Origin: Clostridiales bacterium
Lineage (GTDB): Bacteria > Bacillota > Clostridia > Christensenellales > JAISNN01
Direction of reading: 5' to 3'
Assembly (NCBI GenBank): GCA_031276195.1
Contig: JAISNN010000032.1
Span: 5,863 to 69,862, forward strand
Length of the DNA stretch: 64,000 nucleotides
Shown here: piece after piece, positions 1 to 64,000 of the stretch
How the letters are laid out: each line of letters starts with the position of its first letter
Numbering within the stretch: the first letter of the stretch is position 1
The notes under the pieces: generated by a model
What the model was told of the DNA's origin: nothing
Databases searched by the model: none
Seen by the model: only the letters and a program-made list of their open reading frames with translations
Position numbers and translations under genes: made by a program

Positions 1-262
1 ACGACGCCGCAATAAGGCTGACGGGGGTTACGCTCACGCGCTTATTCACGATCGGAATGCCGTAGCGGACGGCGAGCGCGTCGCCCGTTTGTTTGAGGCG
101 GCCGGCCTTTTTTACGATCTTTTCATAGACGGCGGCGGCGGTCTTTTTTTTGTCGTCGCTTATGCAGTCGAATAGGGAAATGCCCATAGTGATCGTCCTG
201 ATGTCGAGATGCAGGCTTTTGACCATATCGATTGTTTGCAAGATTTCGTTTATGTTGAGCAT
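1..262 (-). CDS. PFL-family / DUF711 (UPF0210) protein, 5' part only (runs off the window)
   Basis: Manual translation from ATG at 262 (RBS GGAGG upstream): MLNINEILQTIDMVKSLHLDIRTITMGISLFDC...YGIPIVNKRVSVTPVS, the typical DUF711 N-terminus; lies downstream of its usual ACT-domain partner. Confidence 0.85.
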   Translation of the reverse strand, partial: MLNINEILQTIDMVKSLHLDIRTITMGISLFDCISDDKKKTAAAVYEKIVKKAGRLKQTGDALAVRYGIPIVNKRVSVTPVSLIAAS

Positions 263-446
263 AATTTCCTCCGTGTGTTAAGGCGGTTTTGTATTCGCGA
301 ATGCGGACATAAAAACCGAACGTAATGATACGTCCTTTAAAAGTTTTCACGCTTTGCGGATTTTTAATATTATCGAATATTAAATTTTGCGTATAGAGTT
401 GAAACTTTTCACGCTTTATGAGTTTTTAAATTCTCAAATACGCCTT

Positions 447-716
447 TTAAATTTTGTGCATAGAGTTGAAAATTTCCTCGTTTTGCATACGTATTTCAAC
501 CTTCATTTCCGCGGCGATCTCTTGCAAAAGTTTGTCGGCATAGGCAAACTCCACGCTTGCATCCGAAAAATCCGCCGTCATAAGCATCGTGAAAAGTTCG
601 CCCATAATGGTTTGAGAGATGTCCTCGATATTGACGTTTACGTTAAAAAGACAGTTGCTGACCTTTGCTATTATTCCTTTTTTGTCCCGTCCGATGACGG
701 ATATTATTGCGCGCAC
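447..716 (-). CDS. ACT-domain protein (UPF0237-like)
   Basis: 89 aa, 'AIISVIGRDKKGIIAKVS...NIEDISQTI...FTM...EEIFNSMHKI'; adjacent to DUF711 gene. Confidence 0.9.
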   Translation of the reverse strand: MRAIISVIGRDKKGIIAKVSNCLFNVNVNIEDISQTIMGELFTMLMTADFSDASVEFAYADKLLQEIAAEMKVEIRMQNEEIFNSMHKI

Positions 717-730
717 GGCAAACTCCTTAT

Positions 731-1058
731 TTAGTGATTAGCGGTTAGTAATTAGTGATTAGTAATTATTGATTAGCGGTTATTGATTAGCGGTTAGCGG
801 TTAGTAATTATTGATTAGCGGTTAGCGGTTATTGATTAGCGGTTAGCGGTTATTGATTAGTGATTAGCGGTTATTGATTAGTGATTAGTAATTATTGATT
901 AGCGGTTAGCGGTTAGTGGTCGGTGGTCGGCGGTTATCGGCTGTTAGCGGTTAGTGATTAGCGGTTAGTAATTAGTGGTTAGCGGTTAGTGGATTGGCGG
1001 TTAGTGATTAGTGATTGGCGGTTAGCGGCTGTTAGCGGTTATTTAAGGTGATTAGCGG
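731..1058. repeat. Heptamer tandem-repeat tract (TTAGCGG / TTAGTGA / TTAGTAA / TTATTGA units)
   Basis: About 330 bp built almost entirely from interchangeable 7-mers, read directly from the sequence. Confidence 0.9.
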
Positions 1059-1068
1059 ACGATCGATT

Positions 1069-1557
1069 TTAATTTCCGTTATTTTCGTTATGGACGGCGT
1101 TGTCGAAGGCGACGACGATTCCGCAAGCGGCGGCGGGATTGATTTTGCTTTCGTCGATATAGATCTCGTAGGCGTCGCCCCAAGAAAAGTACCGTTTTTG
1201 GACGCTTGTTACGGCGTTTCCGTCCGCGTCGGAAATTCTGAACGTATAGCCCCAAAAAGAGCCGTCGATTCTGAGGTTTCCGTTTTGCGACGCGATCTCG
1301 AAGGTCGGTTTTAGGGTGAATTTTTGTTTAATAAACGCGATTTCGTTTCCGTCGGCTGAGAGCAGGCGGTATTGAGGCATAAGCGGCCATATTTTTTTTT
1401 CGATTGTCAAGACGGTTCGGTCGTCTTTTAGTAGGCGGAAAGTCTTCGGAAAACTGAAAAAACTGCCGCCCGCGCTGTAAACGACGTTTTGATTTTCATC
1501 GAAAAACGTAAATTTTTCGGTCAGAGAGAACACCTTTTGTTTTAAATAAAGATACAT
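1069..1557 (-). CDS. LURP-one-related / scramblase (Tubby C-like) family protein
   Basis: 'LYLKQKVFSLTEKFTFFDE...IDGSFWGYTF...KRYFSWGDAYEI' pattern typical of the family. Confidence 0.85.
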   Translation of the reverse strand: MYLYLKQKVFSLTEKFTFFDENQNVVYSAGGSFFSFPKTFRLLKDDRTVLTIEKKIWPLMPQYRLLSADGNEIAFIKQKFTLKPTFEIASQNGNLRIDGSFWGYTFRISDADGNAVTSVQKRYFSWGDAYEIYIDESKINPAAACGIVVAFDNAVHNENNGN

Positions 1558-1694
1558 AGTTCACCTCGTATTGCGTTTCCGGGTGTTTTTTAAGTATAAT
1601 AGTGAATACGGCTTAAAATATTGCGCTTTCGGCGTTATGTATTACGGATTCTAAATTCGAATTCAAAAATTCACGCGTTTTTAGAGGCGTTTTT

Positions 1695-2291
1695 TTACCA
1701 TTCGCGCCAATCCTCGGTAATATCTTTGCCCTCCGTATCGATGCCGGCGAGTTGAACCGCGGAGTCCATATAATCCCAAATCAACTCCCGTTCTTCGGTT
1801 TCGATCAGCGAATAATCCGTCGACTCGTTCAGGCGGTTAAACGCCGACACGGCGTTTTTTACGGCGAGCATAATGGTCTTTTCGCTTCCCAAACCGCGGC
1901 AAACCGCGTCCGTAAATTCTTCCAAAATACAGTCCGCCGCCGCGATATGCCCCTCGTATACGCCGCATTCGCCCTCTCCTTCGCTCAGAAACATTTCGCG
2001 CATTTCTTCGGACAGATAGTCCTTTTCTTTTTTATATGCTTGTAATTTTTGCGCGGTTTCCGACGATAAATCGACGAAAGGTTTGTTTCCGTCCGAGTAT
2101 CCCTTTTTCCGTTTGGACGAAATCAGCGTTTCGGCGGCTTTTGCGCAAGCCGCTTCGGTTTCAAACGTTTTCACCTCGAAATGTCCGAAAGTTCCGTTTT
2201 TGCCGTAGCGGACGTAATAACTTACGCCGCAATTCGTTATGCTCCAAAATTTATCGGAACCGCCGTCTTTGCATATCAAATAAACGTTCAT
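1695..2291 (-). CDS. WGR-domain protein
   Basis: N-terminal 'GSDKFWSI...VRYGKNGTFG...KRKKGY' WGR motif plus an acidic C-terminal domain ending REW. Confidence 0.8.
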   Translation of the reverse strand: MNVYLICKDGGSDKFWSITNCGVSYYVRYGKNGTFGHFEVKTFETEAACAKAAETLISSKRKKGYSDGNKPFVDLSSETAQKLQAYKKEKDYLSEEMREMFLSEGEGECGVYEGHIAAADCILEEFTDAVCRGLGSEKTIMLAVKNAVSAFNRLNESTDYSLIETEERELIWDYMDSAVQLAGIDTEGKDITEDWREW

Positions 2292-2394
2292 ACGCGACCT
2301 CCGTTTATTCCGTATTGCGTACGGATTAAAAGTTTTATTATTATAAATGCTATTTAAAAATCTCCGTTTTTTTTATAAAAAGCGGCATATGCCG

Positions 2395-2540
2395 TATATA
2401 ACGGATATAATTTAAACGGCTTTTCCGGAATTCCGCATATAAAACGCGCGGAACCGGTACAAAAAGCGATATGTAAATACAATCGATATATAACGGATAT
2501 AATTTAAACGGCTTTTCCGAAATTCCGCATAATAAAACGC
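2395..2540. repeat. Intergenic direct duplication (~45-50 bp, 2 copies)
   Basis: ATATAACGGATATAATTTAAACGGCTTTTCCGRAATTCCGCATA present twice. Confidence 0.8.
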
Positions 2541-2569
2541 AGACGGAAAAGCCGTATAAACTCTTTTAT

Positions 2570-3583
2570 TTAACCTTTCAAAGCTTGTTCGACGGCCACC
2601 GCCAAAGCGACCGTCGCGCCGACCATCGGGTTGTTTCCCATTCCGATAAGCCCCATCATCTCGACGTGCGCGGGTACGGACGAACTTCCCGCGAACTGCG
2701 CGTCGCCGTGCATTCTGCCCATCGTGTCCGTCATACCGTAACTCGCGGGACCCGCCGCCATATTGTCGGGGTGGAGAGTCCTGCCCGTTCCGCCGCCGCT
2801 TGCGACGGAAAAATATTTCTTTTTGTGTTCAACCGCCCATTTTTTGTACGTTCCGGCGACGGGGTGCTGAAAGCGCGTGGGGTTGGTCGAATTTCCCGTT
2901 ATGGAAACGTCGACCTTTTCGTGTTTCATAATCTCGACTCCCTCCACTACGTCGTCCGCGCCGTAGACCAAGACCGCCGAGCGTTCTCCGTCGCCGTAAG
3001 GGACTTTTTTGACGATTTTCAATTTTCCCGCCGCGTAGTTCATCTTTGTCTGAACGTAGGTAAATCCGTTCACGCGGCTGATAATATACGCCGCGTCCTT
3101 GCCCAAACCGTTCAAAATGATTTTGAGAGGGGTGGTTCTGACCTTGTTCGCGGTCTTTGCGATTCCGATCGCGCCCTCAGCCGCGGCGAAAGACTCGTGC
3201 CCCGCCAAAAAACAAAAACATTTGGTCTTTTCTTGAAGGAGCATAGAGGCGAGATTTCCGTGTCCCAAGCCCACTTCGCGGCGGTCGGCGACCGAACCCT
3301 TTATGCAGAAAGACTGCAAGCCGATACCGATCGCTTCGGCGGCGTCGGCGGCTATTTTCGCGTTCTTTTTGATCGCGATCGCGACGCCTACGGTGTATGC
3401 CCAAACGGCGTTTTCAAAGGCTATCGGCTGAATCCCCTTGACCGTTTCCTCAACGTTTATGCCGTGATCGGCGCAGATTTTCTTTGCCTCGTCGAGAGAC
3501 GCGATGTCATACTTTTTGAGGTATTCGTTGATTTTATCGATCCTTCTGGCATAACTTTCAAATAATAACGGTGAATTGCTCAT
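2570..3583 (-). CDS. GGGtGRT protein
   Basis: Contains 'SVASGGGTGRTLHPDNMAAGPASYG'; 337 aa. Confidence 0.95.
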   Translation of the reverse strand: MSNSPLLFESYARRIDKINEYLKKYDIASLDEAKKICADHGINVEETVKGIQPIAFENAVWAYTVGVAIAIKKNAKIAADAAEAIGIGLQSFCIKGSVADRREVGLGHGNLASMLLQEKTKCFCFLAGHESFAAAEGAIGIAKTANKVRTTPLKIILNGLGKDAAYIISRVNGFTYVQTKMNYAAGKLKIVKKVPYGDGERSAVLVYGADDVVEGVEIMKHEKVDVSITGNSTNPTRFQHPVAGTYKKWAVEHKKKYFSVASGGGTGRTLHPDNMAAGPASYGMTDTMGRMHGDAQFAGSSSVPAHVEMMGLIGMGNNPMVGATVALAVAVEQALKG

Positions 3584-3597
3584 TTTTTTTATACCCC

Positions 3598-4293
3598 CTA
3601 TTGATTCCGCGGAATGATTTTCGTTACGGCTTCGTTGAATCTGCCGTATGTGCCTTTCGATTTTTTGAGGGCTTCGTTCGCGTCCATACCCTTTGAGTTT
3701 ATCATCTCCATCATTTTTCCGAGATTGACGAATTCATATCCGATAACCTCTCCGTCCTTGTCGAGGGCGAGGGTAGTAACGTAGCCCTCCGCCATTTCGA
3801 GATACCGCACGCCCTTATATTCGGTTCCGTACATAGTCCCGATTTGCGAACGCAAGCCCTTGCCCAAGTCTTCCAAACCCGCGCCGATCGGAAGTCCGTC
3901 TTCCGAGAACGCCGACTGCGTACGTCCGTAGACGATTTGCAAAAAAAGTTCGCGCATAGCGGTGTTGATCGCGTCGCAAACGAGATCGGTGTTGAGGGCT
4001 TCCAAAATGGTCTTGCCCGAGAGAATATCCGCCGCCATAGCCGCGGAATGAGTCATACCCGAACAGCCGATCGTTTCGATCAAAGCCTCTTTGATAACGC
4101 CCTTTTTGACGTTCAGAGTGAGTTTGCACGCGCCCTGCTGCGGAGCGCACCAGCCCACGCCGTGGGTAAGTCCGCTTATGTCCTTGATTTCCTTCGCCCG
4201 AACCCATTTTCCCTCTTCGGGAATGGGAGCGGGTCCGTGATCGGGACCTTTTTTAACGCAACACATATTTTCGACTTCGTGAGAATATTGCAT
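3598..4293 (-). CDS. NifU/IscU-like Fe-S scaffold protein (usual partner of GGGtGRT)
   Basis: 'GVGWCAPQQGACKLTLNVK...TIGCSGMTHSAAMA...LVCDAIN' conserved cysteines. Confidence 0.9.
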   Translation of the reverse strand: MQYSHEVENMCCVKKGPDHGPAPIPEEGKWVRAKEIKDISGLTHGVGWCAPQQGACKLTLNVKKGVIKEALIETIGCSGMTHSAAMAADILSGKTILEALNTDLVCDAINTAMRELFLQIVYGRTQSAFSEDGLPIGAGLEDLGKGLRSQIGTMYGTEYKGVRYLEMAEGYVTTLALDKDGEVIGYEFVNLGKMMEMINSKGMDANEALKKSKGTYGRFNEAVTKIIPRNQ

Positions 4294-4549
4294 TAAGATT
4301 TGCCTCCTAAATATTAAATTTCATATATATTATAGCACAATAAGAAATATTATGGAAATAAAAACGTATGCTTTAAAATAAAAATTTGCCGCTTCCGCGC
4401 CGAATATGCCTCCGCGCCTTTGAAAACGCGGTATTTTTTTAAAAACCTTTGTAAAATATATTGAAATTACGGTAATTATGTGATATAATAGCAACGTATA
4501 AATTATGCTTCGGTAAAAAGCATAGATATCAGCGGATCGGAGGCGGTTT

Positions 4550-5116
4550 ATGAATTGTTTTATTCACGAGGACAGGACGGCGGTCGCGACTTGCGTCAAC
4601 TGCGGAAAGGGTATGTGTCCGGAGTGCGTCGCGTTTTTCGAGACGCCGGGAGGGCAGAATTACGGCTATTGCCCCGTCTGCCGGAGGAACGATATAGCCA
4701 ACGAAAAATTGGCGTTGGAGAGGGTCAGAAACGAACTTTGGATCAACGCTCACGTCGAAAAAAAGAAGGCGGTAAACAAGGCTTTCACGGTCTTGGCTTT
4801 TTGCATAGCGTTTTCGGCGTCTATTCTCGTTATGGAACTCGCCGCTAACGTCAATTTGATAAATATTATCGGCATAAACTTTGCGCCCATCGTTTTTCTC
4901 GGGGTTTCGGTCAGCATAAATACGCTGCTTTCGTTGATTCCGACGCTCGTAGGCGCGGTGATCTTTACGGCGATTATCGCGAGAGCCGTCAGAAAAAGTT
5001 ACGAAACCACTCAGCAGGGGAACGCGTATGAATTGTCGCGCTTTGAATTGGACAAATCTTTGGAATCTATCAACGCGGCTTTGGTGAAAAACAGGAGCAA
5101 CGTCAGAAGATTGTAG
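4550..5116 (+). CDS. Hypothetical membrane protein with N-terminal B-box-like zinc finger
   Basis: 'CFIH...CVNCGKGMCPEC...CPVC' then two hydrophobic segments; RBS GGAGG. Confidence 0.7.
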   Translation: MNCFIHEDRTAVATCVNCGKGMCPECVAFFETPGGQNYGYCPVCRRNDIANEKLALERVRNELWINAHVEKKKAVNKAFTVLAFCIAFSASILVMELAANVNLINIIGINFAPIVFLGVSVSINTLLSLIPTLVGAVIFTAIIARAVRKSYETTQQGNAYELSRFELDKSLESINAALVKNRSNVRRL

Positions 5117-5428
5117 TTTTTTTTATGAAAACGACAGACGGCATAAATAAAGGATTTTGTAAAATGCGGAATTCGGGAAAAAATATAATACTATAAAGAA
5201 TAAATTCCGGAAAAGTGTAATACTATGAAAAAAGGATCTATAAAAAGCATAATATGCAATATGTAATACTATAAAAAGGGAATCACGGGAGAGTATAATA
5301 CTACGAAAAAAGGATCTATAAAAAGCATAATATGCAATATATAATACCATAAAATATAATACTATAAAAAAAGAATTCCGGATAAAGTGTAATATCAAAA
5401 TATTAAAAAAAATCGAAACATTCAAAAA

Positions 5429-6691
5429 TTGGAGAATATAAAAACTATGTTGGTGTGCTTTAATTGCAAGCAAATAAAAGAGAGCGCGGACGGACATTGC
5501 GACGTCTGTAACGGCATCTTAAAAGAAATGAGGGACGATCAGAGTATCTGCTATATTTGCGGCGAGGTCGCGGACGATAGCAAAGGGTATGCTTTCTGCG
5601 CGAAATGCGGCGGAAAACTCGAAAAACCTCAAAAAATCGAAACGAAAGTCAATATCGACGCGGACAGAATCGCGAAAGCCAACGCCATAGCCGCGCTCGC
5701 GGGGCTGGATTCGCGCAAATCGTCAAAATCTTCATCCGCGCCCGCGGCGCAAAGCGCGAAAACCGTATATAATAATCCGAATCCGACACCCGTGAAACCC
5801 GTATATCCGGAATCCGTGAAAGAACCCGTAAAACCCGTTGAGAAAATACAGACGGTAAAAACCGTTGAAAAAGCCGAAGCGGCGAAACCTATTTATGAAA
5901 CTCAAACGGCGAAAACCGTAATAAATCCCGTTCCCGAAATCCAAACGGTAAAAACGACGGAAAGTTATATTCCCGAAGTCCGGGAGGTAAAAACGGTTAA
6001 GCCTATTCCCGAAGTCCGGGAGGTAAAAACCGTTGAAAAAGCCGAAGCGGCGAAACCTATTTATGAAACTCAAACGGTAAAAACCGTAATAAATCCCGTT
6101 CCCGAAATTCAAACGGTAAAAACGACGGAAAGTTATATTCCCGAAGTCCGGGAGGTAAAAACGGTTAAGCCTATTCCCGAAGTCCAAGCGGTAAAAACCG
6201 TTGAAAAAGCCGAAGCGGCGAAACCTATTTATGAAACTCAAACGGTAAAAACCGTAATAAATCCCGTTCCCGAAATCCAAACCGTCAAGACGGTAAAACG
6301 GGAAGAGGTGAAAGAAGCGGAAACCGCCGATAAAAACGCGGAAAAAGAGGGCAAAAAAAGCGAAAAAATCTCCAAAAAAGACGCGAAAATAGCCGAAAAA
6401 ACCGCAAAGAAAAATGCGAAAATCGAGAAAAAAGTTGCGAAAGCGGAGGAAAAAGCGGGCAAAGCCGCCGGTAAGGCGAATATCGCCGCGGAAAAAGCGG
6501 CAAAAAAGACGAATAAGGCGAACGGCAAGGCGAATAAGGTCATAGATAAATCGAACAAAAAGGCGAATAAGGCGGCGGCGAAAGCGGAGAAAAAAGCGGA
6601 CAAAGCGGCGGAAAAGTCGGGCAAGGTCGCGGCGAAAGCGAATAAGGCGATTGAAAAGGTACACAAAATCGAGAGTAAAATAAAGAAATAA
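5429..6691 (+). CDS. Hypothetical protein: Cys-rich double zinc ribbon, Pro/Thr/Val/Lys repeats, Lys/Ala-rich tail
   Basis: Four CxxC pairs; repeated 'KTVEKAEAAKPIYETQTVKTVINPVPEIQTVKTTESYIPEVREV' blocks; KA-rich C-terminus; start may be the ATG of MLVCFNC. Confidence 0.7.
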   Translation: MENIKTMLVCFNCKQIKESADGHCDVCNGILKEMRDDQSICYICGEVADDSKGYAFCAKCGGKLEKPQKIETKVNIDADRIAKANAIAALAGLDSRKSSKSSSAPAAQSAKTVYNNPNPTPVKPVYPESVKEPVKPVEKIQTVKTVEKAEAAKPIYETQTAKTVINPVPEIQTVKTTESYIPEVREVKTVKPIPEVREVKTVEKAEAAKPIYETQTVKTVINPVPEIQTVKTTESYIPEVREVKTVKPIPEVQAVKTVEKAEAAKPIYETQTVKTVINPVPEIQTVKTVKREEVKEAETADKNAEKEGKKSEKISKKDAKIAEKTAKKNAKIEKKVAKAEEKAGKAAGKANIAAEKAAKKTNKANGKANKVIDKSNKKANKAAAKAEKKADKAAEKSGKVAAKANKAIEKVHKIESKIKK

Positions 6692-7082
6692 AACTGTCGG
6701 AAAGGCGCGCAAAATAGGGAGCGGAATAAAGAAATAGACGTTCTGAAAAGTACGCTAAATCGAGAGTATAAGCGGCAAAAAGCGCGCAAAATAGGGAACG
6801 GAATAAAGAAATAGACGTTCTGAAAAGTAAGCGAAATAGAGAGTAAAATAAATTTTTTTAAAAAAGGCAATATTTATTGCCTTTTTTATTTGTTTTTATT
6901 TTGTTTTATGATATAATAAACATACGGATAGAATAGGGAATTATTTGCAATCGGTTATTAAAGATGAATAACTTGTTGAAATTTCAAACCGACCGTTTAA
7001 TTTTATACTAAATATATGTGAATAACAAAAAATCATCGAACGCCCTTTATACCGATCGGTTTTATGCGAATTGTGAATATGC

Positions 7083-7268
7083 CGCTTTAAATCGCGCGCG
7101 GAATGTATAATAATGTATAATATAGATATCACCGATACGCAGTTTAATTTTATAATGCCGAACGCTTTAAATCGCGCGGAATGTATAATATAGATATCAC
7201 CGATACGCAGTTTAATTTTATAATGCCGAACGCTTTAAATCGCGCGCGGAATGTATAATATAGATATA
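7083..7268. repeat. Intergenic tandem triplication carrying TG-TATAAT boxes
   Basis: CGCTTTAAATCGCGCG(CG)GAATGTATAATA... unit occurs three times upstream of the ABC ATPase. Confidence 0.8.
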
Positions 7269-7285
7269 CGGGAAATATTCAAAAA

Positions 7286-9094
7286 TTGGAGAATATAAAA
7301 ATTATGTTGGTATGCTTTAATTGTAAAGAAATCAAAGAGAGCGGCGTCGGCGGTCGTTGCGGCGTTTGCAACGGCGTTTTGAAGGAAATGAGGGAAGATC
7401 AGAGCATATGTTTTATTTGCGGCGAGGTCGCGGACGACGGCGCGGGGCGTACTTTTTGCGCGAAATGCGGCGGAAAACTCGAAAAACCGCAAAAAGCCGA
7501 AACGAAAATTAATATCGACGCGGACAGAATCGCGAAAGCCGACGCTATAGCCGCGCTCGCGGGGTTGGATTCGCGTAAAACGTTGAACGCGGCGGCATAT
7601 CCGGCGAAAGAGAAGCGGACGGCGCGGCCCGTTGAAAAAATACATACGGCAAAGACGGTTGAAAAAACGGAAACTGTGAAACCCGTTTCCGAAAATAAAA
7701 CGGCTAAAACGGCGGCGGATTATGCTCCCGAAAATCAACCGAAAAAAATTGCTTTTAATCTCGTTCCCGAAAAACAAACGGTAAGGAATACAATAAATTC
7801 CGTTTCGGAAAGCCGGGAAGTGAAAGCGGAAAGCGATATTTCAGGAAAGCAAGCGGCAAAGAATACGATAAGTTCCGTTTCGGAAAGCCGGGAAGTGAAA
7901 GCGGAAAGCGATATTTTAGGAAAACAAACGGCAAGGAACGTTATAAATCCCGTTTCGGAAAGCCGTGAAGTAAAAGCGGAAAGCGATATTTTAGGAAAAC
8001 AAACGGCAAGGAACGTTATAAATCCCGTTTCGGAAAGCCTGGAAGTAAAAGCGGAAAGCGATATTTCAGGAAAGCAAGCGGCAAGGAATACGATAAGTTC
8101 CGATACCGAAAAGCAAGAGGCAAAGACCGAAAGGGATTCCGTTTCGGAAAAAAAGGCGGCAAAAACGCCCGAAGTGGTTTTGGACGTGCAGAATTTGACG
8201 AAAGCGTACGGCGACAGAAAGTCGGTGGACAACGTTTCGTTTCAGGTTTACGCGGGTGAGATTTTCGGCTTTTTGGGTCCGAACGGCGCGGGTAAGACCA
8301 CGACGATCAGAATGATTTCGGGGTTGGCGAAGATGACGGCGGGCGAGATATTCATCGCCGGGCATTCGGTCAAGAAAAATTTCAAAAAAGCCGTTTCGTG
8401 TCTGGGCGGAATCATTGAGAATCCCGAAATGTACAGATATATGTCGGGCTACGACAATATGAGATATTACGCCGGTCTGTACGACGGCATCACGGCGGAG
8501 GATATCGACGAGGTTGTAAAGTTGGTCAAAATGGAAAACCGCATACACGAAAAGGTGAAAAAATATTCGCTCGGTATGCGTCAGAGAGTGGGTATCGCGC
8601 AGAGCCTTTTGCATCACCCGCGTATTTTGATTCTCGACGAGCCGACGAACGGACTCGATCCCGCGGGAATTCACGAGATGAGAGATTTTTTGAAGATGCT
8701 GGCGCACGAAAGAGGCTATTCGGTCTTTATTTCCAGCCACATTTTGACGGAAATGCAGTTGCTTTGCGACAGAGTGGGAATTATCGCGAACGGAAAACTT
8801 CTCGCGGTCAAGTCTATGGACGAATGGACGGAGGCCCTCTCCGATACCGTAAACCTAAAAATCACGGTCAGCGACGCGGAAAAAGCGAAAAAGATCATCG
8901 CGGAGGAATTCCGGATCGACGCGGCGGCGAATAAAAATCTTTTGAATTTCACGATCGGTTCGGAATTGATGCCCGAGATTTCAAAGACGCTGGCGAAGTA
9001 CGATATAGCGGTTTTGTCGATGTACGCGGGAGAGAAGTCGTTGGAGGAAACTTTCTTGGAATTGACCAGCGGCGCGGGAACGTCGATTAAGTAA
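7286..9094 (+). CDS. ABC transporter ATP-binding protein with ~290-aa N-terminal extension
   Basis: Walker A GPNGAGKTT, signature YSLGMRQR, Walker B ILDEPTNGLD, SSH switch; N-terminus is a paralog of ORF 5429 plus 25-aa repeats. Confidence 0.9.
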   Translation: MENIKIMLVCFNCKEIKESGVGGRCGVCNGVLKEMREDQSICFICGEVADDGAGRTFCAKCGGKLEKPQKAETKINIDADRIAKADAIAALAGLDSRKTLNAAAYPAKEKRTARPVEKIHTAKTVEKTETVKPVSENKTAKTAADYAPENQPKKIAFNLVPEKQTVRNTINSVSESREVKAESDISGKQAAKNTISSVSESREVKAESDILGKQTARNVINPVSESREVKAESDILGKQTARNVINPVSESLEVKAESDISGKQAARNTISSDTEKQEAKTERDSVSEKKAAKTPEVVLDVQNLTKAYGDRKSVDNVSFQVYAGEIFGFLGPNGAGKTTTIRMISGLAKMTAGEIFIAGHSVKKNFKKAVSCLGGIIENPEMYRYMSGYDNMRYYAGLYDGITAEDIDEVVKLVKMENRIHEKVKKYSLGMRQRVGIAQSLLHHPRILILDEPTNGLDPAGIHEMRDFLKMLAHERGYSVFISSHILTEMQLLCDRVGIIANGKLLAVKSMDEWTEALSDTVNLKITVSDAEKAKKIIAEEFRIDAAANKNLLNFTIGSELMPEISKTLAKYDIAVLSMYAGEKSLEETFLELTSGAGTSIK

Positions 9095-9107
9095 GAGGTT
9101 TTTTTAG

Positions 9108-9560
9108 TGGGAATTGAGGAGAAATAGAACTGCGGAAAATAATAGACAAAAGAGAAGTATTGGCGTGTGAAAATAAGAGGAAAAAGAGATAATAATAAGG
9201 TCGCCCCACCCCTACACCCCTCCCGCGGAGGGGAATTGAGGAGAAATAGAACTGCGGAAAATAATAGACAAAAGAGAAGTATGGGCGTGTGAAAATAAGA
9301 GGAAAAAGCGGAATATAAAGATAAAAAAACAAGATAAAAAAACGCGGCAAACGAAGCGCGTAAAAAGAGATAATAATAAGGTCGCCCCACCCCCTAACCC
9401 CCTCCCACGGAGGGGAATTGAGGAGAAATAGAACTGCGGAAAATAATAGACAAAAGAGAAATATGGGCGTGTGAAAATAAGAGGAAAAAGCGGAATATAA
9501 AGATAAAAAAACGAGAGAAAAAACGCGGCAAACGAAGCGCGGAAAAAGAGAAAAAAACGA
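9108..9560. repeat. Tandem duplications containing two copies of a GC-rich palindromic (REP-like) element
   Basis: GGAATTGAGGAGAAATAGAACTGCGGAAAATAATAGACAAAAGAGAA x3; CGCCCCACCCC...CCCCTCCCRCGGAGGGGAATT at ~9202-9237 and ~9383-9419. Confidence 0.85.
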
Positions 9561-9760
9561 GATAAAAAAACGCGGTATAGAAGCGCGAAAAACGTTATAT
9601 TAAATGTTACATCATAAGTTATATTATAACATATAATTTATGTTATAACGGCAAAAGCGGAAATCAAACGGCATACATTAAATACGGCAAAAGCGGAAAT
9701 TAAGTCAAATATTATAAATTCGGTATGAAATATCATAATTCAATACGGTAAGGTAGATAG

Positions 9761-12700
9761 ATGAAAAAGTTTTTCGGAAAAATCGAAACCTATATGCTCA
9801 AACTGAGAATCCGTTTTCACAAAAAAAGCGGAAGGCTCGGGCGCGCGAAGCGTACGGATATGGGGCGGCTGCTTTCGGGCGAATTTTTTAAGTTTGCGAA
9901 GGGGGGGACTTTTAAGGTTTCCGTCATAGTTCTCATATTGTCTATGATTTTAACCGTGTCGATTTATGACCCGAACGGGGGCATTATGGATTTGGCGAGC
10001 CGCTTTATGGGCGGCACGATGGATACGGACGTGTTCGCCGGGATCGACGGCTTAAACGATGACCTTTTGTCGATCGCGGGAGAGTTGGGCGTGGGTATTC
10101 CCGCCGAAGCGATGTCGCTTATGGACGAATATTTCGGCGACGATGAAAAGGTCAAATATCTTTCCGTTTCGCCGAAAGAATATTACAAAAGTATCAACCC
10201 CGCGCGCTTTTTTGAGGACGCTTTGCGTGAAAATTACGGGTTCAGCGACGAAATGACCGAATTTATATTGGAAAACCGCAATTTTTTGAAGTTGATTTTG
10301 ACGACGGATACCCTTATGAAAGCCGTTCAGGACTTCGCCGCCGGGAATTCAAGCCCTCTCGCGAACGATATAGTCAAATTAGCGGAGGATAACGCTTATA
10401 TAATCGGCGTCGTCGTTTCGGTCGTCAAACTCGCGGAGATTTTGTCCGGTACGCCCGCTTTGACGAACGTCGAAGACGTGTTCGAAAAACTTAAAGATCC
10501 CGCCGAAAAAGATGAGTATCGATTAGCCGAATTTTACGGGGAATTTCTCGGCGCGCTGATGAATTATCAGGGCGAAGTAACGCCTTTGAATATAGCGGAC
10601 GTTATAAAGGAATGCTATGAAAAAACGCGGCTCTATACCGCGCATAAAGTGTCCGCCGGAAGGTTTTTCACGGAGGTCGCTCCGAACCCCTTCGATTTCT
10701 TGGTTTTTTGCCGCGACATATACGCCAGCGGCATTATCGGCGCGCTGTTTATGCCCGAAGCGGAGGTGAATTTCGCGTTTGCCGATTTTCTTTTGAACGC
10801 GGCGGTTATGGCGGCTTTGCCCTATGAATTTAAAGAGGGCGAAAAGCCCGACGGCTACGACGGAATGTCGGACGCGGAAAAAGCCGACGTTTTGAAAAAC
10901 GCGAAATTCGAGTCCGTAAAGGAGTATATATTCGCCTTTTTGAGCGTGAATTACCCCGGATTTTACGCGTATTTTAAATCGCTCCCTCTCTTCGACCCGA
11001 AAACGCTGTCAAGACTTGTCCCGGAAGACTATCTGAGAGCGGAAATTTTGCAAAAAGCGCCGTATATTTTGGACGTTTACGTCGAAATGATTACGGTTTT
11101 GGCGGCGGATTCCGGAGATAACTATAAAGGATTGATGGACTTCGCGCTGTATTTCGCGATTATGGGCGACTTGCACGACACTCTGTACGGAAATTATTTC
11201 GGCAATATGGTCGGGCTCAGGAATATTATGATCCGCGTACACAACCTCCTGGACTACTTTTATAACGACGGAAACTACGGCAAATCATCACGCGACTTCA
11301 TCCAAGACGAAATAGTCAGTCTGGGGCGGATGTTTGAGGAATTGCTGAGCATTTTGAACGAAGAGCCGGTTTCGCCCGAAGAACAACTGCAAACCTTGAC
11401 CGATAAACTCGCGGACTTTAATTGGAGATATCAAGATCTCGCCTTGTACGTTTGGGCGGGAAGGGGAGAGGTTACTCTCGGGCTGTATTCGGGCGAGTCC
11501 GCGGTGCAACCCCCCGAACATTACGAGGAATTCGAGAAGCAGTGGCAAAGTTTTTCGCGGTCGCTGACGAGCGTCAAGGGCGTTTTGGACAACCCGTCTA
11601 AATCGACGGCGGTAAAACTCGAAAACGTCCGCCGCTTGATTACGAATATGTATAACAACGCGAACGGCTTTTTCTCGGACGTCGGCAGAATCGCGGGCAA
11701 ACCGATCGAGGAGAGTATGACGAAGTTTTTCGACGCTTTTTCGGAACTCCGCACCGCCGTTATAGATAAGGAATTCTTCGAGGAAAATTACGCCGTCGTT
11801 CAAGAAAAATTGAAAGAGGCGTTTTCGGCGTATTTCACCGTCTTTAAAGATAGGGATTTCGTCGAATTGGGCGGGATATATTGGCTGTTCGAAGGCGAAG
11901 AGGCGGAGCGGATGCAAAACCTCTACAACGAACAAAAAGAGTTTACATACCCCGAATTCCGCGATACCAGCCGCACGTTCACAAGACTCGCCGGGCTGAT
12001 AAACGACTACGTCGTGAAAGTCTATATGATCGAGGTTACGGAAAGCGAGGATCTGAACGACAAGGAATTGTCGGAAATGTACGGTATGATGAGCATATCC
12101 GTTATGGGTATGAGCGCGGGAATCACGAAATATTCGACCAAAAGCGATATCCAAAAGGATCGGTTCTATTTTGAAAATATGGAACTCTACGGGAAACTCT
12201 CGTCGCCCGGCTCTCTCGACAACGGCTACGGCTTTATGAGTTTCGGACTGAATTTCGCCTATCTTTTCGTCATAGTCGTCATTATAATCATCGCGTCCGG
12301 CACCGTCGCCGGCGAATACGAAACGGGTTCGATAAAACTGCTCTTGATCCGTCCGTACCGGCGTTGGAAATTTTTGACCGCGAAAATATTGTTCGTCGCG
12401 ATATGCTTAGCCGTGATGATGGTCTTTACGTACCTCTTTATGCTCCTTATCGCGTCGGAAGGCTTGCCCTCTTGGGAGGGGTGGCAAGGGCTTAGTTCGC
12501 GCGACGTGCTGGTCATCTTCGACGCGAGTTTTCCGATGGTCTTGAATCCATTCCTCGTCATCACGCTGGAATACGCCTTTTTCTACGTCCATATATTTAT
12601 GTACGCGCTGATCGGCGTCGTCGTGTCCACAATCGCAAAATCGAGAGTGGCGTCCGTCGCGGCTTCGGGGGGAGTTTTCTTTGCGGCGAATATACTTTCC

Positions 12701-12889
12701 GCGATTCTTTCGAGTTATAGCTGGTACCGCTTTATCATATTCAACAATACAAACCTGTTCGTATATATGTCCGGCGGCTCGTCTCTCGGCGATATGACGA
12801 TGGGCCTTTCGGCGTTGGTCTACGGCGCGTATTTGGTATTGCTCTTGGGAGCGAGTTACTTTATATTCGAGAAGAGAGACGCGGTGTAG
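9761..12889 (+). CDS. ABC transporter permease with very large extracytoplasmic domain
   Basis: 'GEFFKF' plus TM1, ~770-aa insert, then 'AGEYETGSIKLLLIRPYRRWKFLTAK' and multiple TM helices ending FEKRDA. Confidence 0.85.
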   Translation: MKKFFGKIETYMLKLRIRFHKKSGRLGRAKRTDMGRLLSGEFFKFAKGGTFKVSVIVLILSMILTVSIYDPNGGIMDLASRFMGGTMDTDVFAGIDGLNDDLLSIAGELGVGIPAEAMSLMDEYFGDDEKVKYLSVSPKEYYKSINPARFFEDALRENYGFSDEMTEFILENRNFLKLILTTDTLMKAVQDFAAGNSSPLANDIVKLAEDNAYIIGVVVSVVKLAEILSGTPALTNVEDVFEKLKDPAEKDEYRLAEFYGEFLGALMNYQGEVTPLNIADVIKECYEKTRLYTAHKVSAGRFFTEVAPNPFDFLVFCRDIYASGIIGALFMPEAEVNFAFADFLLNAAVMAALPYEFKEGEKPDGYDGMSDAEKADVLKNAKFESVKEYIFAFLSVNYPGFYAYFKSLPLFDPKTLSRLVPEDYLRAEILQKAPYILDVYVEMITVLAADSGDNYKGLMDFALYFAIMGDLHDTLYGNYFGNMVGLRNIMIRVHNLLDYFYNDGNYGKSSRDFIQDEIVSLGRMFEELLSILNEEPVSPEEQLQTLTDKLADFNWRYQDLALYVWAGRGEVTLGLYSGESAVQPPEHYEEFEKQWQSFSRSLTSVKGVLDNPSKSTAVKLENVRRLITNMYNNANGFFSDVGRIAGKPIEESMTKFFDAFSELRTAVIDKEFFEENYAVVQEKLKEAFSAYFTVFKDRDFVELGGIYWLFEGEEAERMQNLYNEQKEFTYPEFRDTSRTFTRLAGLINDYVVKVYMIEVTESEDLNDKELSEMYGMMSISVMGMSAGITKYSTKSDIQKDRFYFENMELYGKLSSPGSLDNGYGFMSFGLNFAYLFVIVVIIIIASGTVAGEYETGSIKLLLIRPYRRWKFLTAKILFVAICLAVMMVFTYLFMLLIASEGLPSWEGWQGLSSRDVLVIFDASFPMVLNPFLVITLEYAFFYVHIFMYALIGVVVSTIAKSRVASVAASGGVFFAANILSAILSSYSWYRFIIFNNTNLFVYMSGGSSLGDMTMGLSALVYGAYLVLLLGASYFIFEKRDAV

Positions 12890-12918
12890 AGGCGTGAAAA
12901 ACGGGAGAGGAAATCGGC

Positions 12919-12955
12919 CGCCCCACCCCTTTGATCCCCCCCGCGGAGGGGAATT
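12919..12955. repeat. REP-like palindromic element
   Basis: CGCCCCACCCCTTTGATCCCCCCCGCGGAGGGGAATT. Confidence 0.75.
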
Positions 12956-13056
12956 GAGGATAACATTCACCGGCCGCTAATCACACTATTTAATAACAGC
13001 GTCCGCCGGCCGCCGGCCGCTAAATACAAGACAAGAACAATGGGAGGAAAACCCGA

Positions 13057-15534
13057 ATGGCTTTCTTTAGAAAAATGAAAAATATGTTTAGATTTAAAGA
13101 GATGTATAAACTTGTCAAGGGCGAACTTTTTAAGTTTGTAAAGAGCGCGACTTGTCTTGTTTTGGTCATTTTCGTAATGCTCTTTATAATCGTAACCTCC
13201 TTAGTCTACGACCCCGATTCGGAGGGCTTAGGCAATATGGCGGATTTTTTGGGCGGTTCGGTATACGCGGACGACTATTTTTCGGACTTAAAGAACGCGT
13301 CCTATTCGGAATATATAGACAGATACGAGATCGAAACGCCCCTCCCCGACGGTGAGATCGAGGCGGAATTTTCTCTCGAATTGAAACAAAAATTTATCAC
13401 GACCAAGCGTCAAGACTATTACGCGTCCTTAAACCCCGTCTTGAACGTAGTAAAAGACGTCAGACACCTTTGGGATCCAAAAATCTTTAACTTTATGGCG
13501 GAGGATTTTAATTTTTATAATTTGTTTATCGCGTCGGGCGAAATCTTTTCGGAGAGGAGCGCGGACGTCGAAACTTTGTTTAAAAACAACGGCGCGGATA
13601 CGATCATAAACATATTGAAAGGCGGCGGCGGCGGTACGCGCGCGATGCTTTTCGAGAGCGAATCAAGGCTGAAACTTCTCGTGGGCGACGATATTTTCGG
13701 GCTTATCAATTCCGACGCCGAAAAAAGACGCTTGGTCGAAGTCTTGCATGCCGCCTATAAAATCGAGGGCGGCGGAGCGGTCGCCGCGCTGGTTCATTAC
13801 GTGTCGTATTTTCAAAGCGTTCACGGGCATATAAACTATATGGCGAAATCGGTGTTCGGCGGAATCGCGGGCAACTTAGACCGCGCGAAAAGATTCTTTT
13901 ATTACGTCAAGGACAGCGGCTATACTAAGTCCGTGCCGGACTTTATCAACGCGCTGATCTTGGATTACGGAGACGCGTACTACGAACTTAACGACGCTAT
14001 CGGCAAGGCGGAGGACGATTACGTCGCAAACGGAAAAAAGTATACGGAAGAGAGCATAGAGGAACTGATCGAGGCGTACAAAAAATTTAATTCGCGGTAC
14101 TATACCGCGCGCGGAATGATCACCGTAGGCTACAATACGGGCGTGAATTTCTTGTTTTTTCCCACGACGCCCGAGGAGGGAAATATAATTTCATCCTTTA
14201 TCGCGCCCGCGCCCGAAGCGTATCAAGCCTTTCAAGCGCGGCATACGCGCATATCCGAGGAGTTTAAAAACGCCGACGGAATTCTGGACGAAACAAACGT
14301 TTCGCCGAAAATCGTTTTCGACACGATCAAGGGCTTTTATGAAACGCTGGAATTGGAAGCGTTGGTTTTCACTAAGGAAAGCGTGGATATCTCCGTCAGA
14401 ATGGAGGACAGTCTCGCCGTCGCGAACGACAGCCTAAGGATCGTATTCTCAAAGGAAATCTACGACGAAGACTTCGCCTTTATCGACGCGCGGCTCGACG
14501 AATTGCTGGTCATTATGTCGAGATTGTCGCGCTTGGACAACGTGAGCAAATATTACAAGTCGTTCTATCAAGAGCCGCTCATAACCGCGCTTTCGGAGGG
14601 CTACGCGGAGGATTTTTTCGCTCCCGAAGAGTTTTTTAATAACGCGCAAAAATTAGTCATCGAAAGCGGCTACATAAACGAATATTTCAAAAAACAAAAT
14701 TTCTCCCTCATCGTCGAACAAGAAAAATATACGGACGACGACGTGAGCAATATATACGGACTTTTTAACTTTCTCGTCATCGGAACGTCGAAATATTCGC
14801 TCAGGAGCGACGTCGCGAAAATCGTCTTTATGCTGGACAACCGCGAAAGTCTCGGAACGCTGACCACCCCTCTCGCCCTCGACGGCGGTTACGGTTTTCT
14901 CTTTTTCTCCTTTTCGATTCTCTATCTTTTCCTCATCATCGCGGGAATCGTCATCGGCGCGGGGACGATCGCGGGCGAACATACCGCGGGAACGATAAAA
15001 CTTTTGTTGATCCGTCCGTATAAGCGATGGAAGTTTTTGATGTCGAAAATAGTTATGGCGATAATCGTTTTGGCGGCGTTGTTCATAGTTTCATTCCTTT
15101 TGCTTTGGCTGATCGGCGGAATCTTTTGGGGCTTCGAGTCGGAATATAAGGTTCTCGTTATGTTCAACGCGACGAAAGTCATCATTATGAGTCAATTCCA
15201 AACCGCCGCGCTGATGGCATTGTTTTTCTTTATCGAATGCGTCATCTATATGCTGATCTCCGTTATGGTCTCGACGATATTCAAGTCGAAAAGCGGCGCG
15301 GTCGCGATCTCGATGGCGATATACTTCGCCGCGAATATCTTGATCTTGACGCTGTCGTCCAAGAGTTGGTTTAAATACGTGCTTTTTAACAACACGAATC
15401 TGTTTTTTTATATGTCAACCGGTCCGACGCTGAACGATATGACGTTCGGATTTTCCGTCATCGTGGATCTGATATATATCTTTATCATAATGACTGCGAC
15501 CTTTTGGGTGTTTACGAAAAAGGACGCGAATTAA
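13057..15534 (+). CDS. ABC transporter permease (paralog of preceding gene)
   Basis: 'GELFKF' plus TM1, ~560-aa insert, 'AGEHTAGTIKLLLIRPYKRWKFLMSK', ends FTKKDAN. Confidence 0.85.
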   Translation: MAFFRKMKNMFRFKEMYKLVKGELFKFVKSATCLVLVIFVMLFIIVTSLVYDPDSEGLGNMADFLGGSVYADDYFSDLKNASYSEYIDRYEIETPLPDGEIEAEFSLELKQKFITTKRQDYYASLNPVLNVVKDVRHLWDPKIFNFMAEDFNFYNLFIASGEIFSERSADVETLFKNNGADTIINILKGGGGGTRAMLFESESRLKLLVGDDIFGLINSDAEKRRLVEVLHAAYKIEGGGAVAALVHYVSYFQSVHGHINYMAKSVFGGIAGNLDRAKRFFYYVKDSGYTKSVPDFINALILDYGDAYYELNDAIGKAEDDYVANGKKYTEESIEELIEAYKKFNSRYYTARGMITVGYNTGVNFLFFPTTPEEGNIISSFIAPAPEAYQAFQARHTRISEEFKNADGILDETNVSPKIVFDTIKGFYETLELEALVFTKESVDISVRMEDSLAVANDSLRIVFSKEIYDEDFAFIDARLDELLVIMSRLSRLDNVSKYYKSFYQEPLITALSEGYAEDFFAPEEFFNNAQKLVIESGYINEYFKKQNFSLIVEQEKYTDDDVSNIYGLFNFLVIGTSKYSLRSDVAKIVFMLDNRESLGTLTTPLALDGGYGFLFFSFSILYLFLIIAGIVIGAGTIAGEHTAGTIKLLLIRPYKRWKFLMSKIVMAIIVLAALFIVSFLLLWLIGGIFWGFESEYKVLVMFNATKVIIMSQFQTAALMALFFFIECVIYMLISVMVSTIFKSKSGAVAISMAIYFAANILILTLSSKSWFKYVLFNNTNLFFYMSTGPTLNDMTFGFSVIVDLIYIFIIMTATFWVFTKKDAN

Positions 15535-15611
15535 AAAAAGGTTTGAAAATATACGGACGGAATATAGAGAATTATAGAAAAACCCTTAAAAATGAGAGAA
15601 AAAAAATCTGC

Positions 15612-15647
15612 CGCCCCACCCCTACACCCCTCCCACGGAGGGGAATT
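15612..15647. repeat. REP-like palindromic element
   Basis: CGCCCCACCCCTACACCCCTCCCACGGAGGGGAATT. Confidence 0.75.
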
Positions 15648-15725
15648 TCACCGATACTAACCGCCGACCGCTGATACATACCGCCGCATACCGCTAAAAT
15701 ACCGCCGATTACTAAAAGAGGACTT

Positions 15726-16328
15726 ATGAACGTTCTGATCGCCGACACGACGAGAGAAACTCTATTGCTTATTTTTTTGAAAGGAAACGAAACGTTCGTC
15801 CGAAAAAGCGCGGACGCGAACGGCCGCCATACGGCGCGGCTTTTTAGCGAAATCGACGCGCTTTTAAAAGAAGCGGGGGCGGACGCGCAAGAGATTGACT
15901 TTTTTGCGGGCGCGGTGGGACCGGGATCGTATACGGGGATCAGAATCGGCGTTTGCGCGTTGACGGCGATGGCAAAGGCGTTGAAAAAACCGCTCGTTTC
16001 GGTCAATTCTCTGGAAGTTTTTGCATATAAAAACCGCGGTATAGAAGCGCGGATTTTTCTCGTCGACAGCGGACACGACTACTACGCTTTGGAACGGACG
16101 GACGGAGGCGGAAAAAAGTATTTTATTTTGAATTACGACGAACTGAAAAAATATAAAAACGCCGTGAAAAGAGACGAAAACGACTGCTATGCGGACGAAA
16201 TTATAGGGCTGGTCAAGGAAAAAATCGCAAACGGAGAATACGGCGATACTATGGTTCCGTTTTATATGAAAAAATCTCAGGCGGGACGGGAATACCGTGG
16301 CGCGGCAGACCCGGGAATCGTTTTGTGA
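15726..16328 (+). CDS. tsaB: tRNA threonylcarbamoyladenosine biosynthesis protein TsaB
   Basis: 'ADTT...H...VGPGSYTGIRIG' motif; followed by rimI as in the usual gene order. Confidence 0.9.
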   Translation: MNVLIADTTRETLLLIFLKGNETFVRKSADANGRHTARLFSEIDALLKEAGADAQEIDFFAGAVGPGSYTGIRIGVCALTAMAKALKKPLVSVNSLEVFAYKNRGIEARIFLVDSGHDYYALERTDGGGKKYFILNYDELKKYKNAVKRDENDCYADEIIGLVKEKIANGEYGDTMVPFYMKKSQAGREYRGAADPGIVL

Positions 16329-16397
16329 TAAGGAAAGGGTTTGAGTCAAAAAACGCGGTAAAAACGCGGTAAAAACGCCCGAAACACGCCGTGAAAA

Positions 16398-16620
16398 ATA
16401 TCCGGAATCCGTCAAAAGAATTGCGGTTTGAAACTGCGGAAAGGCGGTATAAGAGAGGAATTTTAGAGGCGGAACAAGCGATATAAAAACCGCTATAAGA
16501 GGGGATTTAAGGCGGAATAATCCGGAATCCGTCAAAAGAATTGCGGTTTGAAACTGCGGAAAGGACGGTATAAGAGAGGAATTTTCGAGGCGGAGCAAGC
16601 GATATAAAACCGCTATAAGA
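16398..16620. repeat. Intergenic direct duplication (~120 bp period)
   Basis: ATCCGGAATCCGTCAAAAGAATTGCGGTTTGAAACTGCGGAAAGG... twice. Confidence 0.8.
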
Positions 16621-16668
16621 ATGGCAAAATTTTAAGACAATATTTACAACGCGGGATTCGTAAAAAAT

Positions 16669-17094
16669 ATGATTAGAAATGCCGGAATAGGCGATATAAA
16701 AAAAATCGGCGGAATCGAAAAGGAAAATTTTCACGACGCGTGGAGCGGAGAAATGATACGCGGTACGCTGGAAAATCCGTCGGGAGAGGCGTTCGTTTTC
16801 GAGGAGGACGGGCGCGTCGTTTCGTATGTCTGCCTGCTCGCGGCGTGCGGCGAGGCGGAGATTTTGAGAATCGGAACCGAAGGAAAAAATAAACGCAAAG
16901 GATACGCGGGCGCGCTCGTCGAATATACTTTAAAAAGCCTTAAAAAACGCGGTATAGACTCGCTTTTTTTGGAGGTTCGTTCCGATAACCTTCCCGCCAA
17001 AAAACTGTATGAAAAATACGGTTTCCAAAAAATCGCCGTCAGAAAAAAATATTACGGCGATACGGACGCGGAAATTTATAAATACGTTTTTTAA
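16669..17094 (+). CDS. rimI: Ribosomal-protein alanine N-acetyltransferase (GNAT)
   Basis: 'AWS...EAEILRI...KRKGYA...LFLEVRSDNLPAKKLYEKYGF...RKKYY..DA'. Confidence 0.9.
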   Translation: MIRNAGIGDIKKIGGIEKENFHDAWSGEMIRGTLENPSGEAFVFEEDGRVVSYVCLLAACGEAEILRIGTEGKNKRKGYAGALVEYTLKSLKKRGIDSLFLEVRSDNLPAKKLYEKYGFQKIAVRKKYYGDTDAEIYKYVF

Positions 17095-17697
17095 GGTTTT
17101 TTGAATTTTTATTTTTAAACGCGAAAGAAAACTTTTTCGTAAAAAGTTTTCTCCCGTACTCTCTTTCAAAAACTTTTAATGATTTTAAGAGGAGCGGAGC
17201 ATTCGCTAAATAAAAGTAAAATCCGCTTTTCTTTAAAAAAACTTTCCGCTAATTTTGAGAGGAGCGGAATATCCGTTAATTCAAAATAAATCAAAGAGAA
17301 AAAAGAGGCGTTAAATAAGCGTAATAAATCGGAGAAAAAAAAGGGGATGCGGAGAAATCAAATAAACGTGATATAAAATATAAAAAACAAAACAAGGGAC
17401 TGCTGAAAAGTCAAATAAACGTGATATAATATAAAAAAACAGAACAAGCGGCGCGGAAAAGTCAAACGTAGTAAATATAAAAAAACAAAACAAACGGCGG
17501 CGACAAAGCAATGAGCGTGATATAAAATATAAAAAAAATAAAACAAGCGGCGCGGAAAAAATAAAAGATTCCGCGCCGTTCGTTTTGAATAGAAACAATG
17601 ATTGAGTTAAAAAATCGTTGACGGTTCTCGTTTTTTAAAGGTTTTTCAATGAAAAACGCGTCTAAAAATCTTTCCGCTTTAATCGCGGTTTCGTTTT

Positions 17698-17773
17698 TGG
17701 TGGAAACAACAGGGCTCGAACCTGTGACCCCTTGCGTGTGGAGCAAGTGCTCTCCCGACTGAGCTATGCTTCC
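17698..17773 (-). tRNA. tRNA-Val (anticodon CAC)
   Basis: GGAAGCATAGCTCAGTCGGGAGAGCACTTGCTCCACACGCAAGGGGTCACAGGTTCGAGCCCTGTTGTTTCCACCA, 76 nt, cloverleaf with TTCGA loop and encoded CCA; anticodon loop TCCACAC. Confidence 0.93.
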
Positions 17774-17927
17774 GCGAATGATATCATTATAGCATAAATT
17801 TTATTTTAGCGCAATTATTTTAGCGTATTTTTTTAAGAATGCGTTTTTTTGTTATTCTTTAAAAAGTATATCGCAATTTAATTTGCAATTTAATTTACAA
17901 ATTTTTAAAAAATTTTTCAAAAGGCTA

Positions 17928-17956
17928 TTGACAAAAGGTGAAAAGGGTGGTACAAT
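17928..17956 (+). promoter_or_regulatory. SigA-type promoter for the collagen-like genes
   Basis: TTGACA-N17-TACAAT with TG before the -10 box. Confidence 0.7.
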
Positions 17957-18183
17957 TTTTATAATTTAGAATAGCGGAGTTGTTTTATTTGTACGTTCGG
18001 GCGGCGGTCGGTTGAAATCGGGGGTATGCTTTTATGAAACCGGCGCGAATGCTCGATTTAGATTCGCGTATACTTAAATTATACGAAAAAATAATTTTGC
18101 GTATAATTTCTTATTCGTAAATTATAATACAAAAAAAACAATTCGGATTTTATATCAAAAACTTTACGGAGGAACAAAAAAAT

Positions 18184-18819
18184 ATGAAAAGGTCTACAAA
18201 ATGCGCTTTATGCGTGCTGCTTTGCGTTTGCGTGGTCTTTTTCGCTACGGCTTGCGATGTTTTTCAAAAAACGGTGACTCTCAAATTCGCCTTGTCCGAA
18301 GATGGTTATCTCACAATTAACGGCGAAAAAACACCTATTCCGCTAGGTAACGACGGTCTTCCCGGCGAAGACGGCAAAGACGGCAAAGACGGCAAAGACG
18401 GCATAGACGGCACGGTCGGTCCGAAAGGCGACACCGGTCCGCAAGGTCCGAAGGGTGATACCGGTCCGCAAGGCGAAAAGGGCAGGGACGGCGTCGACGG
18501 CGAAAAGGGCGAAAAGGGCGATGACGGTCCGCAAGGTCCGCAAGGTCCGCAAGGTCAAAAAGGCGACACGGGTCCGCAAGGTCCGAAAGGCGATACCGGC
18601 GCACCCGGCGCGCAAGGTCCAAAAGGCGATACAGGCGCACCCGGCGCGCAAGGTCCGAAAGGCGACAAGGGCGAGGACGGCGAAAAAGGCGATACGGGAA
18701 AAAGCGCGTACGAACTCTATAAGGACTATTACTTCAACGAGTTCGGCGAGGAGTATACGGGCGACGAGCAAACTTATATCGAAGATTTGGTTTCCGGCAG
18801 ACTGAGAACGGCGAATTAA
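18184..18819 (+). CDS. Collagen-like lipoprotein
   Basis: Lipobox-like 'FFATAC', continuous Gly-X-Y run, C-terminal 'GKSAYELY...YTGDEQTYIEDL' motif. Confidence 0.85.
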   Translation: MKRSTKCALCVLLCVCVVFFATACDVFQKTVTLKFALSEDGYLTINGEKTPIPLGNDGLPGEDGKDGKDGKDGIDGTVGPKGDTGPQGPKGDTGPQGEKGRDGVDGEKGEKGDDGPQGPQGPQGQKGDTGPQGPKGDTGAPGAQGPKGDTGAPGAQGPKGDKGEDGEKGDTGKSAYELYKDYYFNEFGEEYTGDEQTYIEDLVSGRLRTAN

Positions 18820-19029
18820 GGGCGGTTAAACGGAATTTGCGGTTTTAATCCGGGCGCGTTATGTAAATTTGCGTGAATAAACCCTTGCGGGGGCAATAAG
18901 CGCGAAAACGCCGTTGATCCGGATTGATCTTGACGCGCCGCGGATTTGCGTAAAATGCGCAAATTTGCGTATTTGAATTTTTCAGCGCGGCGGATTTCGG
19001 CGTTTTCCGGAATATTTGGAGGAATGAAG

Positions 19030-20997
19030 ATGAAAATATTTTCTAAACGGATTTTATGTGTTTTGCTCGCCCTTACCGTCGTACTCTTTGCGGCAGGCTG
19101 CGAGCCGAAGACAAATATGCCCGGAATCAGCATTTCGGGCGACGGTTATATTGTCGTGGACGGCGTGAGAACCGTCAAGATCAAAGGAGAGGGCGGAAAG
19201 GACGGCGTAAACGGAAAGGACGGCGTAAACGGAACCGACGGCGTTAGTCCCAAAGGCGAGACGGGCGATCCCGGCGCGAAAGGACCGGACGGCGACCAAG
19301 GTCCGAAGGGCGGCGACGGCAAGAACGGAGCAAGTCCTAAGGGCGATCCGGGCGGTACGGGTATCCCCGGCATCCCCGGCACTAAAGGCGAAACGGGCGA
19401 TCCCGGCGCGCAAGGTCAGAAAGGTAATGACGGCGCACCCGGCGCGAAAGGTCCGAAAGGCGACGACGGCGCACCCGGCGCGCAAGGTCCGCAAGGCGAT
19501 CGGGGCAATGAGGGCGAGACGGGCGATCCGGGCGAAACCGCGTACGAGATATACAGAAAATATAACCCCGACTATACGGCGGGCGAAACGCAATGGTACA
19601 AAGACCTAAAGACCGGAATCTTGGCGGTGTATAACTATCCGCTCGTCGAAAACGGCACGCTCAAAGACGCTTCAACCGCCGCCGGAACGGTAAGCCCAAG
19701 CGGAGAATATCTCAACTTTTCAAACGCGAGACTGAGTTTCGCGAATTTGACCGTGATTAAAAAATCGGGAGGAGCGGCGCAAACGTTGACGAATACCGCC
19801 GTCGTTCCCGTTACTTCCGAATCGAAATGGAGCGTCGAAATCGAAGGAATCTTGGGGGAAAGCGACGGACAACAGTTTTTGGCAAGTACGTCCTCGAATA
19901 TCGATAAAAAAATATACGTCGGAAGCAACTATTCAAAAGGCGCGATATATATCGGCGTCCGCTTGGGCGGTGACAATTATAACTATACATGGCAGCTGCC
20001 GAATAAAGAAGTTATGAAGACGAACCAAAAATATGTCGTCAGTTTCGACGGCGAACAGTTCTATCTCTCGTTAAACGACGGTGAAAAAATGAGAATGAAC
20101 GGGCTCATGCTCAACGGCGGCAGTCTTTTTAACGCCGGAGGTGCGCTTTCGTCGAAAGAACTTTTGACGAAAATCGTCGCCGTAACGGGACAAAAATTCT
20201 TTAAATTGACCGCCGCGGGCAGCGAGGGTTTTCTTATCGGCGGAGCGAAAATCAAAACCTTTAAGATCAAAACGTCGCACCTTTTGGAGTATGCCGAATT
20301 GAACGGAACGCATCCGCTCGCAAGTAAAAATATATATTATCTCGGTTCGTCGATTACGAGAGGGTATGTTACGGATGGTCAGTCGTTTGCCGATCATATA
20401 AAAGCAATTACCGGCAACACATTCACAAAGAGTGCGGTTGATTCAACGACATTGACATTAGGCGCTTGCGCGTATGAATCAATGTATCCGAAAAGAGAAT
20501 ATACGAGAAGACTTGACAGATCGGCGGATGGCGATAATCTTCCCGTGATAGCCGACGGGAAACCCGATTTTCTAATCGTACAGTTTAGTACGAACGATTT
20601 TAAAAACGGCGCTGCACTCGGGTATGTAACCGATAATTCAAAGAAAAGCGTAGGTGATATGAATCTAAATACAATCTTGGGATCTATTGAATATATCATA
20701 GCATACACAAAACAGCAATCACCCACCACAAGAGTTTTATTCGTTGCGGGTCCGGTAAGCGCCGGGAGCGGCTTTTCGGCTGGAGCTAAAAGCACTTATG
20801 AGAGTACGTTAAACGTTCTGAAAACTACTTTGGTAGAAAAGTGGAGTGCCGAAGGGTTCGGTGTAATCGATATACACAACGCCGACTTTATAAATCTCGG
20901 ATCGGTGACGTATTGGTCGGACGAGATTCACCCGCATTCAAAGGGCTATTGGGGCGTGTTTGTTCCGAATATGATCGAATATCTTTTGTATTGCTGA
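19030..20997 (+). CDS. Collagen-like lipoprotein with C-terminal SGNH/GDSL hydrolase domain
   Basis: RBS GGAGGA before ATG 19030; 'LFAAGC' lipobox; Gly-X-Y repeats; SGNH blocks 'YLGSSIT', 'STNDF', 'DEIHP'. Confidence 0.8.
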   Translation: MKIFSKRILCVLLALTVVLFAAGCEPKTNMPGISISGDGYIVVDGVRTVKIKGEGGKDGVNGKDGVNGTDGVSPKGETGDPGAKGPDGDQGPKGGDGKNGASPKGDPGGTGIPGIPGTKGETGDPGAQGQKGNDGAPGAKGPKGDDGAPGAQGPQGDRGNEGETGDPGETAYEIYRKYNPDYTAGETQWYKDLKTGILAVYNYPLVENGTLKDASTAAGTVSPSGEYLNFSNARLSFANLTVIKKSGGAAQTLTNTAVVPVTSESKWSVEIEGILGESDGQQFLASTSSNIDKKIYVGSNYSKGAIYIGVRLGGDNYNYTWQLPNKEVMKTNQKYVVSFDGEQFYLSLNDGEKMRMNGLMLNGGSLFNAGGALSSKELLTKIVAVTGQKFFKLTAAGSEGFLIGGAKIKTFKIKTSHLLEYAELNGTHPLASKNIYYLGSSITRGYVTDGQSFADHIKAITGNTFTKSAVDSTTLTLGACAYESMYPKREYTRRLDRSADGDNLPVIADGKPDFLIVQFSTNDFKNGAALGYVTDNSKKSVGDMNLNTILGSIEYIIAYTKQQSPTTRVLFVAGPVSAGSGFSAGAKSTYESTLNVLKTTLVEKWSAEGFGVIDIHNADFINLGSVTYWSDEIHPHSKGYWGVFVPNMIEYLLYC

Positions 20998-21239
20998 TAA
21001 ACGGTTGTAAAATTAAGTCTAATTATAAAAAAGATCCGACGTTGTTTTATCGGGTCTTTTTTTGAGCAGTTTGGGTTAAAGACGTTTTCAATCGGGGAAA
21101 TACGCGCCGCCGCCGCAAAAATCGTGAAATAAAGGCAAAAAAAACGAAAAGTTTTAGGAATGTTTGATAACCGACCTTGTTTTGCTTGCTAAAATTTTCG
21201 TTTTATATTAGAATTATACGGCGGTAAGGATAGACGCAA

Positions 21240-21545
21240 AATTAACCGGCATACAAAAAAAGAAACCGGCGTACAAAAAAATATCGGAATGCCGGAAAAA
21301 ACCGGCGGATATACGAAAAAAAACGCTTAGAATGCCGGGAAAATTAAAAAACGGTTTGGTATATAAAAATTAACCGGCATACAAAAAAAAGAAACCGGCG
21401 GACAAAAAAATATCGGAATGCCGGAAAAAACCGGCGGATATACGAAAAAAAACGCTTAGAATGCCGGGAAAATTAAAAAACGGTTTGGTATATAAAAATT
21501 AACCGGCATACAAAAAAAGAAACCGGCGGACAAAAAACGCTTAGA
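21240..21545. repeat. Intergenic tandem repeat (~128 bp period, ~2.4 copies)
   Basis: AATTAACCGGCATACAAAAAA recurs at ~21240, ~21368 and ~21497. Confidence 0.85.
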
Positions 21546-21629
21546 ACGCCGTAAAAGTGAAAAAAACAATTTCAACAAAAAATAATTAACATAAAAAAAA
21601 TTTTTAAGAAAGTTGCGGGAGGTTTATCA

Positions 21630-24263
21630 ATGGCTGAAAAAAAATATGTTTATCTTTTTTCCGAAGCGGAGGGGGGCAAAGAGGCTAAGGCTCTTTTCGG
21701 AGGAAAAGGCGCGAATCTTGCGGAAATGACGAGGCTGGGAATGCCCGTGCCTCAGGGTTTCACGATCACGACGGAGGCTTGTACGAAATACTACGCCGAC
21801 GGCGAAAAAATTTCGGACGGCATAAAGGCGCAAATCTTTGAGAAACTCGCCGAAGTCGAAAAACAGCAGGGCAAAAAATTCGGAGACAAGGAAAATCCCT
21901 ATCTCGTTTCCGTCCGTTCGGGGGCGAGAGCGTCGATGCCGGGCATGATGGACACGATCTTGAACCTCGGACTGAACGACGTTTCGGTCGAGGGGCTGGC
22001 GAAACAGACGGGAAATCCGCGTTTCGCGTACGACTGCTACAGACGCTTTATCCAGATGTACAGCGACGTCGTTTGCGGAGTCGAAAAATCGCACTTTGAA
22101 AAATATATCGACGAATATAAGGCGGAACTTAACATCAAAAGCGACACGGAATTCACCGCCGAAAATCTCAAAGTCTTGATCGGCAAGTATAAGGCTTTTT
22201 ATAAAAAAGAAAAGAAATCCGACTTTCCGCAAGACCCGAAAGAGCAGTTGATCGGGGCGGTCGAGGCGGTTTTCCGTTCGTGGAACAATCCGCGCGCCAA
22301 CGTTTACCGCAGAATGAACGACATTCCGTCGAGTTGGGGAACGGCGGTCAACGTCCAATCGATGGTTTTCGGAAATATGGGCGACACCTCCGGCACGGGC
22401 GTGGCGTTCACGAGAAACCCTTCGACGGGCGAAAACAAACTCTACGGCGAATTTTTGCTCAACGCGCAGGGCGAGGACGTCGTCGCGGGAATCAGAACTC
22501 CGCTCAAAATCGAAAAATTGAAGGAAATCAATCCCGAAGCGTATAACCAATTCGTCGAAATCTCGTCCAAATTGGAAAATCACTATAAAGATATGCAGGA
22601 TATGGAGTTCACCATAGAAAAGGGCAAACTCTATATGCTCCAAACCAGAAACGGAAAAAGAGCCGCCGCCGCCGCCGCGAAGATCGCGGTCGATCTCGTG
22701 AAAGAGGGCAAAATCACCGAGAAAGACGCTCTCTTGCAGATCGATTCAAAGCAGTTGGATTCGCTTTTGCATTCCCGTTTCGAGGCGAGCGCGCTCAAAG
22801 CCGCAAAGCCGATAGGACACGGGCTTCCGGCGTCGCCGGGCGCCGCGCAGGGCAAGATCTGTTTCAGTCAGGAGGAGGCTTTGGAAAAAGCCAAAGAAGG
22901 CAAGGTCATTTTGGTCAGACTCGAAACCTCACCCGAGGACATCGAAGGAATGAACGTCGCCGAGGGACTTTTGACCGCGAGGGGCGGCATGACGTCGCAC
23001 GCGGCGGTGGTCGCCAGAGGTATGGGGAAATGCTGCGTCGCGGGCTGCGACGCTCTCGTCATAAACGAAGAGGAAAAAACCCTCAAAATCGGAGACAAAA
23101 CCTATACGGGCGAGGACAGTCTGTCGCTTGACGGCACGACGGGAAACATCTACGCGGGCAATATCCCCGTCGTTCCCCCGATCCTCCCCGACGACTACTA
23201 TACCATTATGTCGTGGGCGGATAAGTATAAGGCTCTCGCCGTCAGAACCAACGCCGACACCCCCGCCGACGCAAAACAAGCGGTCGAATTCGGCGCGCAG
23301 GGAATCGGTCTTTGCAGAACCGAGCATATGTTTTTCGCGGAGGACAGAATCGCCGCGGTCAGAGAGATGATTCTCTCGAAAAACGTTACGGACAGAAAAA
23401 AGGCTTTGGCAAAAATTCTTCCGATGCAAAGAGAGGACTTTATCGGCATATACGAGGCTATGGGCGACCGTCCCGTAACCATAAGATATTTGGATCCCCC
23501 CCTGCACGAATTTTTGCCGCATAAAGACGAGGAAATCGCCGATCTCGCGAAAGAAATGGGCGTTTCGTTCGACGAATTAAAGGCGACGGTCGCGAGTCTT
23601 CACGAATTCAACCCGATGATGGGGCACAGAGGCTGCCGTTTGTCCGTTTCGTTCCCCGAAATCGCCGAAATGCAGACGCGCGCGGTCATAGAGGCGGCGA
23701 TCGCCGTCGGCAAAAAGGGCATAAAGGTCAAGCCCGAGATTATGATTCCGCTTGTGGGCGACGTAAAGGAATTTAAATTCGTAAAGGATATCGTGGACAA
23801 AACGGCGGCGGAAGTTTTGAAAGAAAAGAACGTTTCGATAGAGTATTCCGTAGGCACGATGATCGAGATTCCGAGAGCCGCGCTTTTGGCGGACGAAATC
23901 GCGGCGGAGGCGGCGTTTTTCTCCTTCGGAACGAACGATTTGACGCAGATGACCTTCGGATTCAGCCGCGACGACGCCGGGAAATTCCTTGCGGACTACT
24001 ACGATAAAAAGATTTTCGAGAGCGATCCGTTCGCCAGACTCGACCAAAACGGCGTGGGTAAACTCGTCAAAATGGCTTCCGATCTCGGGAAATCGGTCAA
24101 TCCGAAAATCAAACTCGGAATTTGCGGCGAACACGGCGGCGATCCGTCGTCCGTGGAGTTTTGCCATAAGATCGGCTTGAATTATGTCTCTTGCTCGCCG
24201 TTCAGAGTGCCGATCGCCAGACTTGCCGCCGCGCAAGCGAATATTAATTTTCCGAGAGGCTGA
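21630..24263 (+). CDS. ppdK: Pyruvate, phosphate dikinase
   Basis: 'GGKGANLAEM', 'SVRSGARASMPGMMDT', phospho-His motif 'GGMTSHAAVVARG', 'GICGEHGG'; 877 aa. Confidence 0.98.
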   Translation: MAEKKYVYLFSEAEGGKEAKALFGGKGANLAEMTRLGMPVPQGFTITTEACTKYYADGEKISDGIKAQIFEKLAEVEKQQGKKFGDKENPYLVSVRSGARASMPGMMDTILNLGLNDVSVEGLAKQTGNPRFAYDCYRRFIQMYSDVVCGVEKSHFEKYIDEYKAELNIKSDTEFTAENLKVLIGKYKAFYKKEKKSDFPQDPKEQLIGAVEAVFRSWNNPRANVYRRMNDIPSSWGTAVNVQSMVFGNMGDTSGTGVAFTRNPSTGENKLYGEFLLNAQGEDVVAGIRTPLKIEKLKEINPEAYNQFVEISSKLENHYKDMQDMEFTIEKGKLYMLQTRNGKRAAAAAAKIAVDLVKEGKITEKDALLQIDSKQLDSLLHSRFEASALKAAKPIGHGLPASPGAAQGKICFSQEEALEKAKEGKVILVRLETSPEDIEGMNVAEGLLTARGGMTSHAAVVARGMGKCCVAGCDALVINEEEKTLKIGDKTYTGEDSLSLDGTTGNIYAGNIPVVPPILPDDYYTIMSWADKYKALAVRTNADTPADAKQAVEFGAQGIGLCRTEHMFFAEDRIAAVREMILSKNVTDRKKALAKILPMQREDFIGIYEAMGDRPVTIRYLDPPLHEFLPHKDEEIADLAKEMGVSFDELKATVASLHEFNPMMGHRGCRLSVSFPEIAEMQTRAVIEAAIAVGKKGIKVKPEIMIPLVGDVKEFKFVKDIVDKTAAEVLKEKNVSIEYSVGTMIEIPRAALLADEIAAEAAFFSFGTNDLTQMTFGFSRDDAGKFLADYYDKKIFESDPFARLDQNGVGKLVKMASDLGKSVNPKIKLGICGEHGGDPSSVEFCHKIGLNYVSCSPFRVPIARLAAAQANINFPRG

Positions 24264-24507
24264 TTTCCGAAAGGTCAGGACGACGCCTTGATCGGAATAT
24301 TATCAGATTAAAACGGTATTAGAATCCGCGCGCGTAAATTTAAAATAGACTTTTTGACCGGTTTTAATTTATGCGCGTAGGTTATTAATACAAAAATATA
24401 TGTAAATTTATATCAATTCGCTTGCAAAAATTTTGAGTATGTGTTAATATATTCGGGTAAATTTAGCAAAACTATGATAAATTCGATAGAATTTTAAGGA
24501 GAAAGAC

Positions 24508-24786
24508 GTGCCTCAGATCAAATCGCAGATAAAAAGAGTAAAAATTACCGCAATAGAGAACGATAGAAACGCCGCTAAAAGAAGCAGGGTTAAAAATATC
24601 GTCAAAAAATATAACGCCGTAATCGACGCGAAAGACGCCGCCGCCGCCGAAACGCTTTTGAGAGAAGCGGTCGGAGTCATCGAGAGCGCGTATCTCGACG
24701 GAATCTATAAGAGAAATACCGCGTCGAGAAAAATTTCCGCGCTTTCAAAAAAACTCTCGGCGTTGAAAAAAAACGCGGAAGCGTAA
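24508..24786 (+). CDS. rpsT: 30S ribosomal protein S20
   Basis: 'PQIKSQIKRVK...N...RSRVK...GIYKRNTASRKIS'. Confidence 0.93.
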   Translation: MPQIKSQIKRVKITAIENDRNAAKRSRVKNIVKKYNAVIDAKDAAAAETLLREAVGVIESAYLDGIYKRNTASRKISALSKKLSALKKNAEA

Positions 24787-25412
24787 AATCAAAACCGGTC
24801 GGTTTGAATTTCCGCCTTTTAAAAAAAACTTCCGCGGTAGAAAGCGCGGAGGCGTAAAACTTACCCGTTTGTTTTGAAGGGCGGATTTAAAGGTTCGGCT
24901 GGCGCGGTTTAAGAATACGCGCAATAGTTATAGCAAAAATAAGGAAGAGTCTTGCGTTTTTTACGGGAAACGCAAGGCTTTTTTGCGTTGTTTTTTATGG
25001 ACTTCATTTAAAATAAAGAATGCGGAAGAAAAATTTTTTTTAAAAAAAGTTTTATTCCGCGCCCTTTTTGAAAAACTTTCCGTGATTTTGCGGCGTTAAC
25101 GATGCGGTCTAAATATATAGCGGATATATTTTTTGTCATACTAATGTTCGATTTAAAAGTTTAACCGCTATATATCACTTTACTTTTTCAAAGAATTATG
25201 TTATTCTTAAAGTGCGGAAAACTAAGAACCCGCATATGTGAATTAAAAGGGATATCGTTATGAAAACTAAGAACCCGCATATGTGAATTAAAAAGGAAGA
25301 GTATTCCGCTTTAAGAATATACGATTTTAAAATATATAACGGGCGAAAACTAAAAAGAACGTCATACCGCTTTCAAAATACACAATTTCAAAATACGGAG
25401 GATTTAAAAAAG

Positions 25413-25742
25413 ATGGGTCTTTTCGGTAAAAAGCCGGGTGGCGCGGCAATCGATGAATTTTGGTCGTTTTTTAAAAAAATATCTCCCGACATAACGGGCG
25501 GTTTCTCCGATAACGCGTCGATTTCACGCGTACTTCAAGCCGTAGATGCCGCCCTCTCTAAGATCTGTCCGAAATACGCGGGACGGTTTGAATTTGAATT
25601 CGGCTTACACCAAAACGGTTCGAAATATGAATTTTATTTTTTTCATTTGAGAAAACCGACGCTTGCCGCGCTTGCGCGCGCTTTAAAAAGACGTATGCCG
25701 GAATCGCTTAAAGCGAAATGGAATTTTATAATCGGGGCGTGA
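25413..25742 (+). CDS. Hypothetical protein
   Basis: 109-aa ORF with RBS GGAGG; 'IDEFWSFF...FEFG' pattern, no confident family. Confidence 0.6.
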   Translation: MGLFGKKPGGAAIDEFWSFFKKISPDITGGFSDNASISRVLQAVDAALSKICPKYAGRFEFEFGLHQNGSKYEFYFFHLRKPTLAALARALKRRMPESLKAKWNFIIGA

Positions 25743-25780
25743 AAAGCGCGCGGTGATTAATTTTTTTTAAAATAATCGAT

Positions 25781-25815
25781 CGCCCCACCCCTGACCCCTC
25801 CCACGGAGGGGAATT
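25781..25815. repeat. REP-like palindromic element
   Basis: CGCCCCACCCCTGACCCCTCCCACGGAGGGGAATT. Confidence 0.75.
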
Positions 25816-25935
25816 ACGCCCGGATACGACTTGAAATGATATAAAAAACTTATATGAAAACATTATGTAAAGAATTCTATATGAAAAATACATAAAGACG
25901 CAACCTGAAAAATCGCGAAATAAGCATAGAAATAT

Positions 25936-26150
25936 ATAAAAAACAAGCGAAAAACGTATAAAAAACAAGCGAAAAACGTATAAAAAACAAGCGAAAAACG
26001 TATAAAAAACAAGCGAAAAACGTATAAAAAACAAGCGAAAAACGTATAAAAAAACGGCGGAAAACGTATAAAAAAACGGCGGAAAAGGCATAAAAAACAA
26101 GCGAAAAACGTGTAAAAAAACGGCGGAAAAGACATAAAAACAAGCGTAAA
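25936..26150. repeat. 22-bp minisatellite (ATAAAAAACAAGCGAAAAACGT x5 perfect plus degenerate copies)
   Basis: Head-to-tail units without spacers at 25936-26045, then decayed units. Confidence 0.9.
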
Positions 26151-26221
26151 AAAATAAAAAAAACAAGCAAATCACAAAAAAACATAAAAAAACCGACGAA
26201 TAATATTTGGAGATTTGATTT

Positions 26222-28108
26222 ATGAAGCTTGACTACAAAAAAACGATCAAGGTCGGCACGGCTTTCGCGATTATTATGGTGTTTTGGACGTCCTACGACT
26301 ATGTTGTGCCGCTCCTGTTAGAAAACGCTTTCGGGCTTTCCAACAGTATGCGCGGACTGATTATGGGCTTGGACAACCTGCTTTCGCTGTTTATGCTTCC
26401 GCTTTTCGGCAGAATTTCCGACAAACTTGTTTCAAAATACGGGAAACGCACCCCCTTTATCGTCGCCGGGACGCTCGTTTCCGCCGCGCTGATGATTTTT
26501 GTTCCCGTGTCCGCCGGGCGGCAGTTAAACGACGCGATGAATCTCCGCTATGAGATCACGGCGACTTTCGCCGCGGACGGAAGTTATCTCGCCGGCTACG
26601 CATACCAAAGCCGCGACGGCGTTCTCGCGCTGAACGGAAACGGCGTTACGGAATACAAAGGCGCGGACGGGAAGGTCTATACGGGCGCGGACGCGGTGTA
26701 CTCTATGCTGTATGAAAAGGGAAAGGGGACGGACGGCGTAAGCGGAAACGCCGACTACTGCGACTATCAATTCCTCAAAGCAAACGGAATCGATTTTGAA
26801 AAGTATATGGAAATCGCTCAAAACGGCGCGGCGGGCGCGAAAACCGCCGACGACGGCAAGACAAAATTTACCTTTTCGGACGATTACATAAAATATGTCA
26901 AGACGGGTATCAACAACTACGCGAGCGACGAGGTGTACGAGACGATCACCAAACAAAACGTGGGTACGCTCGTCGTATATATGGTGATATTGTTCTTTGT
27001 TCTCGTGGCTATGGCGGTGTTCAGAAGTCCCGCAGTCGCGCTTATGCCCGACGTAACGCCCAAACCCCTCAGAAGCCAGGCGAACGCTATGATCAGTTTG
27101 GTAGGCGGCGCGGGAGGGGCGGTCGCTTTCTTGATATATACGATCGTTTTGTCCGTCAACCCGACGGCGTATACGCTTGTTTTCGGACTGGTCGCGCTCT
27201 CGATGCTGCTGCTGCTTGCCGCGTATTTGAGGTTTGTCAAGGAAAATAAACTCGTCGCGGAATGCGAGGCTCTCTGCGCCGAATACGGAATCAACGACGG
27301 CGGCGAAAACGACGAAGCGGAAAATGCCGCGTTAGGGAATCCCGAAAATAAAAAAGAAAACGTCGGATTTAAGAATTCCGAAAGCAAAGCGGCAAGCGCG
27401 GAATTAAAGAATTCCGAAAACAAAAAAGAAAATACCGCGTTAAATAATGCGGAAAATAAAACGGACGCGCCCTCAAAAAGGCTTAAAAAAGCGAAATTTA
27501 TATCCTTTTTGTTGATTCTCGCTTCGATTTTTATGTGGTTTTTGGGCTATAACGCCGTGCAGTCAAACCTCTCGATATTCTTGACGAAAACACTCGGGCT
27601 GGGCGCGGGGATAGGCGGTTTGGTTTCGGGGCTTTCGATGGGAATTTCCGCCGTCGCCTTTATCCCCGTCGGAATGCTCGCCGTCAAAATCGGACGCAGA
27701 AAGTCTATTATATGCGGCTTTATACTCGCGGTCGTCTCATTTATGATGATCTATTTCTTCGCCGCCAACGCGGGGGGCGCGGTCGCCGTACTGTTCACGG
27801 TTTTTTATCTCCTCGCGGGTTTCGGGCTGATCATAGCGAACGTCAATACCTTTCCTATGGTCGTCGAACTTTCGACAAAAGATAAGGTAGGACGCTATAC
27901 GGGCTTTTATTATACGGCGACGATGAGCGCGCAGGCGGTAACACCCTTTATCGCGGGGCTGGTTATGGATGCGGCGGCGGATAAATATTTGTTTTTGTAT
28001 GCCGCGGCTTGCGTCGTCGCAGCGATCGTCTTGATGTTCTTTGTCAAACACGGCGACAGCAAGGCGATCCCTCCGAAATCGAAAATCGAAATGATCGGAG
28101 GGGATTGA
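26222..28108 (+). CDS. MFS transporter (maltose/sucrose, SLC45/MalT-like) with large loop insertions
   Basis: 'GRISDKLVSKYGKRTPFI', 'RSPAVALMPDVTPKPLRSQAN', 'KIGRRKSI'; about 12 TM segments. Confidence 0.85.
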   Translation: MKLDYKKTIKVGTAFAIIMVFWTSYDYVVPLLLENAFGLSNSMRGLIMGLDNLLSLFMLPLFGRISDKLVSKYGKRTPFIVAGTLVSAALMIFVPVSAGRQLNDAMNLRYEITATFAADGSYLAGYAYQSRDGVLALNGNGVTEYKGADGKVYTGADAVYSMLYEKGKGTDGVSGNADYCDYQFLKANGIDFEKYMEIAQNGAAGAKTADDGKTKFTFSDDYIKYVKTGINNYASDEVYETITKQNVGTLVVYMVILFFVLVAMAVFRSPAVALMPDVTPKPLRSQANAMISLVGGAGGAVAFLIYTIVLSVNPTAYTLVFGLVALSMLLLLAAYLRFVKENKLVAECEALCAEYGINDGGENDEAENAALGNPENKKENVGFKNSESKAASAELKNSENKKENTALNNAENKTDAPSKRLKKAKFISFLLILASIFMWFLGYNAVQSNLSIFLTKTLGLGAGIGGLVSGLSMGISAVAFIPVGMLAVKIGRRKSIICGFILAVVSFMMIYFFAANAGGAVAVLFTVFYLLAGFGLIIANVNTFPMVVELSTKDKVGRYTGFYYTATMSAQAVTPFIAGLVMDAAADKYLFLYAAACVVAAIVLMFFVKHGDSKAIPPKSKIEMIGGD

Positions 28109-28248
28109 GCAAAGCGGTCGTTATACTAATCCGTTTTCAAACTTTTAGCGTTAATATCTTAATTTTAACGTTAATATATCGTTAAAACGCGTCGCCTTTG
28201 TTTCTTATCCTTAATTGACGTAAAGGGTAAATATCAAACCGTACGTTT

Positions 28249-28286
28249 CGCCCCGCCCCTTTGATCCCCCCCCCGCGGAGGGGAAT
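28249..28286. repeat. REP-like palindromic element
   Basis: CGCCCCGCCCCTTTGATCCCCCCCCCGCGGAGGGGAAT. Confidence 0.7.
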
Positions 28287-28424
28287 AGCGGAAAACAAGT
28301 AAAATGCGGCGTGAAAATATCAAATAAAAACCGTCGAAAAAGCGGAACGCGGTAAAAAAATATCAAATAAAAAAGTCATAAAAAAAGTGAAATACGGCAC
28401 AAACAAGACTAAGGAGGGAAAGGT

Positions 28425-29105
28425 ATGTTCAAAATATTAGTCGTCGAGGACGATAAAAACATCCGCAAACTGATCGCGGGCTATTTGAAAAACGAAAATT
28501 ACTCCGTCGTCGAGGCGGCGGACGGCGAAGAGGCGATGGAAAAATTTCTCGGCGAATTTTTCGATATGGTGGTTACGGATATTATGATGCCGTATATGAG
28601 CGGAACCGAACTTTGCGCGAAAATCAGAAAGAATAATAAGGACATCCCCATTCTTATGCTGACCGCGAAAGGCGCGTTGGAGGACAAAAAAGAGGGCTTC
28701 AAAAGCGGCGCGGACGACTATATGGTCAAGCCTATCGATATGGACGAGATGGTTTTGAGGGTGCGCGCCCTTATGCGGCGGAGTAAAAACGCGCTGGACA
28801 AGATCATAAAGGTCAATAACGTCGTCATAAACTACGAAAATCTCACCGTAACGTCGGGAGATAAGGTCATCGAAATGCCGAAAAAAGAATTTCAACTGAT
28901 GTTTAAATTGGTTTCGACGCCCGACAGAATCTTTACGAGAATGCAGCTTATGGACGAGATTTGGGGGTATGACAGCGAGAGCGACGACAGAACGGTGGAC
29001 GTGCATATCAAGAGAATACGCGAAAAATTGGCGGATATCGACGACTTTGAAATCGTTACGATCAGAGGATTGGGGTATAAGGGCGCGATCAGACGTAAAA
29101 ATTAA
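28425..29105 (+). CDS. OmpR-family response regulator (HssR-like)
   Basis: 'VVEDD...TDIMMP...LTAK...GADDYMVKP...RTVDVHIKRIREK...RGLGY'. Confidence 0.93.
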   Translation: MFKILVVEDDKNIRKLIAGYLKNENYSVVEAADGEEAMEKFLGEFFDMVVTDIMMPYMSGTELCAKIRKNNKDIPILMLTAKGALEDKKEGFKSGADDYMVKPIDMDEMVLRVRALMRRSKNALDKIIKVNNVVINYENLTVTSGDKVIEMPKKEFQLMFKLVSTPDRIFTRMQLMDEIWGYDSESDDRTVDVHIKRIREKLADIDDFEIVTIRGLGYKGAIRRKN

Positions 29106-29134
29106 CGATAGAATACCCGTTATACCGTTAAACG

Positions 29135-29410
29135 GCGCGGTAAAGTGCAAAAATAAAAGAAAAAAGGCTTTTCGGCGTTTTGAATTATAAAAAAAACGCG
29201 GTGAAAAGCGCGGTAAGAAACGGATACTAAAAGAAAAAAAGTGCTTTCGGCGTTTTGAATTCAAAAAGAGCCGCGGTGAAAAACGCGGTAAAGTGCAAAA
29301 ATAAAAGAAAAAAGGCTTTTCGGCGTTTTGAATTATAAAAAAAACGCGGTGAAAAGCGCGGTAAGAAACGAATACTAAAAGGAAAAAGTTTTTTTCGGCG
29401 TTTTGAATTC
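29135..29410. repeat. Direct duplication (~149 bp period) between regulator and kinase genes
   Basis: CGCGGTAAAGTGCAAAAATAAAAGAAAAAAGGCTTTTCGGCGTTTTGAATT... twice. Confidence 0.8.
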
Positions 29411-29430
29411 CGGAAAACGGCTTAAACGAA

Positions 29431-30441
29431 ATGAAAAAACTCACTGTAAAACTTATATTTTCTTTATTCGTCATATTGTTTGTGGTGTCGCTTTTCGCGG
29501 GCTTTTTTCTCCTTATCCGTATGAACAACAGCGACAGCATAACCATAAGCCGCGACAATATGTTTTATTTTATCGTCATTATCGCCCTCTTGATCTTAAT
29601 ATTTTTTGCGTTCACGACGGAATTCCTTGTCATCAGACGCATAAAAAAATTGACCGCGGCGGCGAAAATCATCGCGAAGGGTACGTTCGACTTCGATATA
29701 AACGACTACGCCGACGACGAATTGAGCGAATTGACCGAAAATTTTAACCTTATGTTGAAAGCCTTGCGGTCGAACGAATATTTGAACAAGGAATTCGTGA
29801 ACAACGTCTCCCACGAATTCAAAACCCCCATAACGTCCTTGAAGGGATACGCCCAACTCTTAAAAAAAGACGGACTCAGCGACGCGGAAAGAAAGGAATA
29901 TTCGGAAATAATCCTGAACGAAGCCGAAAGACTTCATAAACTCTCTAAGGATTTGCTGCAACTTTCGTCGCTCGAAAGTTCGAATATCGTCAAGCAGACG
30001 GACAACGTGCGCCTCGACGAACAGATAAAGCGCGTCATACTCCTTATGCAAAACGAATGGGAAAGAAAAAATATCGAAATGGTCGTCGATTTGGATCCGA
30101 TCGTATACAGGGGCAACGAGGAACTGCTCTATCTCGTCTGGCTGAACCTCATCTCGAACGCGATAAAATATACCGACGAAAACGGGCGCATAGAGATCAA
30201 ACTTTTGGACGGGAAAAACGTTACGTTTATCGTCAAGGACAACGGAATCGGAATCAAAAAGGAAAACCAAAGCAAGGTCTTCGAACATTTTTTTATCGGC
30301 GACAGATCGCGCGCGGAAGGAAGCAGCGGTCTCGGACTGCCCATTACGAAAAAAATAATCGATAAATTCAACGGAAATATTTCCTTTAAAAGCGAAGAGG
30401 GAAAAGGAACGGAGTTTACCGTTTCGTTGAATAAAAATTAA
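29431..30441 (+). CDS. HAMP-domain sensor histidine kinase
   Basis: Two TM segments, H-box 'NVSHEFKTP', N-box 'NLISNAIKY', G boxes 'DNGIGI' and 'GSSGLGL'. Confidence 0.93.
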   Translation: MKKLTVKLIFSLFVILFVVSLFAGFFLLIRMNNSDSITISRDNMFYFIVIIALLILIFFAFTTEFLVIRRIKKLTAAAKIIAKGTFDFDINDYADDELSELTENFNLMLKALRSNEYLNKEFVNNVSHEFKTPITSLKGYAQLLKKDGLSDAERKEYSEIILNEAERLHKLSKDLLQLSSLESSNIVKQTDNVRLDEQIKRVILLMQNEWERKNIEMVVDLDPIVYRGNEELLYLVWLNLISNAIKYTDENGRIEIKLLDGKNVTFIVKDNGIGIKKENQSKVFEHFFIGDRSRAEGSSGLGLPITKKIIDKFNGNISFKSEEGKGTEFTVSLNKN

Positions 30442-30747
30442 ACGGCGTTTGCGCGGCCGTAAATTTTTTTTTCGTACCGTTACGGAAAAAATAGAGACGA
30501 ATTTTAAGAATCGGCGTTAATTCCGTTTTCCGTGAGCGCGGACGTAAAGAGGCGTACGCGCTTTCGGTCGTTTTTTTGAACGGAAAACGGATATAGACGC
30601 GCTTGAAATTGCGTTTTTCTTGAATAAAATCAGACGTATATATGCTTATTTTTTATGGTTTTGTTGAATAAAATTAGATATCGATATGAAAAATTATGTT
30701 TTTTCGAGAGTTTTTTGCAAGAAAAATAAAAATTTTTCATAAAAGGC

Positions 30748-30776
30748 TTGACAAATTCATTTTTGTTGCATATAAT
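30748..30776 (+). promoter_or_regulatory. Consensus SigA promoter of the Abi locus
   Basis: TTGACA-N17-TATAAT exact. Confidence 0.85.
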
Positions 30777-30782
30777 AGTATC

Positions 30783-30837
30783 AACAGACTCCGACACGCC
30801 TCTCAACGATGCGTACCACGTCGGGGCATTTTTTTTT
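30783..30837 (+). ncRNA. Structured leader/sRNA upstream of Abi gene (abiF-motif-like candidate RNA antitoxin)
   Basis: CTCCGAC...GTCGGGG stem enclosing ACGC...GCGT, then a T9 run, between promoter and Abi ORF. Confidence 0.6.
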
Positions 30838-30852
30838 ATAAGGATTTGACAT

Positions 30853-31734
30853 ATGCCGGAACTAAAAGCGCAGCAGCCGCCGATAAACGTAAAAAAACAA
30901 ATCGCAAATCTACGCGAAAAGGGTTTGACTATTCACGATGAAAAGTATGCGGAAGCGTTTTTAGAAAACGTATCGTATTTTCGGCTAATAAAAGCATACA
31001 GTTTAGAACTAAAAGTAAGTAAAAACGGAAGATATGAAGACGGAGTTTGTTTTGACGACATCGTAAACCTTTATTTGTTCAACTGTAGTTTTAGACAAAA
31101 ACTGTTTGTGCAAATCGAAAGAATCGAAGTCGCATTGCGATGCCGCGTGTCAAATTATTTTTGTGAAAAATACGGAGTTTTGGGTTATGAAGACGCAAAC
31201 AATTTCAACGATTTGTCTTTCCACGCAAAGTTTCTTTCTGAAATTGAAAATGAAATAAAAAGAAATAAAAAAACGCCGTTTGTAAATAATTTCCAAACAC
31301 ACTACGAGGGCGGAAAACTGCCGTTATACGCTTGTATCGAATTGTTTACTTTCGGGACACTGTCAAAATTTTATAAGAATATGACGCCGATTGATAAAAA
31401 AAGCGTCGCGTCGTTATACGGCGTAAAATATTCGTATTTGGAAAGTTGGATTGAAAGTATGTCGTACGTGAGAAACGTGTGCGCTCATTACGGCAGGCTG
31501 TATAATGTGAAGTTGACAAAAATGCCGCATATTTATAAGCAATATTCCGACCGCGGAATTAATAATTCAGGAGTTTTTGCGACGCTTTTAACTATGAAAT
31601 ATCTTTTGCCGAACGACGAACAATGGGAATCGTTTGTTTGCGGAATTGAAGCCTTGAAAAATATGTATCCGAATGTAAAATTGGAATCAATGGGTTTTCC
31701 GGTCGATTGGAGGGATGTATTATCTCTTTGTTGA
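30853..31734 (+). CDS. Abi family (Abi_2 / AbiD-AbiF, HEPN) abortive-infection protein
   Basis: 'QIANLREKGL...NVSYFRL..Y', 'IERIEVALR', 'ELFTFGTLSKFY', HEPN motif RNVCAH, 'MGFPVDW'. Confidence 0.9.
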   Translation: MPELKAQQPPINVKKQIANLREKGLTIHDEKYAEAFLENVSYFRLIKAYSLELKVSKNGRYEDGVCFDDIVNLYLFNCSFRQKLFVQIERIEVALRCRVSNYFCEKYGVLGYEDANNFNDLSFHAKFLSEIENEIKRNKKTPFVNNFQTHYEGGKLPLYACIELFTFGTLSKFYKNMTPIDKKSVASLYGVKYSYLESWIESMSYVRNVCAHYGRLYNVKLTKMPHIYKQYSDRGINNSGVFATLLTMKYLLPNDEQWESFVCGIEALKNMYPNVKLESMGFPVDWRDVLSLC

Positions 31735-32010
31735 AAGAAAACCGGGCGGGGCGGTTGTGTTTCCCGCATTTTTATGAAAGAGTTTTTTAATTAATTTCAA
31801 CTTTACACTTCTTTACTCAAACGAAACGGAATTCGGCTTGACTAAAACGCGGAGGGCGTTATATAATTTTATAGGCGGTGATCGGCATAAAAGAACCGCG
31901 TTTTTAAAATCAAGAATCGGTATACGTAATACATAACGCATAAATGAAAGACGGTTAAAAATTTTAACCGTCTTTTTCGTTTGATATTTTTTGTTTAAAG
32001 GAGAGATACT

Positions 32011-34437
32011 ATGGAAAAATTCCGGCGCGCAAAAACGCGAAAAATCAAAGCCGAACGCTACGATCCGCTTCCGGACGAAGGACTTACGGAGGCGCAGGTT
32101 CTCGAACGCGTTTCAAACGGGTTTGTGAACGGCGTACCTTCCGTCGGTTCTAAGTCCGTCGGCAGAATTCTTTTTGACAATATTTTCAATTTTTGCAACG
32201 GCTTAACCATCGCTCTCGCGCTTTTATTGGTCGCGGTCGGCGCGGCGGACTACGCCGTCAGTTCGCTTATCATTTTTGTCAGCGTCGGCATAGGCGTTTC
32301 GCAAGAAATACGCGCGAAAATCGCGGTCAAAAAACTTTCGCTCACGGTCGGCGGAGAATGCGGCGCGGTGCGCGGAGGAAAAATCTCAAAAATTCAAACG
32401 CGCGATTTAGTTTTGGACGACGTGTACGTCTTGAAAGCGGGGATGCGCGTCCCCGTCGATTCCGTAATTTTGAGCGGAGAAGCGGAAATCGACGAACAAA
32501 TCATAACGGGCGAAAGTATTCCCGTCAAAAAAAGAGCGGGCGATACCGTTTTGGCGGCGTGCGGCGTCGTTGCGGGGGAGACGACGGTTCGCGCGGATAA
32601 GGTCGGGGCGGATTGCTATATCGAAAGCGTCGCCCGCGCCGCGAAAAAAATCAACCGGCCGCACTCTAAACTCTTTACAAAATTGAACGGCATAATAAAA
32701 ATCATCTCATGCTTTTTGATTCCGTTAGCCGTTATGTCCTTTATCTCAAACAGCGTAACGGGCGGAAACGGAATACGCCTCACGGTGATAAATACCGCGA
32801 GTTCGGTTCTCGGTATGATCCCGGTGGGTATTTTTTTGCTTGCGTCGACCGCCCTCGCCGTCGGAGTTTTGAAACTCGGAAAGAAAAAAACGCTGGTGCA
32901 GGATATATACGGCATAGAAATGCTCGCGGCGGCGGACACCCTTCTAATCGACAAAACGGGTACGATGACGGACGGAAATTTGGAGATTGCGGAGGAGAAC
33001 GCGCTGACCGAAACGGAATATCCGCCCGGTGAAATCGCCGCCGCGATCGTAAACGCCGCGCGCGACGAAAACCAAACCGCCTTGGCGTTCAAAAGAAAAT
33101 ACGCCGACGGGGGGCGGATAAAAGCCGTCAAGACCGCGCCGTTTTCGCCCGAAAAAAAATATTCCGCCGTCGAGACCGAAAATTGCTCTTACGTCTTGGG
33201 CGCGCCCGATTTCGTTTCATACGGCGACGCGCGCGTGGACGGCTTTGCCGAAAAAAGCGCGATGAAATGCGAAAGAACCCTCGCGCTCTGCCGCTTCGAC
33301 GGGAAAATTGAGGAATTCTCAAAGGAAAAAGCCGTTCCGATCGCAGTTTTCGCGCTCCGCGACACATTGCGCCCCGACGTTAAGGAGACTTTTGAATGGT
33401 TTAAAAACAACGGCGTGGATATAAAAATCGTTTCGGGCGACAATCCGCTCACCGTGTGCGAAACGGCGAAAAAAAGCGGAATCGAAAACGCCGGGAAATA
33501 CATAAATTGCGCGGATTTAAGCGACGCGGAGTTGGAGGCGGCGGCGGATAATACGGTATTCGGGAGAGCCGACCCCGAACGGAAAATGAAACTCGTGAAA
33601 ATTCTGCAAAAAAAGGGGCGTACCGTATGTATGATGGGCGACGGCGTGAACGACGTGCGCGCGCTTAAAGAAGCGGATTGTTCCGTCAGTCTCGCCTCGG
33701 CAAACGAAACGGCGCGGAACGTTTCGCGGATCGTGCTTTTAGACGACGATTTCAAAAATATGCCGCGCATAATAGAGGAGGGCGGCAGCGTGGTCGGAAA
33801 TATGGAAAAGGTCGCGGCGGCCTTGCTTATGAAGACGATGTTCGTGATGTTTTACGTATTCGCGTTTTCGATCGCCGGCTTTTTTAACAAATCGGGGTAT
33901 TTTCCTTTCGACACAAAACGGCTGATGCTTGTGGAACTTTTCGTGCTGGGATTGCCGCCGTTTGTATTCGCGGTGCAGCCGAATAAGGAGCGGGTCAAGG
34001 GCAATTTTCTATGGAATATCGGGAAAAATGCGATTCCCGCCGCCGCCGCGCTGATAGTATCCGTCGGAATCGTATTTTTGCGTACGTTTTTGACGGGAGA
34101 TATGCTGTATATAAGAGGTTTGGGAGTCGGCGCGGAGGACTATATATCGTCGCTGGCGGCGATAGCGTTGGCGGTCGGCGGCTTTTCCGCGTTTATAATT
34201 ATTACTCTTCCGCCTAATAAATTCCGCTTGACCGCAATCGGACTTATGTTCGCGCTCTTTATATCGGGTTTGTTCGCCGATAAATATCTGTTCGGGGGAT
34301 TGTTCTTTAATACCGCGCTGCCCGTAGGCGAGGATATCTTGACGTTATTAATCTCGCTCGCCGTGTGCGTGGGCGTAAATCTTTTTTTGCGCGCGGTTAT
34401 GGAAAAAATGGAGGCGAAATTTAAGAGGCGGAGTTAA
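32011..34437 (+). CDS. HAD-IC family P-type cation-transporting ATPase (CtpE-like)
   Basis: TGES, DKTGT, SGDN, GDGVND motifs. Confidence 0.93.
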   Translation: MEKFRRAKTRKIKAERYDPLPDEGLTEAQVLERVSNGFVNGVPSVGSKSVGRILFDNIFNFCNGLTIALALLLVAVGAADYAVSSLIIFVSVGIGVSQEIRAKIAVKKLSLTVGGECGAVRGGKISKIQTRDLVLDDVYVLKAGMRVPVDSVILSGEAEIDEQIITGESIPVKKRAGDTVLAACGVVAGETTVRADKVGADCYIESVARAAKKINRPHSKLFTKLNGIIKIISCFLIPLAVMSFISNSVTGGNGIRLTVINTASSVLGMIPVGIFLLASTALAVGVLKLGKKKTLVQDIYGIEMLAAADTLLIDKTGTMTDGNLEIAEENALTETEYPPGEIAAAIVNAARDENQTALAFKRKYADGGRIKAVKTAPFSPEKKYSAVETENCSYVLGAPDFVSYGDARVDGFAEKSAMKCERTLALCRFDGKIEEFSKEKAVPIAVFALRDTLRPDVKETFEWFKNNGVDIKIVSGDNPLTVCETAKKSGIENAGKYINCADLSDAELEAAADNTVFGRADPERKMKLVKILQKKGRTVCMMGDGVNDVRALKEADCSVSLASANETARNVSRIVLLDDDFKNMPRIIEEGGSVVGNMEKVAAALLMKTMFVMFYVFAFSIAGFFNKSGYFPFDTKRLMLVELFVLGLPPFVFAVQPNKERVKGNFLWNIGKNAIPAAAALIVSVGIVFLRTFLTGDMLYIRGLGVGAEDYISSLAAIALAVGGFSAFIIITLPPNKFRLTAIGLMFALFISGLFADKYLFGGLFFNTALPVGEDILTLLISLAVCVGVNLFLRAVMEKMEAKFKRRS

Positions 34438-34817
34438 TACCGTTTTAATACCGTTTGCCGAGAGCGCGGACGTAAATCTTTTTTTGCGCGCCGTTACGGA
34501 AAAAACGTTAAATATTAGAGGGTTTTAAATTTTCGCGGTAAAAAGCGTTAACGGTTGCTTTATTTATTACGAATTTTTAGAACTCCCGAATATTATTAGT
34601 ATGTTATATCCGTTAGACTTTTAATCCGCGTAGTATACGGATTGAAAGTTTAACGGGTATAATTTTATACCGTTAATTTTATTTGATAAAAGCAGCGATA
34701 TATGATATAATAATTCAATAAACGGCGTCTGCGCGCGCGGATATGCTGTTTTAAATTCCGCGCGGACGCCGTATAATACCGTAAAACGCGGATTTTTTTA
34801 AAAAAGGGGTTTATTTT

Positions 34818-36605
34818 ATGGAAAAGTTATCGTCCGTTGAGTTAAGGAAGCAATATTTGAATTTTTTTAAAGAGAGGGGGCACGCGGTTTTGGATTCGGC
34901 GTCGCTTATCCCCGAGAACGACCCGACGGTTTTGTTTACCACCGCGGGAATGCACCCGCTCGTCCCGTATCTTATGGGCGAGAAACACCCGCTCGGAAAG
35001 CGTCTGGCAAGCGTTCAAAAGTGCGTCAGGACGAGTGATATCGAGGAGGTCGGCGACGCTACTCATTTGACATTTTTTGAAATGCTGGGGAATTGGTCTC
35101 TCGGCGACTATTTCAAAAAGGAATCGATCAAATTCAGTTACGCCTTTTTGACGGAGGTTTTGAAAATCCCGAAAGAGAGGTTCGTCGTATCCGTCTTTAA
35201 GGGCGATTCCGACTGCGAAAAGGATATCGAAAGCGCGGATTATTGGGTCAAAGAGGGCTTGAAACCGTCGCAAGTCTATTTTTTGCCGAAAAAAAATAAT
35301 TGGTGGGGGCCTGCGGGATTGACCGGTCCTTGCGGTCCCGACACCGAAATTTTTATCGATACGGGCAAGGAAAAATGCTCGCCGTCCTGTTCGCCCGCGT
35401 GCGATTGCGGAAAATATATCGAGATTTGGAACAACGTCTTTATGCAATACAATAAAACCGCGGACGGAAAATTCGTTCCGCTTGAAAATAAGAACGTCGA
35501 CACGGGTATGGGCTTGGAACGCACGGTTTGCATTCTTAACGGATTGAAATCCGTCTATGAAACCGACCTTTTTCAAGACGCGATCGCCTTAATCGAGGCG
35601 CGTTCGGGCAAGAAATACGGAGAGAATCCCGACGTCGATAAAGCCGTTCGGATCATCGCCGATCATACCAGAACCGCCGTGTTTATCTTGGGCGACGAAA
35701 ACAACGTTACGCCGGGCAACGTCGATCAGGGCTATGTCATAAGGCGGCTTTTGAGGCGCGCCATTAGGTATTCGGGGCAGTTGGGGGCGGGAACCGCGCT
35801 CTTGACCGAACTCGCCGCGCTCTACGCCGAGAAATACGAGAACGTGTATTCCGAACTTTTCAAAAACAGAGAACGCATAATTTCCGAGATCGCAAAGGAA
35901 TCCGAAAAATTCGACAGAACGCTCGCGGGCGGCTTGAAAGAGTTTGAAAAGGTCGCGGCTGTTTCCGCCGGAACGGGCGTAATCGACGGGGCGGCGGCTT
36001 TCCGTCTTCACGACACTTTCGGTTTTCCCGTCGAAATCACGGAGGAGTTGGCGCGCGACAGAGGGTTGACCGTCGACCGCGAAGGTTTCGGCGCGGCGTT
36101 CGCCGTCCATCAGCAAAAATCGCAGGCGGGCGCGGAACAGAAATTTAAGGGCGGTTTGCACGACCATTCGGAGCAGACGACCAAACTTCACACCGCGACG
36201 CATCTCTTGCAAGCCGCGCTAAGACGCGTTTTGGGCGATACGGTATTCCAAAAGGGGAGCAACATAACGGCGGAAAGGCTTAGATTTGATTTCAGTTTTG
36301 ACAGACCGATGACGGCGGAGGAGATCGCGGAAGCCGAAAGATTGGTGAACGAGGTCATCGCTCAAAAAATCGACGTGGTGATGGAAGAGATGACGGTCGA
36401 GGAGGCGAGAAGCGGGGGAGCGTTGGGAGTTTTTGAATCGAAATACGGCGAAACGGTCAAGGTCTATACGGTCGGGAATTTCAGCAAGGAGATTTGCGGA
36501 GGACCGCACGCGAAAAATACGGGGGAATTGGGATCGTTTAAGATCGAAAAAGAACAGAGTTCGTCGTCGGGAGTCAGGAGAATCAGAGGAACGATAGCGG
36601 AGTAG
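34818..36605 (+). CDS. alaS: Alanine--tRNA ligase, short form lacking C-Ala domain
   Basis: 'LFTTAGM', 'HLTFFEMLGNWS', 'DTGMGLER', editing-domain HTATH and CGGPH; 595 aa. Confidence 0.95.
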   Translation: MEKLSSVELRKQYLNFFKERGHAVLDSASLIPENDPTVLFTTAGMHPLVPYLMGEKHPLGKRLASVQKCVRTSDIEEVGDATHLTFFEMLGNWSLGDYFKKESIKFSYAFLTEVLKIPKERFVVSVFKGDSDCEKDIESADYWVKEGLKPSQVYFLPKKNNWWGPAGLTGPCGPDTEIFIDTGKEKCSPSCSPACDCGKYIEIWNNVFMQYNKTADGKFVPLENKNVDTGMGLERTVCILNGLKSVYETDLFQDAIALIEARSGKKYGENPDVDKAVRIIADHTRTAVFILGDENNVTPGNVDQGYVIRRLLRRAIRYSGQLGAGTALLTELAALYAEKYENVYSELFKNRERIISEIAKESEKFDRTLAGGLKEFEKVAAVSAGTGVIDGAAAFRLHDTFGFPVEITEELARDRGLTVDREGFGAAFAVHQQKSQAGAEQKFKGGLHDHSEQTTKLHTATHLLQAALRRVLGDTVFQKGSNITAERLRFDFSFDRPMTAEEIAEAERLVNEVIAQKIDVVMEEMTVEEARSGGALGVFESKYGETVKVYTVGNFSKEICGGPHAKNTGELGSFKIEKEQSSSSGVRRIRGTIAE

Positions 36606-36612
36606 AAAGGCT

Positions 36613-36890
36613 GCAAAAAAACGCGGTACTATACCGCGGAAAACGCTATAAAAAAAACGGAAAAAAGTATCGGATTTCAGGCGAAAATACAGCAAAAAAA
36701 CGCGGTACTATACCGCGGAAAACGCTATGAACAAACGGAAAAAAGATATCGGATTTCAAGCGGAAATATAGCAAAAAGACGCGGTATATACCGCGGAAAA
36801 CGCTATAAAAAGACGGAAAAAAGATATCGGATTTCAGGCGGAAATACAGCAAAAAAGCGCGGTACTATACCGCGGAAAACGCTATAAAAA
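36613..36890. repeat. Intergenic tandem repeat (~82 bp period, ~3.4 copies)
   Basis: CGCGGTACTATACCGCGGAAAACGCTAT... unit repeated. Confidence 0.85.
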
Positions 36891-36936
36891 CCGCCGGATA
36901 TCAGGCGAAAAAATTCACAAAAAAGAGAATAAAAAA

Positions 36937-37494
36937 ATGACGGAAAGAGAAAAAATGGTCGGCGGCTTGATGTACGACCCTTCGGACGCGGAGTTGACGG
37001 AACTCAGAAAGCGCGCGCGTCTGCTCTGCGAGGCGTATAATTCGACTTCGGTTACGGAGGAAGAAAGACGCGGAGAGATCTTGAAAGAACTTTTCGGGGG
37101 AATCGGAGGCAATATAAAAATCGAACCCTCTTTTTATTGCGACTACGGCGGTAATATATACGTCGGAAAGGAATTTTACGCGAATTTTAATTGCGTAATT
37201 TTGGACGTCGCGAGAGTGGAGATCGGAGATAACTGTATGCTTGCGCCGAACGTCGGAATCTATACGGCGACGCACCCTATCGATCCGATTTTGAGAAACG
37301 GCGGGCGCGAATACGCGAAGCCGGTTAAAATCGGGGATAATTGCTGGCTGGGCGCGGGCTGTATAATAAATCCCGGCGTAACGATCGGAAACAACGTCGT
37401 CATAGCGTCGGGCGCGGTCGTTACGAAAAGTTTTCCGGACAACGTCGTCATAGGCGGCGTTCCCGCGAAAATCATAAAGAAAACCGACGGCTGA
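36937..37494 (+). CDS. Sugar (maltose) O-acetyltransferase
   Basis: 'TEREKMVGG..YDP', 'FYCDYGGNI', 'YTATHP', hexapeptide repeats, 'GGVPAKII'. Confidence 0.92.
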   Translation: MTEREKMVGGLMYDPSDAELTELRKRARLLCEAYNSTSVTEEERRGEILKELFGGIGGNIKIEPSFYCDYGGNIYVGKEFYANFNCVILDVARVEIGDNCMLAPNVGIYTATHPIDPILRNGGREYAKPVKIGDNCWLGAGCIINPGVTIGNNVVIASGAVVTKSFPDNVVIGGVPAKIIKKTDG

Positions 37495-37854
37495 AAAAGT
37501 TAAAATACGGAACGGTAAAATTTACGGACGGTAAAATTTATAAAAAAACGTAAGTTCATACCGCGTAAAAACGTTATAAAAACAAAAAAAACGTATTTGC
37601 ATTCCGGATAAAAATATAACGAAAGACGCGGTACTATACCGCGTAAAAACGCCTAAAAATTCAAAAATCATAAAAGCGGAAAAACGAAAAATAAACGGCG
37701 GTATGAAATTCAAACAAAATAAAAAAAGCGGTTTGTAAACGCAAACGTTTAAATTCTAAAAATTCAAAAATGCAAATTATAAGCGCAAGCGTTTAAATTC
37801 AAAAATAAAAAAATAAAAAACAAAAAAACACAAAACTTTCGGCGGAGAAAAAAA

Positions 37855-39027
37855 ATGGATTATCAAGAGCAAGCGATGATTAAACACAAAGAATGGGCGG
37901 GCAAAATCGAGGTCGTTTCAAGGGTTCCCGTCAAGACGAAAGACGACCTCAGCGTCGCCTATACGCCCGGCGTCGCCGAGCCGTGTCTGGCGATCGAAAA
38001 GGACGTAAACCTTTCGTATACCTACACGCGCCGCGGCAATCTCGTTGCCGTCATAACGGACGGAACGGCGGTTTTGGGGCTGGGCGACATCGGACCCGAA
38101 GCGGGAATGCCCGTTATGGAGGGGAAGTGCGTGCTGTTCAAGGAGTTCGCGGGCGTGGACGCCTTTCCCGTCTGCATAAGGAGCAAGGACGTAAATGAAA
38201 TCGTAAACACCTGCAAAATGATCGCGGGCAGTTTCGGCGGAATCAATTTGGAGGACATCTCGTCGCCGCGCTGTTTCGAGATTGAAAAACAACTAAAAGC
38301 CGCCTTAGATATACCCGTATTTCACGACGACCAGCACGGAACCGCCGTCGTTTCTCTCGCCGCGCTCAAAAACGCCGCGAAGTTACGCGGTAAAAAACTT
38401 TCCGAATTGAACGTCGTCGTCAGCGGAGCGGGCGCGTCTGCGATCGCGGTCACAAAACTGCTTTTGGCGGCGGGGGTCGGCGATATCGTGATTTGCGACA
38501 GGGCGGGCGCGGTCTATAAGGGGCGCGGCGGTCTGAACGCGATCAAGGAGGAGATGGCGGAAATCACGAATAAAAACGGAAAAAAAGGTACGCTTGCCGA
38601 CGCGGCGAGGGGCGCGGACGTGTTTTTCGGGCTTTCCGCGCCGAAATTGTTTTCCGCGGAAAACGTGAGGTCGATGAATAAAAATCCGATCATATTCGCG
38701 ATGGCGAATCCTATGCCCGAGATTCTGCCCGACGAGGCGAAAGCGGCGGGGGCGTTTGTCGTGGGGACGGGCAGATCGGATTTTCCGAATCAGATAAACA
38801 ACGTTTTGGCATTCCCGGGGATTTTTCGCGGCGCGCTGGACGTACGCGCTTCGGACATAAACGACGAAATGAAAATCGCCGCCGCAAACGCGCTCGCGGA
38901 ACTTATCACGGACGCGGAATTGAATCCCGAATATATAATTCCCGCGCCTTTCGATAAACGCGTGGCGGGAGCGGTCGCGAAAAAGGTTATGGAAGCGGCG
39001 GTAAGGACGGGAGTGAACAGGATTTAG
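37855..39027 (+). CDS. NAD(P)-dependent malic enzyme
   Basis: 'YTPGVA', 'DGTAVLGLGDIG', 'FHDDQHGTA', 'GAGASA', 'TGRSDFPNQINN'. Confidence 0.95.
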   Translation: MDYQEQAMIKHKEWAGKIEVVSRVPVKTKDDLSVAYTPGVAEPCLAIEKDVNLSYTYTRRGNLVAVITDGTAVLGLGDIGPEAGMPVMEGKCVLFKEFAGVDAFPVCIRSKDVNEIVNTCKMIAGSFGGINLEDISSPRCFEIEKQLKAALDIPVFHDDQHGTAVVSLAALKNAAKLRGKKLSELNVVVSGAGASAIAVTKLLLAAGVGDIVICDRAGAVYKGRGGLNAIKEEMAEITNKNGKKGTLADAARGADVFFGLSAPKLFSAENVRSMNKNPIIFAMANPMPEILPDEAKAAGAFVVGTGRSDFPNQINNVLAFPGIFRGALDVRASDINDEMKIAAANALAELITDAELNPEYIIPAPFDKRVAGAVAKKVMEAAVRTGVNRI

Positions 39028-39184
39028 GGCGGCGTTACGCGGAATGCCGAAAATCGGTAGCGTAAAATTTTTTTAAAGGTCTTGTTTTTGCGTTATACTT
39101 ATGATATAATATAATAGCGGCTGAATTTTATAGTAAAATCGCTATAAAAGTTTAACCGCCGTATTAAAACGGAGGTCACGGAAT

Positions 39185-39691
39185 ATGGATCAAGAAAAAG
39201 AGAACGCTTTAAACGGGATGAAAATTCCTTTGTCGCCGTTTATGGCCGCGTTGGAAATTATTACGCTTCTTTTAATCGTTTCGTGTGCGACGGTCATTTT
39301 TGCGAAATACGAGGGGCTTCCCGAATTTGCCGCATCGCATTTCGATATGCTCGGGAGACCGGACGCTTGGACCGATAAGGTTTGGTTGTTGGTCGTGTTG
39401 TTTGCGGCGGTCGTCGTTTATGCCGCGGTGAGCGTCGTCGAATGTTTTCCGCAGATTTTCAATATTCCCGTCAAGACGGACGAAAATAACGGAAAAAGCG
39501 TTTTGCGCGTGATCGGAGTCGGCGTCGCATTCGCGAAACTGATGATTACGTTGATGTTGCTGTCGGGCGCGGTTTTTACTTGCTTTGAAAACGCGGTTCC
39601 GCCCTTTCTTTATATCGGTTATATCGCGGTTTTTTTAGGCGGATCGGTCTTGTTCGTTGTGAAAATTATGAATGCGGGAAAGGCGGTTTAG
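39185..39691 (+). CDS. DUF1648-domain membrane protein
   Basis: 'LPEFAASHFDMLGRPDAW' motif, four TM segments. Confidence 0.75.
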   Translation: MDQEKENALNGMKIPLSPFMAALEIITLLLIVSCATVIFAKYEGLPEFAASHFDMLGRPDAWTDKVWLLVVLFAAVVVYAAVSVVECFPQIFNIPVKTDENNGKSVLRVIGVGVAFAKLMITLMLLSGAVFTCFENAVPPFLYIGYIAVFLGGSVLFVVKIMNAGKAV

Positions 39692-40147
39692 GCGGAATGA
39701 AAAGAGGGCGTAAAGGCATTTTATTTAATTGCCGATTGCGCCGCTTGCTTTAACCCGTCGTCATTGACGTAAATTAGTTCATATATCAAACCTACGCTTC
39801 CTTATCCTCATCTCGCGGAGGGGAATATGCGGATTGCGGATAATGAATTAAAACGATTGAGAAAGACATAAATACTTTTGTCTAATGAAAAAGAATTGAG
39901 AAAGATTTAAATATTTTTGAGGGATAAAAAACGAACGAGATAGTTTGGGAATATTTTTTTATATAAATGAAAAAAACGCTTTAAAAAGATCTAAAAACTT
40001 TTCGGCGCGTGAAAAATGCTTAAAAAAGCAAAAAAGGCATAAATATTTTTTTTAATACGCAAAAAATGATTGACTTGTTTTGCGATTGGTGGTATATTGT
40101 ATAGGCACCTGCGTTTAGGTGTAATTTTTTTGGAGGTGTTTGCCGTA

Positions 40148-40297
40148 ATGCGTACAAAAATTACCTTGGCTTGCACGGAGTGTAAACAGAGAAACTACGA
40201 CGATATGAAGAACAAAAAGAATACGCCCGACAGGCTCGAATTGAAAAAGTATTGCAGATTTTGCAAAAAACACACCGTTCACAAAGAGACGAAATAA
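40148..40297 (+). CDS. rpmG: 50S ribosomal protein L33 (Zn-binding type)
   Basis: [17 protein letters not shown]...[17 protein letters not shown]; RBS GGAGGT before ATG 40148. Confidence 0.97.
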
Positions 40298-40693
40298 TTT
40301 CACGCGGAAACTTGCGGTTTTCCGAAACGGCGGGGATATGGTTTTTTAGGGCTTGTTTTGGATTTTGAATTTCAGAATTTAAAGTTGAAAGAAGTTAAAG
40401 GCTTATCGGATTCCTAAAATAATAGGAAAGAAGTTATAAGCCTTATCGGATTCCGAAACGATAGAGGAAAGTTTTGCGGAACTTATCTTTGACGTTAGGA
40501 AAAGACTTTTTTTAAGGCTTTTTGAATTCCGAAAATAAATAGGAAAGAAGTTATAAGTCTTAATCGGATTGCCGGATCTTTAAAGGAAAAAGAGTTTTAA
40601 ATTCCGGATTTTGGTATACAAAAAAGGGTAATCGCGGGTTTAATTCTAAGGAAATTACGTTTGTTTTAAAACGAAAATAATCGAGGTGGATAT

Positions 40694-41257
40694 ATGGCAC
40701 AAGAGCCGAAAAAAATTCAAGCCGCCGACGGAGTCGTTACGGTCAAAAAGAGCGACCTTGCCAAACTGAAAAAAAACAAGGCCGCCGCGAAACAGTCCGA
40801 CGGCGCGAAGCAGTCCGACGGCGTGAAACAGGCAGTCGGAGTCAAGCAGGCGGGCGGGGTCAAGCAGGCGAACGTTTCCTCCGCTCAGACCGCTCTTTCT
40901 CCCGCGGCGAAAAGGCGGAACGAAATCATCGAAAGACGCCAAAAGGCTTTGGCGCAGGCAAAACGCGGACAGCAAAGCGTCAAAAAACAGCCGCGTAAGG
41001 ACGGCGAAAAACCCGTTACGGGCTTCGCGCGCGTCAAGAGATGGTTCGTCAATATCGGAAAGTGGATCGCGAGAAAGTTTAAAGAGACGGTTTCCGAACT
41101 GAAAAAAGTTACGTGGCCCGAGCCGAAAGAGGCGGTCAAGCAGACGCTTGTGGTTTTGGCGGTCGTGGCGTGCTTTTTGGTCGTGCTTTTCGTTATGGAC
41201 TTGGGGCTTTCAAACCTTTTGAAATTGCTTGCGAGCGCGGCGGAAAAGAGCGTATAA
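40694..41257 (+). CDS. secE: Preprotein translocase SecE with long basic N-terminal extension
   Basis: 'ETVSELKKVTWP' plus TM helix; located between rpmG and nusG. Confidence 0.92.
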   Translation: MAQEPKKIQAADGVVTVKKSDLAKLKKNKAAAKQSDGAKQSDGVKQAVGVKQAGGVKQANVSSAQTALSPAAKRRNEIIERRQKALAQAKRGQQSVKKQPRKDGEKPVTGFARVKRWFVNIGKWIARKFKETVSELKKVTWPEPKEAVKQTLVVLAVVACFLVVLFVMDLGLSNLLKLLASAAEKSV

Positions 41258-41261
41258 GGCG

Positions 41262-41475
41262 TAGGTTTTGTTTTTTTAACCGCTTTTTTTAAAAATTGCG
41301 GAAAGAGAGCGAAAGGACAGTTTTTAAGAATTAGTATAGGTTTTGTTTTTTTAACCGCTTTTTTTTAAAATTGCGGAAAGAGAACGAAAGGACAGTTTTT
41401 AAGAATTAGTATAGGTTTTGTTTTTTTAACCGCTTTTTTTAAAATTGCGGAAAGAGAGCGAAGGGATAGTTTTTT
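41262..41475. repeat. Intergenic tandem triplication (~78 bp period)
   Basis: TAGGTTTTGTTTTTTTAACCGCTTTTTTTAAAA(A)TTGCGGAAAGAGA x3. Confidence 0.85.
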
Positions 41476-41590
41476 TAACTTGCGTTGGAATCACTTTTTT
41501 TGAATTTCGTTGAAAGAGAGCGGACGGAGCCGATTTTATGACAAGCGTACAATAAAAAGGCTTTTGGATTTTTGATTGAAGGAGCGGATA

Positions 41591-42565
41591 ATGAGCGAAG
41601 AATTGGGATATATTTCCGAAATAAACGGGCTTGAAAACGACGCGGAAGCCGCGGACGGAACGAAAGAGGTTTCGGACGCGTTGAAGGACGGCGGACTTTC
41701 GGACGGAGCAAGCGCGGATGCGGAAAATTCCGAAGCGGCGGACGCGGAAATAAAAGCCGAATCAACGGACGAAGCGGACGCGGATATAAATACGGAAAAT
41801 TCCGTCGAAACGGACGCGGAAATAAAAGCCGAATCAACGGACGAAACGGACGCGGATATAAATACGGAAAATTACGACGAAACGGGCGAAACGGACGCGG
41901 AAATAAAAGCCGAATCAACGGGCGAAACGGACGCGGATATAAATACGGAAAATTCCGACGAAACGGGCGAAACCGCCGAAAATCCCGACGGAGAGGGCGC
42001 GGAAAATTCCGCACATTCTCTCTTTTCCGAGGCGGAGGGGCAGACCCCGAAATGGTATGTCATTCACACGTATTCGGGCTATGAAAATATGGTCGAGCAG
42101 AACCTGAAAAAAATGGTTGAAAACAACAACATTCAGGATATGATAACCGATATCGCGATCCCCGTCGAGGACGACATAATCGAAAAGGCGAACGGAAAGA
42201 AAAAAATCGTCGAAAGAAAGAAATTCCCGGGATATGTCTTTATCAAACTCATTCACACCAAGCAGATTTGGTATATGGTAACCAGCACGAGAGGCGTAAC
42301 GAGTTTCGTGGGCGCGGCGGGAAGGGCGATCGCGCTTACCCCCGAGGAAGTCAAAAGAATGGGCTTAGAAAAGGTCGCGACCGCCGAGGAAACCGCAAAA
42401 TTCGCGGTAGGCGACAACGTCGTCGTCGTTTCGGGGGCGTTGGAAAAGTTTATCGGCGTGATAAATTCGATCAGCCACGACAAAAAGAAAGTGAGGGTTA
42501 CGATCTCGATGTTCGGGAGAGAAACCTCCGTGGATTTGGACTTTACGCAGATCGAAAAACTGTGA
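41591..42565 (+). CDS. nusG: Transcription termination/antitermination factor NusG with acidic repeat N-terminus
   Basis: 'KWYVIHTYSGYEN', 'FPGYVF', KOW-like region and 'MFGRETSV'; RBS GAAGGAG before ATG 41591. Confidence 0.95.
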   Translation: MSEELGYISEINGLENDAEAADGTKEVSDALKDGGLSDGASADAENSEAADAEIKAESTDEADADINTENSVETDAEIKAESTDETDADINTENYDETGETDAEIKAESTGETDADINTENSDETGETAENPDGEGAENSAHSLFSEAEGQTPKWYVIHTYSGYENMVEQNLKKMVENNNIQDMITDIAIPVEDDIIEKANGKKKIVERKKFPGYVFIKLIHTKQIWYMVTSTRGVTSFVGAAGRAIALTPEEVKRMGLEKVATAEETAKFAVGDNVVVVSGALEKFIGVINSISHDKKKVRVTISMFGRETSVDLDFTQIEKL

Positions 42566-42815
42566 TAAACGTCATAAAGACGGAATTAAAAAACGTAATT
42601 TTTCGGAATTTTTAAATTTAATATATGGATATATGAGCGGAATTCGCAATTATTGAGGTTTTTTAATTCCACGCCGCTAAAACGGAATTCCGAAAGTCCG
42701 GAAAGGTTTTTAAAAACGGAATTTTTTGAATTTCGGTATATAAAAAAATTATATAATTACGATATTTTAATTAAAAACCGAATTTATCTTTCGGTTTCTG
42801 ATTCAAAATATATAT

Positions 42816-42861
42816 GTGGGAGCGCGTAAATCTAAAAATTATATGCGCGCATTACGACCAC
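42816..42861 (+). promoter_or_regulatory. L1-binding-type leader hairpin upstream of rplK
   Basis: GTGGGAG-CGCGTA...TGCGCG-...GACCAC, the GGGAG...ACCAC architecture found before rplK-rplA. Confidence 0.6.
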
Positions 42862-42972
42862 AAAACGCCGCGAAGCGTAATTTTTCGGGGTTTGTTCTTT
42901 GTTTTTAAGGCTTTTATGCCTGAAAAGCGGAAAAAAACCGTAAAAAAACGTCCGCGGCGCGGAGGAAATTCT

Positions 42973-43398
42973 ATGGCTAAGAAAATCTCGGCGGTAGTAA
43001 AATTGCAGTTGCCCGCGGGCAAAGCAACCCCCGGTCCCCCCGTCGGTTCGACGCTCGGACCTCACGGAATCAACATTCCGATGTTCACGAAGGAATTTAA
43101 CGAAAAAACGGCGGACAAAGCCGGATTGATTATTCCCGTCGTCATCACGATTTATTCCGACCGTTCGTTCTCGCTCGTCTTCAAGACCCCCCCCGCGGCG
43201 GTTCTGATCAAGAAAGCCGTCGGCATCGAAACGGGTTCGGCAAGACCGAACAAGGACAAAGTCGCGAAAATTTCACTCAACGCCGTCAAAGAAATCGCGG
43301 CGCAGAAAATGCCCGACCTAAACGCGGCGAGTCTCGACGCGGCGGTCAGCATGATCAAAGGCACGGCGCGCAGTATGGGCGTCGTCGTCGAAGAATAA
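42973..43398 (+). CDS. rplK: 50S ribosomal protein L11
   Basis: [25 protein letters not shown]...GTARSMG; RBS GGAGG before ATG 42973. Confidence 0.98.
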
Positions 43399-43417
43399 TC
43401 TTTGGAGGTGTATTATT

Positions 43418-44101
43418 ATGAAAGGAAAAAAATATGTAGATTCTCTGAAGCTTATCGAAAGCGCGAAGCAGTACGACGCCGCGGAGGCGTTGGAATTGGC
43501 GTTAAAGACGGCGAAAGCAAAGTTTGACGAGAGTATCGAATTGCACGTAAAGTTGGGCGTAGACCCGCGCCACGCCGACCAACAGGTCAGAGGCGTCGTA
43601 ATCCTTCCGAACGGAACGGGAAAAAAGGTCAGAGTTTTGGTTATCGCGAAAGGCGCGAAAGCCGACGAAGCCGCCGCCGCCGGAGCGGAGTTTGTGGGAG
43701 CGGAGGATATGCTCCAAAAGATTCAGACGGAAAATTGGTTCGGTTTCGACGTTTGTATAACCACGCCCGATATGATGGGCTTGGTAGGCAGACTCGGAAA
43801 GGTTTTGGGACCTAAGGGCTTGATGCCCAACCCGAAGTCCGGAACGGTTACGATGGATATCGGAAAGGCCGTCGCGGACGTCAAAGCGGGTAAGGTCGAA
43901 TACAGAGTCGATAAAACCGCGATCGTCCACGTGTCGATCGGAAAGGCGTCTTTCGGCAAGGAAAAACTCCTCGAAAATCTCCAAACGCTTATGGACGCGC
44001 TGATCAAAGCGAAACCGTCCGCGGCGAAAGGAACATACCTCAGAAGCGTCGCCGTCGCCAGCACTATGGGACCCGGGATTAAAGTCGCTTATAGAATGTA
44101 G
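43418..44101 (+). CDS. rplA: 50S ribosomal protein L1
   Basis: 'AKFDESIE...[13 protein letters not shown]', '[14 protein letters not shown]', 'STMGPG'. Confidence 0.98.
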
Positions 44102-44186
44102 TTCTCTTAAATTTATCCGCAACGGCCGCTATACGGCGGTTTCGGCTAAAAAAAATAAAAAATTAAGCGAAAGCGCGGTTTTTTGT

Positions 44187-44215
44187 TTGACATTTATAAA
44201 AAAATGTCGTAAAAT
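44187..44215 (+). promoter_or_regulatory. SigA promoter of rplJ-rplL
   Basis: TTGACA-N17-TAAAAT. Confidence 0.75.
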
Positions 44216-44233
44216 AACATAGTTAAAATTTTT

Positions 44234-44391
44234 CCAAAGACGGCAAGTGTTTCCGCGGGAACGTATTTTAATACTATCATTATCGTTTTTTTAATCCCAG
44301 AAGCGTAAATTCGGAAATTTTGAAAGCGAAACGGCATTTTAGTATCTAAGTACCGCGCGGAAGCGTAAAGCGTATAATCCGCTTGCTCAGG
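44234..44391 (+). ncRNA. L10-leader-like cis-regulatory RNA
   Basis: CCAAAGACGGCAAG ... CTTGCTCAGG complementary arms resembling the AGAC..../....GAGG core of the L10 leader, upstream of rplJ. Confidence 0.55.
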
Positions 44392-44694
44392 CGAAATTTG
44401 AAGTTTTTGATTTATACCGTCGAGTTTTTCTCCTTTTTGCGTCCGCGTTAGGGGGGGATAGAGGGGTTGAGGCGAATCCGCCTTTTGTCCTTTAAAAAAA
44501 ACGTCCGGCGTAACGATTATGATTTCTTATTTTTAACGCCTTGTCTTGTTTTTGGGATAAGGCGTTATATTTTTTTGAGGCTTAATTCTTAAATCGGCGT
44601 ACAAAGGCGTGAGACGCCGGATCCGCGTAAGCAAAGAACGCCGCAAAAAACGTAATGCGTACAAGGTGAAAATTTTGAAAAAGGAGGGTTATTC

Positions 44695-45213
44695 ATGGCA
44701 GTATCAAAGGCTACTAAGACCGAACAATTAGACGAAATCCGTCAAAAACTCGAAGAATCCGCGTCGTTCGTCCTCATCGACTACGTCGGGATCAACGCGG
44801 CGCAGGCGACGGCTTTCAGAAAAAATTTCCGTGAAAAGGGTGTCCATTATAAGGTTTACAAAAACCGCATACTCAAAATCGCGCTGAACGAAAAGGGTAT
44901 TACGGATTTTGATAAATTTTTGGAAGGAACTACGGCGGTCGCGTTCAGTAAAGACCCGACGGGGGCGGCTTCGTCCGTCATCGACGGCTCGAAAGACATT
45001 CCGAAAATCAAAATCAAATGCGGAAGTTTGGACGGCGCGTTCTTGGACGAGGAAGGCGTAAAAGCGCTCGCGTCTATGCCGTCGAAAGAAACGCTGCTCG
45101 CAATGTTGCTCGGCGTTATGCAAGGACCGGTCAGAGGTCTCGCAGTCGGCTTAAACGCGACGATCGCGGGGCTTGCAAGGGCGTTGCAGGCGGTTGCGGA
45201 CGGCAAAAATTAA
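44695..45213 (+). CDS. rplJ: 50S ribosomal protein L10
   Basis: 'DYVGI...YKVYKNR...LEGTTAVAF...LASMPSKETLL'. Confidence 0.96.
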   Translation: MAVSKATKTEQLDEIRQKLEESASFVLIDYVGINAAQATAFRKNFREKGVHYKVYKNRILKIALNEKGITDFDKFLEGTTAVAFSKDPTGAASSVIDGSKDIPKIKIKCGSLDGAFLDEEGVKALASMPSKETLLAMLLGVMQGPVRGLAVGLNATIAGLARALQAVADGKN

Positions 45214-45449
45214 TATAAAATTTTAAAAAAACGGAGCGGAAACCGCGGCGCGGAATTTTAAAAGAAATATTAAAACGCGTAAAGCGAAAAAAACGCCGAA
45301 AAATCAAAATCAAAATTAAAACTAAAAAATCGCGAAGCGGAATTTTAAAAGAAATATTTAAAAACGCGTAAAGCGAAAAAACACCGAAAAATCAAAATAA
45401 AAAATAAAAACTAAAAAATAAAAAAAATTTAATTCGGAGGAATTTTAAA

Positions 45450-45830
45450 ATGGCAGATATTGCAAAATTGTTGGAAGAGATAAAAAATATGACGGTCATC
45501 GACCTCAGCAAACTCGTTAAGGCGATCGAAGAAGAATTCGGCGTCAGCGCGGCGGCTCCCGCGGCGGTTGCGGTTGCGGCGGCTCCCGGAGCGGCGGCGG
45601 CTCCCGCGGCGGAGGAAAAGACGGAATTCGACGTCGTTTTGAAAGAAGTCGGACCGAATAAGGTTCCCGTCATCAAGGTCGTAAGAGACGCGACGGGTCT
45701 GGGTCTCGTGGACGCGAAAGCGCTCGTCGACGGCGCGCCCAAGACGATCAAAGAGGCTATGGCAAAAGCGGCGGCGGAAGAACTCGTCGCGAAATTCAAA
45801 GAAGCGGGCGCAACCGCGGAATTGAAGTAA
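45450..45830 (+). CDS. rplL: 50S ribosomal protein L7/L12
   Basis: '[11 protein letters not shown]...[10 protein letters not shown]...[11 protein letters not shown]'. Confidence 0.98.
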
Positions 45831-45868
45831 GAATTTTTATCCCGGACAAATAAAAAAACAAGACCTAA

Positions 45869-45900
45869 AAACCGTTCCGTAGAAAAACAGAGCGGTTTTT
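45869..45900 (+). terminator. Probable intrinsic terminator after rplL
   Basis: AAAACCGTTC...GAGCGGTTTTT hairpin followed by T-rich tail. Confidence 0.55.
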
Positions 45901-46132
45901 GTCTTTTCGCGTTTGATATAATAAATAAGCGTCAAGTTAATCTGCGATTTAAAAGGAAACCGTTTATATGTTTATCGAATAAAAACAACTTGACAACGTT
46001 CGGTAGATCGTTTATAATTGAGAATAAGGATAAAAGCGGTCGGGCGGGTACGGATAAGTAAAAGCGATTCGCGGAGCGGCATAAGCCGCGCGCCGTTATT
46101 TTACGGAATTAAGGTTTTCGGGAGGTCTAAGC

Positions 46133-46549
46133 GTGAAAAAATTAAAATCGATAGATTTATTTGCCGGCATAGGAGGCATTCGCTTAGGCTTCGATCGGGC
46201 GTTCGGCGATAAAATAGAAACGGTTTTCGTTTCCGAATGGGACGAATACGCTCAAAAGACATATAAGGCGAATTTCGGCGGCGGAGCGATTGCGGGCGAT
46301 ATAACCAAGATAAACGAGGACGACGTCCCCGTCTTCGATATTTGTCTCGCGGGTTTTCCGTGCCAAGCGTTCAGTCTCGCGGGGCAACGCAAAGGCTTTT
46401 TGGACGACTATAACGGTATGAGCAGAGGGACGCTGTTTTTCGATGCGGCTCGGATTTGCCGAAAACACAAACCGAAAGTCATTTTTTGCGAAAACGTGAA
46501 AGGATTGACCGTTCACGACGGCGGGCGCGGAGGGGATTTATATGCGTAA
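46133..46549 (+). pseudogene. C5-cytosine DNA methyltransferase, N-terminal fragment (motifs I-VI)
   Basis: DLFAGIGG, GFPCQAFS, ENVKG; homology stops at HDGG where the HNH gene begins. Confidence 0.8.
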
Positions 46550-47306
46550 AAATTGGACGCGCGATGAGATAATTTTAGCCTTTGACTTGTATTGCCGCCT
46601 GCCAAGCAAGGAAGTATTCGTTGGCAATCCAGCCATTCGCGAGTTATCCGCAATTTTGGGCAGAACCGAAAATTCAATTAAACTGAAATTGCAAAACTTT
46701 AAGAGTTATGATCCGTTTTATACGATGAACGGCAGAATAGGTCTTAGTCACGGAAGCAAGATGGATGCCGAGGTCGTGCAAGATTTTATATATAATTGGG
46801 ACGAATTAGTTGTACTCGCGCAAGAAATTCGCGGCAGGTTTGGGCTACCTAATATTGAAGCGGACAACGATTTACGGTCTTTAAACATACCTGCGGAGTA
46901 TAGTAAGGAAAGACTTCAAAAAACGCGTGTGAGGCAATCGTTTTTTAGAAATGCGGTAATTGCCGCCTACGGCAAAAAATGCTGTATAACGGGCATAGAT
47001 ATGCCAGAACTTTTAATTGCGTCGCATATAAAGCCGTGGTCGGAGTCAAACGATATTGACGAGAAAGCCAATCCGCAGAACGGATTATTGCTAAACGGTC
47101 TTCACGATTTAGCGTTTGACAAAGGTTTAATAACGATAAGTCTGGATTATAAGGTTGTTTTATCCGCTAAATTATATGATAATCTCAGCGAGCAGACGGC
47201 ATCGTTTTTCCGTAGGTACGAAAATCAACAAATCGCTTTGCCTAATCGTTTTTTGCCGGCAAAACGCTTTATCGAATATCATAATGATAGCATTTTTCAA
47301 AGATGA
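46542..47306 (+). CDS. HNH endonuclease (restriction-type, HNH_2-like)
   Basis: 'NWTRDEIILAFDLY' N-terminus; 'RVRQSFFR...CCITG...LIASHIKPW...NGLLL...HDLAFDKGLI'. Confidence 0.88.
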   Translation: MRKNWTRDEIILAFDLYCRLPSKEVFVGNPAIRELSAILGRTENSIKLKLQNFKSYDPFYTMNGRIGLSHGSKMDAEVVQDFIYNWDELVVLAQEIRGRFGLPNIEADNDLRSLNIPAEYSKERLQKTRVRQSFFRNAVIAAYGKKCCITGIDMPELLIASHIKPWSESNDIDEKANPQNGLLLNGLHDLAFDKGLITISLDYKVVLSAKLYDNLSEQTASFFRRYENQQIALPNRFLPAKRFIEYHNDSIFQR

Positions 47307-47318
47307 GGGTTAAAACAT

Positions 47319-47603
47319 ATGGGACGCAGAGAGAAAAACTTAGCCGTGAACATAATGCAACATTTATCCTGCCGGCAAGAGGACGAGTCTTTAAACGTAC
47401 CGATAGCCGTCAGCAGAGAAGCAATTGAAAGTTACGGCGTTAGTTTTGATATCCCGAACGACGATCTCGTGATATCGGCGATCAGACATCTTATCTATAT
47501 TATCAATCCTTGGAATAGGTTGGATATATGCACGGTTTTGGCAGAGCAATGCGGGTTTACGAAAGCGGAGGCTAAGCGTTATTTTAATGAAATTTATTTG
47601 TAA
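47319..47603 (+). CDS. Hypothetical protein
   Basis: 94-aa ORF with RBS-like GAGGG directly after the HNH gene. Confidence 0.5.
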   Translation: MGRREKNLAVNIMQHLSCRQEDESLNVPIAVSREAIESYGVSFDIPNDDLVISAIRHLIYIINPWNRLDICTVLAEQCGFTKAEAKRYFNEIYL

Positions 47604-47676
47604 TACGCTTTATTGTATTTTTTTAAGATACCTTTATTAAAATAAATAAATTGATAAATGTTTTGCGGCGCTTTGA

Positions 47677-48435
47677 AATTTCGACGTTTTAACGGCGGGG
47701 TTTCCTTGTCAGCCGTTCTCGGTAAGAGGAAAGCAACTCGGATTTAAAGATCCGCGCGGAAACTTATTTTTTGAGATTGCGCGGATAATAGATAAAAAGC
47801 GTCCGCAAGCCGTATTCCTTGAAAACGTCGCAAACCTTATGCGGCACGACGACGGCAAGACTTTTCTCGCGATATACGGCACGCTTGCGCGGTTGGGCTA
47901 TTACGTTACGTATAAAGTCCTCGACGCGCAAGAATACGGGGGCGCGCCGCAAAAGCGCGAGCGGATATTTATCGCCGCGTTTGAGAGTTACGAGGCGTGC
48001 GGGCGGTTTAGGTTTCCGGAACCTATGCCGCGGACGCTGTGTTTGAACGATTGTTTAAAGCGAACGGCAAAGCAAGAGAAGCCGTATTATTATACGTCCG
48101 AAAATTACTTATACGGGCAGTTAGAACGGATCGTTACCGATAGAGAGGCTTTGTATCTTATCACGGACGGCGGCGTTTCGGCAAAGAAATACTATATCGC
48201 TTCCGCTTTGAAGGCTAATATGGGAACTTTTCCGGATAGAATACCCGTTTTGCGCGACGATTACGGAGTAAGGAAACTTACCGAGGACGAATGCCTTGCC
48301 TTGCAAGGATTTCCGAAAGATTTTTCGTTTCCTAACGATATAACGAGAGAGGCGAAATATAAGCAGGCGGGAAATACGGTTTGCGTACCCGTCGTCGAGC
48401 GGATCGCCGAAAAAATAGCGGAGGCGTTGACGTGA
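47677..48435 (+). pseudogene. Second C5-cytosine methyltransferase, 5'-truncated (motifs IV-X)
   Basis: Open frame from 47677 reads NFDVLTAGFPCQPFS...VFLENVANLMRHDDG...PQKRERIF...RKLTEDECLALQGF...KQAGNTVCVPV; no motif I and in-frame TGA immediately upstream; first ATG at 47839. Confidence 0.75.
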
Positions 48436-48842
48436 GCGATATATTCGACAAAGAAAAACGCTCGTACGTAATGAGCAAGGTCAAAAGCAAAAAAAATAAA
48501 TCCACCGAGTTGAGATTAATAAAACTTTTTAAGGCGGCGGGAATAACGGGGTGGCGGCGCGGTTATCCCGTAAGGGGTAAGCCCGATTTTGTTTTCTTAA
48601 AGGAGCGGACGGCGATTTTTGTAGACGGTTGTTTTTGGCACGGACACGATTGCCGAAACGTTACGCCGTCCGATAACGCCGAATTTTGGAATAAAAAGCG
48701 CGCGGATAACCGTCTGCGCGACGAAAAGGTTACTAAACTTTTTGAATCGCGGGGCTGGACGGTTATTCGTATTTGGGAATGCGAACTCAAAAAGGGAAAC
48801 GCGGCGAAAACCTTAAAAAAAATATCGGACGCCGTTACATAG
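48432..48842 (+). CDS. vsr: Very short patch repair endonuclease
   Basis: GTG start overlapping the MTase stop; 'DIFDKEKRSYVMSKVKS', 'GKPDF', 'FVDGCFWHGH', 'IWECEL'. Confidence 0.92.
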   Translation: MSDIFDKEKRSYVMSKVKSKKNKSTELRLIKLFKAAGITGWRRGYPVRGKPDFVFLKERTAIFVDGCFWHGHDCRNVTPSDNAEFWNKKRADNRLRDEKVTKLFESRGWTVIRIWECELKKGNAAKTLKKISDAVT

Positions 48843-48910
48843 CGATTACACTTTAAAATTGCGTAAAATGCGGTTGAAAAACTTGCGCGCCGCGTAGTTT
48901 AAAGTGTAAT

Positions 48911-48935
48911 TATTATATAAAGTAATTTAAGTTTT
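48911..48935. repeat. Left 25-bp direct repeat (putative target-site duplication)
   Basis: TATTATATAAAGTAATTTAAGTTTT, identical to 62305-62329 (identity extends one further T). Confidence 0.9.
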
Positions 48936-49137
48936 TGTAAAATTGTCAATCCCTTTTTAATAATTTTTTAAAAAAATTTAATTTTTACATAAAGAATGGA
49001 GGTGCTCTTAGACTTTTGGAGGTGCGTGAGGAAACTTTTCTTAGAAAAGGTGCCTCACGGAGAGAAAATGTTAAAAAATTTATAGCACAAAAAGCCTATC
49101 AGATAGGATAAGCACAAAAAGAAGATGAAGTGTTAAG

Positions 49138-50118
49138 TTATTCGACTACTCCCCAATCTAATAACAGCAGTTCTTTACGTTTTTCTTTTGGCGTGAGCCA
49201 TTTTCTCAATTTATCACGCGAAGAAAGAACGGAGCTGGGAATATTATTAGAACGTTTCAAATAACTTTTCATTTGTTTAAACAAATCGGCATAAGAATAA
49301 AACTTCAATTTGACATAAAACCGCTCGTTATCGTTACGGTGGGAACGCTCGACCTTTCCGTTATGCCTCGGTGTCCGCGGGCGGATCAATTTATGTTTAA
49401 TCTTAAATTTATCACAAGCGATATCGAAGGCATGCTTTTCTTTTTTCTTCGGAAATAAAGTATATGTAAATTCTTGCCCGTTATCGGTTTGAACGATATC
49501 GGGTACATAACCGAAATAAGCGATTGCGCGTTTTAAAAAATCGACCGAAGAACCAGAATACTGTTCTCGATACGGATATATAAAACGTTCGCGCGTCGCC
49601 TCGTCGATAGCCGTATACTGATAAAACCGCATATCGGAATATTCCCCGGTGTAACATTCACAAGGAACGACCTTTACGTCTATCTGCATTTTAACGCCGA
49701 TTTGTTCGGGAGTATCATAAGGTTTAGGAACATATTTTGGTTTTTTTCGTTTCTTAACGGAATAATATCCGATCCGGCAAAGAAAACGGTAAAGCGTAAC
49801 CGGATCACGAACATATGAATGTTTAGAGCGAAGTTTGCCGTATAACTCGTTTAATCCGATATCCGGATTACGCCGAATCAAATTTGATATATTCTTAATC
49901 TCGTCGGCGGTTTGAGCGCGCGGATGAGGACTAAGCGGACGGGAAGATTTATTAAAAAGTGATTCGATCGTTCCGTCATATTGTCTACGCCAACGATAAA
50001 TAGATTGAACGGTACAATGATACCTCAAAGCGACATCGTCAATCCGTGCGTGTTGGCTCAAATTCAAAATTTTCAATTTTTCTTCCGGCGAAAAAGGTTT
50101 ATTATAATGCCTCGACAT
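49138..50118 (-). CDS. IS481-like DDE transposase/integrase (HTH plus rve core)
   Basis: N-terminal HTH 'VALRYHCTVQSIYRWRRQY'; catalytic 'MQIDVK', 'VQTDNGQEF', 'RPRTPRHNGKVERSHR'. Confidence 0.9.
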   Translation of the reverse strand: MSRHYNKPFSPEEKLKILNLSQHARIDDVALRYHCTVQSIYRWRRQYDGTIESLFNKSSRPLSPHPRAQTADEIKNISNLIRRNPDIGLNELYGKLRSKHSYVRDPVTLYRFLCRIGYYSVKKRKKPKYVPKPYDTPEQIGVKMQIDVKVVPCECYTGEYSDMRFYQYTAIDEATRERFIYPYREQYSGSSVDFLKRAIAYFGYVPDIVQTDNGQEFTYTLFPKKKEKHAFDIACDKFKIKHKLIRPRTPRHNGKVERSHRNDNERFYVKLKFYSYADLFKQMKSYLKRSNNIPSSVLSSRDKLRKWLTPKEKRKELLLLDWGVVE

Positions 50119-50181
50119 AATTTCCTCCTAAAAAAGCGCGATATTTTCATACCGCGCTTTTTTGCATTTTATATTATAATT

Positions 50182-50805
50182 TTATTTTTTTGAATAATTA
50201 AAAATTAATCGCGGCATTTTATCATTCAGCCTCTTAATATCGTCCTCTTCCAAATTAATTAAATTAAAGCCGTTATTCTCATAAAGAGATATTTTATATT
50301 CTTTTCTATTTGCGTAATAATCATTGTTTTTTACGCCCCAAAATTCTATGTATATATCATTATTAGGTAAATAAAAATCTGACAATACATTTTCGTCGGG
50401 ATTTTTAGGAAGAAATACGCTTTTTTCATAAGCGTGAACATAACCGTTATGATAAAGCCAATTATCGATAATAACTTCGGAATATGAACGGACATAATGC
50501 CCGTCGTCGCATTGATGAGCGGCTTCCCATTTTTTGCGCGGATCGTCGTTAGAAAAATCTTCTCGTTTGATAATTACTTGTTTGGTATATTGCTCCGGCT
50601 TATATATCCTTTTCTCCGTTTTTTCAATAATAGTTTTTTCAACTTTTATTTCAGGATTGCATTTATGCCCGTCTTTTGCTTTATACCAAATCTTACAATC
50701 AGGGCATTGCACGACCTCGCCGCTGTCCCGCAATTTAAAGCAATTAACGCAAATAGGATACATTCCGCTTGGATGTCCGCATATTTGACACACTTTTCCC
50801 GCCAT
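50182..50805 (-). CDS. Zinc-finger plus PD-(D/E)XK-like putative nuclease
   Basis: CQIC, CVNC, CPDC; 'DGHYVRSYSEVIIDNWLY...HAYE...SDFYLP...YIEFWG'; RBS AAGGAG before ATG 50805. Confidence 0.7.
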   Translation of the reverse strand: MAGKVCQICGHPSGMYPICVNCFKLRDSGEVVQCPDCKIWYKAKDGHKCNPEIKVEKTIIEKTEKRIYKPEQYTKQVIIKREDFSNDDPRKKWEAAHQCDDGHYVRSYSEVIIDNWLYHNGYVHAYEKSVFLPKNPDENVLSDFYLPNNDIYIEFWGVKNNDYYANRKEYKISLYENNGFNLINLEEDDIKRLNDKMPRLIFNYSKK

Positions 50806-50861
50806 AATTTTACACTCCTTATAAAAGAGCGCGTAAAATACAAAAAGTGCGCTCTCTCGCT

Positions 50862-50998
50862 TTGTTACCACACAAATAAAAAACGCCGCCGCTTTTTACA
50901 TACGAAAAAGACACACCTTCTGCCGAATTAAAAAGGCGGCGCGTATATTTTATTTGTGTGGTAACAATAGTATAACATACGGCGAAATTAAAAGTCAA
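50862..50998 (-). promoter_or_regulatory. Promoter followed by a long inverted-repeat leader
   Basis: Minus strand TTGACT-N18-TATACT; 20-bp perfect IR TTGTTACCACACAAATAAAA (50862-50881 / 50948-50967). Confidence 0.6.
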
Positions 50999-51071
50999 TA
51001 ATATATAATACATTTTGTAATACAAAGTTTTTAAAAAACATTTTAAAAAAACGGCTAAGAGTACTACACGC

Positions 51072-51119
51072 GCCCTTGTATTTTAACAAGCGGCGCGCCG
51101 GCGGCGCGCCGACAAGGGC
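51072..51119. other. Candidate rolling-circle double-strand origin (nested hairpins)
   Basis: GCCCTTGT...ACAAGGGC enclosing CTTGT-ATTTTA-ACAAG and CGGCGCGCCG-G-CGGCGCGCCG, ~180 bp downstream of rep. Confidence 0.5.
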
Positions 51120-51299
51120 AACAACGATTTACACGATACCCGAAACGGACAAGGGACGGTTTTGCCGCTAAACCGCTCAGCAAAAACCGCCCCAAAATAG
51201 ACCGAAATCGGGTCTTAAAAATGACAAATCACACCGTCAAACGACAGTGCTAAAAAAATTGTTATTTTGTTAAAGGAAAAAATGAAAATCAAACTACCG

Positions 51300-52502
51300 T
51301 CAGCAATTGAGTTCGGTCATCGTATCGTATACGGGAATGTCCTCGTCCTCAAAAACATCGTCCCACAAAATAAATTTAACGCAAAAATCAAATATCCGCA
51401 TAGCGATATCGTCGGAACTTAATTCCGTTTCGATCTCGGTAGGCAAAGAAAAAGAATAAAACAACCGCTCGTCGGTCTTGCCCATATATTTCCATATATA
51501 TTCCATAGCGGGACGGTAAGCGGAACGGGAACGACCGTTTATCGGAGCAAAATCGTTCCGTCCGAAAGTATCGTAAAAAAAACTGTTTCGATTCCGCGTT
51601 TCCATACGGCGGCTTTCCGGATTATACTCCCTCGTCTCGCGTATTACGCCTATCATTTGCCCTTCGGGAATAAAAAACAAGCCGTGAAAATGTATGCGGT
51701 CGGTCTTTTTTCCGCGCTCTTTGACGACGGCATATTTCCAACCGCGACGCGTATGTAAATTTGACAGACATTTTTTAAGTTTGCGCTCGAAGTCGTAAAC
51801 GGAACACTTCTTGTCGTCGCAAGTAAAAGTAACGAAATGCGTCCAAGGATTGATATACGCCTTACGACGAAAACGCTTCTTGCGTTCGTATAGATTTTTT
51901 TCCTTGCGCTCGATACGCTCCGCAATATACGTATCGTAAAGAGGATTATCTCCGAAGCGGTCAATCAGAGCGGACTTTATATATTCACATCTTGCCGCGC
52001 CTTTCAACTTTTTATTAAAACATTCCAAGTACAAAGCGTCAAAATGAAAATCAATAACGCCGCGTTGCCGCCAAACTTTACACTCGATACGGTACGCAAT
52101 ATATGCGTCGAGAGTAAAACTATGCTTGCCGAGAACGACAGAGAGATACCACTCGGAATATTTGGAAATCAGACCGCCGCGGATATGAAGAAATTGCGCG
52201 GTTTGAGAAAGACCTTGCTCCATACTCTCCGAATAGAGCAAAGAAAAATACGGATCAAATTCAAGACGGCGTGAAACTTTATTTTTAATCGGCAAAGCGA
52301 TACGATGACGAGCGCCGTCCGCATAGACCTTATATTTTGTCTTGCCGTTATCGCTTTTCTTTTGTTTGCCGGGAAATTCGGATACGGAAAAAACGGGCTT
52401 TTCATTAGTCGCGGTAAGCCCGTATTCAACTTGCTTTTCCAAAGGTAGCGGACAAGACGCGTCCAACGGAATATCCAAAAAATCAAACTGTTTTAAAAAC
52501 AT
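51300..52502 (-). CDS. HUH rolling-circle replication initiator
   Basis: Motif I 'HFVTFT', motif II 'RIHFHGLF', motif III 'EYIWKYMGK'; start chosen at MFLKQF (RBS GAAGGTG). Confidence 0.85.
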   Translation of the reverse strand: MFLKQFDFLDIPLDASCPLPLEKQVEYGLTATNEKPVFSVSEFPGKQKKSDNGKTKYKVYADGARHRIALPIKNKVSRRLEFDPYFSLLYSESMEQGLSQTAQFLHIRGGLISKYSEWYLSVVLGKHSFTLDAYIAYRIECKVWRQRGVIDFHFDALYLECFNKKLKGAARCEYIKSALIDRFGDNPLYDTYIAERIERKEKNLYERKKRFRRKAYINPWTHFVTFTCDDKKCSVYDFERKLKKCLSNLHTRRGWKYAVVKERGKKTDRIHFHGLFFIPEGQMIGVIRETREYNPESRRMETRNRNSFFYDTFGRNDFAPINGRSRSAYRPAMEYIWKYMGKTDERLFYSFSLPTEIETELSSDDIAMRIFDFCVKFILWDDVFEDEDIPVYDTMTELNC

Positions 52503-52804
52503 ACAAACACCTTCGTAACACGTTCGCTTGCGGGTGTAAACGGGCAAGCGGCTGTATTTTTCGCCCGCGAAAAATCTCCGCCGGCAACTTCTTTTCACTC
52601 CGTGAAAAGTATGCCCCGTTGACACGCCGCATTTTTTGCGCTTTTATATCGTCGCCGAAAGCGACAACGGGAAGATAAACTATCAAACAAGCCGCTTTCG
52701 GAACGAATATTGTAGCGCAAAAAAACGCTCTCTCGCCGCGAGGAAATTATCCGGTTTCCTTTTTGCCTCAGCGATCCGAAAAGATAAACGGTAAGCTTAC
52801 CGCT

Positions 52805-53008
52805 TTACATATCACTATCGCCGCTTTTTGTAAACTCAAAGAGTTTATCGGAATTTTGCAACAAAAACTCGAAAAAATCTCCGAAACTGCATTTACCGCT
52901 ATATCCTTGCAAAGCGATAAAAGAACAAAACCGATCGAATTTGTTAGTCAAAAGCGAACGACTAACACGAACCGAAAGCAATTTATCACGGTATAAATCA
53001 AAAAACAT
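52805..53008 (-). CDS. Small hypothetical protein (67 aa)
   Basis: MFFDLYRDKLL...; RBS-like AAGGT upstream; co-oriented with the element's genes. Confidence 0.5.
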   Translation of the reverse strand: MFFDLYRDKLLSVRVSRSLLTNKFDRFCSFIALQGYSGKCSFGDFFEFLLQNSDKLFEFTKSGDSDM

Positions 53009-53047
53009 AACTTTTTTTACCTTTTTTAAAATTTTTCGCAGAAATCG

Positions 53048-53156
53048 TTGACTTTCTACATTTAAAGGCATATAATACTAATACAAAGTAACCGACGGTA
53101 ACGGACGGCTTACAGTTTTGGATCCCGGCTTTCGCAAGATTGCTGGGAGTCTTTTA
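53048..53156 (+). ncRNA. Promoter plus ~75-nt candidate sRNA, convergent with ORF 53154-53510
   Basis: TTGACT-N17-TATAAT (53048-53076); GTAACCG...CGGCTTAC stem; terminator GATCCCGGC...GCTGGGAGTC-TTTT; no ORF inside. Confidence 0.65.
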
Positions 53157-53510
53157 TTTTGACGAAAATTTACCAATAAAAAACTTATGCCTACGTTTTA
53201 TTTTCTTTTTATCTATATCTTTTATATCAATAACTTTAACATTATTTACCGAAAGGCGATTAACCCCCGACCAGCGGGAAAAATTAGCGTCATAAAAAGG
53301 AATAGGATAAACATAACCTTTTCTAATTTTATTAATCCGATTATTGTTAAACCCGTCTTTGTCCTCCAAAGAAGTAACGACGTTAACGTTACATTTATCG
53401 CCGGAAAGTTCGCGGATATAGACATAATGTCCGCCGCTTTTATTGATACCTAAATCCTTGTTATCGCAATAACCGATTTTACCGACGAGAGATTTTTTTA
53501 ATTTGCTCAT
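53154..53510 (-). CDS. Small basic hypothetical protein, possibly a divergent PemK/MazF/ToxN fold
   Basis: 118 aa; 'GGHYVYIRE...VNVVTSLE' spacing resembles the PemK core; RBS AAGGAG. Confidence 0.55.
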   Translation of the reverse strand: MSKLKKSLVGKIGYCDNKDLGINKSGGHYVYIRELSGDKCNVNVVTSLEDKDGFNNNRINKIRKGYVYPIPFYDANFSRWSGVNRLSVNNVKVIDIKDIDKKKIKRRHKFFIGKFSSK

Positions 53511-53515
53511 AATTT

Positions 53516-55666
53516 TTACTCCTTTTCATTGTCGAGATATTTAAATAACTCGTTTACAAAATAACTGTTTTGACCTTTAAGCTCATCGAAACTCGCTTTT
53601 TCGGTTTCGTATTCTTTAACGTCCGCGATACCTACGGCGGAACGAAAAGTTTTTGTAAAAAAATAATCGCTGAAACAATCGGTAGAAAAACGGCGGGAAT
53701 AAATTTTCTTATTCATAAGATAATAAGTATGCTTCTCAACATTACCGTCAAGCGTACCTTGCTCCACTTCAAGAGCGAGTCGACAAAAACCGAAAGTGTT
53801 ATATATACGCTTGTAATAAGTATTTAATTTACCCGCAATACTTTTTAACATATAAATCAAAAGCGAATTATCGCCGCGCAAATAACGCATTTCGCGATAA
53901 AAATTCACGAAACGGGAAAAAATTAAATCATACAATAATTCCTCCACAAAAAACAAAGGCAAAGCGAGAATCTGATCGGAGCCGCCGCGGATATGAACGA
54001 TATTACATAACTCTCTCGCGTCCGCTCCCAAACTTTCGGGACGCTGTTCGTCAAGCAAAACCTTTACGAAAGGAAAAAAATCGACGGTAGAAGAATGTCT
54101 GATCATTTTCAAGAAAAAATTAAAACCGTCGTTCTTTTGGTTCGCGGTAAGATCGGTCTTCTTTAAACCTTGATTCTCGACTTGATTTCCGCGCTCCTTG
54201 CCGGCTTCGGTTATAACCAAAGCCCCGAAATCAAAAGAATCACGGTTAAAATTATCCTCGATAACTCTGCGCCCTAAACGGATAGCGTCAAAATCAAGAA
54301 TATGGGAATGACGGCTATACGCTGCCATAAGACGGGAATCCCGTCGAAAAAAATCATCGTTCCATAACGGGAAATTACCGACGTCGGAAATTACAACGTC
54401 CTCGCGGATTGAATAATTTGAAACTAAAAGCGAACTTTCAATCACATAAATAAAATACAACAAAGCATATGTTTCCAAAACATCCCAAAGTCCGCTTATT
54501 TCAAGCCCGTTGTTATAATACAAACCATACCTCTTAAAGTCATAACCGAAACAATCCTCCGATTTACCGCTTCTTTCAAAAATTTCACGCCGCCGGGAAA
54601 CAAAAGTCCGGCAAGTAGCAAGATTATATACCTCGTGAGCCGCAAAAGCGGAGCGCAAATCTAATTCAAAAATAATCCACGGAAAATAAGGAAATTTAAG
54701 ATCGTTTTCAAGCAGTAAGGAAAAAGCCTTATCGCGAAAAATATATGTCTGTGATAAAGCCATATCGGTCATTAGCGTAGTTTTTTTCTTGCCCATCGTA
54801 CCGACGATCATATTTACAATCGGAAGTGAATTAATAAACCCGCGATCGCGAAGTTCATAACGACGAAGAACGGAATAAGCTATTTTACGGCGGAAATAAT
54901 CGAATAAGAAAACCGCCGATCCGACCCAAAAATACCACGGCACAATGCGTAGCGGAATAGCAAGATCAACTATAAATCTATAAATCTGAGAATAAAAGAT
55001 ACCGAAATCAAAACTAACGACAAAATAAAACAAAAAAGCAAGAATAGATAAAACAACCGTCATCAAATTTAAATTTATAGCCCAAATAAAAAGCCAAAGC
55101 TTAAAATATACCGTGTGGTCACGCAAAAAAGAAAAAAAGCCGGATAAAAAATTGCGAAAGGGAATATATAAAATACGGGATACGCGCTTAACAAATTTAA
55201 GCGGAAAAGTATCTCTGTCATAATTGTTATTTTGCTTTTTAACGGAATTATATATAACAAAAACAAGAAGTATCAACACGGGTAAAAAAAGCGTTACGAC
55301 GGTCAAAACTCTGTATAGCAAAAGCCCGACAAAAGCGGCATAAGCCGAAAAATTTGCTTTGGTAAAAAGTAAAGACCAAAGCGCGGAAAATTTTTCAACA
55401 AAACCCGAATAGTCGGACGGAAAAGAAACGGTGATATCGGACGGCGGCAAAATCGACGGCTGCGCTACCGTGGGAGTTACCTCGAAAGGCAAATAAAACA
55501 GTTCGCAAAAATAATAACCGAGCGAATTCAAAAAATCCTTTAAAGCCAAAAAAGAACGCGACAGCGAATCTTGAAAAAAGAAAATCCCGCACAGCACAAA
55601 AATCACGGTCAAAAAACCGCAAATAAAATGCCGAAACTCAAATAATTTTATTTTTTCAAAACCCAC
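53516..55666 (-). CDS. pI/Zot-like morphogenesis ATPase with N-terminal transmembrane segments
   Basis: About four TM segments, then Walker A 'IVGTMGKKKTT', Walker B-like 'ALVITE', 'KMIRH' and 'LLDEQRPESLGADAREL' (Zot-like Q/R motifs). Confidence 0.7.
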   Translation of the reverse strand: MGFEKIKLFEFRHFICGFLTVIFVLCGIFFFQDSLSRSFLALKDFLNSLGYYFCELFYLPFEVTPTVAQPSILPPSDITVSFPSDYSGFVEKFSALWSLLFTKANFSAYAAFVGLLLYRVLTVVTLFLPVLILLVFVIYNSVKKQNNNYDRDTFPLKFVKRVSRILYIPFRNFLSGFFSFLRDHTVYFKLWLFIWAINLNLMTVVLSILAFLFYFVVSFDFGIFYSQIYRFIVDLAIPLRIVPWYFWVGSAVFLFDYFRRKIAYSVLRRYELRDRGFINSLPIVNMIVGTMGKKKTTLMTDMALSQTYIFRDKAFSLLLENDLKFPYFPWIIFELDLRSAFAAHEVYNLATCRTFVSRRREIFERSGKSEDCFGYDFKRYGLYYNNGLEISGLWDVLETYALLYFIYVIESSLLVSNYSIREDVVISDVGNFPLWNDDFFRRDSRLMAAYSRHSHILDFDAIRLGRRVIEDNFNRDSFDFGALVITEAGKERGNQVENQGLKKTDLTANQKNDGFNFFLKMIRHSSTVDFFPFVKVLLDEQRPESLGADARELCNIVHIRGGSDQILALPLFFVEELLYDLIFSRFVNFYREMRYLRGDNSLLIYMLKSIAGKLNTYYKRIYNTFGFCRLALEVEQGTLDGNVEKHTYYLMNKKIYSRRFSTDCFSDYFFTKTFRSAVGIADVKEYETEKASFDELKGQNSYFVNELFKYLDNEKE

Positions 55667-55687
55667 CGTCGCACTCCTTTTTGCTTC

Positions 55688-55783
55688 TCAAAAAATTTGC
55701 TTATACGTAAAAACAACGTAACCGACGAGTACGCAAAATATGAGAAATATAACGAGAGCAATAATATTCTTTACTTTTTTCAT
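55688..55783 (-). CDS. 31-aa single-TM peptide (candidate small virion protein)
   Basis: Manual translation MKKVKNIIALVIFLIFCVLVGYVVFTYKQIF; below the ORF-track cutoff; directly upstream of the ATPase; weak RBS. Confidence 0.55.
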   Translation of the reverse strand: MKKVKNIIALVIFLIFCVLVGYVVFTYKQIF

Positions 55784-55811
55784 ATTTTTCAATTTTTTTC
55801 ATCAAAAACTA

Positions 55812-55929
55812 TTGACTTTCAAAACTTTATACAGTATAATAAGCAATAGTTAAACGATTCAATCGTTTATTCCCGCCGATATTGGATTGCGGCATTGCCC
55901 CGAACGGATTAGTTTCGGGGATTTTTTTT
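55812..55929 (+). ncRNA. Promoter plus ~80-nt candidate sRNA, convergent with ORF 55909-56352
   Basis: TTGACT-N17-TATAAT (55812-55840); hairpin TAAACGA-TTCAA-TCGTTTA; terminator CCCCGAA...TTCGGGG-A-T8 overlapping the ORF's stop codon. Confidence 0.65.
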
Positions 55930-56352
55930 ACCTCGAAATATATCCATTTTCTTACGGTTTTCAAGTGAAGGAATAGAACTTTTAAAAACTTTATTTCTAA
56001 TCTTCTCTACATCTTGACCCGACACATCCATATTAGGATGATTTTCACGAAATTTCTTATTTACACGTATCGGCGCGCCCTCGTCATCTTGTATCTCTAC
56101 ATAATGCTTAAAATACGATTGACCCTGCTGATAATTTTTTAATCGCGTACGGTTTTTACCGTCGCGCGAAGAAAGCGGAACGACAGCAAGATCGTTTCGT
56201 TCATTTGCCTCAATCACCACAACAGGACGTTCCTTTACAGAACCCGTACACTTTCCGCTAAAATAATTATCATGAGTTATCAATGTTCTGCCTTGCGGTA
56301 CTCTACCGTTTACGGTTCTATTCTTATTTAATCGTTTCCTATTTTTACTCAT
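55909..56352 (-). CDS. PemK/MazF-like protein without adjacent protein antitoxin
   Basis: 'KERPVVVIE....LAVVPLSS' matches the PemK core K-x-RP-hhh ... hhP-h-S/T; RBS AAGGAG. Confidence 0.7.
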   Translation of the reverse strand: MSKNRKRLNKNRTVNGRVPQGRTLITHDNYFSGKCTGSVKERPVVVIEANERNDLAVVPLSSRDGKNRTRLKNYQQGQSYFKHYVEIQDDEGAPIRVNKKFRENHPNMDVSGQDVEKIRNKVFKSSIPSLENRKKMDIFRGKKNPRN

Positions 56353-56391
56353 AATCGTTTACTCCTTATCGTTTTTTAACGGTTTTAATAA

Positions 56392-58446
56392 TTACTTTCT
56401 CTTTTTGTATTTTCCTTTAATCCCATCCAAATAGATTTTATTGACGATCTTATTTTTCCTTCGTCCGGACGGCTTTAACAAACCGAGTCCGCCGAATAAT
56501 ACGGACAAAACGGACGGAACAAGGGTTGCCACGGCATACAAAATAAGTATTAAAAGAATAATACCTAAAACCCACTTTAAAATTTCCAATAATTCTTGCC
56601 ACCAATCACCGACGTCAAAAATACCGGTAGGAGGCGTTAAACCGGGCAACACGTCTATCGGGTCGGAAACGGCGGGTATAACCCGATAAACGCCGTCGCG
56701 CGCAAACGTCAAAGAAATTATATCGAAATTAAAAAAGTCGGTAGTCTGAACCGTATACGCTTGACCGGACCAATGAGAATCTAACGGACGATAAAACTCA
56801 TGCTTATAAATATCGAGCGGGAAACCGTCATAAGACGTTTGAGCAAATCTAAAAAGATAAGTATGCTGTCCCGCCGTATAAGCTTGATTTTGTATCACGG
56901 AATAATCGTCTTCCGAGATAAAAAGATTATCCCAATAATGATCGTTATTAGGAATAAAATTTGTAACATCCTCAATCATCTTAACGTTTGTAAACGTCGT
57001 TCCATAATTTTTACCGTCTTGACCGAAAATAATATTCCAAATATTTTTAATATTTACCGTCCCGCCGACGGAAAGATATGCGTCGTCAACGGTAAAATCA
57101 TATAAATTATAGCCCCTTGTCCTACCGGTATCTACGGCGCTATCCCAATAAACGGATCGGATAAACTGTCCGCCGTCAGAAAAAGCCAAATCATTACCGA
57201 AACGATCTTTTAAATATGTATTATACTCCTCGGTCCGCGCAAAATCGGTCTCTAAAAAATTCTTAATATCCGACGGCTTAACGACTAAATCGGAACTATA
57301 AAAGTACCAATACAATTTATCCAAATACGGACCGCCGTTAACGCCGGGAATACCGATAATGTAAGGATTCCAAGCCCACCACCAAGTGGGAATATTAGTT
57401 CCGTCAAAAAGATAATTATAATATAAACTCCGCGCATCATCGGAAAGATCCTCGGCGGTAGACAATCCCAGACGGCCCGGGATATAATTATTCAGCGCGC
57501 CGCTGGACGAAACCACAATAGGCTTAGTTTTATACTCATACCACTCCGCACGAATCCCGTACAAGTCTCCGTAAGTGTTAATATAATAATCGGGTACGGA
57601 AAAATATACGGAAGTAAGTTGATCCTCGGCATAATCTCCGCGCTCCGGATTATCGGTGCGCCAATATGTATCCTTAACTTCAAGAGATACCGTTTCCATA
57701 TCGGTAACGGAACTTATCAGCGTGCTATCGGCGTATCCGTCGGCTCCATACCCGGACGCAAAGCCCTTAAAAATATAAGAACCGCCTACGGCGTGATCAA
57801 CGGATTTATTTTTATTAACACCGTTTGCCGCGGCATTATCGTAACGAAATTCAATACCGGATATATCATAACGGCGTTCGCAATTATCCAATACCACGCC
57901 GGATAAATTCTGATCGCGAACTGATTCGGTAACTCTTTTTAAAATCGTTTTACCGTTTACGGCAGCATGATCTATAACGCGATATTTATAAAATAAACCG
58001 GCATAATCTCCGGAGGAAACCGAACAAAATTTCAATTGAAATTTTTCATAAGAATCAGGAATGCCGTTGCCGTCGTAAGACGTTGCAATTTCTATTCTGT
58101 CGGTCATAGAAGTTTTATTAAAACTAAAACCTTGCGGATTGTAAATATAAAGATAAAGACAATAATTTATTTGAGCGTTAGCGTAATAACTGTAACAATA
58201 TTCAACAAAACTTAAAACGGATAGTTTATGTTCGCTCCCGTCGGAATCATAAGGATAATCGGATAAATCAAAAGGTTCACCGTTGACCGTAGAAAATATC
58301 AAATCGTCTAAAACGTACGTACCGTCAAAACCATTCTTTTCCGACAAAGCGAAAGAAAACCCGGATATATCTAAAAACGGTATACCCGAACAAAAAATAA
58401 CAAAAAATGCGACGAATAAAAACATAAAAAATTTCTTACGTATCAT
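56392..58446 (-). CDS. Large surface protein with N-terminal signal/TM and C-terminal TM anchor (pIII/spike-like topology)
   Basis: 684 aa; hydrophobic N-terminus, 'WVLGIILLILILYAVATLV' near the C-terminus then a basic tail. Confidence 0.7.
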   Translation of the reverse strand: MIRKKFFMFLFVAFFVIFCSGIPFLDISGFSFALSEKNGFDGTYVLDDLIFSTVNGEPFDLSDYPYDSDGSEHKLSVLSFVEYCYSYYANAQINYCLYLYIYNPQGFSFNKTSMTDRIEIATSYDGNGIPDSYEKFQLKFCSVSSGDYAGLFYKYRVIDHAAVNGKTILKRVTESVRDQNLSGVVLDNCERRYDISGIEFRYDNAAANGVNKNKSVDHAVGGSYIFKGFASGYGADGYADSTLISSVTDMETVSLEVKDTYWRTDNPERGDYAEDQLTSVYFSVPDYYINTYGDLYGIRAEWYEYKTKPIVVSSSGALNNYIPGRLGLSTAEDLSDDARSLYYNYLFDGTNIPTWWWAWNPYIIGIPGVNGGPYLDKLYWYFYSSDLVVKPSDIKNFLETDFARTEEYNTYLKDRFGNDLAFSDGGQFIRSVYWDSAVDTGRTRGYNLYDFTVDDAYLSVGGTVNIKNIWNIIFGQDGKNYGTTFTNVKMIEDVTNFIPNNDHYWDNLFISEDDYSVIQNQAYTAGQHTYLFRFAQTSYDGFPLDIYKHEFYRPLDSHWSGQAYTVQTTDFFNFDIISLTFARDGVYRVIPAVSDPIDVLPGLTPPTGIFDVGDWWQELLEILKWVLGIILLILILYAVATLVPSVLSVLFGGLGLLKPSGRRKNKIVNKIYLDGIKGKYKKRK

Positions 58447-58453
58447 AACAACC

Positions 58454-59041
58454 TCAAAAATTAATTTGATTAATATCCAAAATCACAGATTGAACGGGAA
58501 CAACATTATTAAATTCTATATAAACAACAGACGCTCCGTTATCGGGGATTACTTCAAGCAAAAAGTATAAATGAGCCGCAGTCAAAACGGAAGACATAAC
58601 GACTTCCGAATCGGAATACAAAGATTGCAACACCTCCGACATAGATTTATCAACGGACATAATAAAATAATCACCTTGACCGTCTATATCAAAAGCGACG
58701 GATAAATCTAAAATTTTACTAAACAAATGCGGCGCACCGTCAACATAAAAAACAAAATCATCAGCGGCCGACACATTCGGCAAAACTCTTACGGTGTACC
58801 CGCTCGGCTTCTCAACCGCTAAAAAATCCAAAGTATATCGACAATCAAAACGCACGGAAGCCCTGTCAAACTCAACCTTGTTCCCCGATCCCATATAAAA
58901 AACACCGTCGTAAACAACGTAAAAAGTTTCAAAACCGGTCGTAAAATTACGAGTAAACATAGACAAAAAACCGATTAAAAACATAACCGCTAATGAAAAT
59001 AAAACGCCGAATATTATTTTAGATAAAAACTTCTTACGCAT
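58454..59041 (-). CDS. Hypothetical protein with N-terminal TM anchor
   Basis: 195 aa, 'IIFGVLFSLAVMFLIGFLSMF'; closely coupled to its neighbours. Confidence 0.7.
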   Translation of the reverse strand: MRKKFLSKIIFGVLFSLAVMFLIGFLSMFTRNFTTGFETFYVVYDGVFYMGSGNKVEFDRASVRFDCRYTLDFLAVEKPSGYTVRVLPNVSAADDFVFYVDGAPHLFSKILDLSVAFDIDGQGDYFIMSVDKSMSEVLQSLYSDSEVVMSSVLTAAHLYFLLEVIPDNGASVVYIEFNNVVPVQSVILDINQINF

Positions 59042-59043
59042 AA

Positions 59044-60606
59044 TTAGCTCCCAAATAAAAATGATATATCGTAATATACAATAGAATCATCATCAAAAAT
59101 AACAAAAAGATAGTCACCGACAAGAGACAAATCACGAATAGAATTTTCAAAAGTATGATACACCCAATTAAAACCGTCGGTAGAATACGCCAAAGTAAAA
59201 TTAAAATACGAAAATAAAAAACCGTAATCTTCACAACCACAAAAATCAAAATGAGAATCCTTAGAAAAAGGTTCCTTAAAATAATTAATCCAATTATAAC
59301 CGTCAGAACTATAAATAGAAGTAAAGACAGCCGTATTACTCGAAGCCGATAAAACTACAACTTTTCCGTCTATAAAAAAATAAGAAAAATAAGTAGACGA
59401 AAAACCGACACTAAGAGAAACGGACGTAAAAGTTTCACCGTCGAAACTAACATAAAAACGATCTTTTCCTAAACCAAAAATATAAAATACATCATTATAA
59501 ACATAAAAAGTACGAGCAGAAAAATCTAAAATTTCAGCCCAATTAGTTAAGTCGGAGGAACGGTACACCGAATCAATGCCGCAAAAATAATAGTAACCGT
59601 TAAAATAAAACAAACCTTTGTCATTACCATAACGATCAAAAGAAGAAGACCCCGATATCCAATTCTCACAATCATAACTATATCGATAAGAAAAACGCAA
59701 ATGACGAGAACCATAAACAAAATAAACACCATTAACATAAGAAAAACTAAATCGATTAAAAGAAAAGTTACTATCACCGGAAAAAGCAAAATAAAAATTC
59801 ACACAATCAAAAGTATAATAAAGACTATTATTATATGAAAAGAAAAATCTATCGTTTAAATAATCCATATAAATATAACGATCAATTTCTTGGAACGAAG
59901 TCGAATCGTTTAAATCTGATCCGAAATAATAAGAAGAAGCAGAGGAGCCGGGAGACGAAGGCGCACTAACAATATATAAACCGTTACCATAAACGAGAGG
60001 AACCCGAATAGAATTACTATCGGATAAAGCAAGAGAATAATCGCTCGGATTATCCAAAAAACTTGTATATTTAACGATACACTCGGCATACACTTCCGGA
60101 TTACTGACCGAACTCGCCCGAATGATAATATCCTCGCCAAAAACCTGCAAAAACGACACCTCCGCAGAATTAGACCCGGATTCGGCAACATCAACACTAA
60201 TATAATCAAATACGTCCTTATCAATTATCCACGACGAAATGGGATTAAACCAATAAGTCAACCACTCAATATCAGAATTAGTCGCGTCAAACGGATCAAG
60301 CTCCGCCGTCAATAAAACGACAGAGCCATCGGAAGCAATAGAAGTAGAAGTCATAAAAAAACCATCGGCAACAGATAAAAACGGAAAATTTTCAACCTCT
60401 TCACCGCCGGAATCTGCATTGTCTTCATTATCGCCGATATCAGAAACGGGAATCACCGGATCGATTTTATTTTCATCGTCGACAATTATATTTTGACGAT
60501 CCTCAGGAACATCGTTAAAATATAACGAATAAACTAAAACTCCGATAAGCGCGATTAAAATCACGCTTATAACGACAATCAAAGTAATTTTAATTTTCTT
60601 ATCCAT
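59044..60606 (-). CDS. Membrane-anchored protein with Ig-like domain and Asp-box (BNR) repeats
   Basis: N-terminal TM; 'LTAELDPFDATNSDIEW...IRASS...AECIV' Ig-like region; SYDCENW, SSDLTNW, SFDGETF, SSDGYNW, STDGFNW. Confidence 0.7.
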   Translation of the reverse strand: MDKKIKITLIVVISVILIALIGVLVYSLYFNDVPEDRQNIIVDDENKIDPVIPVSDIGDNEDNADSGGEEVENFPFLSVADGFFMTSTSIASDGSVVLLTAELDPFDATNSDIEWLTYWFNPISSWIIDKDVFDYISVDVAESGSNSAEVSFLQVFGEDIIIRASSVSNPEVYAECIVKYTSFLDNPSDYSLALSDSNSIRVPLVYGNGLYIVSAPSSPGSSASSYYFGSDLNDSTSFQEIDRYIYMDYLNDRFFFSYNNSLYYTFDCVNFYFAFSGDSNFSFNRFSFSYVNGVYFVYGSRHLRFSYRYSYDCENWISGSSSFDRYGNDKGLFYFNGYYYFCGIDSVYRSSDLTNWAEILDFSARTFYVYNDVFYIFGLGKDRFYVSFDGETFTSVSLSVGFSSTYFSYFFIDGKVVVLSASSNTAVFTSIYSSDGYNWINYFKEPFSKDSHFDFCGCEDYGFLFSYFNFTLAYSTDGFNWVYHTFENSIRDLSLVGDYLFVIFDDDSIVYYDISFLFGS

Positions 60607-60653
60607 ACAAAAAAACCTACTTTAAATAAAAATTATCTTTTAAATTTTTTGCC

Positions 60654-61565
60654 CTAATTTACTTTCTTTCCAAGTTCTATAATCGTCGCGACTATAACGG
60701 ACATTTTATTATCAATTTCATGCAAATACTCCATATTCGCAGACAACATATCACTCAGCAATACATGAAAATCCACATAGTTGCTCAAAGAATAACCCAT
60801 AAATCCTTGATAAAATTGATATAAAGCATACGCTTCATTGCGTCTTTCTAACTTTTCGGCAACTTCGGCTTCATAATTAGGATTAGACAAAATACCGGTA
60901 TTGGCTTCATAAACCGAAACGATATAAGAATAATATGTATAAAGCAAATCAACCGCGTAAACATCTTCATACACGGCATCACGAGTAAATATATGATTGC
61001 CGCTACCCAATATCTCCGAACCGTCCGTCGTTTCATAAAGATTTAATCCGGCTTTACAGCGTTGATAAAAAGAAAAATTAATATCATAAGCATTAGACGG
61101 AAAATACCCAGAACCAAAAGCGGATCTATACGTATTTAATTGGCTTGAAGTAATACCTAACACATTATACATATATTCGATACTACTAACGTAAATCATT
61201 GAGGAATATAATGAATCCGCTAAACTATAAGCATCCGAAACTTCACTAAACGAGCGGTCAATTAATATTCTTAATTGTTCATTCTCCGCTTCAACGGCAA
61301 GTTTCATATCTTGATACGCTTCAAGTTCACTTTCAAGTAACGTTATAACCTCCGCGTAAGAAACCTCGCCGTCAACCGGTGAAGATTGATCGGTTTTAAA
61401 CATATCGAAAGCAAAAACCGACAAACCGGACATTAAAACGACTAAAAACATAATCGATATGACGGAAACAAAACTCGGACGGGTTAAAATTTTTAAAACG
61501 GAACCCGAACCGCCGCGCAAACGATTCCTAAGTTTTTGAAACTTACCATTAAATTTTTGCTTCAT
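60654..61565 (-). CDS. Hypothetical protein with N-terminal TM and coiled-coil
   Basis: 303 aa; RBS GAGGTG; 'VISIMFLVVLMSGLSVFAF' then heptad-like stretch. Confidence 0.7.
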   Translation of the reverse strand: MKQKFNGKFQKLRNRLRGGSGSVLKILTRPSFVSVISIMFLVVLMSGLSVFAFDMFKTDQSSPVDGEVSYAEVITLLESELEAYQDMKLAVEAENEQLRILIDRSFSEVSDAYSLADSLYSSMIYVSSIEYMYNVLGITSSQLNTYRSAFGSGYFPSNAYDINFSFYQRCKAGLNLYETTDGSEILGSGNHIFTRDAVYEDVYAVDLLYTYYSYIVSVYEANTGILSNPNYEAEVAEKLERRNEAYALYQFYQGFMGYSLSNYVDFHVLLSDMLSANMEYLHEIDNKMSVIVATIIELGKKVN

Positions 61566-61644
61566 AAAACACCTCTTTTTTGATTTTTACTAAATTAAAA
61601 AAATAGGGGATATTACAAAAAACATAATACCCCCTTTAAACAAA

Positions 61645-62160
61645 TTACATAGAAGACAAAACCATTTCAAGCAAATTTTTATCCGACGTTTCTTTCGGCT
61701 TTATTTGCGCCTTATAAACGCCCGTATCGTCAATATTACGGGCATAATAATACATACCGCGCTTAGTAATCTTGCCGGTACGATTGTCCTTAACGGTATA
61801 AGACTCCAAGATAAGTTCAGCGTTCAAAGCGTCGCCGAAAACAAAATCAAGAACCTCATACCCGCCGATATCAAGAGGAACAAAATCCACACGGGAAGAA
61901 CGACCGCGCAAATTAAACCTCAAAAAATAATTACGGTAATCTTTCTTGTTCGCTCCGCGCACAACTTCACGCTCGATAAACAATCCCGTCGCAATTCCGT
62001 CAACCGTTTCGACGATTCCCTCCGAAAAAACGGCACCCTTTTCCGCGCCGCTCGATTCCGCTTCGCTTGTTTCCGCTGCAACCTTTTTTACTTCCGCTTC
62101 GCTTGCTTCCGTTGCAATTTTTTTCGCTTCCGCTTCCACTTCCGCTACAATTTTAGACAT
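61645..62160 (-). CDS. Soluble hypothetical protein, first gene of the element (possible ssDNA-binding protein)
   Basis: 171 aa; strong RBS AAGGAG; acidic repeat N-terminus, aromatic/basic beta-rich core; SSB role is a guess from position. Confidence 0.65.
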   Translation of the reverse strand: MSKIVAEVEAEAKKIATEASEAEVKKVAAETSEAESSGAEKGAVFSEGIVETVDGIATGLFIEREVVRGANKKDYRNYFLRFNLRGRSSRVDFVPLDIGGYEVLDFVFGDALNAELILESYTVKDNRTGKITKRGMYYYARNIDDTGVYKAQIKPKETSDKNLLEMVLSSM

Positions 62161-62263
62161 AGATTTACTCCTTTCCCCTAAAATCCATTAGAGGCAATGT
62201 TTTTATTCGGCTCACGCCGTATGGTAAAACTCTTATCGCATAGTTTTAATGCGCAAAATAAAA

Positions 62264-62293
62264 AATAGATGTGTTAAAATTAACACATCTATT
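62264..62293. promoter_or_regulatory. Perfect 14-bp inverted repeat at the right end of the element
   Basis: AATAGATGTGTTAA-AA-TTAACACATCTATT. Confidence 0.65.
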
Positions 62294-62304
62294 GTAATAC
62301 AACA

Positions 62305-62329
62305 TATTATATAAAGTAATTTAAGTTTT
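62305..62329. repeat. Right 25-bp direct repeat (putative target-site duplication)
   Basis: Identical to 48911-48935. Confidence 0.9.
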
Positions 62330-62577
62330 TATATTGATTTTTTTTGCGTTATTTGGTATAATGGTATAAATTGATTTTTTAAACGGCGTATTCGTCGTTT
62401 TGATATACGGTATACGGATTAAACGGCGGGATTTCGTATTTTGTGTGATAGTGCGCGGATTAAACGGCGGGATTTCGTATTTTGTGTGATAATATGCGGA
62501 TTAAACGGTTGAATCCGGTATTTTATATAACCGTATATAAACCGACGGTATATAAATTCCGCTTAAATCGGAGAGGT

Positions 62578-63516
62578 ATGATGACGGATTTTTTTAACGG
62601 GCTTGTCAAGGTTTTGTCTTATGTCGGGCCGGGGTATGTTTTCGTTTTGTTTTCTGCGGCGGTTGCCGCGGCTTTTTTGGTTTCGCTTCGTTTTTCGTCG
62701 CGCGGTTTGAAGCGTTACGCGGACGCTATGCTTAGCGCCGCGGACTATCTCTCCGACGAAAGAACGGGTTCGCTCGGAAAGAACAACGCGGGTTATTTTT
62801 TCCGCAAATACGCCTGTGATTTTCCCGTCGCGATGCAAAACCGCGTCGCGGCGTATTTGAATTCTATGGAAGTAAAGCCATCCCGTTTTATCACCGAGGC
62901 GGACTGTTTAAAGCCCGTGTCTTTCGGCGCGGAACGAAAGAAATTTTTGACCGTATACGATATGATCGCGCGGACGGCTTTTGCCGCCGCGTCCGCTTTT
63001 TCGCTGGCATACGGCGGCGCGGAGGCTTTCGGGGCGGCGGCAGTCCTGCCGATGACCGCGGCGGTCGCGCTCAGGTATGTTTTGAAATTCAAAAACGATT
63101 CGCTGGACTCTTATCTGACGGACGCTTTTTATACCCTTATCGACGCTATGGACGCCGCCGTCGTTCTAAAAAACGATCCCGAGGACAAAAGTCAAGACGG
63201 AATTCTCAAAAAAGCGGCGGCTTTAATCAAGGAACTCGTGGACGAGGAGAGGGACGTCCAAAGATATCACTACATAAACGAAACGGACGGACTTTGCCGC
63301 GAGTTGAGAGGGGAACGCCTCAAAGAAATCGCCGACAACGTGGCGGTCGTGTGCGGCGAGGATACGCCGCTCGCGACGTTAAAACAGATTTTTAATATGC
63401 TTTCGGAATCGAAATATTTCTACGCGACCAAGGAGGAAACCGAACTGTTGAACGGCTGCCTTGTGAAACTGAAAAACACGATAATAAGAATCGAAAAGGA
63501 TATTATAAATTTGTAG
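62578..63516 (+). CDS. Hypothetical membrane protein (host-like codon usage resumes)
   Basis: RBS GGAGAGG before ATG-ATG; N-terminal TM plus two central hydrophobic segments. Confidence 0.65.
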   Translation: MMTDFFNGLVKVLSYVGPGYVFVLFSAAVAAAFLVSLRFSSRGLKRYADAMLSAADYLSDERTGSLGKNNAGYFFRKYACDFPVAMQNRVAAYLNSMEVKPSRFITEADCLKPVSFGAERKKFLTVYDMIARTAFAAASAFSLAYGGAEAFGAAAVLPMTAAVALRYVLKFKNDSLDSYLTDAFYTLIDAMDAAVVLKNDPEDKSQDGILKKAAALIKELVDEERDVQRYHYINETDGLCRELRGERLKEIADNVAVVCGEDTPLATLKQIFNMLSESKYFYATKEETELLNGCLVKLKNTIIRIEKDIINL

Positions 63517-64000
63517 GCATTCGGAATTTTAGGAATTTCCGCGTGAAAAAGGTAAGCGGAATAAAAAAGAGGAACTATAAATTTGTAAGTATTCGTAATT
63601 TTAGGAATTTCCGCGGAATGCCGTATTGTAAATTTTTACGCGCTTAAAATCGGCGTTTTGGGGATTTTTTAATCGGGTATGCCGAAAGTTTCACAACGGA
63701 TAAATAAATGCCGCGGAGAAAGCCGCGCTAAAACGCCGAGTAAAGGAAAAATAAGTAATTTTGTTTTTTAGGGGTGAAATAATTGACTTTTTTTTGCCGT
63801 TGGCTTATAATTTTCTTTGTATCCGTTGCAAAAAAATTGCCGGGTGTTTTTGTCTTATGACGGGCATACGGTTATTTATACGCCGTGTGAGGTGAGAGAA
63901 ATGCCAAAGAACGGTGAAACAGCCGTTTCGGACGACGGTTCGGGAAAAATCCGCGCCGCCGCCGCCGTAAAAAAACGGCAAAGACGGTTATTTATACGCC

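Follow-up and report, generated by a model that had tools for sequence, protein, structure and literature searches.

Circle-junction promoters (Pjunc) are known from IS2, IS911, IS3 and IS150 of the IS3 family, and junction promoters are also formed by IS30, IS21 and IS256. In conjugative transposons of the Tn916 type, circularisation puts a promoter before genes lying across the joint, which are expressed only after excision; in that case the promoter reads whole across the joint and recombination depends on a tyrosine recombinase. For IS2, a 1-bp junction spacer is described as giving the mandatory 17-bp spacing of Pjunc, with a target duplication of 5 bp (PMC3299598).

Among elements with related transposases, duplications of 24-29 bp and TGT..ACA termini have been recorded for the IS481/IS1202 type (PMC10045372). 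Within the IS1202 family the duplications are described as falling into classes of 5-6, 15-17 and 24-29 bp (bioRxiv 10.1101/2022.12.17.520857; PMC10132070; PMC10045372); those of IS481 are given as 2-15 bp, mostly 6 (PMC10045372). ISKpn21, a member of the IS1202 family, forms circles in which the spacer equals its 5-bp duplication (bioRxiv 10.1101/2022.12.17.520857), and a junction promoter has been suggested for it (bioRxiv 10.1101/2022.12.17.520857; PMC10132070). Some members of the family are described as inserting beside a site bound by protein (dif/XerC) at a fixed distance and orientation; the IS are of 1.3-1.7 kb, their transposases of 394-507 aa, and no target is reported for the long-duplication groups (PMC10132070). 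Transposases are also listed among the integration genes of inoviruses by Roux et al. 2019 (PMC6813254). Among the papers found by our literature search, none reports a junction promoter or promoter targeting for IS481, none describes SpV1-C74 or transposase-bearing inoviruses as having split promoters at their ends, none deals with a transposase-bearing phage whose promoter is split or formed at a junction, and none with IS481- or IS1202-type elements that target promoters for insertion; the IS1202 supplementary tables and ISfinder, which lay outside that search, may list IS from this clade.

The split-promoter principle is known from IS2 and IS911; in the locus described here such a putative promoter heads a phage-like operon of 11 genes. 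We consider it probable that this promoter is formed only on the circle, where it reads into the operon of a phage-like rolling-circle transposon, and that integration cuts it; circularisation would then be the likely on/off switch of the element genes. The original prediction had likened the locus to IS circle-junction promoters, and the likening proved apt, as the flanking repeat is a target duplication made by a DDE transposase, IS2 being the closest case. Like the IS2-type Pjunc, the element carries an outward -35 and an inward -10 in opposite terminal repeats, so that the promoter would be present only on the abutted circle. As is also described for IS2, the spacer, known here from circular relatives, falls short of the length of the target duplication, and the termini end in CA-3' (PMC3299598). 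Unlike the Pjunc insertion sequences, here the genes form an 11-gene, 13-kb rolling-circle phage-like operon with the transposase gene last rather than first, the duplication is of 25-26 nt instead of 3-5, a terminator-like hairpin overlaps the -10, and what circularises is probably the genome in replication rather than a short-lived intermediate. The difference from Tn916 is that the promoter itself is split between the ends and that the enzyme is a DDE transposase.

Organisation of the element

The window, i.e. the whole 64-kb stretch of DNA that was analysed, contains a phage-like element of 13,369 bp (48936-62304) with a perfect 25/26-nt repeat at both flanks; the direct repeat is exact over 26 nt once the ambiguous T at 48936/62330 is included. 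It is present in its own genome as one integrated copy, which is intact and has a perfect duplication. The left flank matches two genomes of the same genus only inside a vsr-like gene (73-74% identity), and the right-flank gene is not adjacent in those two genomes, thus they offer no empty site for comparison. The features are collected in Table 1.

Table 1. Features of the element and its flanks, in window coordinates.
Feature	Position	Strand	Basis or remark
Left copy of the 25-nt target-site duplication	48911..48935	.	26 nt with ambiguous T at 48936
Left (transposase-end) tip: terminal 8 nt 48936-48943, then outward-facing -35-like TTGACA 48944-48949	48936..48950	-	
A/T-rich tract immediately upstream of the -35	48951..48990	-	sequence
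Terminator-like hairpin 3' of the transposase gene, marking the operon end	49094..49113	-	
DDE transposase, 326 aa, N-terminal HTH and rve core, IS481-like, last operon gene	49138..50118	-	Pfam rve E=7e-15, HTH domains
229-aa protein, Cys-rich N-terminus, weakly resolvase/nuclease-like C-terminus	50182..50871	-	weak matches only
Near-perfect 106-nt hairpin, flanked by the genes for Rep and the 229-aa protein	50862..50967	-	20-nt perfect arms
Rolling-circle replication initiator (Rep), 441 aa	51300..52625	-	Pfam PF23343 REP_ORF2-G2P E=4.6e-10, above cut-off
716-aa protein, P-loop GTMGKKKT, hallmark of the phage-type relatives	53516..55666	-	sequence and model
Six more same-strand ORFs of 147, 684, 195, 520, 303 and 171 aa	55909..62160	-	ORF list
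Terminator-like hairpin, 13 pairs, then T-run; begins within the -10 hexamer	62264..62293	-	
Right (operon-start) tip: terminal 8 nt 62297-62304, then inward-facing -10-like TACAAT 62291-62296	62291..62304	-	
Right copy of the 25-nt target-site duplication	62305..62329	.	direct-repeat search
TG-extended host promoter TTGATT-17-TATAAT, directed outward from the element	62334..62362	+	promoter scan

On the minus strand the left end reads TTGACA (48949 to 48944) and then ATTTTACA (48943 to 48936), and the right end reads TGTTGTAT (62304 to 62297) and then TACAAT (62296 to 62291); both hexamers, the first facing outward and the second inward, lie 8 nt from their tips, just as had been claimed. The further claim that the abutted ends give a near-consensus promoter aimed at the first gene, which starts at 62160, was borne out by a scripted abutment of the tips: with 0 or 1 spacer base they match TTGACA-N16-18-TATAAT at 11 of 12 positions, a score reached by random 30-mer abutments from the window in 48 of 200,000 trials (2.4e-4). 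The first ORF downstream of the right tip on the minus strand, and hence the first after this promoter half, is the 171-aa gene (61645-62160). The A/T-rich tract that precedes the -35 could be an UP element, and T or A runs also stand upstream of the -35 hexamer in most relatives, as seen in their transposase-end tip strings.

The operon of the element comprises 11 genes of the minus strand, the transposase gene being the last. The transposase matched phrog_8463 (transposase, E=1.2e-27) in PHROGs, and its top match in NCBIfam was the IS481 model NF033577 with 171.2 bits (E=3e-50), below the curated cut-off of 224 bits; the ISNCY_2 model gave 33.7 bits against a cut-off of 250 bits. Rep showed weak tblastn matches to microvirus replication proteins. 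The 106-nt hairpin next to its gene has a DNA fold of -32.4 kcal/mol (z -7.2), which makes it a candidate single-strand origin or packaging signal; microRNA matches returned by Rfam at this place are spurious, the hairpin itself accounting for them, and no genuine Rfam family was found across 48700-62700.

The 716-aa protein appears to be transmembrane, as judged by reading its sequence and not by a predictor, and residues 11-280 are helical in the AlphaFold model (mean pLDDT 69). No match to it was obtained in Pfam (E up to 10, Zot included), PHROG or NCBIfam; Foldseek against the PDB gave generic P-loop matches only, all with E > 0.5, the N-terminal domain of Zot ranking 32nd in the fold search (E=1.9), and the protein atlas gave weak Zot leads (0.85-0.86). 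Its homologues (35-52% identity) adjoin Rep and transposase genes in many loci. For the six ORFs between this gene and the right tip, Pfam and PHROG searches returned no family; several look secreted or membrane-bound by sequence, and partial homologues exist in relatives.

The element resembles the Spiroplasma plectrovirus SpV1-C74 and transposase-bearing inoviruses, small single-stranded-DNA phages of the rolling-circle type in which integration depends on a DDE transposase in place of a recombinase; the 'putative transposase' ORF3 of SpV1-C74 is 30% identical to the window transposase over 46% of its length. Unlike in inoviruses, no coat or morphogenesis protein, pI/Zot or other inovirus hallmark was recognised by Pfam and PHROG searches of the larger ORFs or by the fold search. 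That the element is viral is suggested by its PF23343 Rep, by circular relatives of 12-14.5 kb and by one IMG/VR contig.

Conservation of the half-promoters in relatives

A direct-repeat search yielded 32 pairs from 162 sources, of which 28 were kept; the repeats of L038 (44 nt), L070 (16 nt) and L223 (35 nt) are unrelated and lie away from the tips, and L181 duplicates L180. The IMG/VR relative L028/L029 has both tips and no flanking repeat, and was excluded from the duplication counts. The phage-collection record MT836237.1 (transposase 42% identical) turned out to be a plain IS insertion and not a circle. Of the 28 unique insertions, 18 are plain IS (1.11-1.22 kb) and the other 10 are elements 3.6-13.4 kb long; their transposases are of about 280-330 aa, and all of the insertions are flanked by repeats of 24-27 nt whose sequence is different in each. 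Their ends were set by these target duplications; the -10 hexamer was not used in the procedure.

At the ends so defined, TAYAAT was found 8 nt from the tip in 28/28 cases (TACAAT in 22, TATAAT in 6) and a -35 hexamer 8 nt from the opposite tip likewise in 28/28 (TTGACA in 17, TTTACA in 10, TTGACT in 1), which agrees with the expectation that homologues would keep both half-promoters. This conservation spans transposases that are just 54-68% identical. In the phage-type elements the -35 is TTGACA without exception (10/10), and the -10 is the perfect TATAAT in 6. Variation is limited to position 3 of each hexamer, apart from a single change at position 6 of one -35, and the -10 is invariant at T, A and the final T in the 28 relatives. 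The hexamers occupy tip positions 9-14, inside the terminal inverted repeats; when the two ends of each of the 18 IS were compared, the inner repeat (positions 15-26) was 94% identical, whereas hexamer positions 10, 11 and 14 were identical in 0/18, thus the terminal repeats differ systematically at precisely the hexamer positions.

The right tips start with TGT in 27 of the 28 (L065 starts with TGA), and the transposase-end tips in 18/18 plain IS and 4/10 phage-type elements, with TGC or TGA in 5; the tip of L024 ends in TGA in place of ACA. More widely, 139 of 160 loci have a tip-like motif 3' of their transposase gene.

With the IS1202 family (ISKpn21, IS1202, ISTde1, ISAba32/ISAjo2) these elements share the 24-29 bp duplication class and an IS481-related DDE transposase. 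They differ in the size of the transposase (326 aa here, about 280-330 aa in relatives) and of the plain IS (1.11-1.22 kb), as well as in the ISNCY_2 score, which lies below the cut-off of that model; the apparent target here is a promoter, whereas none is reported for the long-duplication groups of that family. With the IS481 family they have in common TGT..ACA termini with inverted repeats, a single transposase gene and, in the case of the plain IS, a length of ~1.1-1.2 kb, but the model score lies below its cut-off and the duplications are of 24-27 nt (28/28).

Junctions of circular relatives

In 124 unique loci the sequence extends 30 nt or more past the tip; 2 of these contain a junction and 122 enter unrelated flank. 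The first junction is in L172, a metagenome contig of 14,576 nt with an exact 55-nt terminal overlap, whose transposase is 62% identical to that of the window and whose homologue of the 716-aa protein is 51% identical; in mid-contig TTGACA and TACACT are separated by 8 nt, C and 8 nt, and a hairpin and a T-run follow. The second, contig G042:C16 (the same as L055), is 12,020 nt long with a 47-nt terminal overlap containing 1 mismatch, and has TTGACA and TAACAT with 8 nt, T and 8 nt between them. Both have a 1-nt spacer and hence 17-nt promoter spacing, within the 0-2 nt that had been predicted, and neither circle keeps the 25-nt repeat, whose retention would have spoken against a junction promoter. 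These circles may be replicating phage genomes rather than fresh excision products.

As for the second contig, its circularity rests on a mismatched overlap of 47 nt, and a tandem dimer would look alike. A junction read by eye in L070 was rejected, the downstream sequence being a host repeat found at 13 places in the genome. Scanning IMG/VR with a specific junction pattern gave 4 matches (spacing 23 nt in 3, 34 nt in 1), all unrelated, ordinary promoters; a degenerate pattern gave 36, none with a homologue of the element proteins, which were ordinary promoters as well.

Unlike ISKpn21, in which spacer and duplication are equal, the spacer here is of 1 nt and the duplication of 25; two quantities that simple transpososome models equate are separated by the 25-26-nt duplication and the 1-nt circle spacer. 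Compared with ISKpn21, the 1-nt spacer departs from the simple geometric model.

Insertion beside host promoters

The host promoter to the right of the element starts 4 nt past the right duplication and is the apparent target signal. Throughout the family the insertion site lies ~4 nt upstream of the -35 of a host promoter, in a single orientation: a flank promoter in the matching arrangement (at least 10/12) was found at 16/28 insertions, on the opposite flank at 0/28, and in 0.3% of random windows. Because the host target sites share the architecture of the hexamers, these may also, or instead, be recognised by the transposition machinery.

Pressed further, this would mean that the hexamers are mainly transposition signals, that is, end-specific transposase sites that make the two ends unlike, with the likeness to a promoter secondary or incidental. 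They do lie within the terminal inverted repeats, and insertion sites with TTGACA-N17-TATAAT architecture occur at a fixed distance and orientation (16/28 against 0.3% by chance), therefore some component of the transposition complex reads such DNA; IS2 too is described as needing unlike ends, one as donor and one as recipient (PMC3299598). We regard this explanation as unlikely, since transposase binding alone predicts neither a consensus split into -35 and -10 nor exactly 17 nt in natural circles, it fails to predict that variation is confined to the positions best tolerated by sigma-70, and TACAAT has drifted to perfect TATAAT in 6/10 phage-type elements. Given that IS2 and IS911 combine both roles, it mostly amounts to a dual function.

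The integrated state

The hairpin at the right tip folds with -14.7 kcal/mol (z -3.8) in an RNA that reads in from the flank, and with -1.0 kcal/mol if the RNA begins at 62284; as it begins inside the -10, a transcript from the junction promoter would be devoid of its 5' arm. Counterpart hairpins of other sequence, mostly with a T-rich run after them, were present in L024, L029, L046, L053 and L172, thus the structure and not the sequence is kept, in 6/7 elements folded at the tip (z -3.8 to -5.1). For L055, by-eye reading placed a hairpin and T-run ~70 nt further inward; the fold of L065:700-800 lay outside the tip of that element and was uninformative. In the integrated state no promoter-like site of at least 9/12 uses TACAAT, nor is there any on the minus strand from 62300 to 62160. 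Promoter-like matches in the region number 52, against 41 +/- 8 in shuffles of this AT-rich DNA, and weaker internal minus-strand sites were found, for example at 50998-50969 (10/12) and 50194-50166 (9/12), ahead of the last two genes (those of the 229-aa protein and the transposase).

In the split-promoter mechanism that we propose, the IS481-like DDE transposase would integrate the rolling-circle replicon through a 25-26-nt staggered cut of the target. In the circular double-stranded form the tips would meet across about one spacer base, with the A/T-rich tract and TTGACA supplied from the left and TACAAT from the right, and the joined halves would act as a near-consensus sigma-70/sigma-A promoter with 17-nt spacing into the 11-gene operon. 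Integration would split this promoter within its spacer, leaving the prophage with an outward -35 at one end and, at the opposite end, a -10 deprived of its partner, and presumably silencing the promoter, while the hairpin and T-run would halt host transcripts reading in at the integrated right end; transcripts started at the junction, not having the 5' arm of the hairpin, would get past the terminator. Expression would come back when the circle is re-formed, by copy-out as in IS2 and IS911 or by another kind of excision.

A junction promoter could also be real without being a switch; it would then be the main promoter, constitutively active, of an episome that replicates chronically and whose integrated copy is a dead end or is expressed from within. 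The circular relatives assemble as independent contigs, there are internal minus-strand promoter-like sites before the last two genes, and a prophage must make transposase if the element is ever to exit. This we hold to be rather improbable: no site of at least 9/12 stands ahead of the first gene when integrated, a conserved terminator-like hairpin guards the operon entrance, the window copy is intact with a perfect duplication, and the integrated state is common (122 of 124 relatives).

Origin of the flanking repeat

The 25/26-nt flanking repeat is a target duplication produced by the IS481-like DDE transposase and not an att core, because the repeats of 24-27 nt in the relatives are unrelated in sequence. 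Were it the core of site-specific recombination, the circle would keep one copy, the hexamers would be 41 nt apart and there would be no promoter. Although its length is typical of prophage att sites, this is very improbable: searches of Pfam, PHROG and NCBIfam found no tyrosine or serine recombinase encoded in the element, the sequence of the repeat is different in each of 28 insertions, and the two natural circles have 1 nt, not about 25, between their tips. That chance alone placed two good hexamers close to the ends of this AT-rich element, in a region where promoter-like matches are not enriched overall (52 against 41 +/- 8), is hardly credible in view of the random-abutment control (2.4e-4) and of the identical distances kept in 28/28 relatives with transposases 54-68% identical.

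Family size and implications

If the split promoter acts as proposed, integration state alone would set the expression of a whole phage-like genome, unlike in repressor-based lysogeny, and an insertion-sequence device (Pjunc) would have been recruited to govern a virus-sized replicon. A broader reading, which we put forward tentatively and rate as possible but doubtful, is that a widespread but hardly recognised rolling-circle phage-like family of gut Firmicutes and Mollicutes-like bacteria uses a repressor-free lysogeny switch and takes the promoter architecture as an address label for insertion. For the switch, the sole promoter of the operon would be confined to the circular genome; for the label, the transposition machinery would take sigma-70-type promoters for 'pseudo-junctions', either directly or via bound RNA polymerase, and insertion would duplicate the 25-nt UP-element region; host genes would remain uninterrupted, with their promoters in place. 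For a bacterial transposon, inserting in one orientation and at a fixed distance just upstream of host promoters would be an uncommon way to reach a safe haven, and such promoter-seeking insertion might serve as an integration tool.

Species-representative genomes contain at least 524 relatives and metagenome contigs at least 471, the metagenome scan having been queried with the transposase alignment. One contig of this large family was found in IMG/VR, thus these common gut mobile elements seem to have been largely missed by virus-detection pipelines.

Ends and gene content of the element

Each end of the element carries one promoter-like hexamer at 8 nt from its tip, an outward -35-like one on the left and an inward -10-like one on the right, as had been read in the original prediction; immediately outside both tips lies a perfect direct repeat.

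Features of the element and its host flanks, in window positions
Feature	Position	Strand	Remarks
Host vsr-like gene	48381-48842		beside the left duplication
Perfect direct repeat outside element tips	48911-48935 and 62305-62329		25 nt; 26 with the ambiguous next T (repeat search)
Outward promoter-like site	48912-48941	minus	11/12, spacing 18 nt
Left end	TTGACA 48949 to 48944, then 8 nt to 48936	minus	sequence read
Terminator-like hairpin 3' of transposase gene	49113-49094	minus	
Last long ORF	49138-50118	minus	
106-nt hairpin	50862-50967		
Hairpin with T-run	61605-61635	minus	between first and second genes
First long ORF	61645-62160	minus	
Hairpin behind the -10	62293-62264	minus	
Right end	8 nt from 62304, then TACAAT 62296 to 62291	minus	sequence read
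Host promoter TTGATT-17-TATAAT	62334-62362		ahead of gene 62482-63516 (consensus scan)
Three tandem 41-nt repeats	62415-62537		related 31-nt stretch at 47674-47704

All the long ORFs between the tips are on the minus strand. The gene adjoining the left tip encodes a 326-aa transposase, built of a helix-turn-helix at the N-terminus and a DDE core of the rve type (Pfam rve, E=7e-15; phrog_8463 'transposase', E=1.2e-27), for which the top named model was IS481 with 171 bits, under the curated cut-off of 224. A 441-aa protein is Rep, with a match to PF23343 (REP_ORF2-G2P), a rolling-circle initiator of small single-stranded-DNA phages. A 716-aa protein contains a P-loop and is helical over residues 11-280 (AlphaFold model, mean pLDDT 69), its sequence reading as that of a probably membrane-spanning product; this protein had no family match, and the fold search with its model returned generic P-loop folds only. 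Searches of Pfam, PHROG and NCBIfam recognised no family for the other large proteins, and among the 11 ORFs of at least 118 aa we recognised neither a tyrosine or serine recombinase nor a repressor-like protein, the latter in agreement with the earlier remark that no repressor gene is evident. The element is present in a single copy in its own genome.

A near-perfect hairpin of 106 nt, whose outer arms pair perfectly over 20 nt, lies between the Rep gene and a 229-aa gene; as DNA it folds with -32.4 kcal/mol (z -7.2). Single-stranded replicons use such long hairpins as an origin or packaging signal, and this one is a candidate for either a single-strand origin or a packaging signal; plant-microRNA Rfam matches at the same place were spurious, being produced by the hairpin itself. 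Because of the transposase, Rep, the rest of the gene content and this hairpin, we call it a transposase-bearing, phage-like rolling-circle element, which may be a virus. A strong terminator-like hairpin (13 pairs, followed by a T-run) separates the first (171 aa) and second (303 aa) genes and could be an attenuator that fixes how much of the first product is made relative to the others.

Relatives and target-site duplication

A search with an alignment of four transposases gave 524 relatives in species-representative genomes and at least 471 in metagenome contigs, and 80 loci were retained from each set; according to record titles their hosts are gut Clostridia (many of Christensenellales type), Bacilli, Erysipelotrichales and Mollicutes-like bacteria. 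The tip motif was found 3' of the transposase gene in 139 of these 160 loci. Duplications were searched for without using either hexamer: one repeat copy had to lie at most 450 nt past the transposase gene, while its partner could be at any upstream position, and 32 repeat pairs were obtained from 162 sources. Those of loci L038, L070 and L223 were dropped as unrelated repeats and L181, a duplicate record, was left out; the 28 remaining insertions comprise 18 plain IS (1.11-1.22 kb) and 10 longer elements (3.6-13.4 kb), the one in the window being among the latter. Their repeats measure 24 nt (two), 25 nt (twelve), 26 nt (twelve), 27 nt (one) and 25 nt with a mismatch (one), with a sequence unique to each of the 28. 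L024, a relative from a same-genus genome with a transposase 64% identical, has the same tips between perfect 25-nt repeats whose sequence is unrelated. By sequence comparison, the flanking 25-nt repeat is a target duplication.

Elements of intermediate size (L100, L110/L221 and L229; 3.3-7.0 kb) have the same tips and duplications of 25-26 nt, and may have arisen by deletion or be mini-elements that are moved in trans. With the transposase as query, and likewise with the 716-aa protein, a single IMG/VR relative was found (contig L028/L029/L241, 20,099 nt), so the family is nearly absent from IMG/VR; that copy has both tips, 12.6 kb apart, without a flanking duplication.

A putative promoter assembled from the two ends

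Abutted by script, the two ends matched TTGACA-N16-18-TATAAT at 11 of 12 positions, a score that random abutments of window 30-mers reached in 48 of 200,000 trials, in line with the claim that joining the ends yields a consensus promoter. For the integrated state, no site of at least 9/12 in the consensus scan uses TACAAT, nor does any such site precede the first gene. An outward promoter-like site of 11/12 combines TTTACA, the terminal 6 nt of the left tip, with a TATAAT within the target duplication; it aims antisense into the neighbouring vsr-like gene and may be due to chance.

Both half-promoters were expected to be kept in homologous elements, and they are present in all 28 insertions at equal distances from the tips. 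Positions 9-14 of the -10-bearing tip read TAYAAT in 28/28 (TACAAT 22, TATAAT 6), with the opening TA and the last T of the hexamer invariant, and those of the opposite tip read TTGACA in 17, TTTACA in 10 and TTGACT in one; the phage-type elements have TTGACA in 10/10 and a perfect TATAAT in 6/10. In the 18 plain IS, positions 15-26 (the inner terminal repeat) are 94% identical between ends and positions 1-3 are identical, while hexamer positions 10, 11 and 14 never match. Selection therefore maintains a separate hexamer at each end, and together the hexamers make up the sigma-70 consensus.

Natural circle junctions were found among the relatives. Of the unique loci, 124 extend 30 nt or more past the tip at the transposase end; in 122 of them this tip is followed by unrelated flank and in 2 by the other tip. 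L172 is a metagenome contig of 14,576 nt whose first 55 nt equal its last 55 nt, identical termini being the usual signature of circular assembly; around its middle, well away from either end, the sequence runs TTGACA, 8 nt, C, 8 nt starting with TGT, TACACT, hairpin and T-run. The 12,020-nt contig G042:C16 (terminal overlap 47 nt, one mismatch) reads TTGACA, 8 nt, T, 8 nt, TAACAT, and its tip is also found beside host flank on another contig of the bin. In both junctions the spacer is 1 nt, within the 0-2 bases predicted, and the hexamers are 17 nt apart; neither retains the 25-nt repeat, whose persistence had been named as evidence against the model. We consider it probable that a functional promoter exists on the circular form and is split by integration, and the proposal of a junction switch for the operon is supported as far as comparing sequences can take it.

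A hairpin behind the -10

A 13-pair stem, with a T-run after it, begins within the end of the TACAAT hexamer; as RNA it folds with -14.7 kcal/mol (z -3.8), and an RNA begun at 62284, the expected start about 7 nt past the -10, retains only -1.0 kcal/mol. Five relatives (L024, L029, L046, L053 and L172) have a hairpin of other sequence at the equivalent place, mostly with a T-rich run (z -4.0 to -5.1); in L055 (G042:C16) one lies further in, seen by eye only, and the folding input for L065 (700-800) fell outside that element's tip and was uninformative. We infer that the hairpin terminates host read-in and is not formed by transcripts of the junction promoter. A role at the DNA level, in transposase binding or as an origin, is possible; the hairpin's 5' arm is similar to the inner part of the terminal repeat found in the plain IS relatives.

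Proposed cycle and known systems

In the cycle suggested by the observed anatomy, duplications, conservation and junction geometry in relatives, the junction of the circle would be a strong promoter (A/T tract, TTGACA, 17 nt, TACAAT) driving the operon through Rep to the transposase. Judging from its enzyme family, the transposase would cut at the two 3' CA ends flanking the spacer base and join the 3' ends to target DNA with a stagger of 25-26 nt. Integration would split and silence the promoter, with the hairpin guarding the prophage entrance, and re-circularisation would restore it.

The principle of a circle-junction promoter is established in the IS3, IS30, IS21 and IS256 families, and such a promoter has been suggested for ISKpn21 (PMC3299598; bioRxiv 10.1101/2022.12.17.520857). 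The closest likeness is to IS2, where a 1-bp minicircle spacer gives the mandatory 17-bp spacing of the junction promoter (Pjunc) despite a 5-bp duplication (PMC3299598), the same 1-nt spacer and 17-nt spacing as in the relatives' junctions; in ISKpn21, by contrast, the circle spacer equals the 5-bp duplication in length (bioRxiv 10.1101/2022.12.17.520857). The IS1202 group, nested in IS481 in transposase trees, is described with 24-29-bp duplications and TGT..ACA termini (PMC10045372; bioRxiv 10.1101/2022.12.17.520857), although transposases of IS1202 proper have 394-507 aa, whereas those of this family have about 280-330 aa, and IS size and model score differ as well. Inoviruses carrying transposases have been described (PMC6813254), and ORF3 ('putative transposase') of the Spiroplasma plectrovirus C74 (U28974.1 / NC_003793.1) is distantly related to the transposase of the window (30% identity, residues 138-286). 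In the literature we found no account of a junction promoter controlling a whole phage-like operon, of a 25-26-nt duplication together with a 1-nt junction spacer, or of a hairpin overlapping the -10 at such tips.

Insertion upstream of host promoters

Host DNA beside the -10-bearing tip was aligned across the 28 insertions. Going outward, the order is the duplicated segment (18% G+C), 4-5 nt, a TTGACA-like hexamer, 16-18 nt and a TATAAT-like hexamer, scoring at least 10/12 in 16 of 28 flanks, at least 11/12 in 9 and 12/12 in 3. At least 10/12 was reached by none of the 28 opposite flanks, by 59 of 20,000 random windows from the same loci (0.3%) and by 22 of 5,000 AT-matched random windows. 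Because of this alignment and these scores, we conclude that the family, plain 1.1-kb IS and phage-type elements alike, inserts in one orientation 4-5 nt upstream of what reads as a host sigma-70-type -35, duplicating a 24-27-nt AT-rich segment where UP elements lie and leaving the predicted host promoter intact. Promoter-targeted insertion was not found in the literature; ISfinder or the IS1202 supplementary tables may list members of the clade.

The host promoter resembles the element's own junction, a likeness suggesting that promoter architecture is recognised by the transposition complex, either directly or via bound RNA polymerase. That the hexamers are transposition signals has some weight, since the host insertion sites share promoter architecture; the most economical reading, by analogy with IS2 and IS911, is that they are dual in function.

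Beside the left duplication, the host gene was identified by reading its sequence as encoding a Vsr-like very-short-patch repair endonuclease; same-genus genomes have homologues of 64-72% identity, set among other genes. On the other side, the tandem 41-nt repeats (100%, 93% and 66% identical to the reference copy) occupy the leader between host promoter and gene. Elsewhere in the same genome (L002, G000:C47, 1500-1640) there are three tandem units of ~40 nt containing GGATTGACAATTCCGAATTTG with A/T runs ahead of it; the unit is 92% identical to the element's left end over 36 nt, and the array may be a host promoter/operator array or a remnant end.

What the first reader, a model, noticed from the sequence alone, without database searches (positions are those of the whole stretch)
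55812..56352. PemK/MazF-like gene paired with a convergent small RNA instead of a protein antitoxin (module 1)
Seen: ORF 55909-56352 has the PemK core (KERPVVVI...VVPLSS) and no small antitoxin ORF upstream. Facing it is a near-consensus promoter (TTGACT-N17-TATAAT), ~80 nt of hairpin-rich non-coding sequence and an intrinsic terminator overlapping only the last ~21 nt of the ORF. Known: type III toxins such as ToxN share the MazF/Kid fold and are neutralised by RNA, but their antitoxins are normally repeats co-transcribed upstream. Inference: a candidate RNA-antitoxin system with a different, tail-to-tail single-unit layout, possibly for maintenance or anti-phage defence.
Basis: partly seen in the sequence, partly recalled or inferred. 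Interest (0 to 1): 0.82.

Follow-up and report, generated by a model that had tools for sequence, protein, structure and literature searches.

The report
MazF-like gene with convergent small RNA
A gene for a MazF-type RNA-cutting protein carried by a filamentous-phage-like element in a gut bacterium is always followed by a small, strongly conserved RNA gene that faces it, which looks like a toxin held in check by an RNA rather than by a protein.

Summary
ORF 55909-56352 (-) folds as MazF/Kid (AF2 pLDDT 90; VIA Z 9.4 to E. coli MazF) and keeps counterparts of the catalytic Arg and Thr/Ser. It has no protein-antitoxin gene.

Facing it is a sigma-70 promoter (55812-55840), three hairpins and a U-run (about 55847-55929). 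The same convergent unit follows the gene in 19 of 19 genome loci. It also follows it in 21 of 21 metagenome loci that have an intact gene and downstream DNA.

- **Structure:** 16 of 18 base pairs show compensatory changes. G-U outnumbers A-C by 10 to 1, which marks the + strand RNA as the structured strand.
- **Known families:** nothing in Rfam matches.
- **Mobility:** the pair moves as a cassette between different positions and backbones of inovirus-like elements (Rep G2P, Zot).
- **Leftover RNAs:** orphan RNA copies exist, including an array of four alleles. An intact gene without the RNA was not seen.

Best reading (0.4): a type I-like antisense RNA antitoxin pairing with the 3' flank of a MazF-fold toxin mRNA. 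Rivals are type III-like protein binding (0.2) and a phage regulatory RNA (0.2). Toxicity and expression are untested.

The parts
55909..56352 (-). c0: 147-aa MazF/Kid-fold protein (candidate endoribonuclease toxin)
   Evidence: ORF. Pfam PemK_toxin E = 0.005, below cut-off. phrog_1936 MazF-like growth inhibitor, E = 0.0046. AF2 pLDDT 90, pTM 0.83. Foldseek top hits are all MazF/Kid, probability 1.0. VIA Z 9.4, 101 residues aligned, rmsd 3.4, to 5cr2_C. R42 is kept in 57 of 62 and S/T at position 61 in 49 of 62 family members.
56362..56367 (-). Shine-Dalgarno (AAGGAG) of c0, 9 nt before the ATG at 56352
   Evidence: read from the sequence
55812..55840 (+). promoter of the small RNA: -35 TTGACT (55812-55817), 17-nt spacer, -10 TATAAT (55835-55840)
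   Evidence: A TTGAC[T/A]-N17/18-TAnnnT promoter sits at the same place in 19 of 19 related loci, although the spacer sequence differs.
55847..55929 (+). predicted small RNA (sRNA-1), about 83 nt; the start is inferred from the -10, the end from the U-run
   Evidence: Fold. Covariance model R1 gives 85.4 bits, E = 4e-18, at 55841-55929. No Rfam family matches here. Expression was not tested.
55851..55869 (+). hairpin 1
   Evidence: 6 of 6 pairs have compensatory changes in the 28-sequence alignment.
55875..55893 (+). hairpin 2 (the most variable in sequence; structure kept)
   Evidence: 2 of 4 pairs have compensatory changes and 2 vary on one side; 95.5% of cells are paired.
55898..55929 (+). 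hairpin 3 plus U-run: intrinsic terminator of the small RNA; the c0 stop codon (55909-55911) lies in its loop
   Evidence: 8 of 8 pairs have compensatory changes and 100% of cells are paired. There is no U-run after the hairpin on the - strand, so it should not stop the c0 transcript.
55688..55792 (-). 34-aa hydrophobic ORF, next gene on the sense strand after the small-RNA unit
   Evidence: Comparable small hydrophobic ORFs are seen downstream of the unit in several related loci.
53516..55666 (-). c1: 716-aa membrane plus P-loop protein of the element, the usual downstream neighbour
   Evidence: Found in 17 of 151 genomes of the order sample. No Pfam or PHROG hit.
48911..62333 (.). integrated inovirus-like element of about 13.4 kb that carries the cassette, bounded by 29-nt direct repeats
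   Evidence: Direct repeats 48911-48939 and 62305-62333, 97% identical. Rep ORF2/G2P at 51300-52625, E = 4.6e-10, and an rve integrase/transposase at 49138-50118. Related elements carry Zot.

Best explanation
The ORF and the facing unit form a two-part cassette carried as cargo by inovirus-like integrated elements of gut Clostridia. One part is a MazF-fold endoribonuclease (candidate toxin). The other is a constitutively made, roughly 83-nt, three-hairpin small RNA transcribed towards it.

Favoured mechanism (inferred, not shown): the c0 transcript is not terminated at its stop codon and reads into the complement of the small RNA. The small RNA then pairs with this 3' flank, probably starting from its terminator loop. 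That would lower c0 mRNA stability or translation, as in the 3'-overlapping type I pairs of Bacillus and Clostridioides. In other words, it would be a type I-like RNA antitoxin with a type II/III-like RNase toxin.

The cassette would stabilise the element or exclude competitors. Orphan RNA copies, and arrays of RNA alleles in elements that lack the gene, would neutralise incoming cassettes.

Shown here: the fold, the conserved RNA gene, the coupling and the mobility of the pair. Inferred: transcription, toxicity and the mode of neutralisation. I put about 0.9 on a real, functionally coupled RNA-protein cassette and about 0.4 on the full statement including antisense action.
For: **Fold**
- AF2 pLDDT 90.
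- All of the top 50 VIA rows are MazF/Kid family members, best Z 9.4 over model residues 14-131. Foldseek probability is 1.0.
- hhalign against this genome's own canonical MazF puts R42 on the IRP arginine and S61 on the ITS threonine (weak, E = 0.15). These are the counterparts of Arg25 and Thr48, shown to be catalytic in passages read in PMC7354611.
- R42 is kept in 57 of 62 and S/T at position 61 in 49 of 62 family members.

**RNA gene**
- R1 finds exactly one copy per locus in 20 of 20 sources, always on the opposite strand next to c0. It finds one copy in the 2.27-Mb genome.
- It is present in 21 of 23 metagenome loci. Of the two misses, one is cut by the contig end and one is a c0 truncated at about residue 92.
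- In the 28-sequence alignment 96.2% of cells are paired, 16 of 18 pairs have compensatory changes, 0 of 500 shuffles reach this, and slid controls give 28-53%.
- G-U/U-G cells number 10 against 1 A-C.
- Pairwise identity is 0.74 in paired and 0.61 in unpaired RNA columns, against 0.44 at third codon positions of c0.

**Coupling**
- The RNA's 3' end abuts the stop codon in 20 of 20 loci: overlap of 21 nt in 7, 2 nt in 12 and -1 nt in 1.
- The pair stays together although the upstream gene (c2, c22, c9, c32) and the downstream gene (c1, Zot-like c26, Rep in L017) differ.
- Divergent c0 relatives keep a convergent promoter-hairpin-U-run unit even where the RNA sequence has drifted: G007 E = 0.0024, G120 E = 0.066, and G077 with an unrelated sequence.

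**Accessory, cassette-like behaviour**
- c1 is found in 17 and c0 in 7 of 151 genomes, with only 2 holding both.
- c0 is 61-78% identical to the window copy across loci, while neighbouring proteins are 27-51%.

**Asymmetry expected of toxin and antitoxin**
- RNA copies without an intact gene exist (G147, G099 C1, G049, G040, G068). Two of them keep a 3' remnant of c0.
- No intact c0 without the RNA was seen.

**Pointers to antisense action**
- Abutment is strict.
- The four alleles in the G068 array differ in hairpins 2 and 3, as natural variants do.
- Other small genes of these elements carry unrelated convergent RNAs overlapping their 3' ends.
- In bsrG/SR4, pairing starts at the terminator loop (passage read in PMC6562991).
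Against: - No expression data: no RNA run was listed, so transcription of either strand is unproven.
- Toxicity and RNase activity are unproven. The Pfam score is below the curated cut-off, and a profile of close homologs finds no MazF in the PDB sequences.
- Type I toxins are by definition small hydrophobic peptides, and this protein is not one.
- The overlap with the coding region is only -1 to 21 nt, so antisense action depends on read-through of the c0 transcript, which is inferred only from the absence of a U-run.
- Primary-sequence conservation of unpaired linkers and of two G in the hairpin-3 loop is not needed for a cis-antisense RNA. It would fit a conserved trans partner such as the protein.
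- Genome-sample and metagenome loci are partly redundant.
- Loci were found through c0, so the k-of-n figures are conditional on c0 being recognisable.
Confidence: 0.4

Rival explanations
1. Type III-like: the small RNA folds into its three-hairpin shape and binds the MazF-fold protein directly, blocking its active site, as ToxI does for ToxN. Here, however, it would be a single unit made from its own convergent promoter instead of being cut out of an upstream repeat array.
For: - The toxin fold is the one shared by type III toxins: ToxN is described as Kid/MazF-like in passages read in PMC3401426, and CptN 4rmo_A is rank 29 in Foldseek.
- The RNA's primary sequence is conserved well above synonymous sites, including the unpaired linkers and two G in the hairpin-3 loop.
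- Protein and RNA are both the best-conserved parts of the elements.
- Orphan RNA copies act in trans by necessity.
Against: - The defining type III layout is absent: no tandem repeats upstream and no terminator between repeats and gene.
- Direct binding would not require the RNA gene to abut the stop codon on the opposite strand, yet it does in 20 of 20 loci.
- c0 proteins are 61-80% identical, so one RNA should serve all. Yet hairpins 2 and 3 are diversified, and G068 keeps four different alleles.
- Other small genes in the same elements have unrelated RNAs in the same layout, which makes the layout, not one RNA fold, the shared principle.
Confidence: 0.2
2. Phage regulation rather than toxin-antitoxin. 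The small RNA would be a counter-transcript that controls the element's long sense operon. It could act through RNase III cleavage, attenuation or promoter collision upstream of the assembly ATPase and Rep genes, for example to keep the prophage quiet or to give immunity against related elements. The MazF-fold protein would then be an RNA-processing or RNA-binding helper, not a growth-arresting toxin.
For: - The RNA is complementary to the intergenic part of the sense operon just before c1 or the Zot-like gene in most loci.
- A second convergent unit lies before Rep in the window, at 53048-53165.
- Arrays of RNA alleles in an element without c0 would fit RNA-based immunity against incoming elements.
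- Small structured counter-transcripts with strong promoters are the classical copy-number controls of rolling-circle replicons (my own knowledge; no paper read on this).
Against: - The RNA stays with c0, not with the downstream gene. In L011 and L017 the pair sits between c1 and Rep instead of before c1.
- The pair also occurs in both c1-type and Zot-type backbones.
- Most c1-bearing genomes lack both parts: 15 of 17 have no c0. So the pair is not a core regulator of these elements.
- Counterparts of the catalytic residues are kept across the family.
Confidence: 0.2
3. DNA-level element: the hairpins act in single-stranded phage DNA as a complementary-strand origin or packaging signal, and the promoter-like hexamers are incidental.
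For: Filamentous phages place hairpin-rich origins and packaging signals in intergenic regions (my own knowledge). The element has a rolling-circle Rep.
Against: - G-U pairs (10 cells) would be C-A mismatches on the coding strand, which is the strand packaged by known inoviruses; only 1 A-C cell is seen.
- The -35 and -10 hexamers at fixed spacing and the U-run are conserved in 20 of 20 loci while the spacer sequence varies.
- The unit is absent from most related elements.
- The unit is kept in chromosomal remnants and in a four-copy array.
Confidence: 0.03

Closest known systems
Type I toxin-antitoxin pairs of Firmicutes with 3' overlap (B. subtilis txpA/RatA, bsrG/SR4, bsrE/SR5, yonT/SR6; C. 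difficile CD2517.1/RCd8 and relatives)
   Same: Convergent genes on prophage-like DNA. The small RNA has its own strong promoter and terminator. Pairing is at the 3' ends. The terminator loop acts as a recognition loop in SR4, and RNase III cuts near the stop codon (passages read in PMC6562991 and PMC6563280).
   Different: Those toxins are hydrophobic peptides of 50-60 aa or fewer, and the overlaps are long. Here the gene encodes a soluble 147-aa MazF-fold protein, and the overlap with the ORF is only -1 to 21 nt.
Type III toxin-antitoxin systems (ToxIN, CptIN, TenpIN)
   Same: Endoribonuclease toxin with a Kid/MazF-like core and an RNA, not a protein, as the likely antidote (PMC3401426, passages read). 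CptN appears among the fold matches.
   Different: Type III loci have a tandem repeat array and a terminator upstream of the toxin on the same strand, and the toxin processes the array. Here there is a single non-repetitive RNA gene downstream on the opposite strand. By fold the protein sits closer to MazF/Kid than to CptN.
Type II MazEF / PemIK / Kis-Kid
   Same: Fold (Z 9.4) and counterparts of the catalytic Arg and Thr/Ser (PMC7354611).
   Different: There is no MazE-like gene upstream or downstream. The Pfam score is below the cut-off. The protein has basic N- and C-terminal tails. The same genome has a separate canonical MazF.
Type I pairs with enzyme toxins: RalR/RalA (rac prophage) and SymE/SymR
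   Same: An RNA antitoxin controlling a nuclease-type toxin on a prophage (RalR/RalA: search listing and start of the abstract of PMC4041452 seen; SymE/SymR: recalled, and named in the reference list of PMC6563280).
   Different: The toxin folds differ (a DNase; an AbrB-like protein). RalA acts through 16 nt of complementarity, and SymR overlaps the 5' end, not the 3' end.
aMEF antisense RNA of E. coli mazEF
   Same: An antisense RNA acting on a MazF-family locus (search listing and start of the abstract of PMC8749433 seen).
   Different: By its abstract, aMEF tunes a complete type II locus that has MazE and stimulates its expression. It does not replace a protein antitoxin.

Membership tests
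MazF/PemK/Kid toxins (Pfam PF02452) | Sequence match to the family model above the curated threshold | tested here: not met
   17.5 bits against a cut-off of 23.1, E = 0.005, covering residues 40-69 only. All 23 of 23 close homologs match below the threshold, best E = 4.8e-4. A profile of close homologs finds no MazF among PDB sequences.
MazF/PemK/Kid toxins (Pfam PF02452) | SH3-like barrel fold of MazF/Kid | tested here: met
   AF2 pLDDT 90, pTM 0.83. Foldseek's top hits are all MazF/Kid at probability 1.0, E = 4e-3. VIA Z 9.4, rmsd 3.4 over 101 residues, whole chain covered.
MazF/PemK/Kid toxins (Pfam PF02452) | Catalytic Arg and Thr/Ser (Arg25 and Thr48 of Bacillus MazF) | tested here: inconclusive
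   hhalign to this genome's own MazF aligns R42 and S61 with them, but at E = 0.15. R42 is kept in 57 of 62 and S/T at position 61 in 49 of 62. Residue roles are taken from passages in PMC7354611. No residue-level structural superposition was available.
MazF/PemK/Kid toxins (Pfam PF02452) | Adjacent gene for a MazE/PemI-type protein antitoxin | tested here: not met
   There is a 40-nt gap to a 684-aa upstream gene, and the small-RNA unit lies downstream. Neighbours vary among loci and none is a conserved small protein.
Type III toxin-antitoxin (ToxIN, CptIN, TenpIN) | Tandem array of short repeats upstream of the toxin, then a terminator, on the same strand | tested here: not met
   Tandem Repeats Finder on 55300-57400 gives only 2- to 3-copy, low-score, AT-rich rows and no array. 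Criteria taken from passages read in PMC3401426.
Type III toxin-antitoxin (ToxIN, CptIN, TenpIN) | RNA binds and inhibits the toxin protein, and the toxin processes the RNA | not testable with these tools
   No tool here models protein-RNA complexes; this needs co-purification, gel shift and cleavage assays.
Type I toxin-antitoxin | Cis-encoded antisense small RNA complementary to the toxin mRNA | tested here: inconclusive
   The RNA gene overlaps the ORF's 3' end by -1 to 21 nt in 20 of 20 loci. It is fully complementary to the flank if the c0 transcript reads on, and there is no U-run on the sense strand. The transcript ends are unknown.
Type I toxin-antitoxin | Small hydrophobic toxin, generally under 60 aa | tested here: not met
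   The protein has 147 aa and a soluble beta-barrel plus two helices. Definition taken from passages in PMC6563280 and PMC3401426.
Any described RNA family (Rfam 15) | Match to a covariance model | tested here: not met
   No match at E <= 1 over 55812-55930. On the G068 copies there are only chance-level anti-hemB rows (19 bits against a gathering score of 49.5). ARAGORN finds no tRNA or tmRNA.
Counter-transcribed RNAs of rolling-circle replicons | Antisense to the leader of the rep mRNA | tested here: not met
   The RNA lies next to c0, about 3.2 kb from the Rep start in the window, with c1 and a 118-aa gene in between. It follows c0 when c0 changes place.

The most novel reading that the evidence does not exclude
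A new class of toxin-antitoxin system, general in inovirus-like elements of gut Clostridia. Small nucleic-acid-directed proteins of several families (the MazF-fold c0, the GH..Y...T[HS]S family of 100-195 aa, and a 121-aa family) would each be paired with their own single-copy structured RNA, made from a consensus promoter that faces the gene's stop codon. The RNA would neutralise the protein both by antisense pairing and by direct binding. Elements that carry arrays of diversified orphan RNA alleles (four sRNA-1 alleles plus two other RNA kinds in G068) would use them as an RNA-based immunity or anti-addiction locus against competing elements.
Probability: 0.2. Interest if true: 0.85.

Novelty: new variant of a known kind. 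Interest (0 to 1): 0.75.

Why it matters
- **A missing combination.** MazF-family RNases are known with protein antitoxins (type II), and their structural cousins with processed repeat RNAs (type III). Antisense RNA antitoxins are known for small membrane peptides (type I). A MazF-fold protein whose only conserved partner is a convergent single-copy small RNA would bridge these classes. It would also show that toxin fold and antitoxin mode can be recombined.
- **Size of the family.** The protein family is large: 370 clusters at 90% identity and 227 representatives at 50%. Every hit that carries a source name is labelled hypothetical, or has no descriptive name. It sits in filamentous-phage-like elements of abundant but poorly cultured gut Clostridia.
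- **A new RNA family.** The small RNA has exceptionally clean covariation and is not in Rfam, so it can be added to annotation pipelines at once.
- **A testable idea.** The orphan RNA copies and the multi-allele array suggest RNA-based competition between mobile elements.
- **Literature.** Searches found no description of such a pair.

Tried and rejected
- **RNA-seq evidence:** The look-up of sequencing runs on 53000-59000 listed no RNA holder.
- **Homodimer of c0:** Complex prediction gave 'no answer'. I draw nothing from it.
- **First structure prediction:** with 23 close homologs the model was useless (pLDDT 41). A 62-row diverse alignment was needed.
- **IMG/VR scan with c0:** 13 pattern matches, none confirmed.
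- **INPHARED phages and PLSDB plasmids by tblastn:** no match.
- **Trans pairing of the RNA with the c0 ribosome-binding region:** duplex energies showed no consistent site across 20 loci. In the window the 9-nt spacer between SD and ATG equals the 5' arm of hairpin 1, but I did not see the equivalent match in the other loci I read by eye, so I treat it as chance.
- **Kinship of c0 with the 118-aa module-2 protein:** BLASTP E = 25; hhalign E = 0.17; family against family E = 0.02 at 2.3% probability. Not shown.
- **Circular phage genomes:** the whole-contig loci L003, L010 and L013 have no terminal overlap.
- **A small protein encoded in the RNA unit:** short ORFs over it are shared by only 2 loci each (clusters c18 and c30), and the substitutions are compensatory in stems. 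Rejected.
- **Type III repeats:** none.
- **tRNA or tmRNA:** none.
- **Simple terminator scan:** it did not flag the window hairpin, but it flagged the equivalent hairpin in 3 of 4 G068 copies.
Full report
**1. What is in the window**

ORF 55909-56352 on the - strand encodes 147 aa and includes the stretch KERPVVVIE...VVPLSS. It starts 40 nt after a 684-aa ORF and has its own AAGGAG ribosome-binding site. No small ORF lies upstream.

On the + strand, TTGACT-N17-TATAAT lies at 55812-55840. The following roughly 83 nt fold into three hairpins and end in eight U. The ORF's stop codon sits in the loop of the last hairpin, so ORF and RNA unit overlap by 21 nt.

On their own these signals are weak:
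- promoter-like sites are as frequent as in shuffles (52 against 41.4 +/- 7.4);
- the fold z-score is -1.95;
- the simple terminator scan does not list the hairpin;
- the Pfam PemK match is below the cut-off (17.5 against 23.1 bits).

**2. Context**

The gene lies inside an integrated element of about 13.4 kb bounded by 29-nt direct repeats (48911-48939 and 62305-62333). All its genes are on the - strand. They include:
- an rve integrase/transposase (49138-50118);
- a rolling-circle Rep of the ORF2/G2P type (51300-52625, E = 4.6e-10);
- a 716-aa membrane plus P-loop protein, here called c1;
- several large secreted or membrane proteins with no family match.

Related elements carry a Zot-family ATPase in place of c1 (35.1 bits against a cut-off of 20.3). 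This is therefore a filamentous-phage-like (inovirus-like) element. Record titles of related loci place the family in gut Clostridia and Christensenellales genome bins.

**3. The protein**

It has 370 relatives at E <= 0.001 in the 90% clusters. The 120 best are 67-80% identical. Most carry no name at all, the few named ones are 'hypothetical protein' or a non-descriptive label, and none has a Pfam annotation. In the 50% representatives there are 227.

A shallow alignment gave a useless model (pLDDT 41). A 62-row diverse alignment gave pLDDT 90 and pTM 0.83.
- Foldseek's best hits are all MazF/Kid (probability 1.0, E from 4e-3). The type III toxin CptN is at rank 29.
- VIA-align gives Z 9.4 to E. 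coli MazF, with 101 residues aligned at rmsd 3.4, covering model residues 14-131 and the whole chain. All 50 rows shown are MazF/Kid family members.
- A profile of close homologs finds no MazF by sequence in the PDB, so this is a remote branch of the superfamily.
- The genome also has a canonical MazF (122.6 bits). hhalign against it is weak (E = 0.15), but it places R42 on the Arg and S61 on the Thr. These correspond to Arg25 and Thr48, shown to be catalytic in Bacillus MazF (passages read in PMC7354611).
- R42 is kept in 57 of 62 and S/T at position 61 in 49 of 62 family members.

**4. The RNA gene is real**

I gave the RNA alignment 15 of the 20 units. I left out the four long forms (L003, L008, L010, L014) and L016, whose c0 protein, downstream DNA and small RNA read the same as L015's.
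- All 19 genome loci found with the protein have TTGAC[T/A]-N17/18-TAnnnT on the opposite strand. It is followed by about 90 nt (about 145 nt in four loci with an extra 5' domain) and a G+C-rich hairpin with a U-run at the ORF's end.
- RNAalifold predicts three hairpins, and 11 of 17 pairs show compensatory changes.
- A covariance model finds exactly one copy in each of 20 sources and one in the whole 2.27-Mb genome.
- On 28 copies, 96.2% of cells are paired and 16 of 18 pairs change on both sides. None of 500 shuffles reaches this, and slid controls give 28-53%.
- G-U/U-G cells number 10 against 1 A-C, so the + strand (RNA) orientation is the structured one.
- RNA columns are far better conserved (0.74 paired, 0.61 unpaired) than third codon positions of the adjacent gene (0.44).
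- Rfam 15 has nothing there.

**5. Coupling of RNA and gene**

- The RNA's 3' end abuts the stop codon in 20 of 20 loci: overlap of 21 nt in 7, 2 nt in 12 and -1 nt in 1.
- In a metagenome scan, 21 of 23 loci have the RNA. One miss is cut by the contig end. The other is a c0 truncated at about residue 92 at a junction with a recombinase gene. Some of these loci duplicate genome loci.
- The pair keeps together while neighbours change. Upstream genes are c2, c22, c9 or c32. Downstream genes are c1, the Zot-like gene, or Rep.
- In L011 and L017 the pair sits between c1 and Rep rather than before c1.
- In a sample of 151 genomes of the order, c1 occurs in 17, c0 in 7 and the RNA in 6. Only two genomes have both c1 and c0. 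The pair is therefore cargo, not a core part of the elements.
- c0 is nevertheless the best-conserved protein: 61-78% identical to the window copy, against 27-51% for its neighbours.
- All 7 genomes with a c0 match have a convergent unit after it. That includes G007 (E = 0.0024), a two-hairpin form in G120 (E = 0.066) and in the G032 remnant, a form in the G096 remnant whose match covers only the first two hairpins, and a distant relative in G077 whose RNA has an unrelated sequence but the same promoter-hairpin-U-run layout.

**6. Orphan RNAs**

Four of the five other RNA-positive genomes have no c0.
- In G147 and on G099 contig 1, a 3' remnant of c0 still lies beside the RNA.
- In G049, G040 and on G099 contig 1, the RNA sits among ORFs that match none of the element's protein clusters, probably as a scar.
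- In G068, an element with a Rep gene but no c0 carries eight small promoter-hairpin-terminator units in a row. Four are sRNA-1 alleles that differ in hairpins 2 and 3. Two copies each of two other RNAs make up the rest.

So the RNA occurs without an intact gene, while an intact gene without the RNA was not seen. This is the asymmetry expected of an antidote and a poison.

**7. How it probably works**

The sense strand has no U-run after the last hairpin, so the c0 transcript should read into the complement of the RNA.

The layout is that of the 3'-overlapping type I pairs of Bacillus and Clostridioides. There the RNAs pair at their 3' ends, and in bsrG/SR4 pairing begins at the antitoxin's terminator loop. 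RNase III cuts the duplex; for bsrE/SR5 the mapped sites lie near the stop codon (passages read in PMC6562991 and PMC6563280).

I favour this antisense mode (0.4) for three reasons:
- the strict abutment of RNA end and stop codon;
- the diversified hairpins and the four-allele array;
- other small genes of these elements carry unrelated convergent RNAs in the same layout.

Direct, ToxI-like binding (0.2) is kept alive by the toxin fold and by conservation of unpaired nucleotides. A purely regulatory role in the phage operon (0.2) is weakened because the RNA follows c0, not the downstream gene, and because most related elements lack the pair. A DNA-level role (0.03) is disfavoured by the G-U bias and the conserved promoter.

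**8. Comparison and novelty**

The locus fails the defining layout of type III systems: there are no upstream repeats (criteria from PMC3401426). It fails the toxin definition of type I, and it lacks the protein antitoxin of type II. It shares the fold of type II and III toxins and the gene layout of type I.

Five literature searches found no description of a MazF-fold gene paired only with a convergent small RNA. The nearest cases are enzyme toxins with RNA antitoxins (RalR/RalA, PMC4041452, listing and abstract start) and an antisense RNA that tunes a complete mazEF locus (PMC8749433, listing and abstract start). Supplements were closed and subscription journals are not covered.

I rate it a new variant of a known kind, with a new RNA family and a large, unnamed protein family.

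**9. Limits**

- No expression, toxicity or binding data exist.
- The loci were found through c0.
- Several loci are redundant.
- The catalytic-residue assignment rests on a weak profile alignment.

Noticed in passing
window 53048-53165 (+) and 53154-53510 (-): A second module of the same layout. An identical TTGACT-N17-TATAAT promoter (53048-53076) is followed by about 80 nt with two hairpins and a U-run (z = -2.33) that overlaps the 3' end of a 118-aa basic ORF. The RNA sequence is unrelated to sRNA-1. The protein shows no significant similarity to c0.
   Followed up: partly
L011 6694-10241; L031 (G147) 7122-8335; L015 10838-11170: A family of 100-195-aa basic proteins sharing a GH..Y...T[HS]S motif, to which the window's 118-aa ORF aligns. 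Several of them have their own convergent promoter-hairpin-U-run unit. L011 has three such modules in a row between c1 and Rep, one of them c0 with sRNA-1. The profile comparison with c0 is co-linear but not significant (E = 0.02).
   Followed up: partly
L030 (G068 contig 9) 4100-5260, - strand: An array of eight small transcription units: four diversified sRNA-1 alleles interleaved with two copies each of two other structured RNAs. The array is convergent on a 121-aa ORF and lies next to a Rep G2P gene, in a genome with no c0. The last unit overlaps about 90 nt of the 121-aa ORF.
   Followed up: partly
L003, L008, L010, L014, L035 (G007): A long form of sRNA-1 (about 145 nt) with an extra conserved 5' domain of two or three hairpins ahead of the common core. 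It is associated mainly with Zot-type elements.
   Followed up: no
window 48911-48939 and 62305-62333: 29-nt direct repeats (97% identical), probably the attachment-site duplication of the 13.4-kb element. The left end lies next to a 5'-truncated C-5 cytosine methyltransferase gene (47839-48435; only Pfam positions 116-323 are matched) and an HNH gene (46542-47306).
   Followed up: partly
window 50182-50871 (-): A 229-aa protein of the element matches the PADLOC candidate defence family PDC-S69 (E = 1e-36) and HEAT_CxxC_PD-DEXK (E = 3e-10). It may be a nuclease-type defence or accessory gene.
   Followed up: no
window 50862-50881 and 50948-50967: A perfect 20-nt inverted repeat with a 66-nt spacer, just upstream of the 229-aa gene. 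It accounts for the chance-level plant microRNA rows in Rfam. Function unknown.
   Followed up: no
window 62415-62537 and 63504-63615: Three tandem 41-nt repeats just outside the right end of the element, and two 40-nt repeats 72 nt apart. A third TTGACT-N17-TATAAT lies at 63783-63811.
   Followed up: no
G000 contig 55, 12725-13453: A second, partial copy of the c1 gene (73% identical, residues 474-716) elsewhere in the same genome, with no second sRNA-1 hit. This is probably a second related element or a remnant.
   Followed up: no
window 56353-56361 and 55853-55861: The 9 nt between the ribosome-binding site and the ATG of c0 equal the 5' arm of hairpin 1 of the small RNA, so they are complementary to its 3' arm. 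I did not see the equivalent match in the other loci I read by eye, so it is probably chance.
   Followed up: partly

Follow-up and report, generated by a model that had tools for sequence, protein, structure and literature searches.

The transposase of IS481-family insertion sequences is a DDE enzyme of about 300-330 aa, encoded by one ORF, in which an N-terminal HTH precedes an rve domain; the elements are bounded by terminal inverted repeats with TGT...ACA tips. The duplications listed for this family range from 2 to 15 bp and mostly measure 6 bp (PMC10045372). In the IS1202 family, where TGT tips are also found, duplications of 27-28 bp have been described for the IS1202 subgroup, 15-17 bp for ISTde1 and 5-6 bp for ISAba32, the transposases comprise 400-500 aa with a Q at E+7, and the ISs are 1.3-2.0 kb long. 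Insertion may be oriented in this family, with IRL facing the target, which for ISAba32 is the XerC side of dif; according to the same sources, no target was found for the long-duplication IS1202 groups (10.1101/2022.12.17.520857; PMC10132070). The eukaryotic IS481EU elements of parabasalids, described by Kojima and Bao in 2023, combine TGT...ACA tips with duplications of about 4, 15 or 25 bp, which vary within one family and are rarely about 25 bp. That paper also sets out discrete duplications, about 5, 15 and 25 bp long, for IS481, IS1202 and IS481EU, and its authors propose that the duplications change in steps of one helical turn (PMC10045372).

A second group of described systems consists of the transposase-integrating filamentous phages and cryptic inoviruses, which have a small genome coded on one strand, a rolling-circle Rep and a Zot/pI-type ATPase, and which lack a tyrosine integrase. 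In the plectroviruses and the filamentous phages of Neisseria, integration is carried out by a transposase. In the survey by Roux et al. (2019), 'integration or selfish element' is the category to which transposases are assigned (PMC6813254).

The element considered here is contained in a window of 64 kb, a term used throughout for the whole stretch of DNA that was analysed. It resembles the first group in its transposase and its ends, and probably the second in its genes. Our main reading, to which we attach a probability of about 0.8, is that a 25-mer found on both sides of it is a target duplication, and that a 13.4-kb inovirus-like element was inserted by its own IS481-like transposase in register with a host promoter.

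The 25-bp repeat and the repeats of related elements

The window contains the 25-mer TATTATATAAAGTAATTTAAGTTTT in exactly two copies, one at 48911-48935 on the side of the transposase (IRR) and one at 62305-62329 on the IRL side, both on the + strand and with 0 mismatches, and the distance between the copies is 13,369 bp. None of 100 dinucleotide-preserving shuffles yielded a 25-mer match, and a chance origin of the repeat was rejected. A T shared by both copies follows the 25-mer and brings the repeat to 26 bases, after which the two places differ (G versus A). Since the left inner border reads TGTAAAATTGTCAAT... and the right one ...ATTGTAATACAACA, the enclosed DNA has TGT and ACA tips; the original prediction, which had placed an exact 25-mer (26 bases with the T) just outside such tips on both sides, was accurate on this point.

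The transposase-proximal end (IRR, 48936..48961, - strand) reads ...GGGATTGACAATTTTACA and carries TTGACA 8 nt from its ACA tip, an anchor common to 16 other phage-type ends and to simple ISs with a related transposase. The far end (IRL, 62264..62304, - strand) reads TGTTGTATTACAAT, with a TGT tip and TGnTACAAT-like -10 letters, and this sequence is followed by a palindrome. The ends of the IS-type and phage-type elements are alike, with ACAAT at positions 10-14 from the TGT tip and, at the opposite end, TTGACA at 8 nt from the tip. The palindrome (62264-62293), directly inside the far end, has a 13-bp stem, AATAGATGTGTTAA TTTT AACACATCTATT, and a palindrome stands at the equivalent place in the related locus L019; its possible roles include binding of the transposase, a hairpin at a replication origin and termination.

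The element lies between the hairpin after a vsr gene and the promoter of the next gene. The left flank (46542-48842, + strand) encodes an HNH endonuclease, a C-5 cytosine methyltransferase, of which apparently only the C-terminal 198 aa form an ORF, and a Vsr mismatch endonuclease, an arrangement of the restriction-modification type. The hairpin after this island (48835-48857 / 48898-48920) overlaps the left copy of the duplication. When both flanks were compared with the five other genomes of the genus in search of the window's own empty site, only gene matches of 65-69% identity were obtained, on separate contigs, by which no such site was defined.

Related loci were collected with a transposase alignment from species-representative genomes, which gave 525 relatives, and the best 80 loci of these 525 were kept. 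Elements were termed phage-type where Rep and cargo lie upstream of the transposase, and the sample of such elements with both ends in reach comprises 23 cases, namely the window, six loci, 15 further loci and one viral contig. With the tips assigned by the conserved anchors, flanking repeats were found in 17 of these 23, with lengths of 24 bp (two), 25 bp (nine) and 26 bp (six), and no two are alike in sequence. An 11.5-kb element from a genome of the same genus, with a transposase 64% identical and homologous ends (TGTTGTATTACAATAGA... and ...ATTGACAATnnnnnn), is likewise flanked by a different 25-mer. The duplication was undetectable in six of the 23 (L224, L252, L253, L254, L262 and L266). 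In L224 (IMGVR_UViG_3300045988_184145), the sole relative in the viral contig collection, both ends are present at 2523 and 15087, 12.6 kb apart, with unrelated flanks, possibly through recombination between two copies or through a chimeric assembly. At L252 (G160:C4:117400-133500), an element lacking a flanking duplication, a GC-rich sequence of 37-44 nt, GAACTTGCAGCGCGAAGCACCGGCGGCAAGTTCCGCGGTCAAAA, was observed in at least three copies inside and beside the element.

Simple ISs with a related transposase and homologous ends, 1.11-1.22 kb in length (1114-1220 bp), have repeats of the same kind. These were detected in 19 of 23 complete copies, with lengths of 24 bp (one), 25 bp (12), 26 bp (five) and 27 bp (one), the mode being 25, and were absent in the remaining four. 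In one MAG, four identical copies of a simple IS are accompanied by four different repeats. The flanks of a simple IS in Parvimonas sp. C2 are contiguous in a P. parva genome with an overlap of 26 bp, so that the sequence is present just once where no insertion has occurred. For the phage-type elements, L260 was compared with five genomes and no clean empty site was found among them; its promoter-side flank has a 92% match in one genome up to the -10, the DNA upstream of the match is diverged, and the other flank is unmatched.

Direct repeats around a filamentous-type prophage might also be the core of an att site used by a site-specific recombinase, such as host XerCD or a similar enzyme. Filamentous phages often integrate at repeats by means of host or phage recombinases. 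Direct repeats of at least 10 bp around inovirus prophages were accordingly taken as att sites by Roux et al. (2019; PMC6813254). An att core should be the same at independent insertions and be accompanied by a recombinase, but the repeats all differ in sequence across 36 insertions while their length is kept, and Pfam and PHROG searches found no tyrosine or serine recombinase in the element. The repeats moreover lie exactly outside IS-type TGT/ACA tips, and simple ISs with the same kind of ends make the same kind of repeats, one of them having an empty site. The att reading was thus rejected and is extremely improbable. It is from the constant length, the unrelated sequences and the one empty site together that a target duplication follows. 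The original prediction had proposed a comparison of the flanks of homologous elements and had kept an att core as its alternative; with homologues carrying unrelated repeats of 24-27 bp, mode 25, the comparison decided for the duplication, and the alternative fell away.

Affiliation of the transposase

The last gene of the element (49138..50118, - strand) encodes a single-ORF DDE transposase of 326 aa, for which Pfam matches to rve (7e-15), rve_3 and HTH_32/23/28 and a PHROG match to a transposase group (phrog_8463, 1.2e-27) were obtained. It is present in a single copy in the genome. Among the NCBIfam profiles, NF033577 (IS481) is the best family, with 171.2 bits and an E-value of 3.4e-50, a score below the cut-off of 224. 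The catalytic residues D147, D212 and E257 align with those of IS481 references, and the motifs QxDxK, QTDNGxEF and PRTPxHNGKVERSH are common to the enzyme and two plasmid IS481 references. In a plasmid search with 60 matches listed, all features that bear a name are IS481-family transposases, some matches being unannotated, and identities are below 37%. Most enzymes of the family found here measure 314-338 aa.

Comparators of the IS1202 type were obtained as Bacillota hits of the NCBIfam profile ISNCY_2. These are enzymes of about 450 aa, from elements with TGT ends and 17-bp duplications, and they have a Q seven residues after the catalytic E; because of the size, the Q signature and the 17-bp duplications, we take them to belong to the IS1202 family. 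In one genome, nine copies have 17-bp duplications that differ from one another. The window's enzyme scores 33.7 bits with the ISNCY_2 profile (NF033594), against a cut-off of 250. At E+7, all nine family members aligned (five phage-type, four simple IS) have an N, which is N264 in the window, and the five ISNCY_2 members aligned have a Q. A quick maximum-likelihood tree of 60 sequences, rooted at the midpoint and containing few references, with the IS1202 subgroup proper (27-28 bp) not among them, unites 49 enzymes in one clade (SH-aLRT 100) on a long stem, as sister to two of the five plasmid IS481 references (SH-aLRT 92), with the ISNCY_2 enzymes across a long branch. The enzymes of the simple ISs form one sub-clade (100) among the phage-type enzymes.

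Taken together, the profiles and the tree indicate that the enzyme is a divergent IS481-like lineage outside the sampled IS1202-type clade. It resembles the IS1202 family in its very long duplication and TGT tips, behaviour by which membership is not established, and it is not counted as a member because the size, the E+7 signature, the profile and the tree all disagree: the enzyme has about 320 aa instead of 400-500, the simple IS 1.11-1.22 kb instead of 1.3-2.0 kb, and the residue is N instead of Q. From the IS481 family as described it differs in that the duplication measures 24-27 bp in 36 insertions, in that the enzyme also serves a phage-like element of 10-15 kb, and in that insertion is in register with promoters. 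The likeness to IS481EU lies in the tips and the duplication length, whereas here the host is bacterial and about 25 bp is a fixed mode.

The original prediction had called the 326-aa enzyme IS481-like, with which both the best NCBIfam family and the tree agree, and the phylogeny that it proposed, drawn with few references, places IS481 references nearest and the IS1202-type ISNCY_2 enzymes apart. Its statement that the IS1202 group makes duplications of roughly 27-28 bp needs to be narrowed; long duplications are indeed on record, but that length applies to the IS1202 subgroup proper only (PMC10045372; 10.1101/2022.12.17.520857).

Cargo genes and the nature of the element

The 13,369 bp enclosed by the repeats hold about a dozen ORFs, and all long ones are on the - strand. 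Upstream of the transposase is a gene for a Cys-rich protein of 229 aa (50182..50871, - strand) with weak matches only, to a zinc finger and to phrog_9019; it occurs in some relatives, on either strand. It is preceded by a rolling-circle Rep of 441 aa (51300..52625, - strand) of the inovirus G2P / plectrovirus ORF2 type, with 40.1 bits for PF23343 at a cut-off of 27.8. The five sister Reps tested also score above the cut-off. A Rep homologue stands upstream of the transposase in 35 of the 80 loci, and cargo families lie downstream in two of the 80, as single hits. Across the 35 loci, which come from Clostridia, Bacilli and Mycoplasmatota, the transposase is the last gene after Rep in two cargo subtypes. 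The two subtypes have Rep, transposase and ends in common and differ in the ATPase.

In the sister subtype this ATPase has 271-282 aa. Three of these proteins, of 271-278 aa, were compared with PF05707 (Zot), for which the cut-off is 20.3; the one in L019 reaches 30.2 bits, and the two others fall slightly short with 18.5 and 17.6 bits. Where the sisters carry the Zot-like ATPase, the window's subtype carries a membrane P-loop ATPase of 716 aa (53516..55666, - strand) with the Walker A motif GTMGKKKT and N-terminal transmembrane segments, a candidate assembly or export ATPase. Of 8,000 candidates scored, 3,551 proteins are related to it at E<=0.001 and share about 60% identity among themselves, and no Pfam domain was found in it or in them. 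Contigs of roughly 9.7-10 kb carry many of these relatives and may represent complete free genomes. Comparison of the 716-aa ATPase with the Zot-like set by hhalign was weak (probability 1.4%), with a QRP...IREL stretch aligned, and in the Atlas the ATPase part adjoins clusters with Zot in 14-20% of their members, at scores of 0.90-0.91, a result that serves as a lead only. The AlphaFold model is poor (mean pLDDT 56.6, with the ATPase part below 50), and a profile search of solved structures gave nothing meaningful, the best E-value being 0.034. In viral contigs, a search with the single 716-aa sequence found no match, and a search with an alignment found one, on the contig already hit by the transposase.

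Further upstream, a protein of 147 aa (55909-56352, - strand) has a weak PemK/MazF-like match (E 0.005, below cut-off), and its gene is possibly a toxin-type passenger. A conserved protein of 684 aa, family F3 (56392..58446, - strand), has N-terminal signal-like and C-terminal transmembrane segments and is a candidate adsorption or minor coat protein. Four further cargo genes (58454..62160, - strand), for proteins of 195, 520, 303 and 171 aa, have no Pfam or PHROG match, and three of the products begin with transmembrane or signal segments. A coat protein could not be identified in the element, where small hydrophobic ORFs are candidates only. A free circle was sought in viral contigs as a junction of the end motifs with a gap of 6-36 nt; there were 0 matches, which carry little weight because the pattern admits exact 23-letter matches only. 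Three matches of the junction pattern in metagenome contigs were dismissed as chance, as those contigs have no homology to any element protein, and a 14-letter end motif gave more than 118 unrelated matches in viral contigs and is uninformative.

The gene content suggests that the element is probably an inovirus-like temperate phage. It shares with filamentous phages a small genome coded on one strand, a rolling-circle Rep and the lack of a tyrosine integrase, with Zot-like ATPases in its sisters, and it departs from them in the window's ATPase, with its 716 aa, its N-terminal membrane domain and no Pfam match. The duplication could also be real and the element non-viral, either a large transposon or an IS without its former inner end that moves a neighbouring rolling-circle plasmid-like or defunct prophage module, with the transposase as a selfish passenger. 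Several observations suit such an origin: neither a coat protein nor a virion or free circle was detected, the window's ATPase is without a Pfam match, a single relative came from the viral contig collection, and the clade of simple ISs shows the enzyme living alone. Selfish and domesticated transposases are, in addition, indistinguishable by sequence (Roux et al., PMC6813254). The constant position of the transposase after Rep in two subtypes and 35 loci speaks against a passenger, as do the 17 cases, all at different sites, in which the duplication flanks the whole unit of 10-15 kb; the G2P/ORF2 type of Rep, the Zot-domain ATPases, the one-strand order and the many membrane proteins suit filamentous phages. 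A non-viral element is therefore considered improbable.

If the element is such a phage, it would use the transposase as its integrase; the clade of simple ISs uses a related enzyme on homologous ends. The transposase would bind both ends of a circular double-stranded form, the phage replicative form presumably being the donor, and the ends would be joined to target strands about 25 bp apart, after which gap repair would duplicate the interval. The original prediction had proposed a short transposase that inserts a viral genome with a long stagger; its target duplication was borne out, while the stagger chemistry and the viral cargo are parts that we infer. The portions of Roux et al. (PMC6813254) covered mention neither an IS481-like enzyme nor a duplication of 25 bp, nor insertion in register with promoters.

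Host promoters beside the insertions

Host DNA outside the duplications was aligned for 36 insertions, with the IRL-side flank read away from the element. In the aligned flanks a TTGACA-like sequence occupies +5 to +10, TG occupies +25/+26 and TATAAT occupies +28 to +33; the spacer measures 17 bp, and the -35 hexamer begins 4 bp beyond the IRL-side duplication. T is present at +5 in 35/36 and at +6 in 30/36, G at +7 in 27/36 and A at +8 in 26/36, and the letters T, A, A, A and T of the -10 hexamer occur in 29, 27, 26, 29 and 27 of 36. At an offset of 4, 24 of the 36 flanks score at least 10 of 14, against 0-1 of 36 at nine other offsets; the remaining 12, among them the closest complete relative, L019, with a score of 5, stay below 10 at this register. 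For the first 26 insertions, background positions in those loci reach at least 10 of 14 at a rate of 0.17%, and the mirror position in the other flank has a mean of 4.65 against a background of 4.30. The -35 is taken as the anchor because spacers of 16 or 18 bp shift the -10 and not the -35. The insertions are thus oriented and in register with a host promoter of the sigma-70/sigma-A type, a finding that goes beyond the original prediction. The genes downstream of the targeted promoters have no mutual similarity at an E-value of 1e-5, and by eye several of them resemble genes for ribosomal proteins or translation factors.

In the window, the promoter in register lies at 62334..62362 (+ strand), with the -35 TTGATT at 62334-62339, a spacer of 17 nt containing TG, and the -10 TATAAT at 62357-62362. 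It was called independently by a promoter scan, with 10 of 12 matches and TG, and is directed away from the element, toward an ORF ending at 63516. In the leader between the promoter and the downstream ORF of 344 aa, for which no Pfam match was obtained, two tandem 41-bp repeats (93% identical) were observed at 62415-62496.

On this register, strand transfer on the IRL side would take place 4 bp upstream of the -35 and that of the other strand about 29 bp upstream, with the promoter always facing away from IRL. With the IRL-side joint 4 bp upstream of the -35, the promoter keeps its core and about 29 bp of native upstream DNA. Recognition might be mediated by bound RNA polymerase or sigma, or by direct read-out of the DNA by the transposase.

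The ISs of the ISNCY_2 comparators have a similar pattern. TTGACA directly adjoins the 17-bp duplication in all 11 copies with a repeat (T 11, T 11, G 10, A 11), and TG and TAnnnT follow 17 bp after the -35. The copies are L225, L227, L229, L230, L233, L237-L239 and L241-L243 (from G090, G121, G151, G140 and G088), and eight of the 11 are from one genome, each with its own duplication. The sampled ISNCY_2 members thus resemble the present family in adjoining the -35 hexamer, and promoter-proximal targeting is common to the phage-type element, the simple ISs and the IS1202-type family.

The promoter-like motif might instead mimic the transposase's own ends, with no recognition of a promoter or of RNA polymerase. 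Since IRR has TTGACA and IRL has TGnTACAAT, the host promoter resembles an abutted IRR-IRL junction, and both ends carry these letters 8 nt from their tips in IS-type and phage-type elements alike; for a promoter to arise from the two ends, their tips would have to adjoin at a distance of about 1 bp. Other IS families are known to target end-like sequences. The target departs from the ends in several respects, however, with T as the third base of the -10 in 21/36, and C there in 1/36, where most IRLs have C, C before the target -35 in 1/36 where IRR has C, and nothing conserved beyond the hexamers. Strand transfer also falls upstream of the -35, outside the spacer, in which a junction would have its tips, and the IS1202-type ISs give a similar promoter pattern with different ends. 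End mimicry consequently appears rather unlikely, and promoter recognition is favoured because the target follows the sigma-70 consensus and the unrelated ends of ISNCY_2 are accompanied by a like pattern.

A broader proposal, put forward tentatively and with more doubt than confidence, is that the long-duplication transposases of IS481 and IS1202 are promoter-guided integrases that dock on a sigma-70/sigma-A promoter, in the simplest case on the RNA polymerase holoenzyme or on the -35 that it reads, and provide phages with a safe-harbour system. Upstream of the -35, the cuts would be made at 4 and about 29 bp in this family, and at 0 and 17 bp in ISTde1-like ISs. The long stagger would span the upstream-element zone, so that the promoter would stay working after insertion, and the system would have been adopted by filamentous-type phages of gut Firmicutes and Mollicutes. 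The eukaryotic elements Ty3 and Tf1 offer a parallel, in that an integrase-fold enzyme inserts at a fixed position upstream of transcription units and spares the genes. In these elements the enzymes work through host transcription factors, and the duplications are short, unlike those of the family described here. Insertion of Ty3 has been reported to be targeted to the promoter/TSS (PMC6673722).

Long duplications in this superfamily are already published, whereas the promoter register was not found in the literature searched, which was mostly open and held no description of promoter-directed insertion; this includes the covered parts of the IS481EU paper (PMC10045372), and the supplementary flanks of 229 IS1202-family insertions may hold the pattern. 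The flanking repeats of a large and mostly unannotated group of gut prophages are thereby shown to be made by a transposase and not to be att sites, which changes how such prophages are delimited and how their integration is modelled. The class of duplications of about 25 bp is extended to small bacterial IS481-like enzymes, in support of stagger steps of about one helical turn. The result gains interest over the original prediction, since the long duplication is accompanied by targeting that is precise, oriented and promoter-proximal, and both the 25-bp and the 17-bp families insert in fixed register and orientation beside the -35 of ordinary promoters. If the promoter register holds, it would constitute a new mode of target choice in bacterial transposition, give long duplications a functional reason, and offer a compact single-protein system for the insertion of DNA upstream of promoters. 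Should the promoter-guided proposal prove true as well, these enzymes would provide bacteria with an equivalent of Ty3/Tf1 targeting, and the length of the duplication would be explained.
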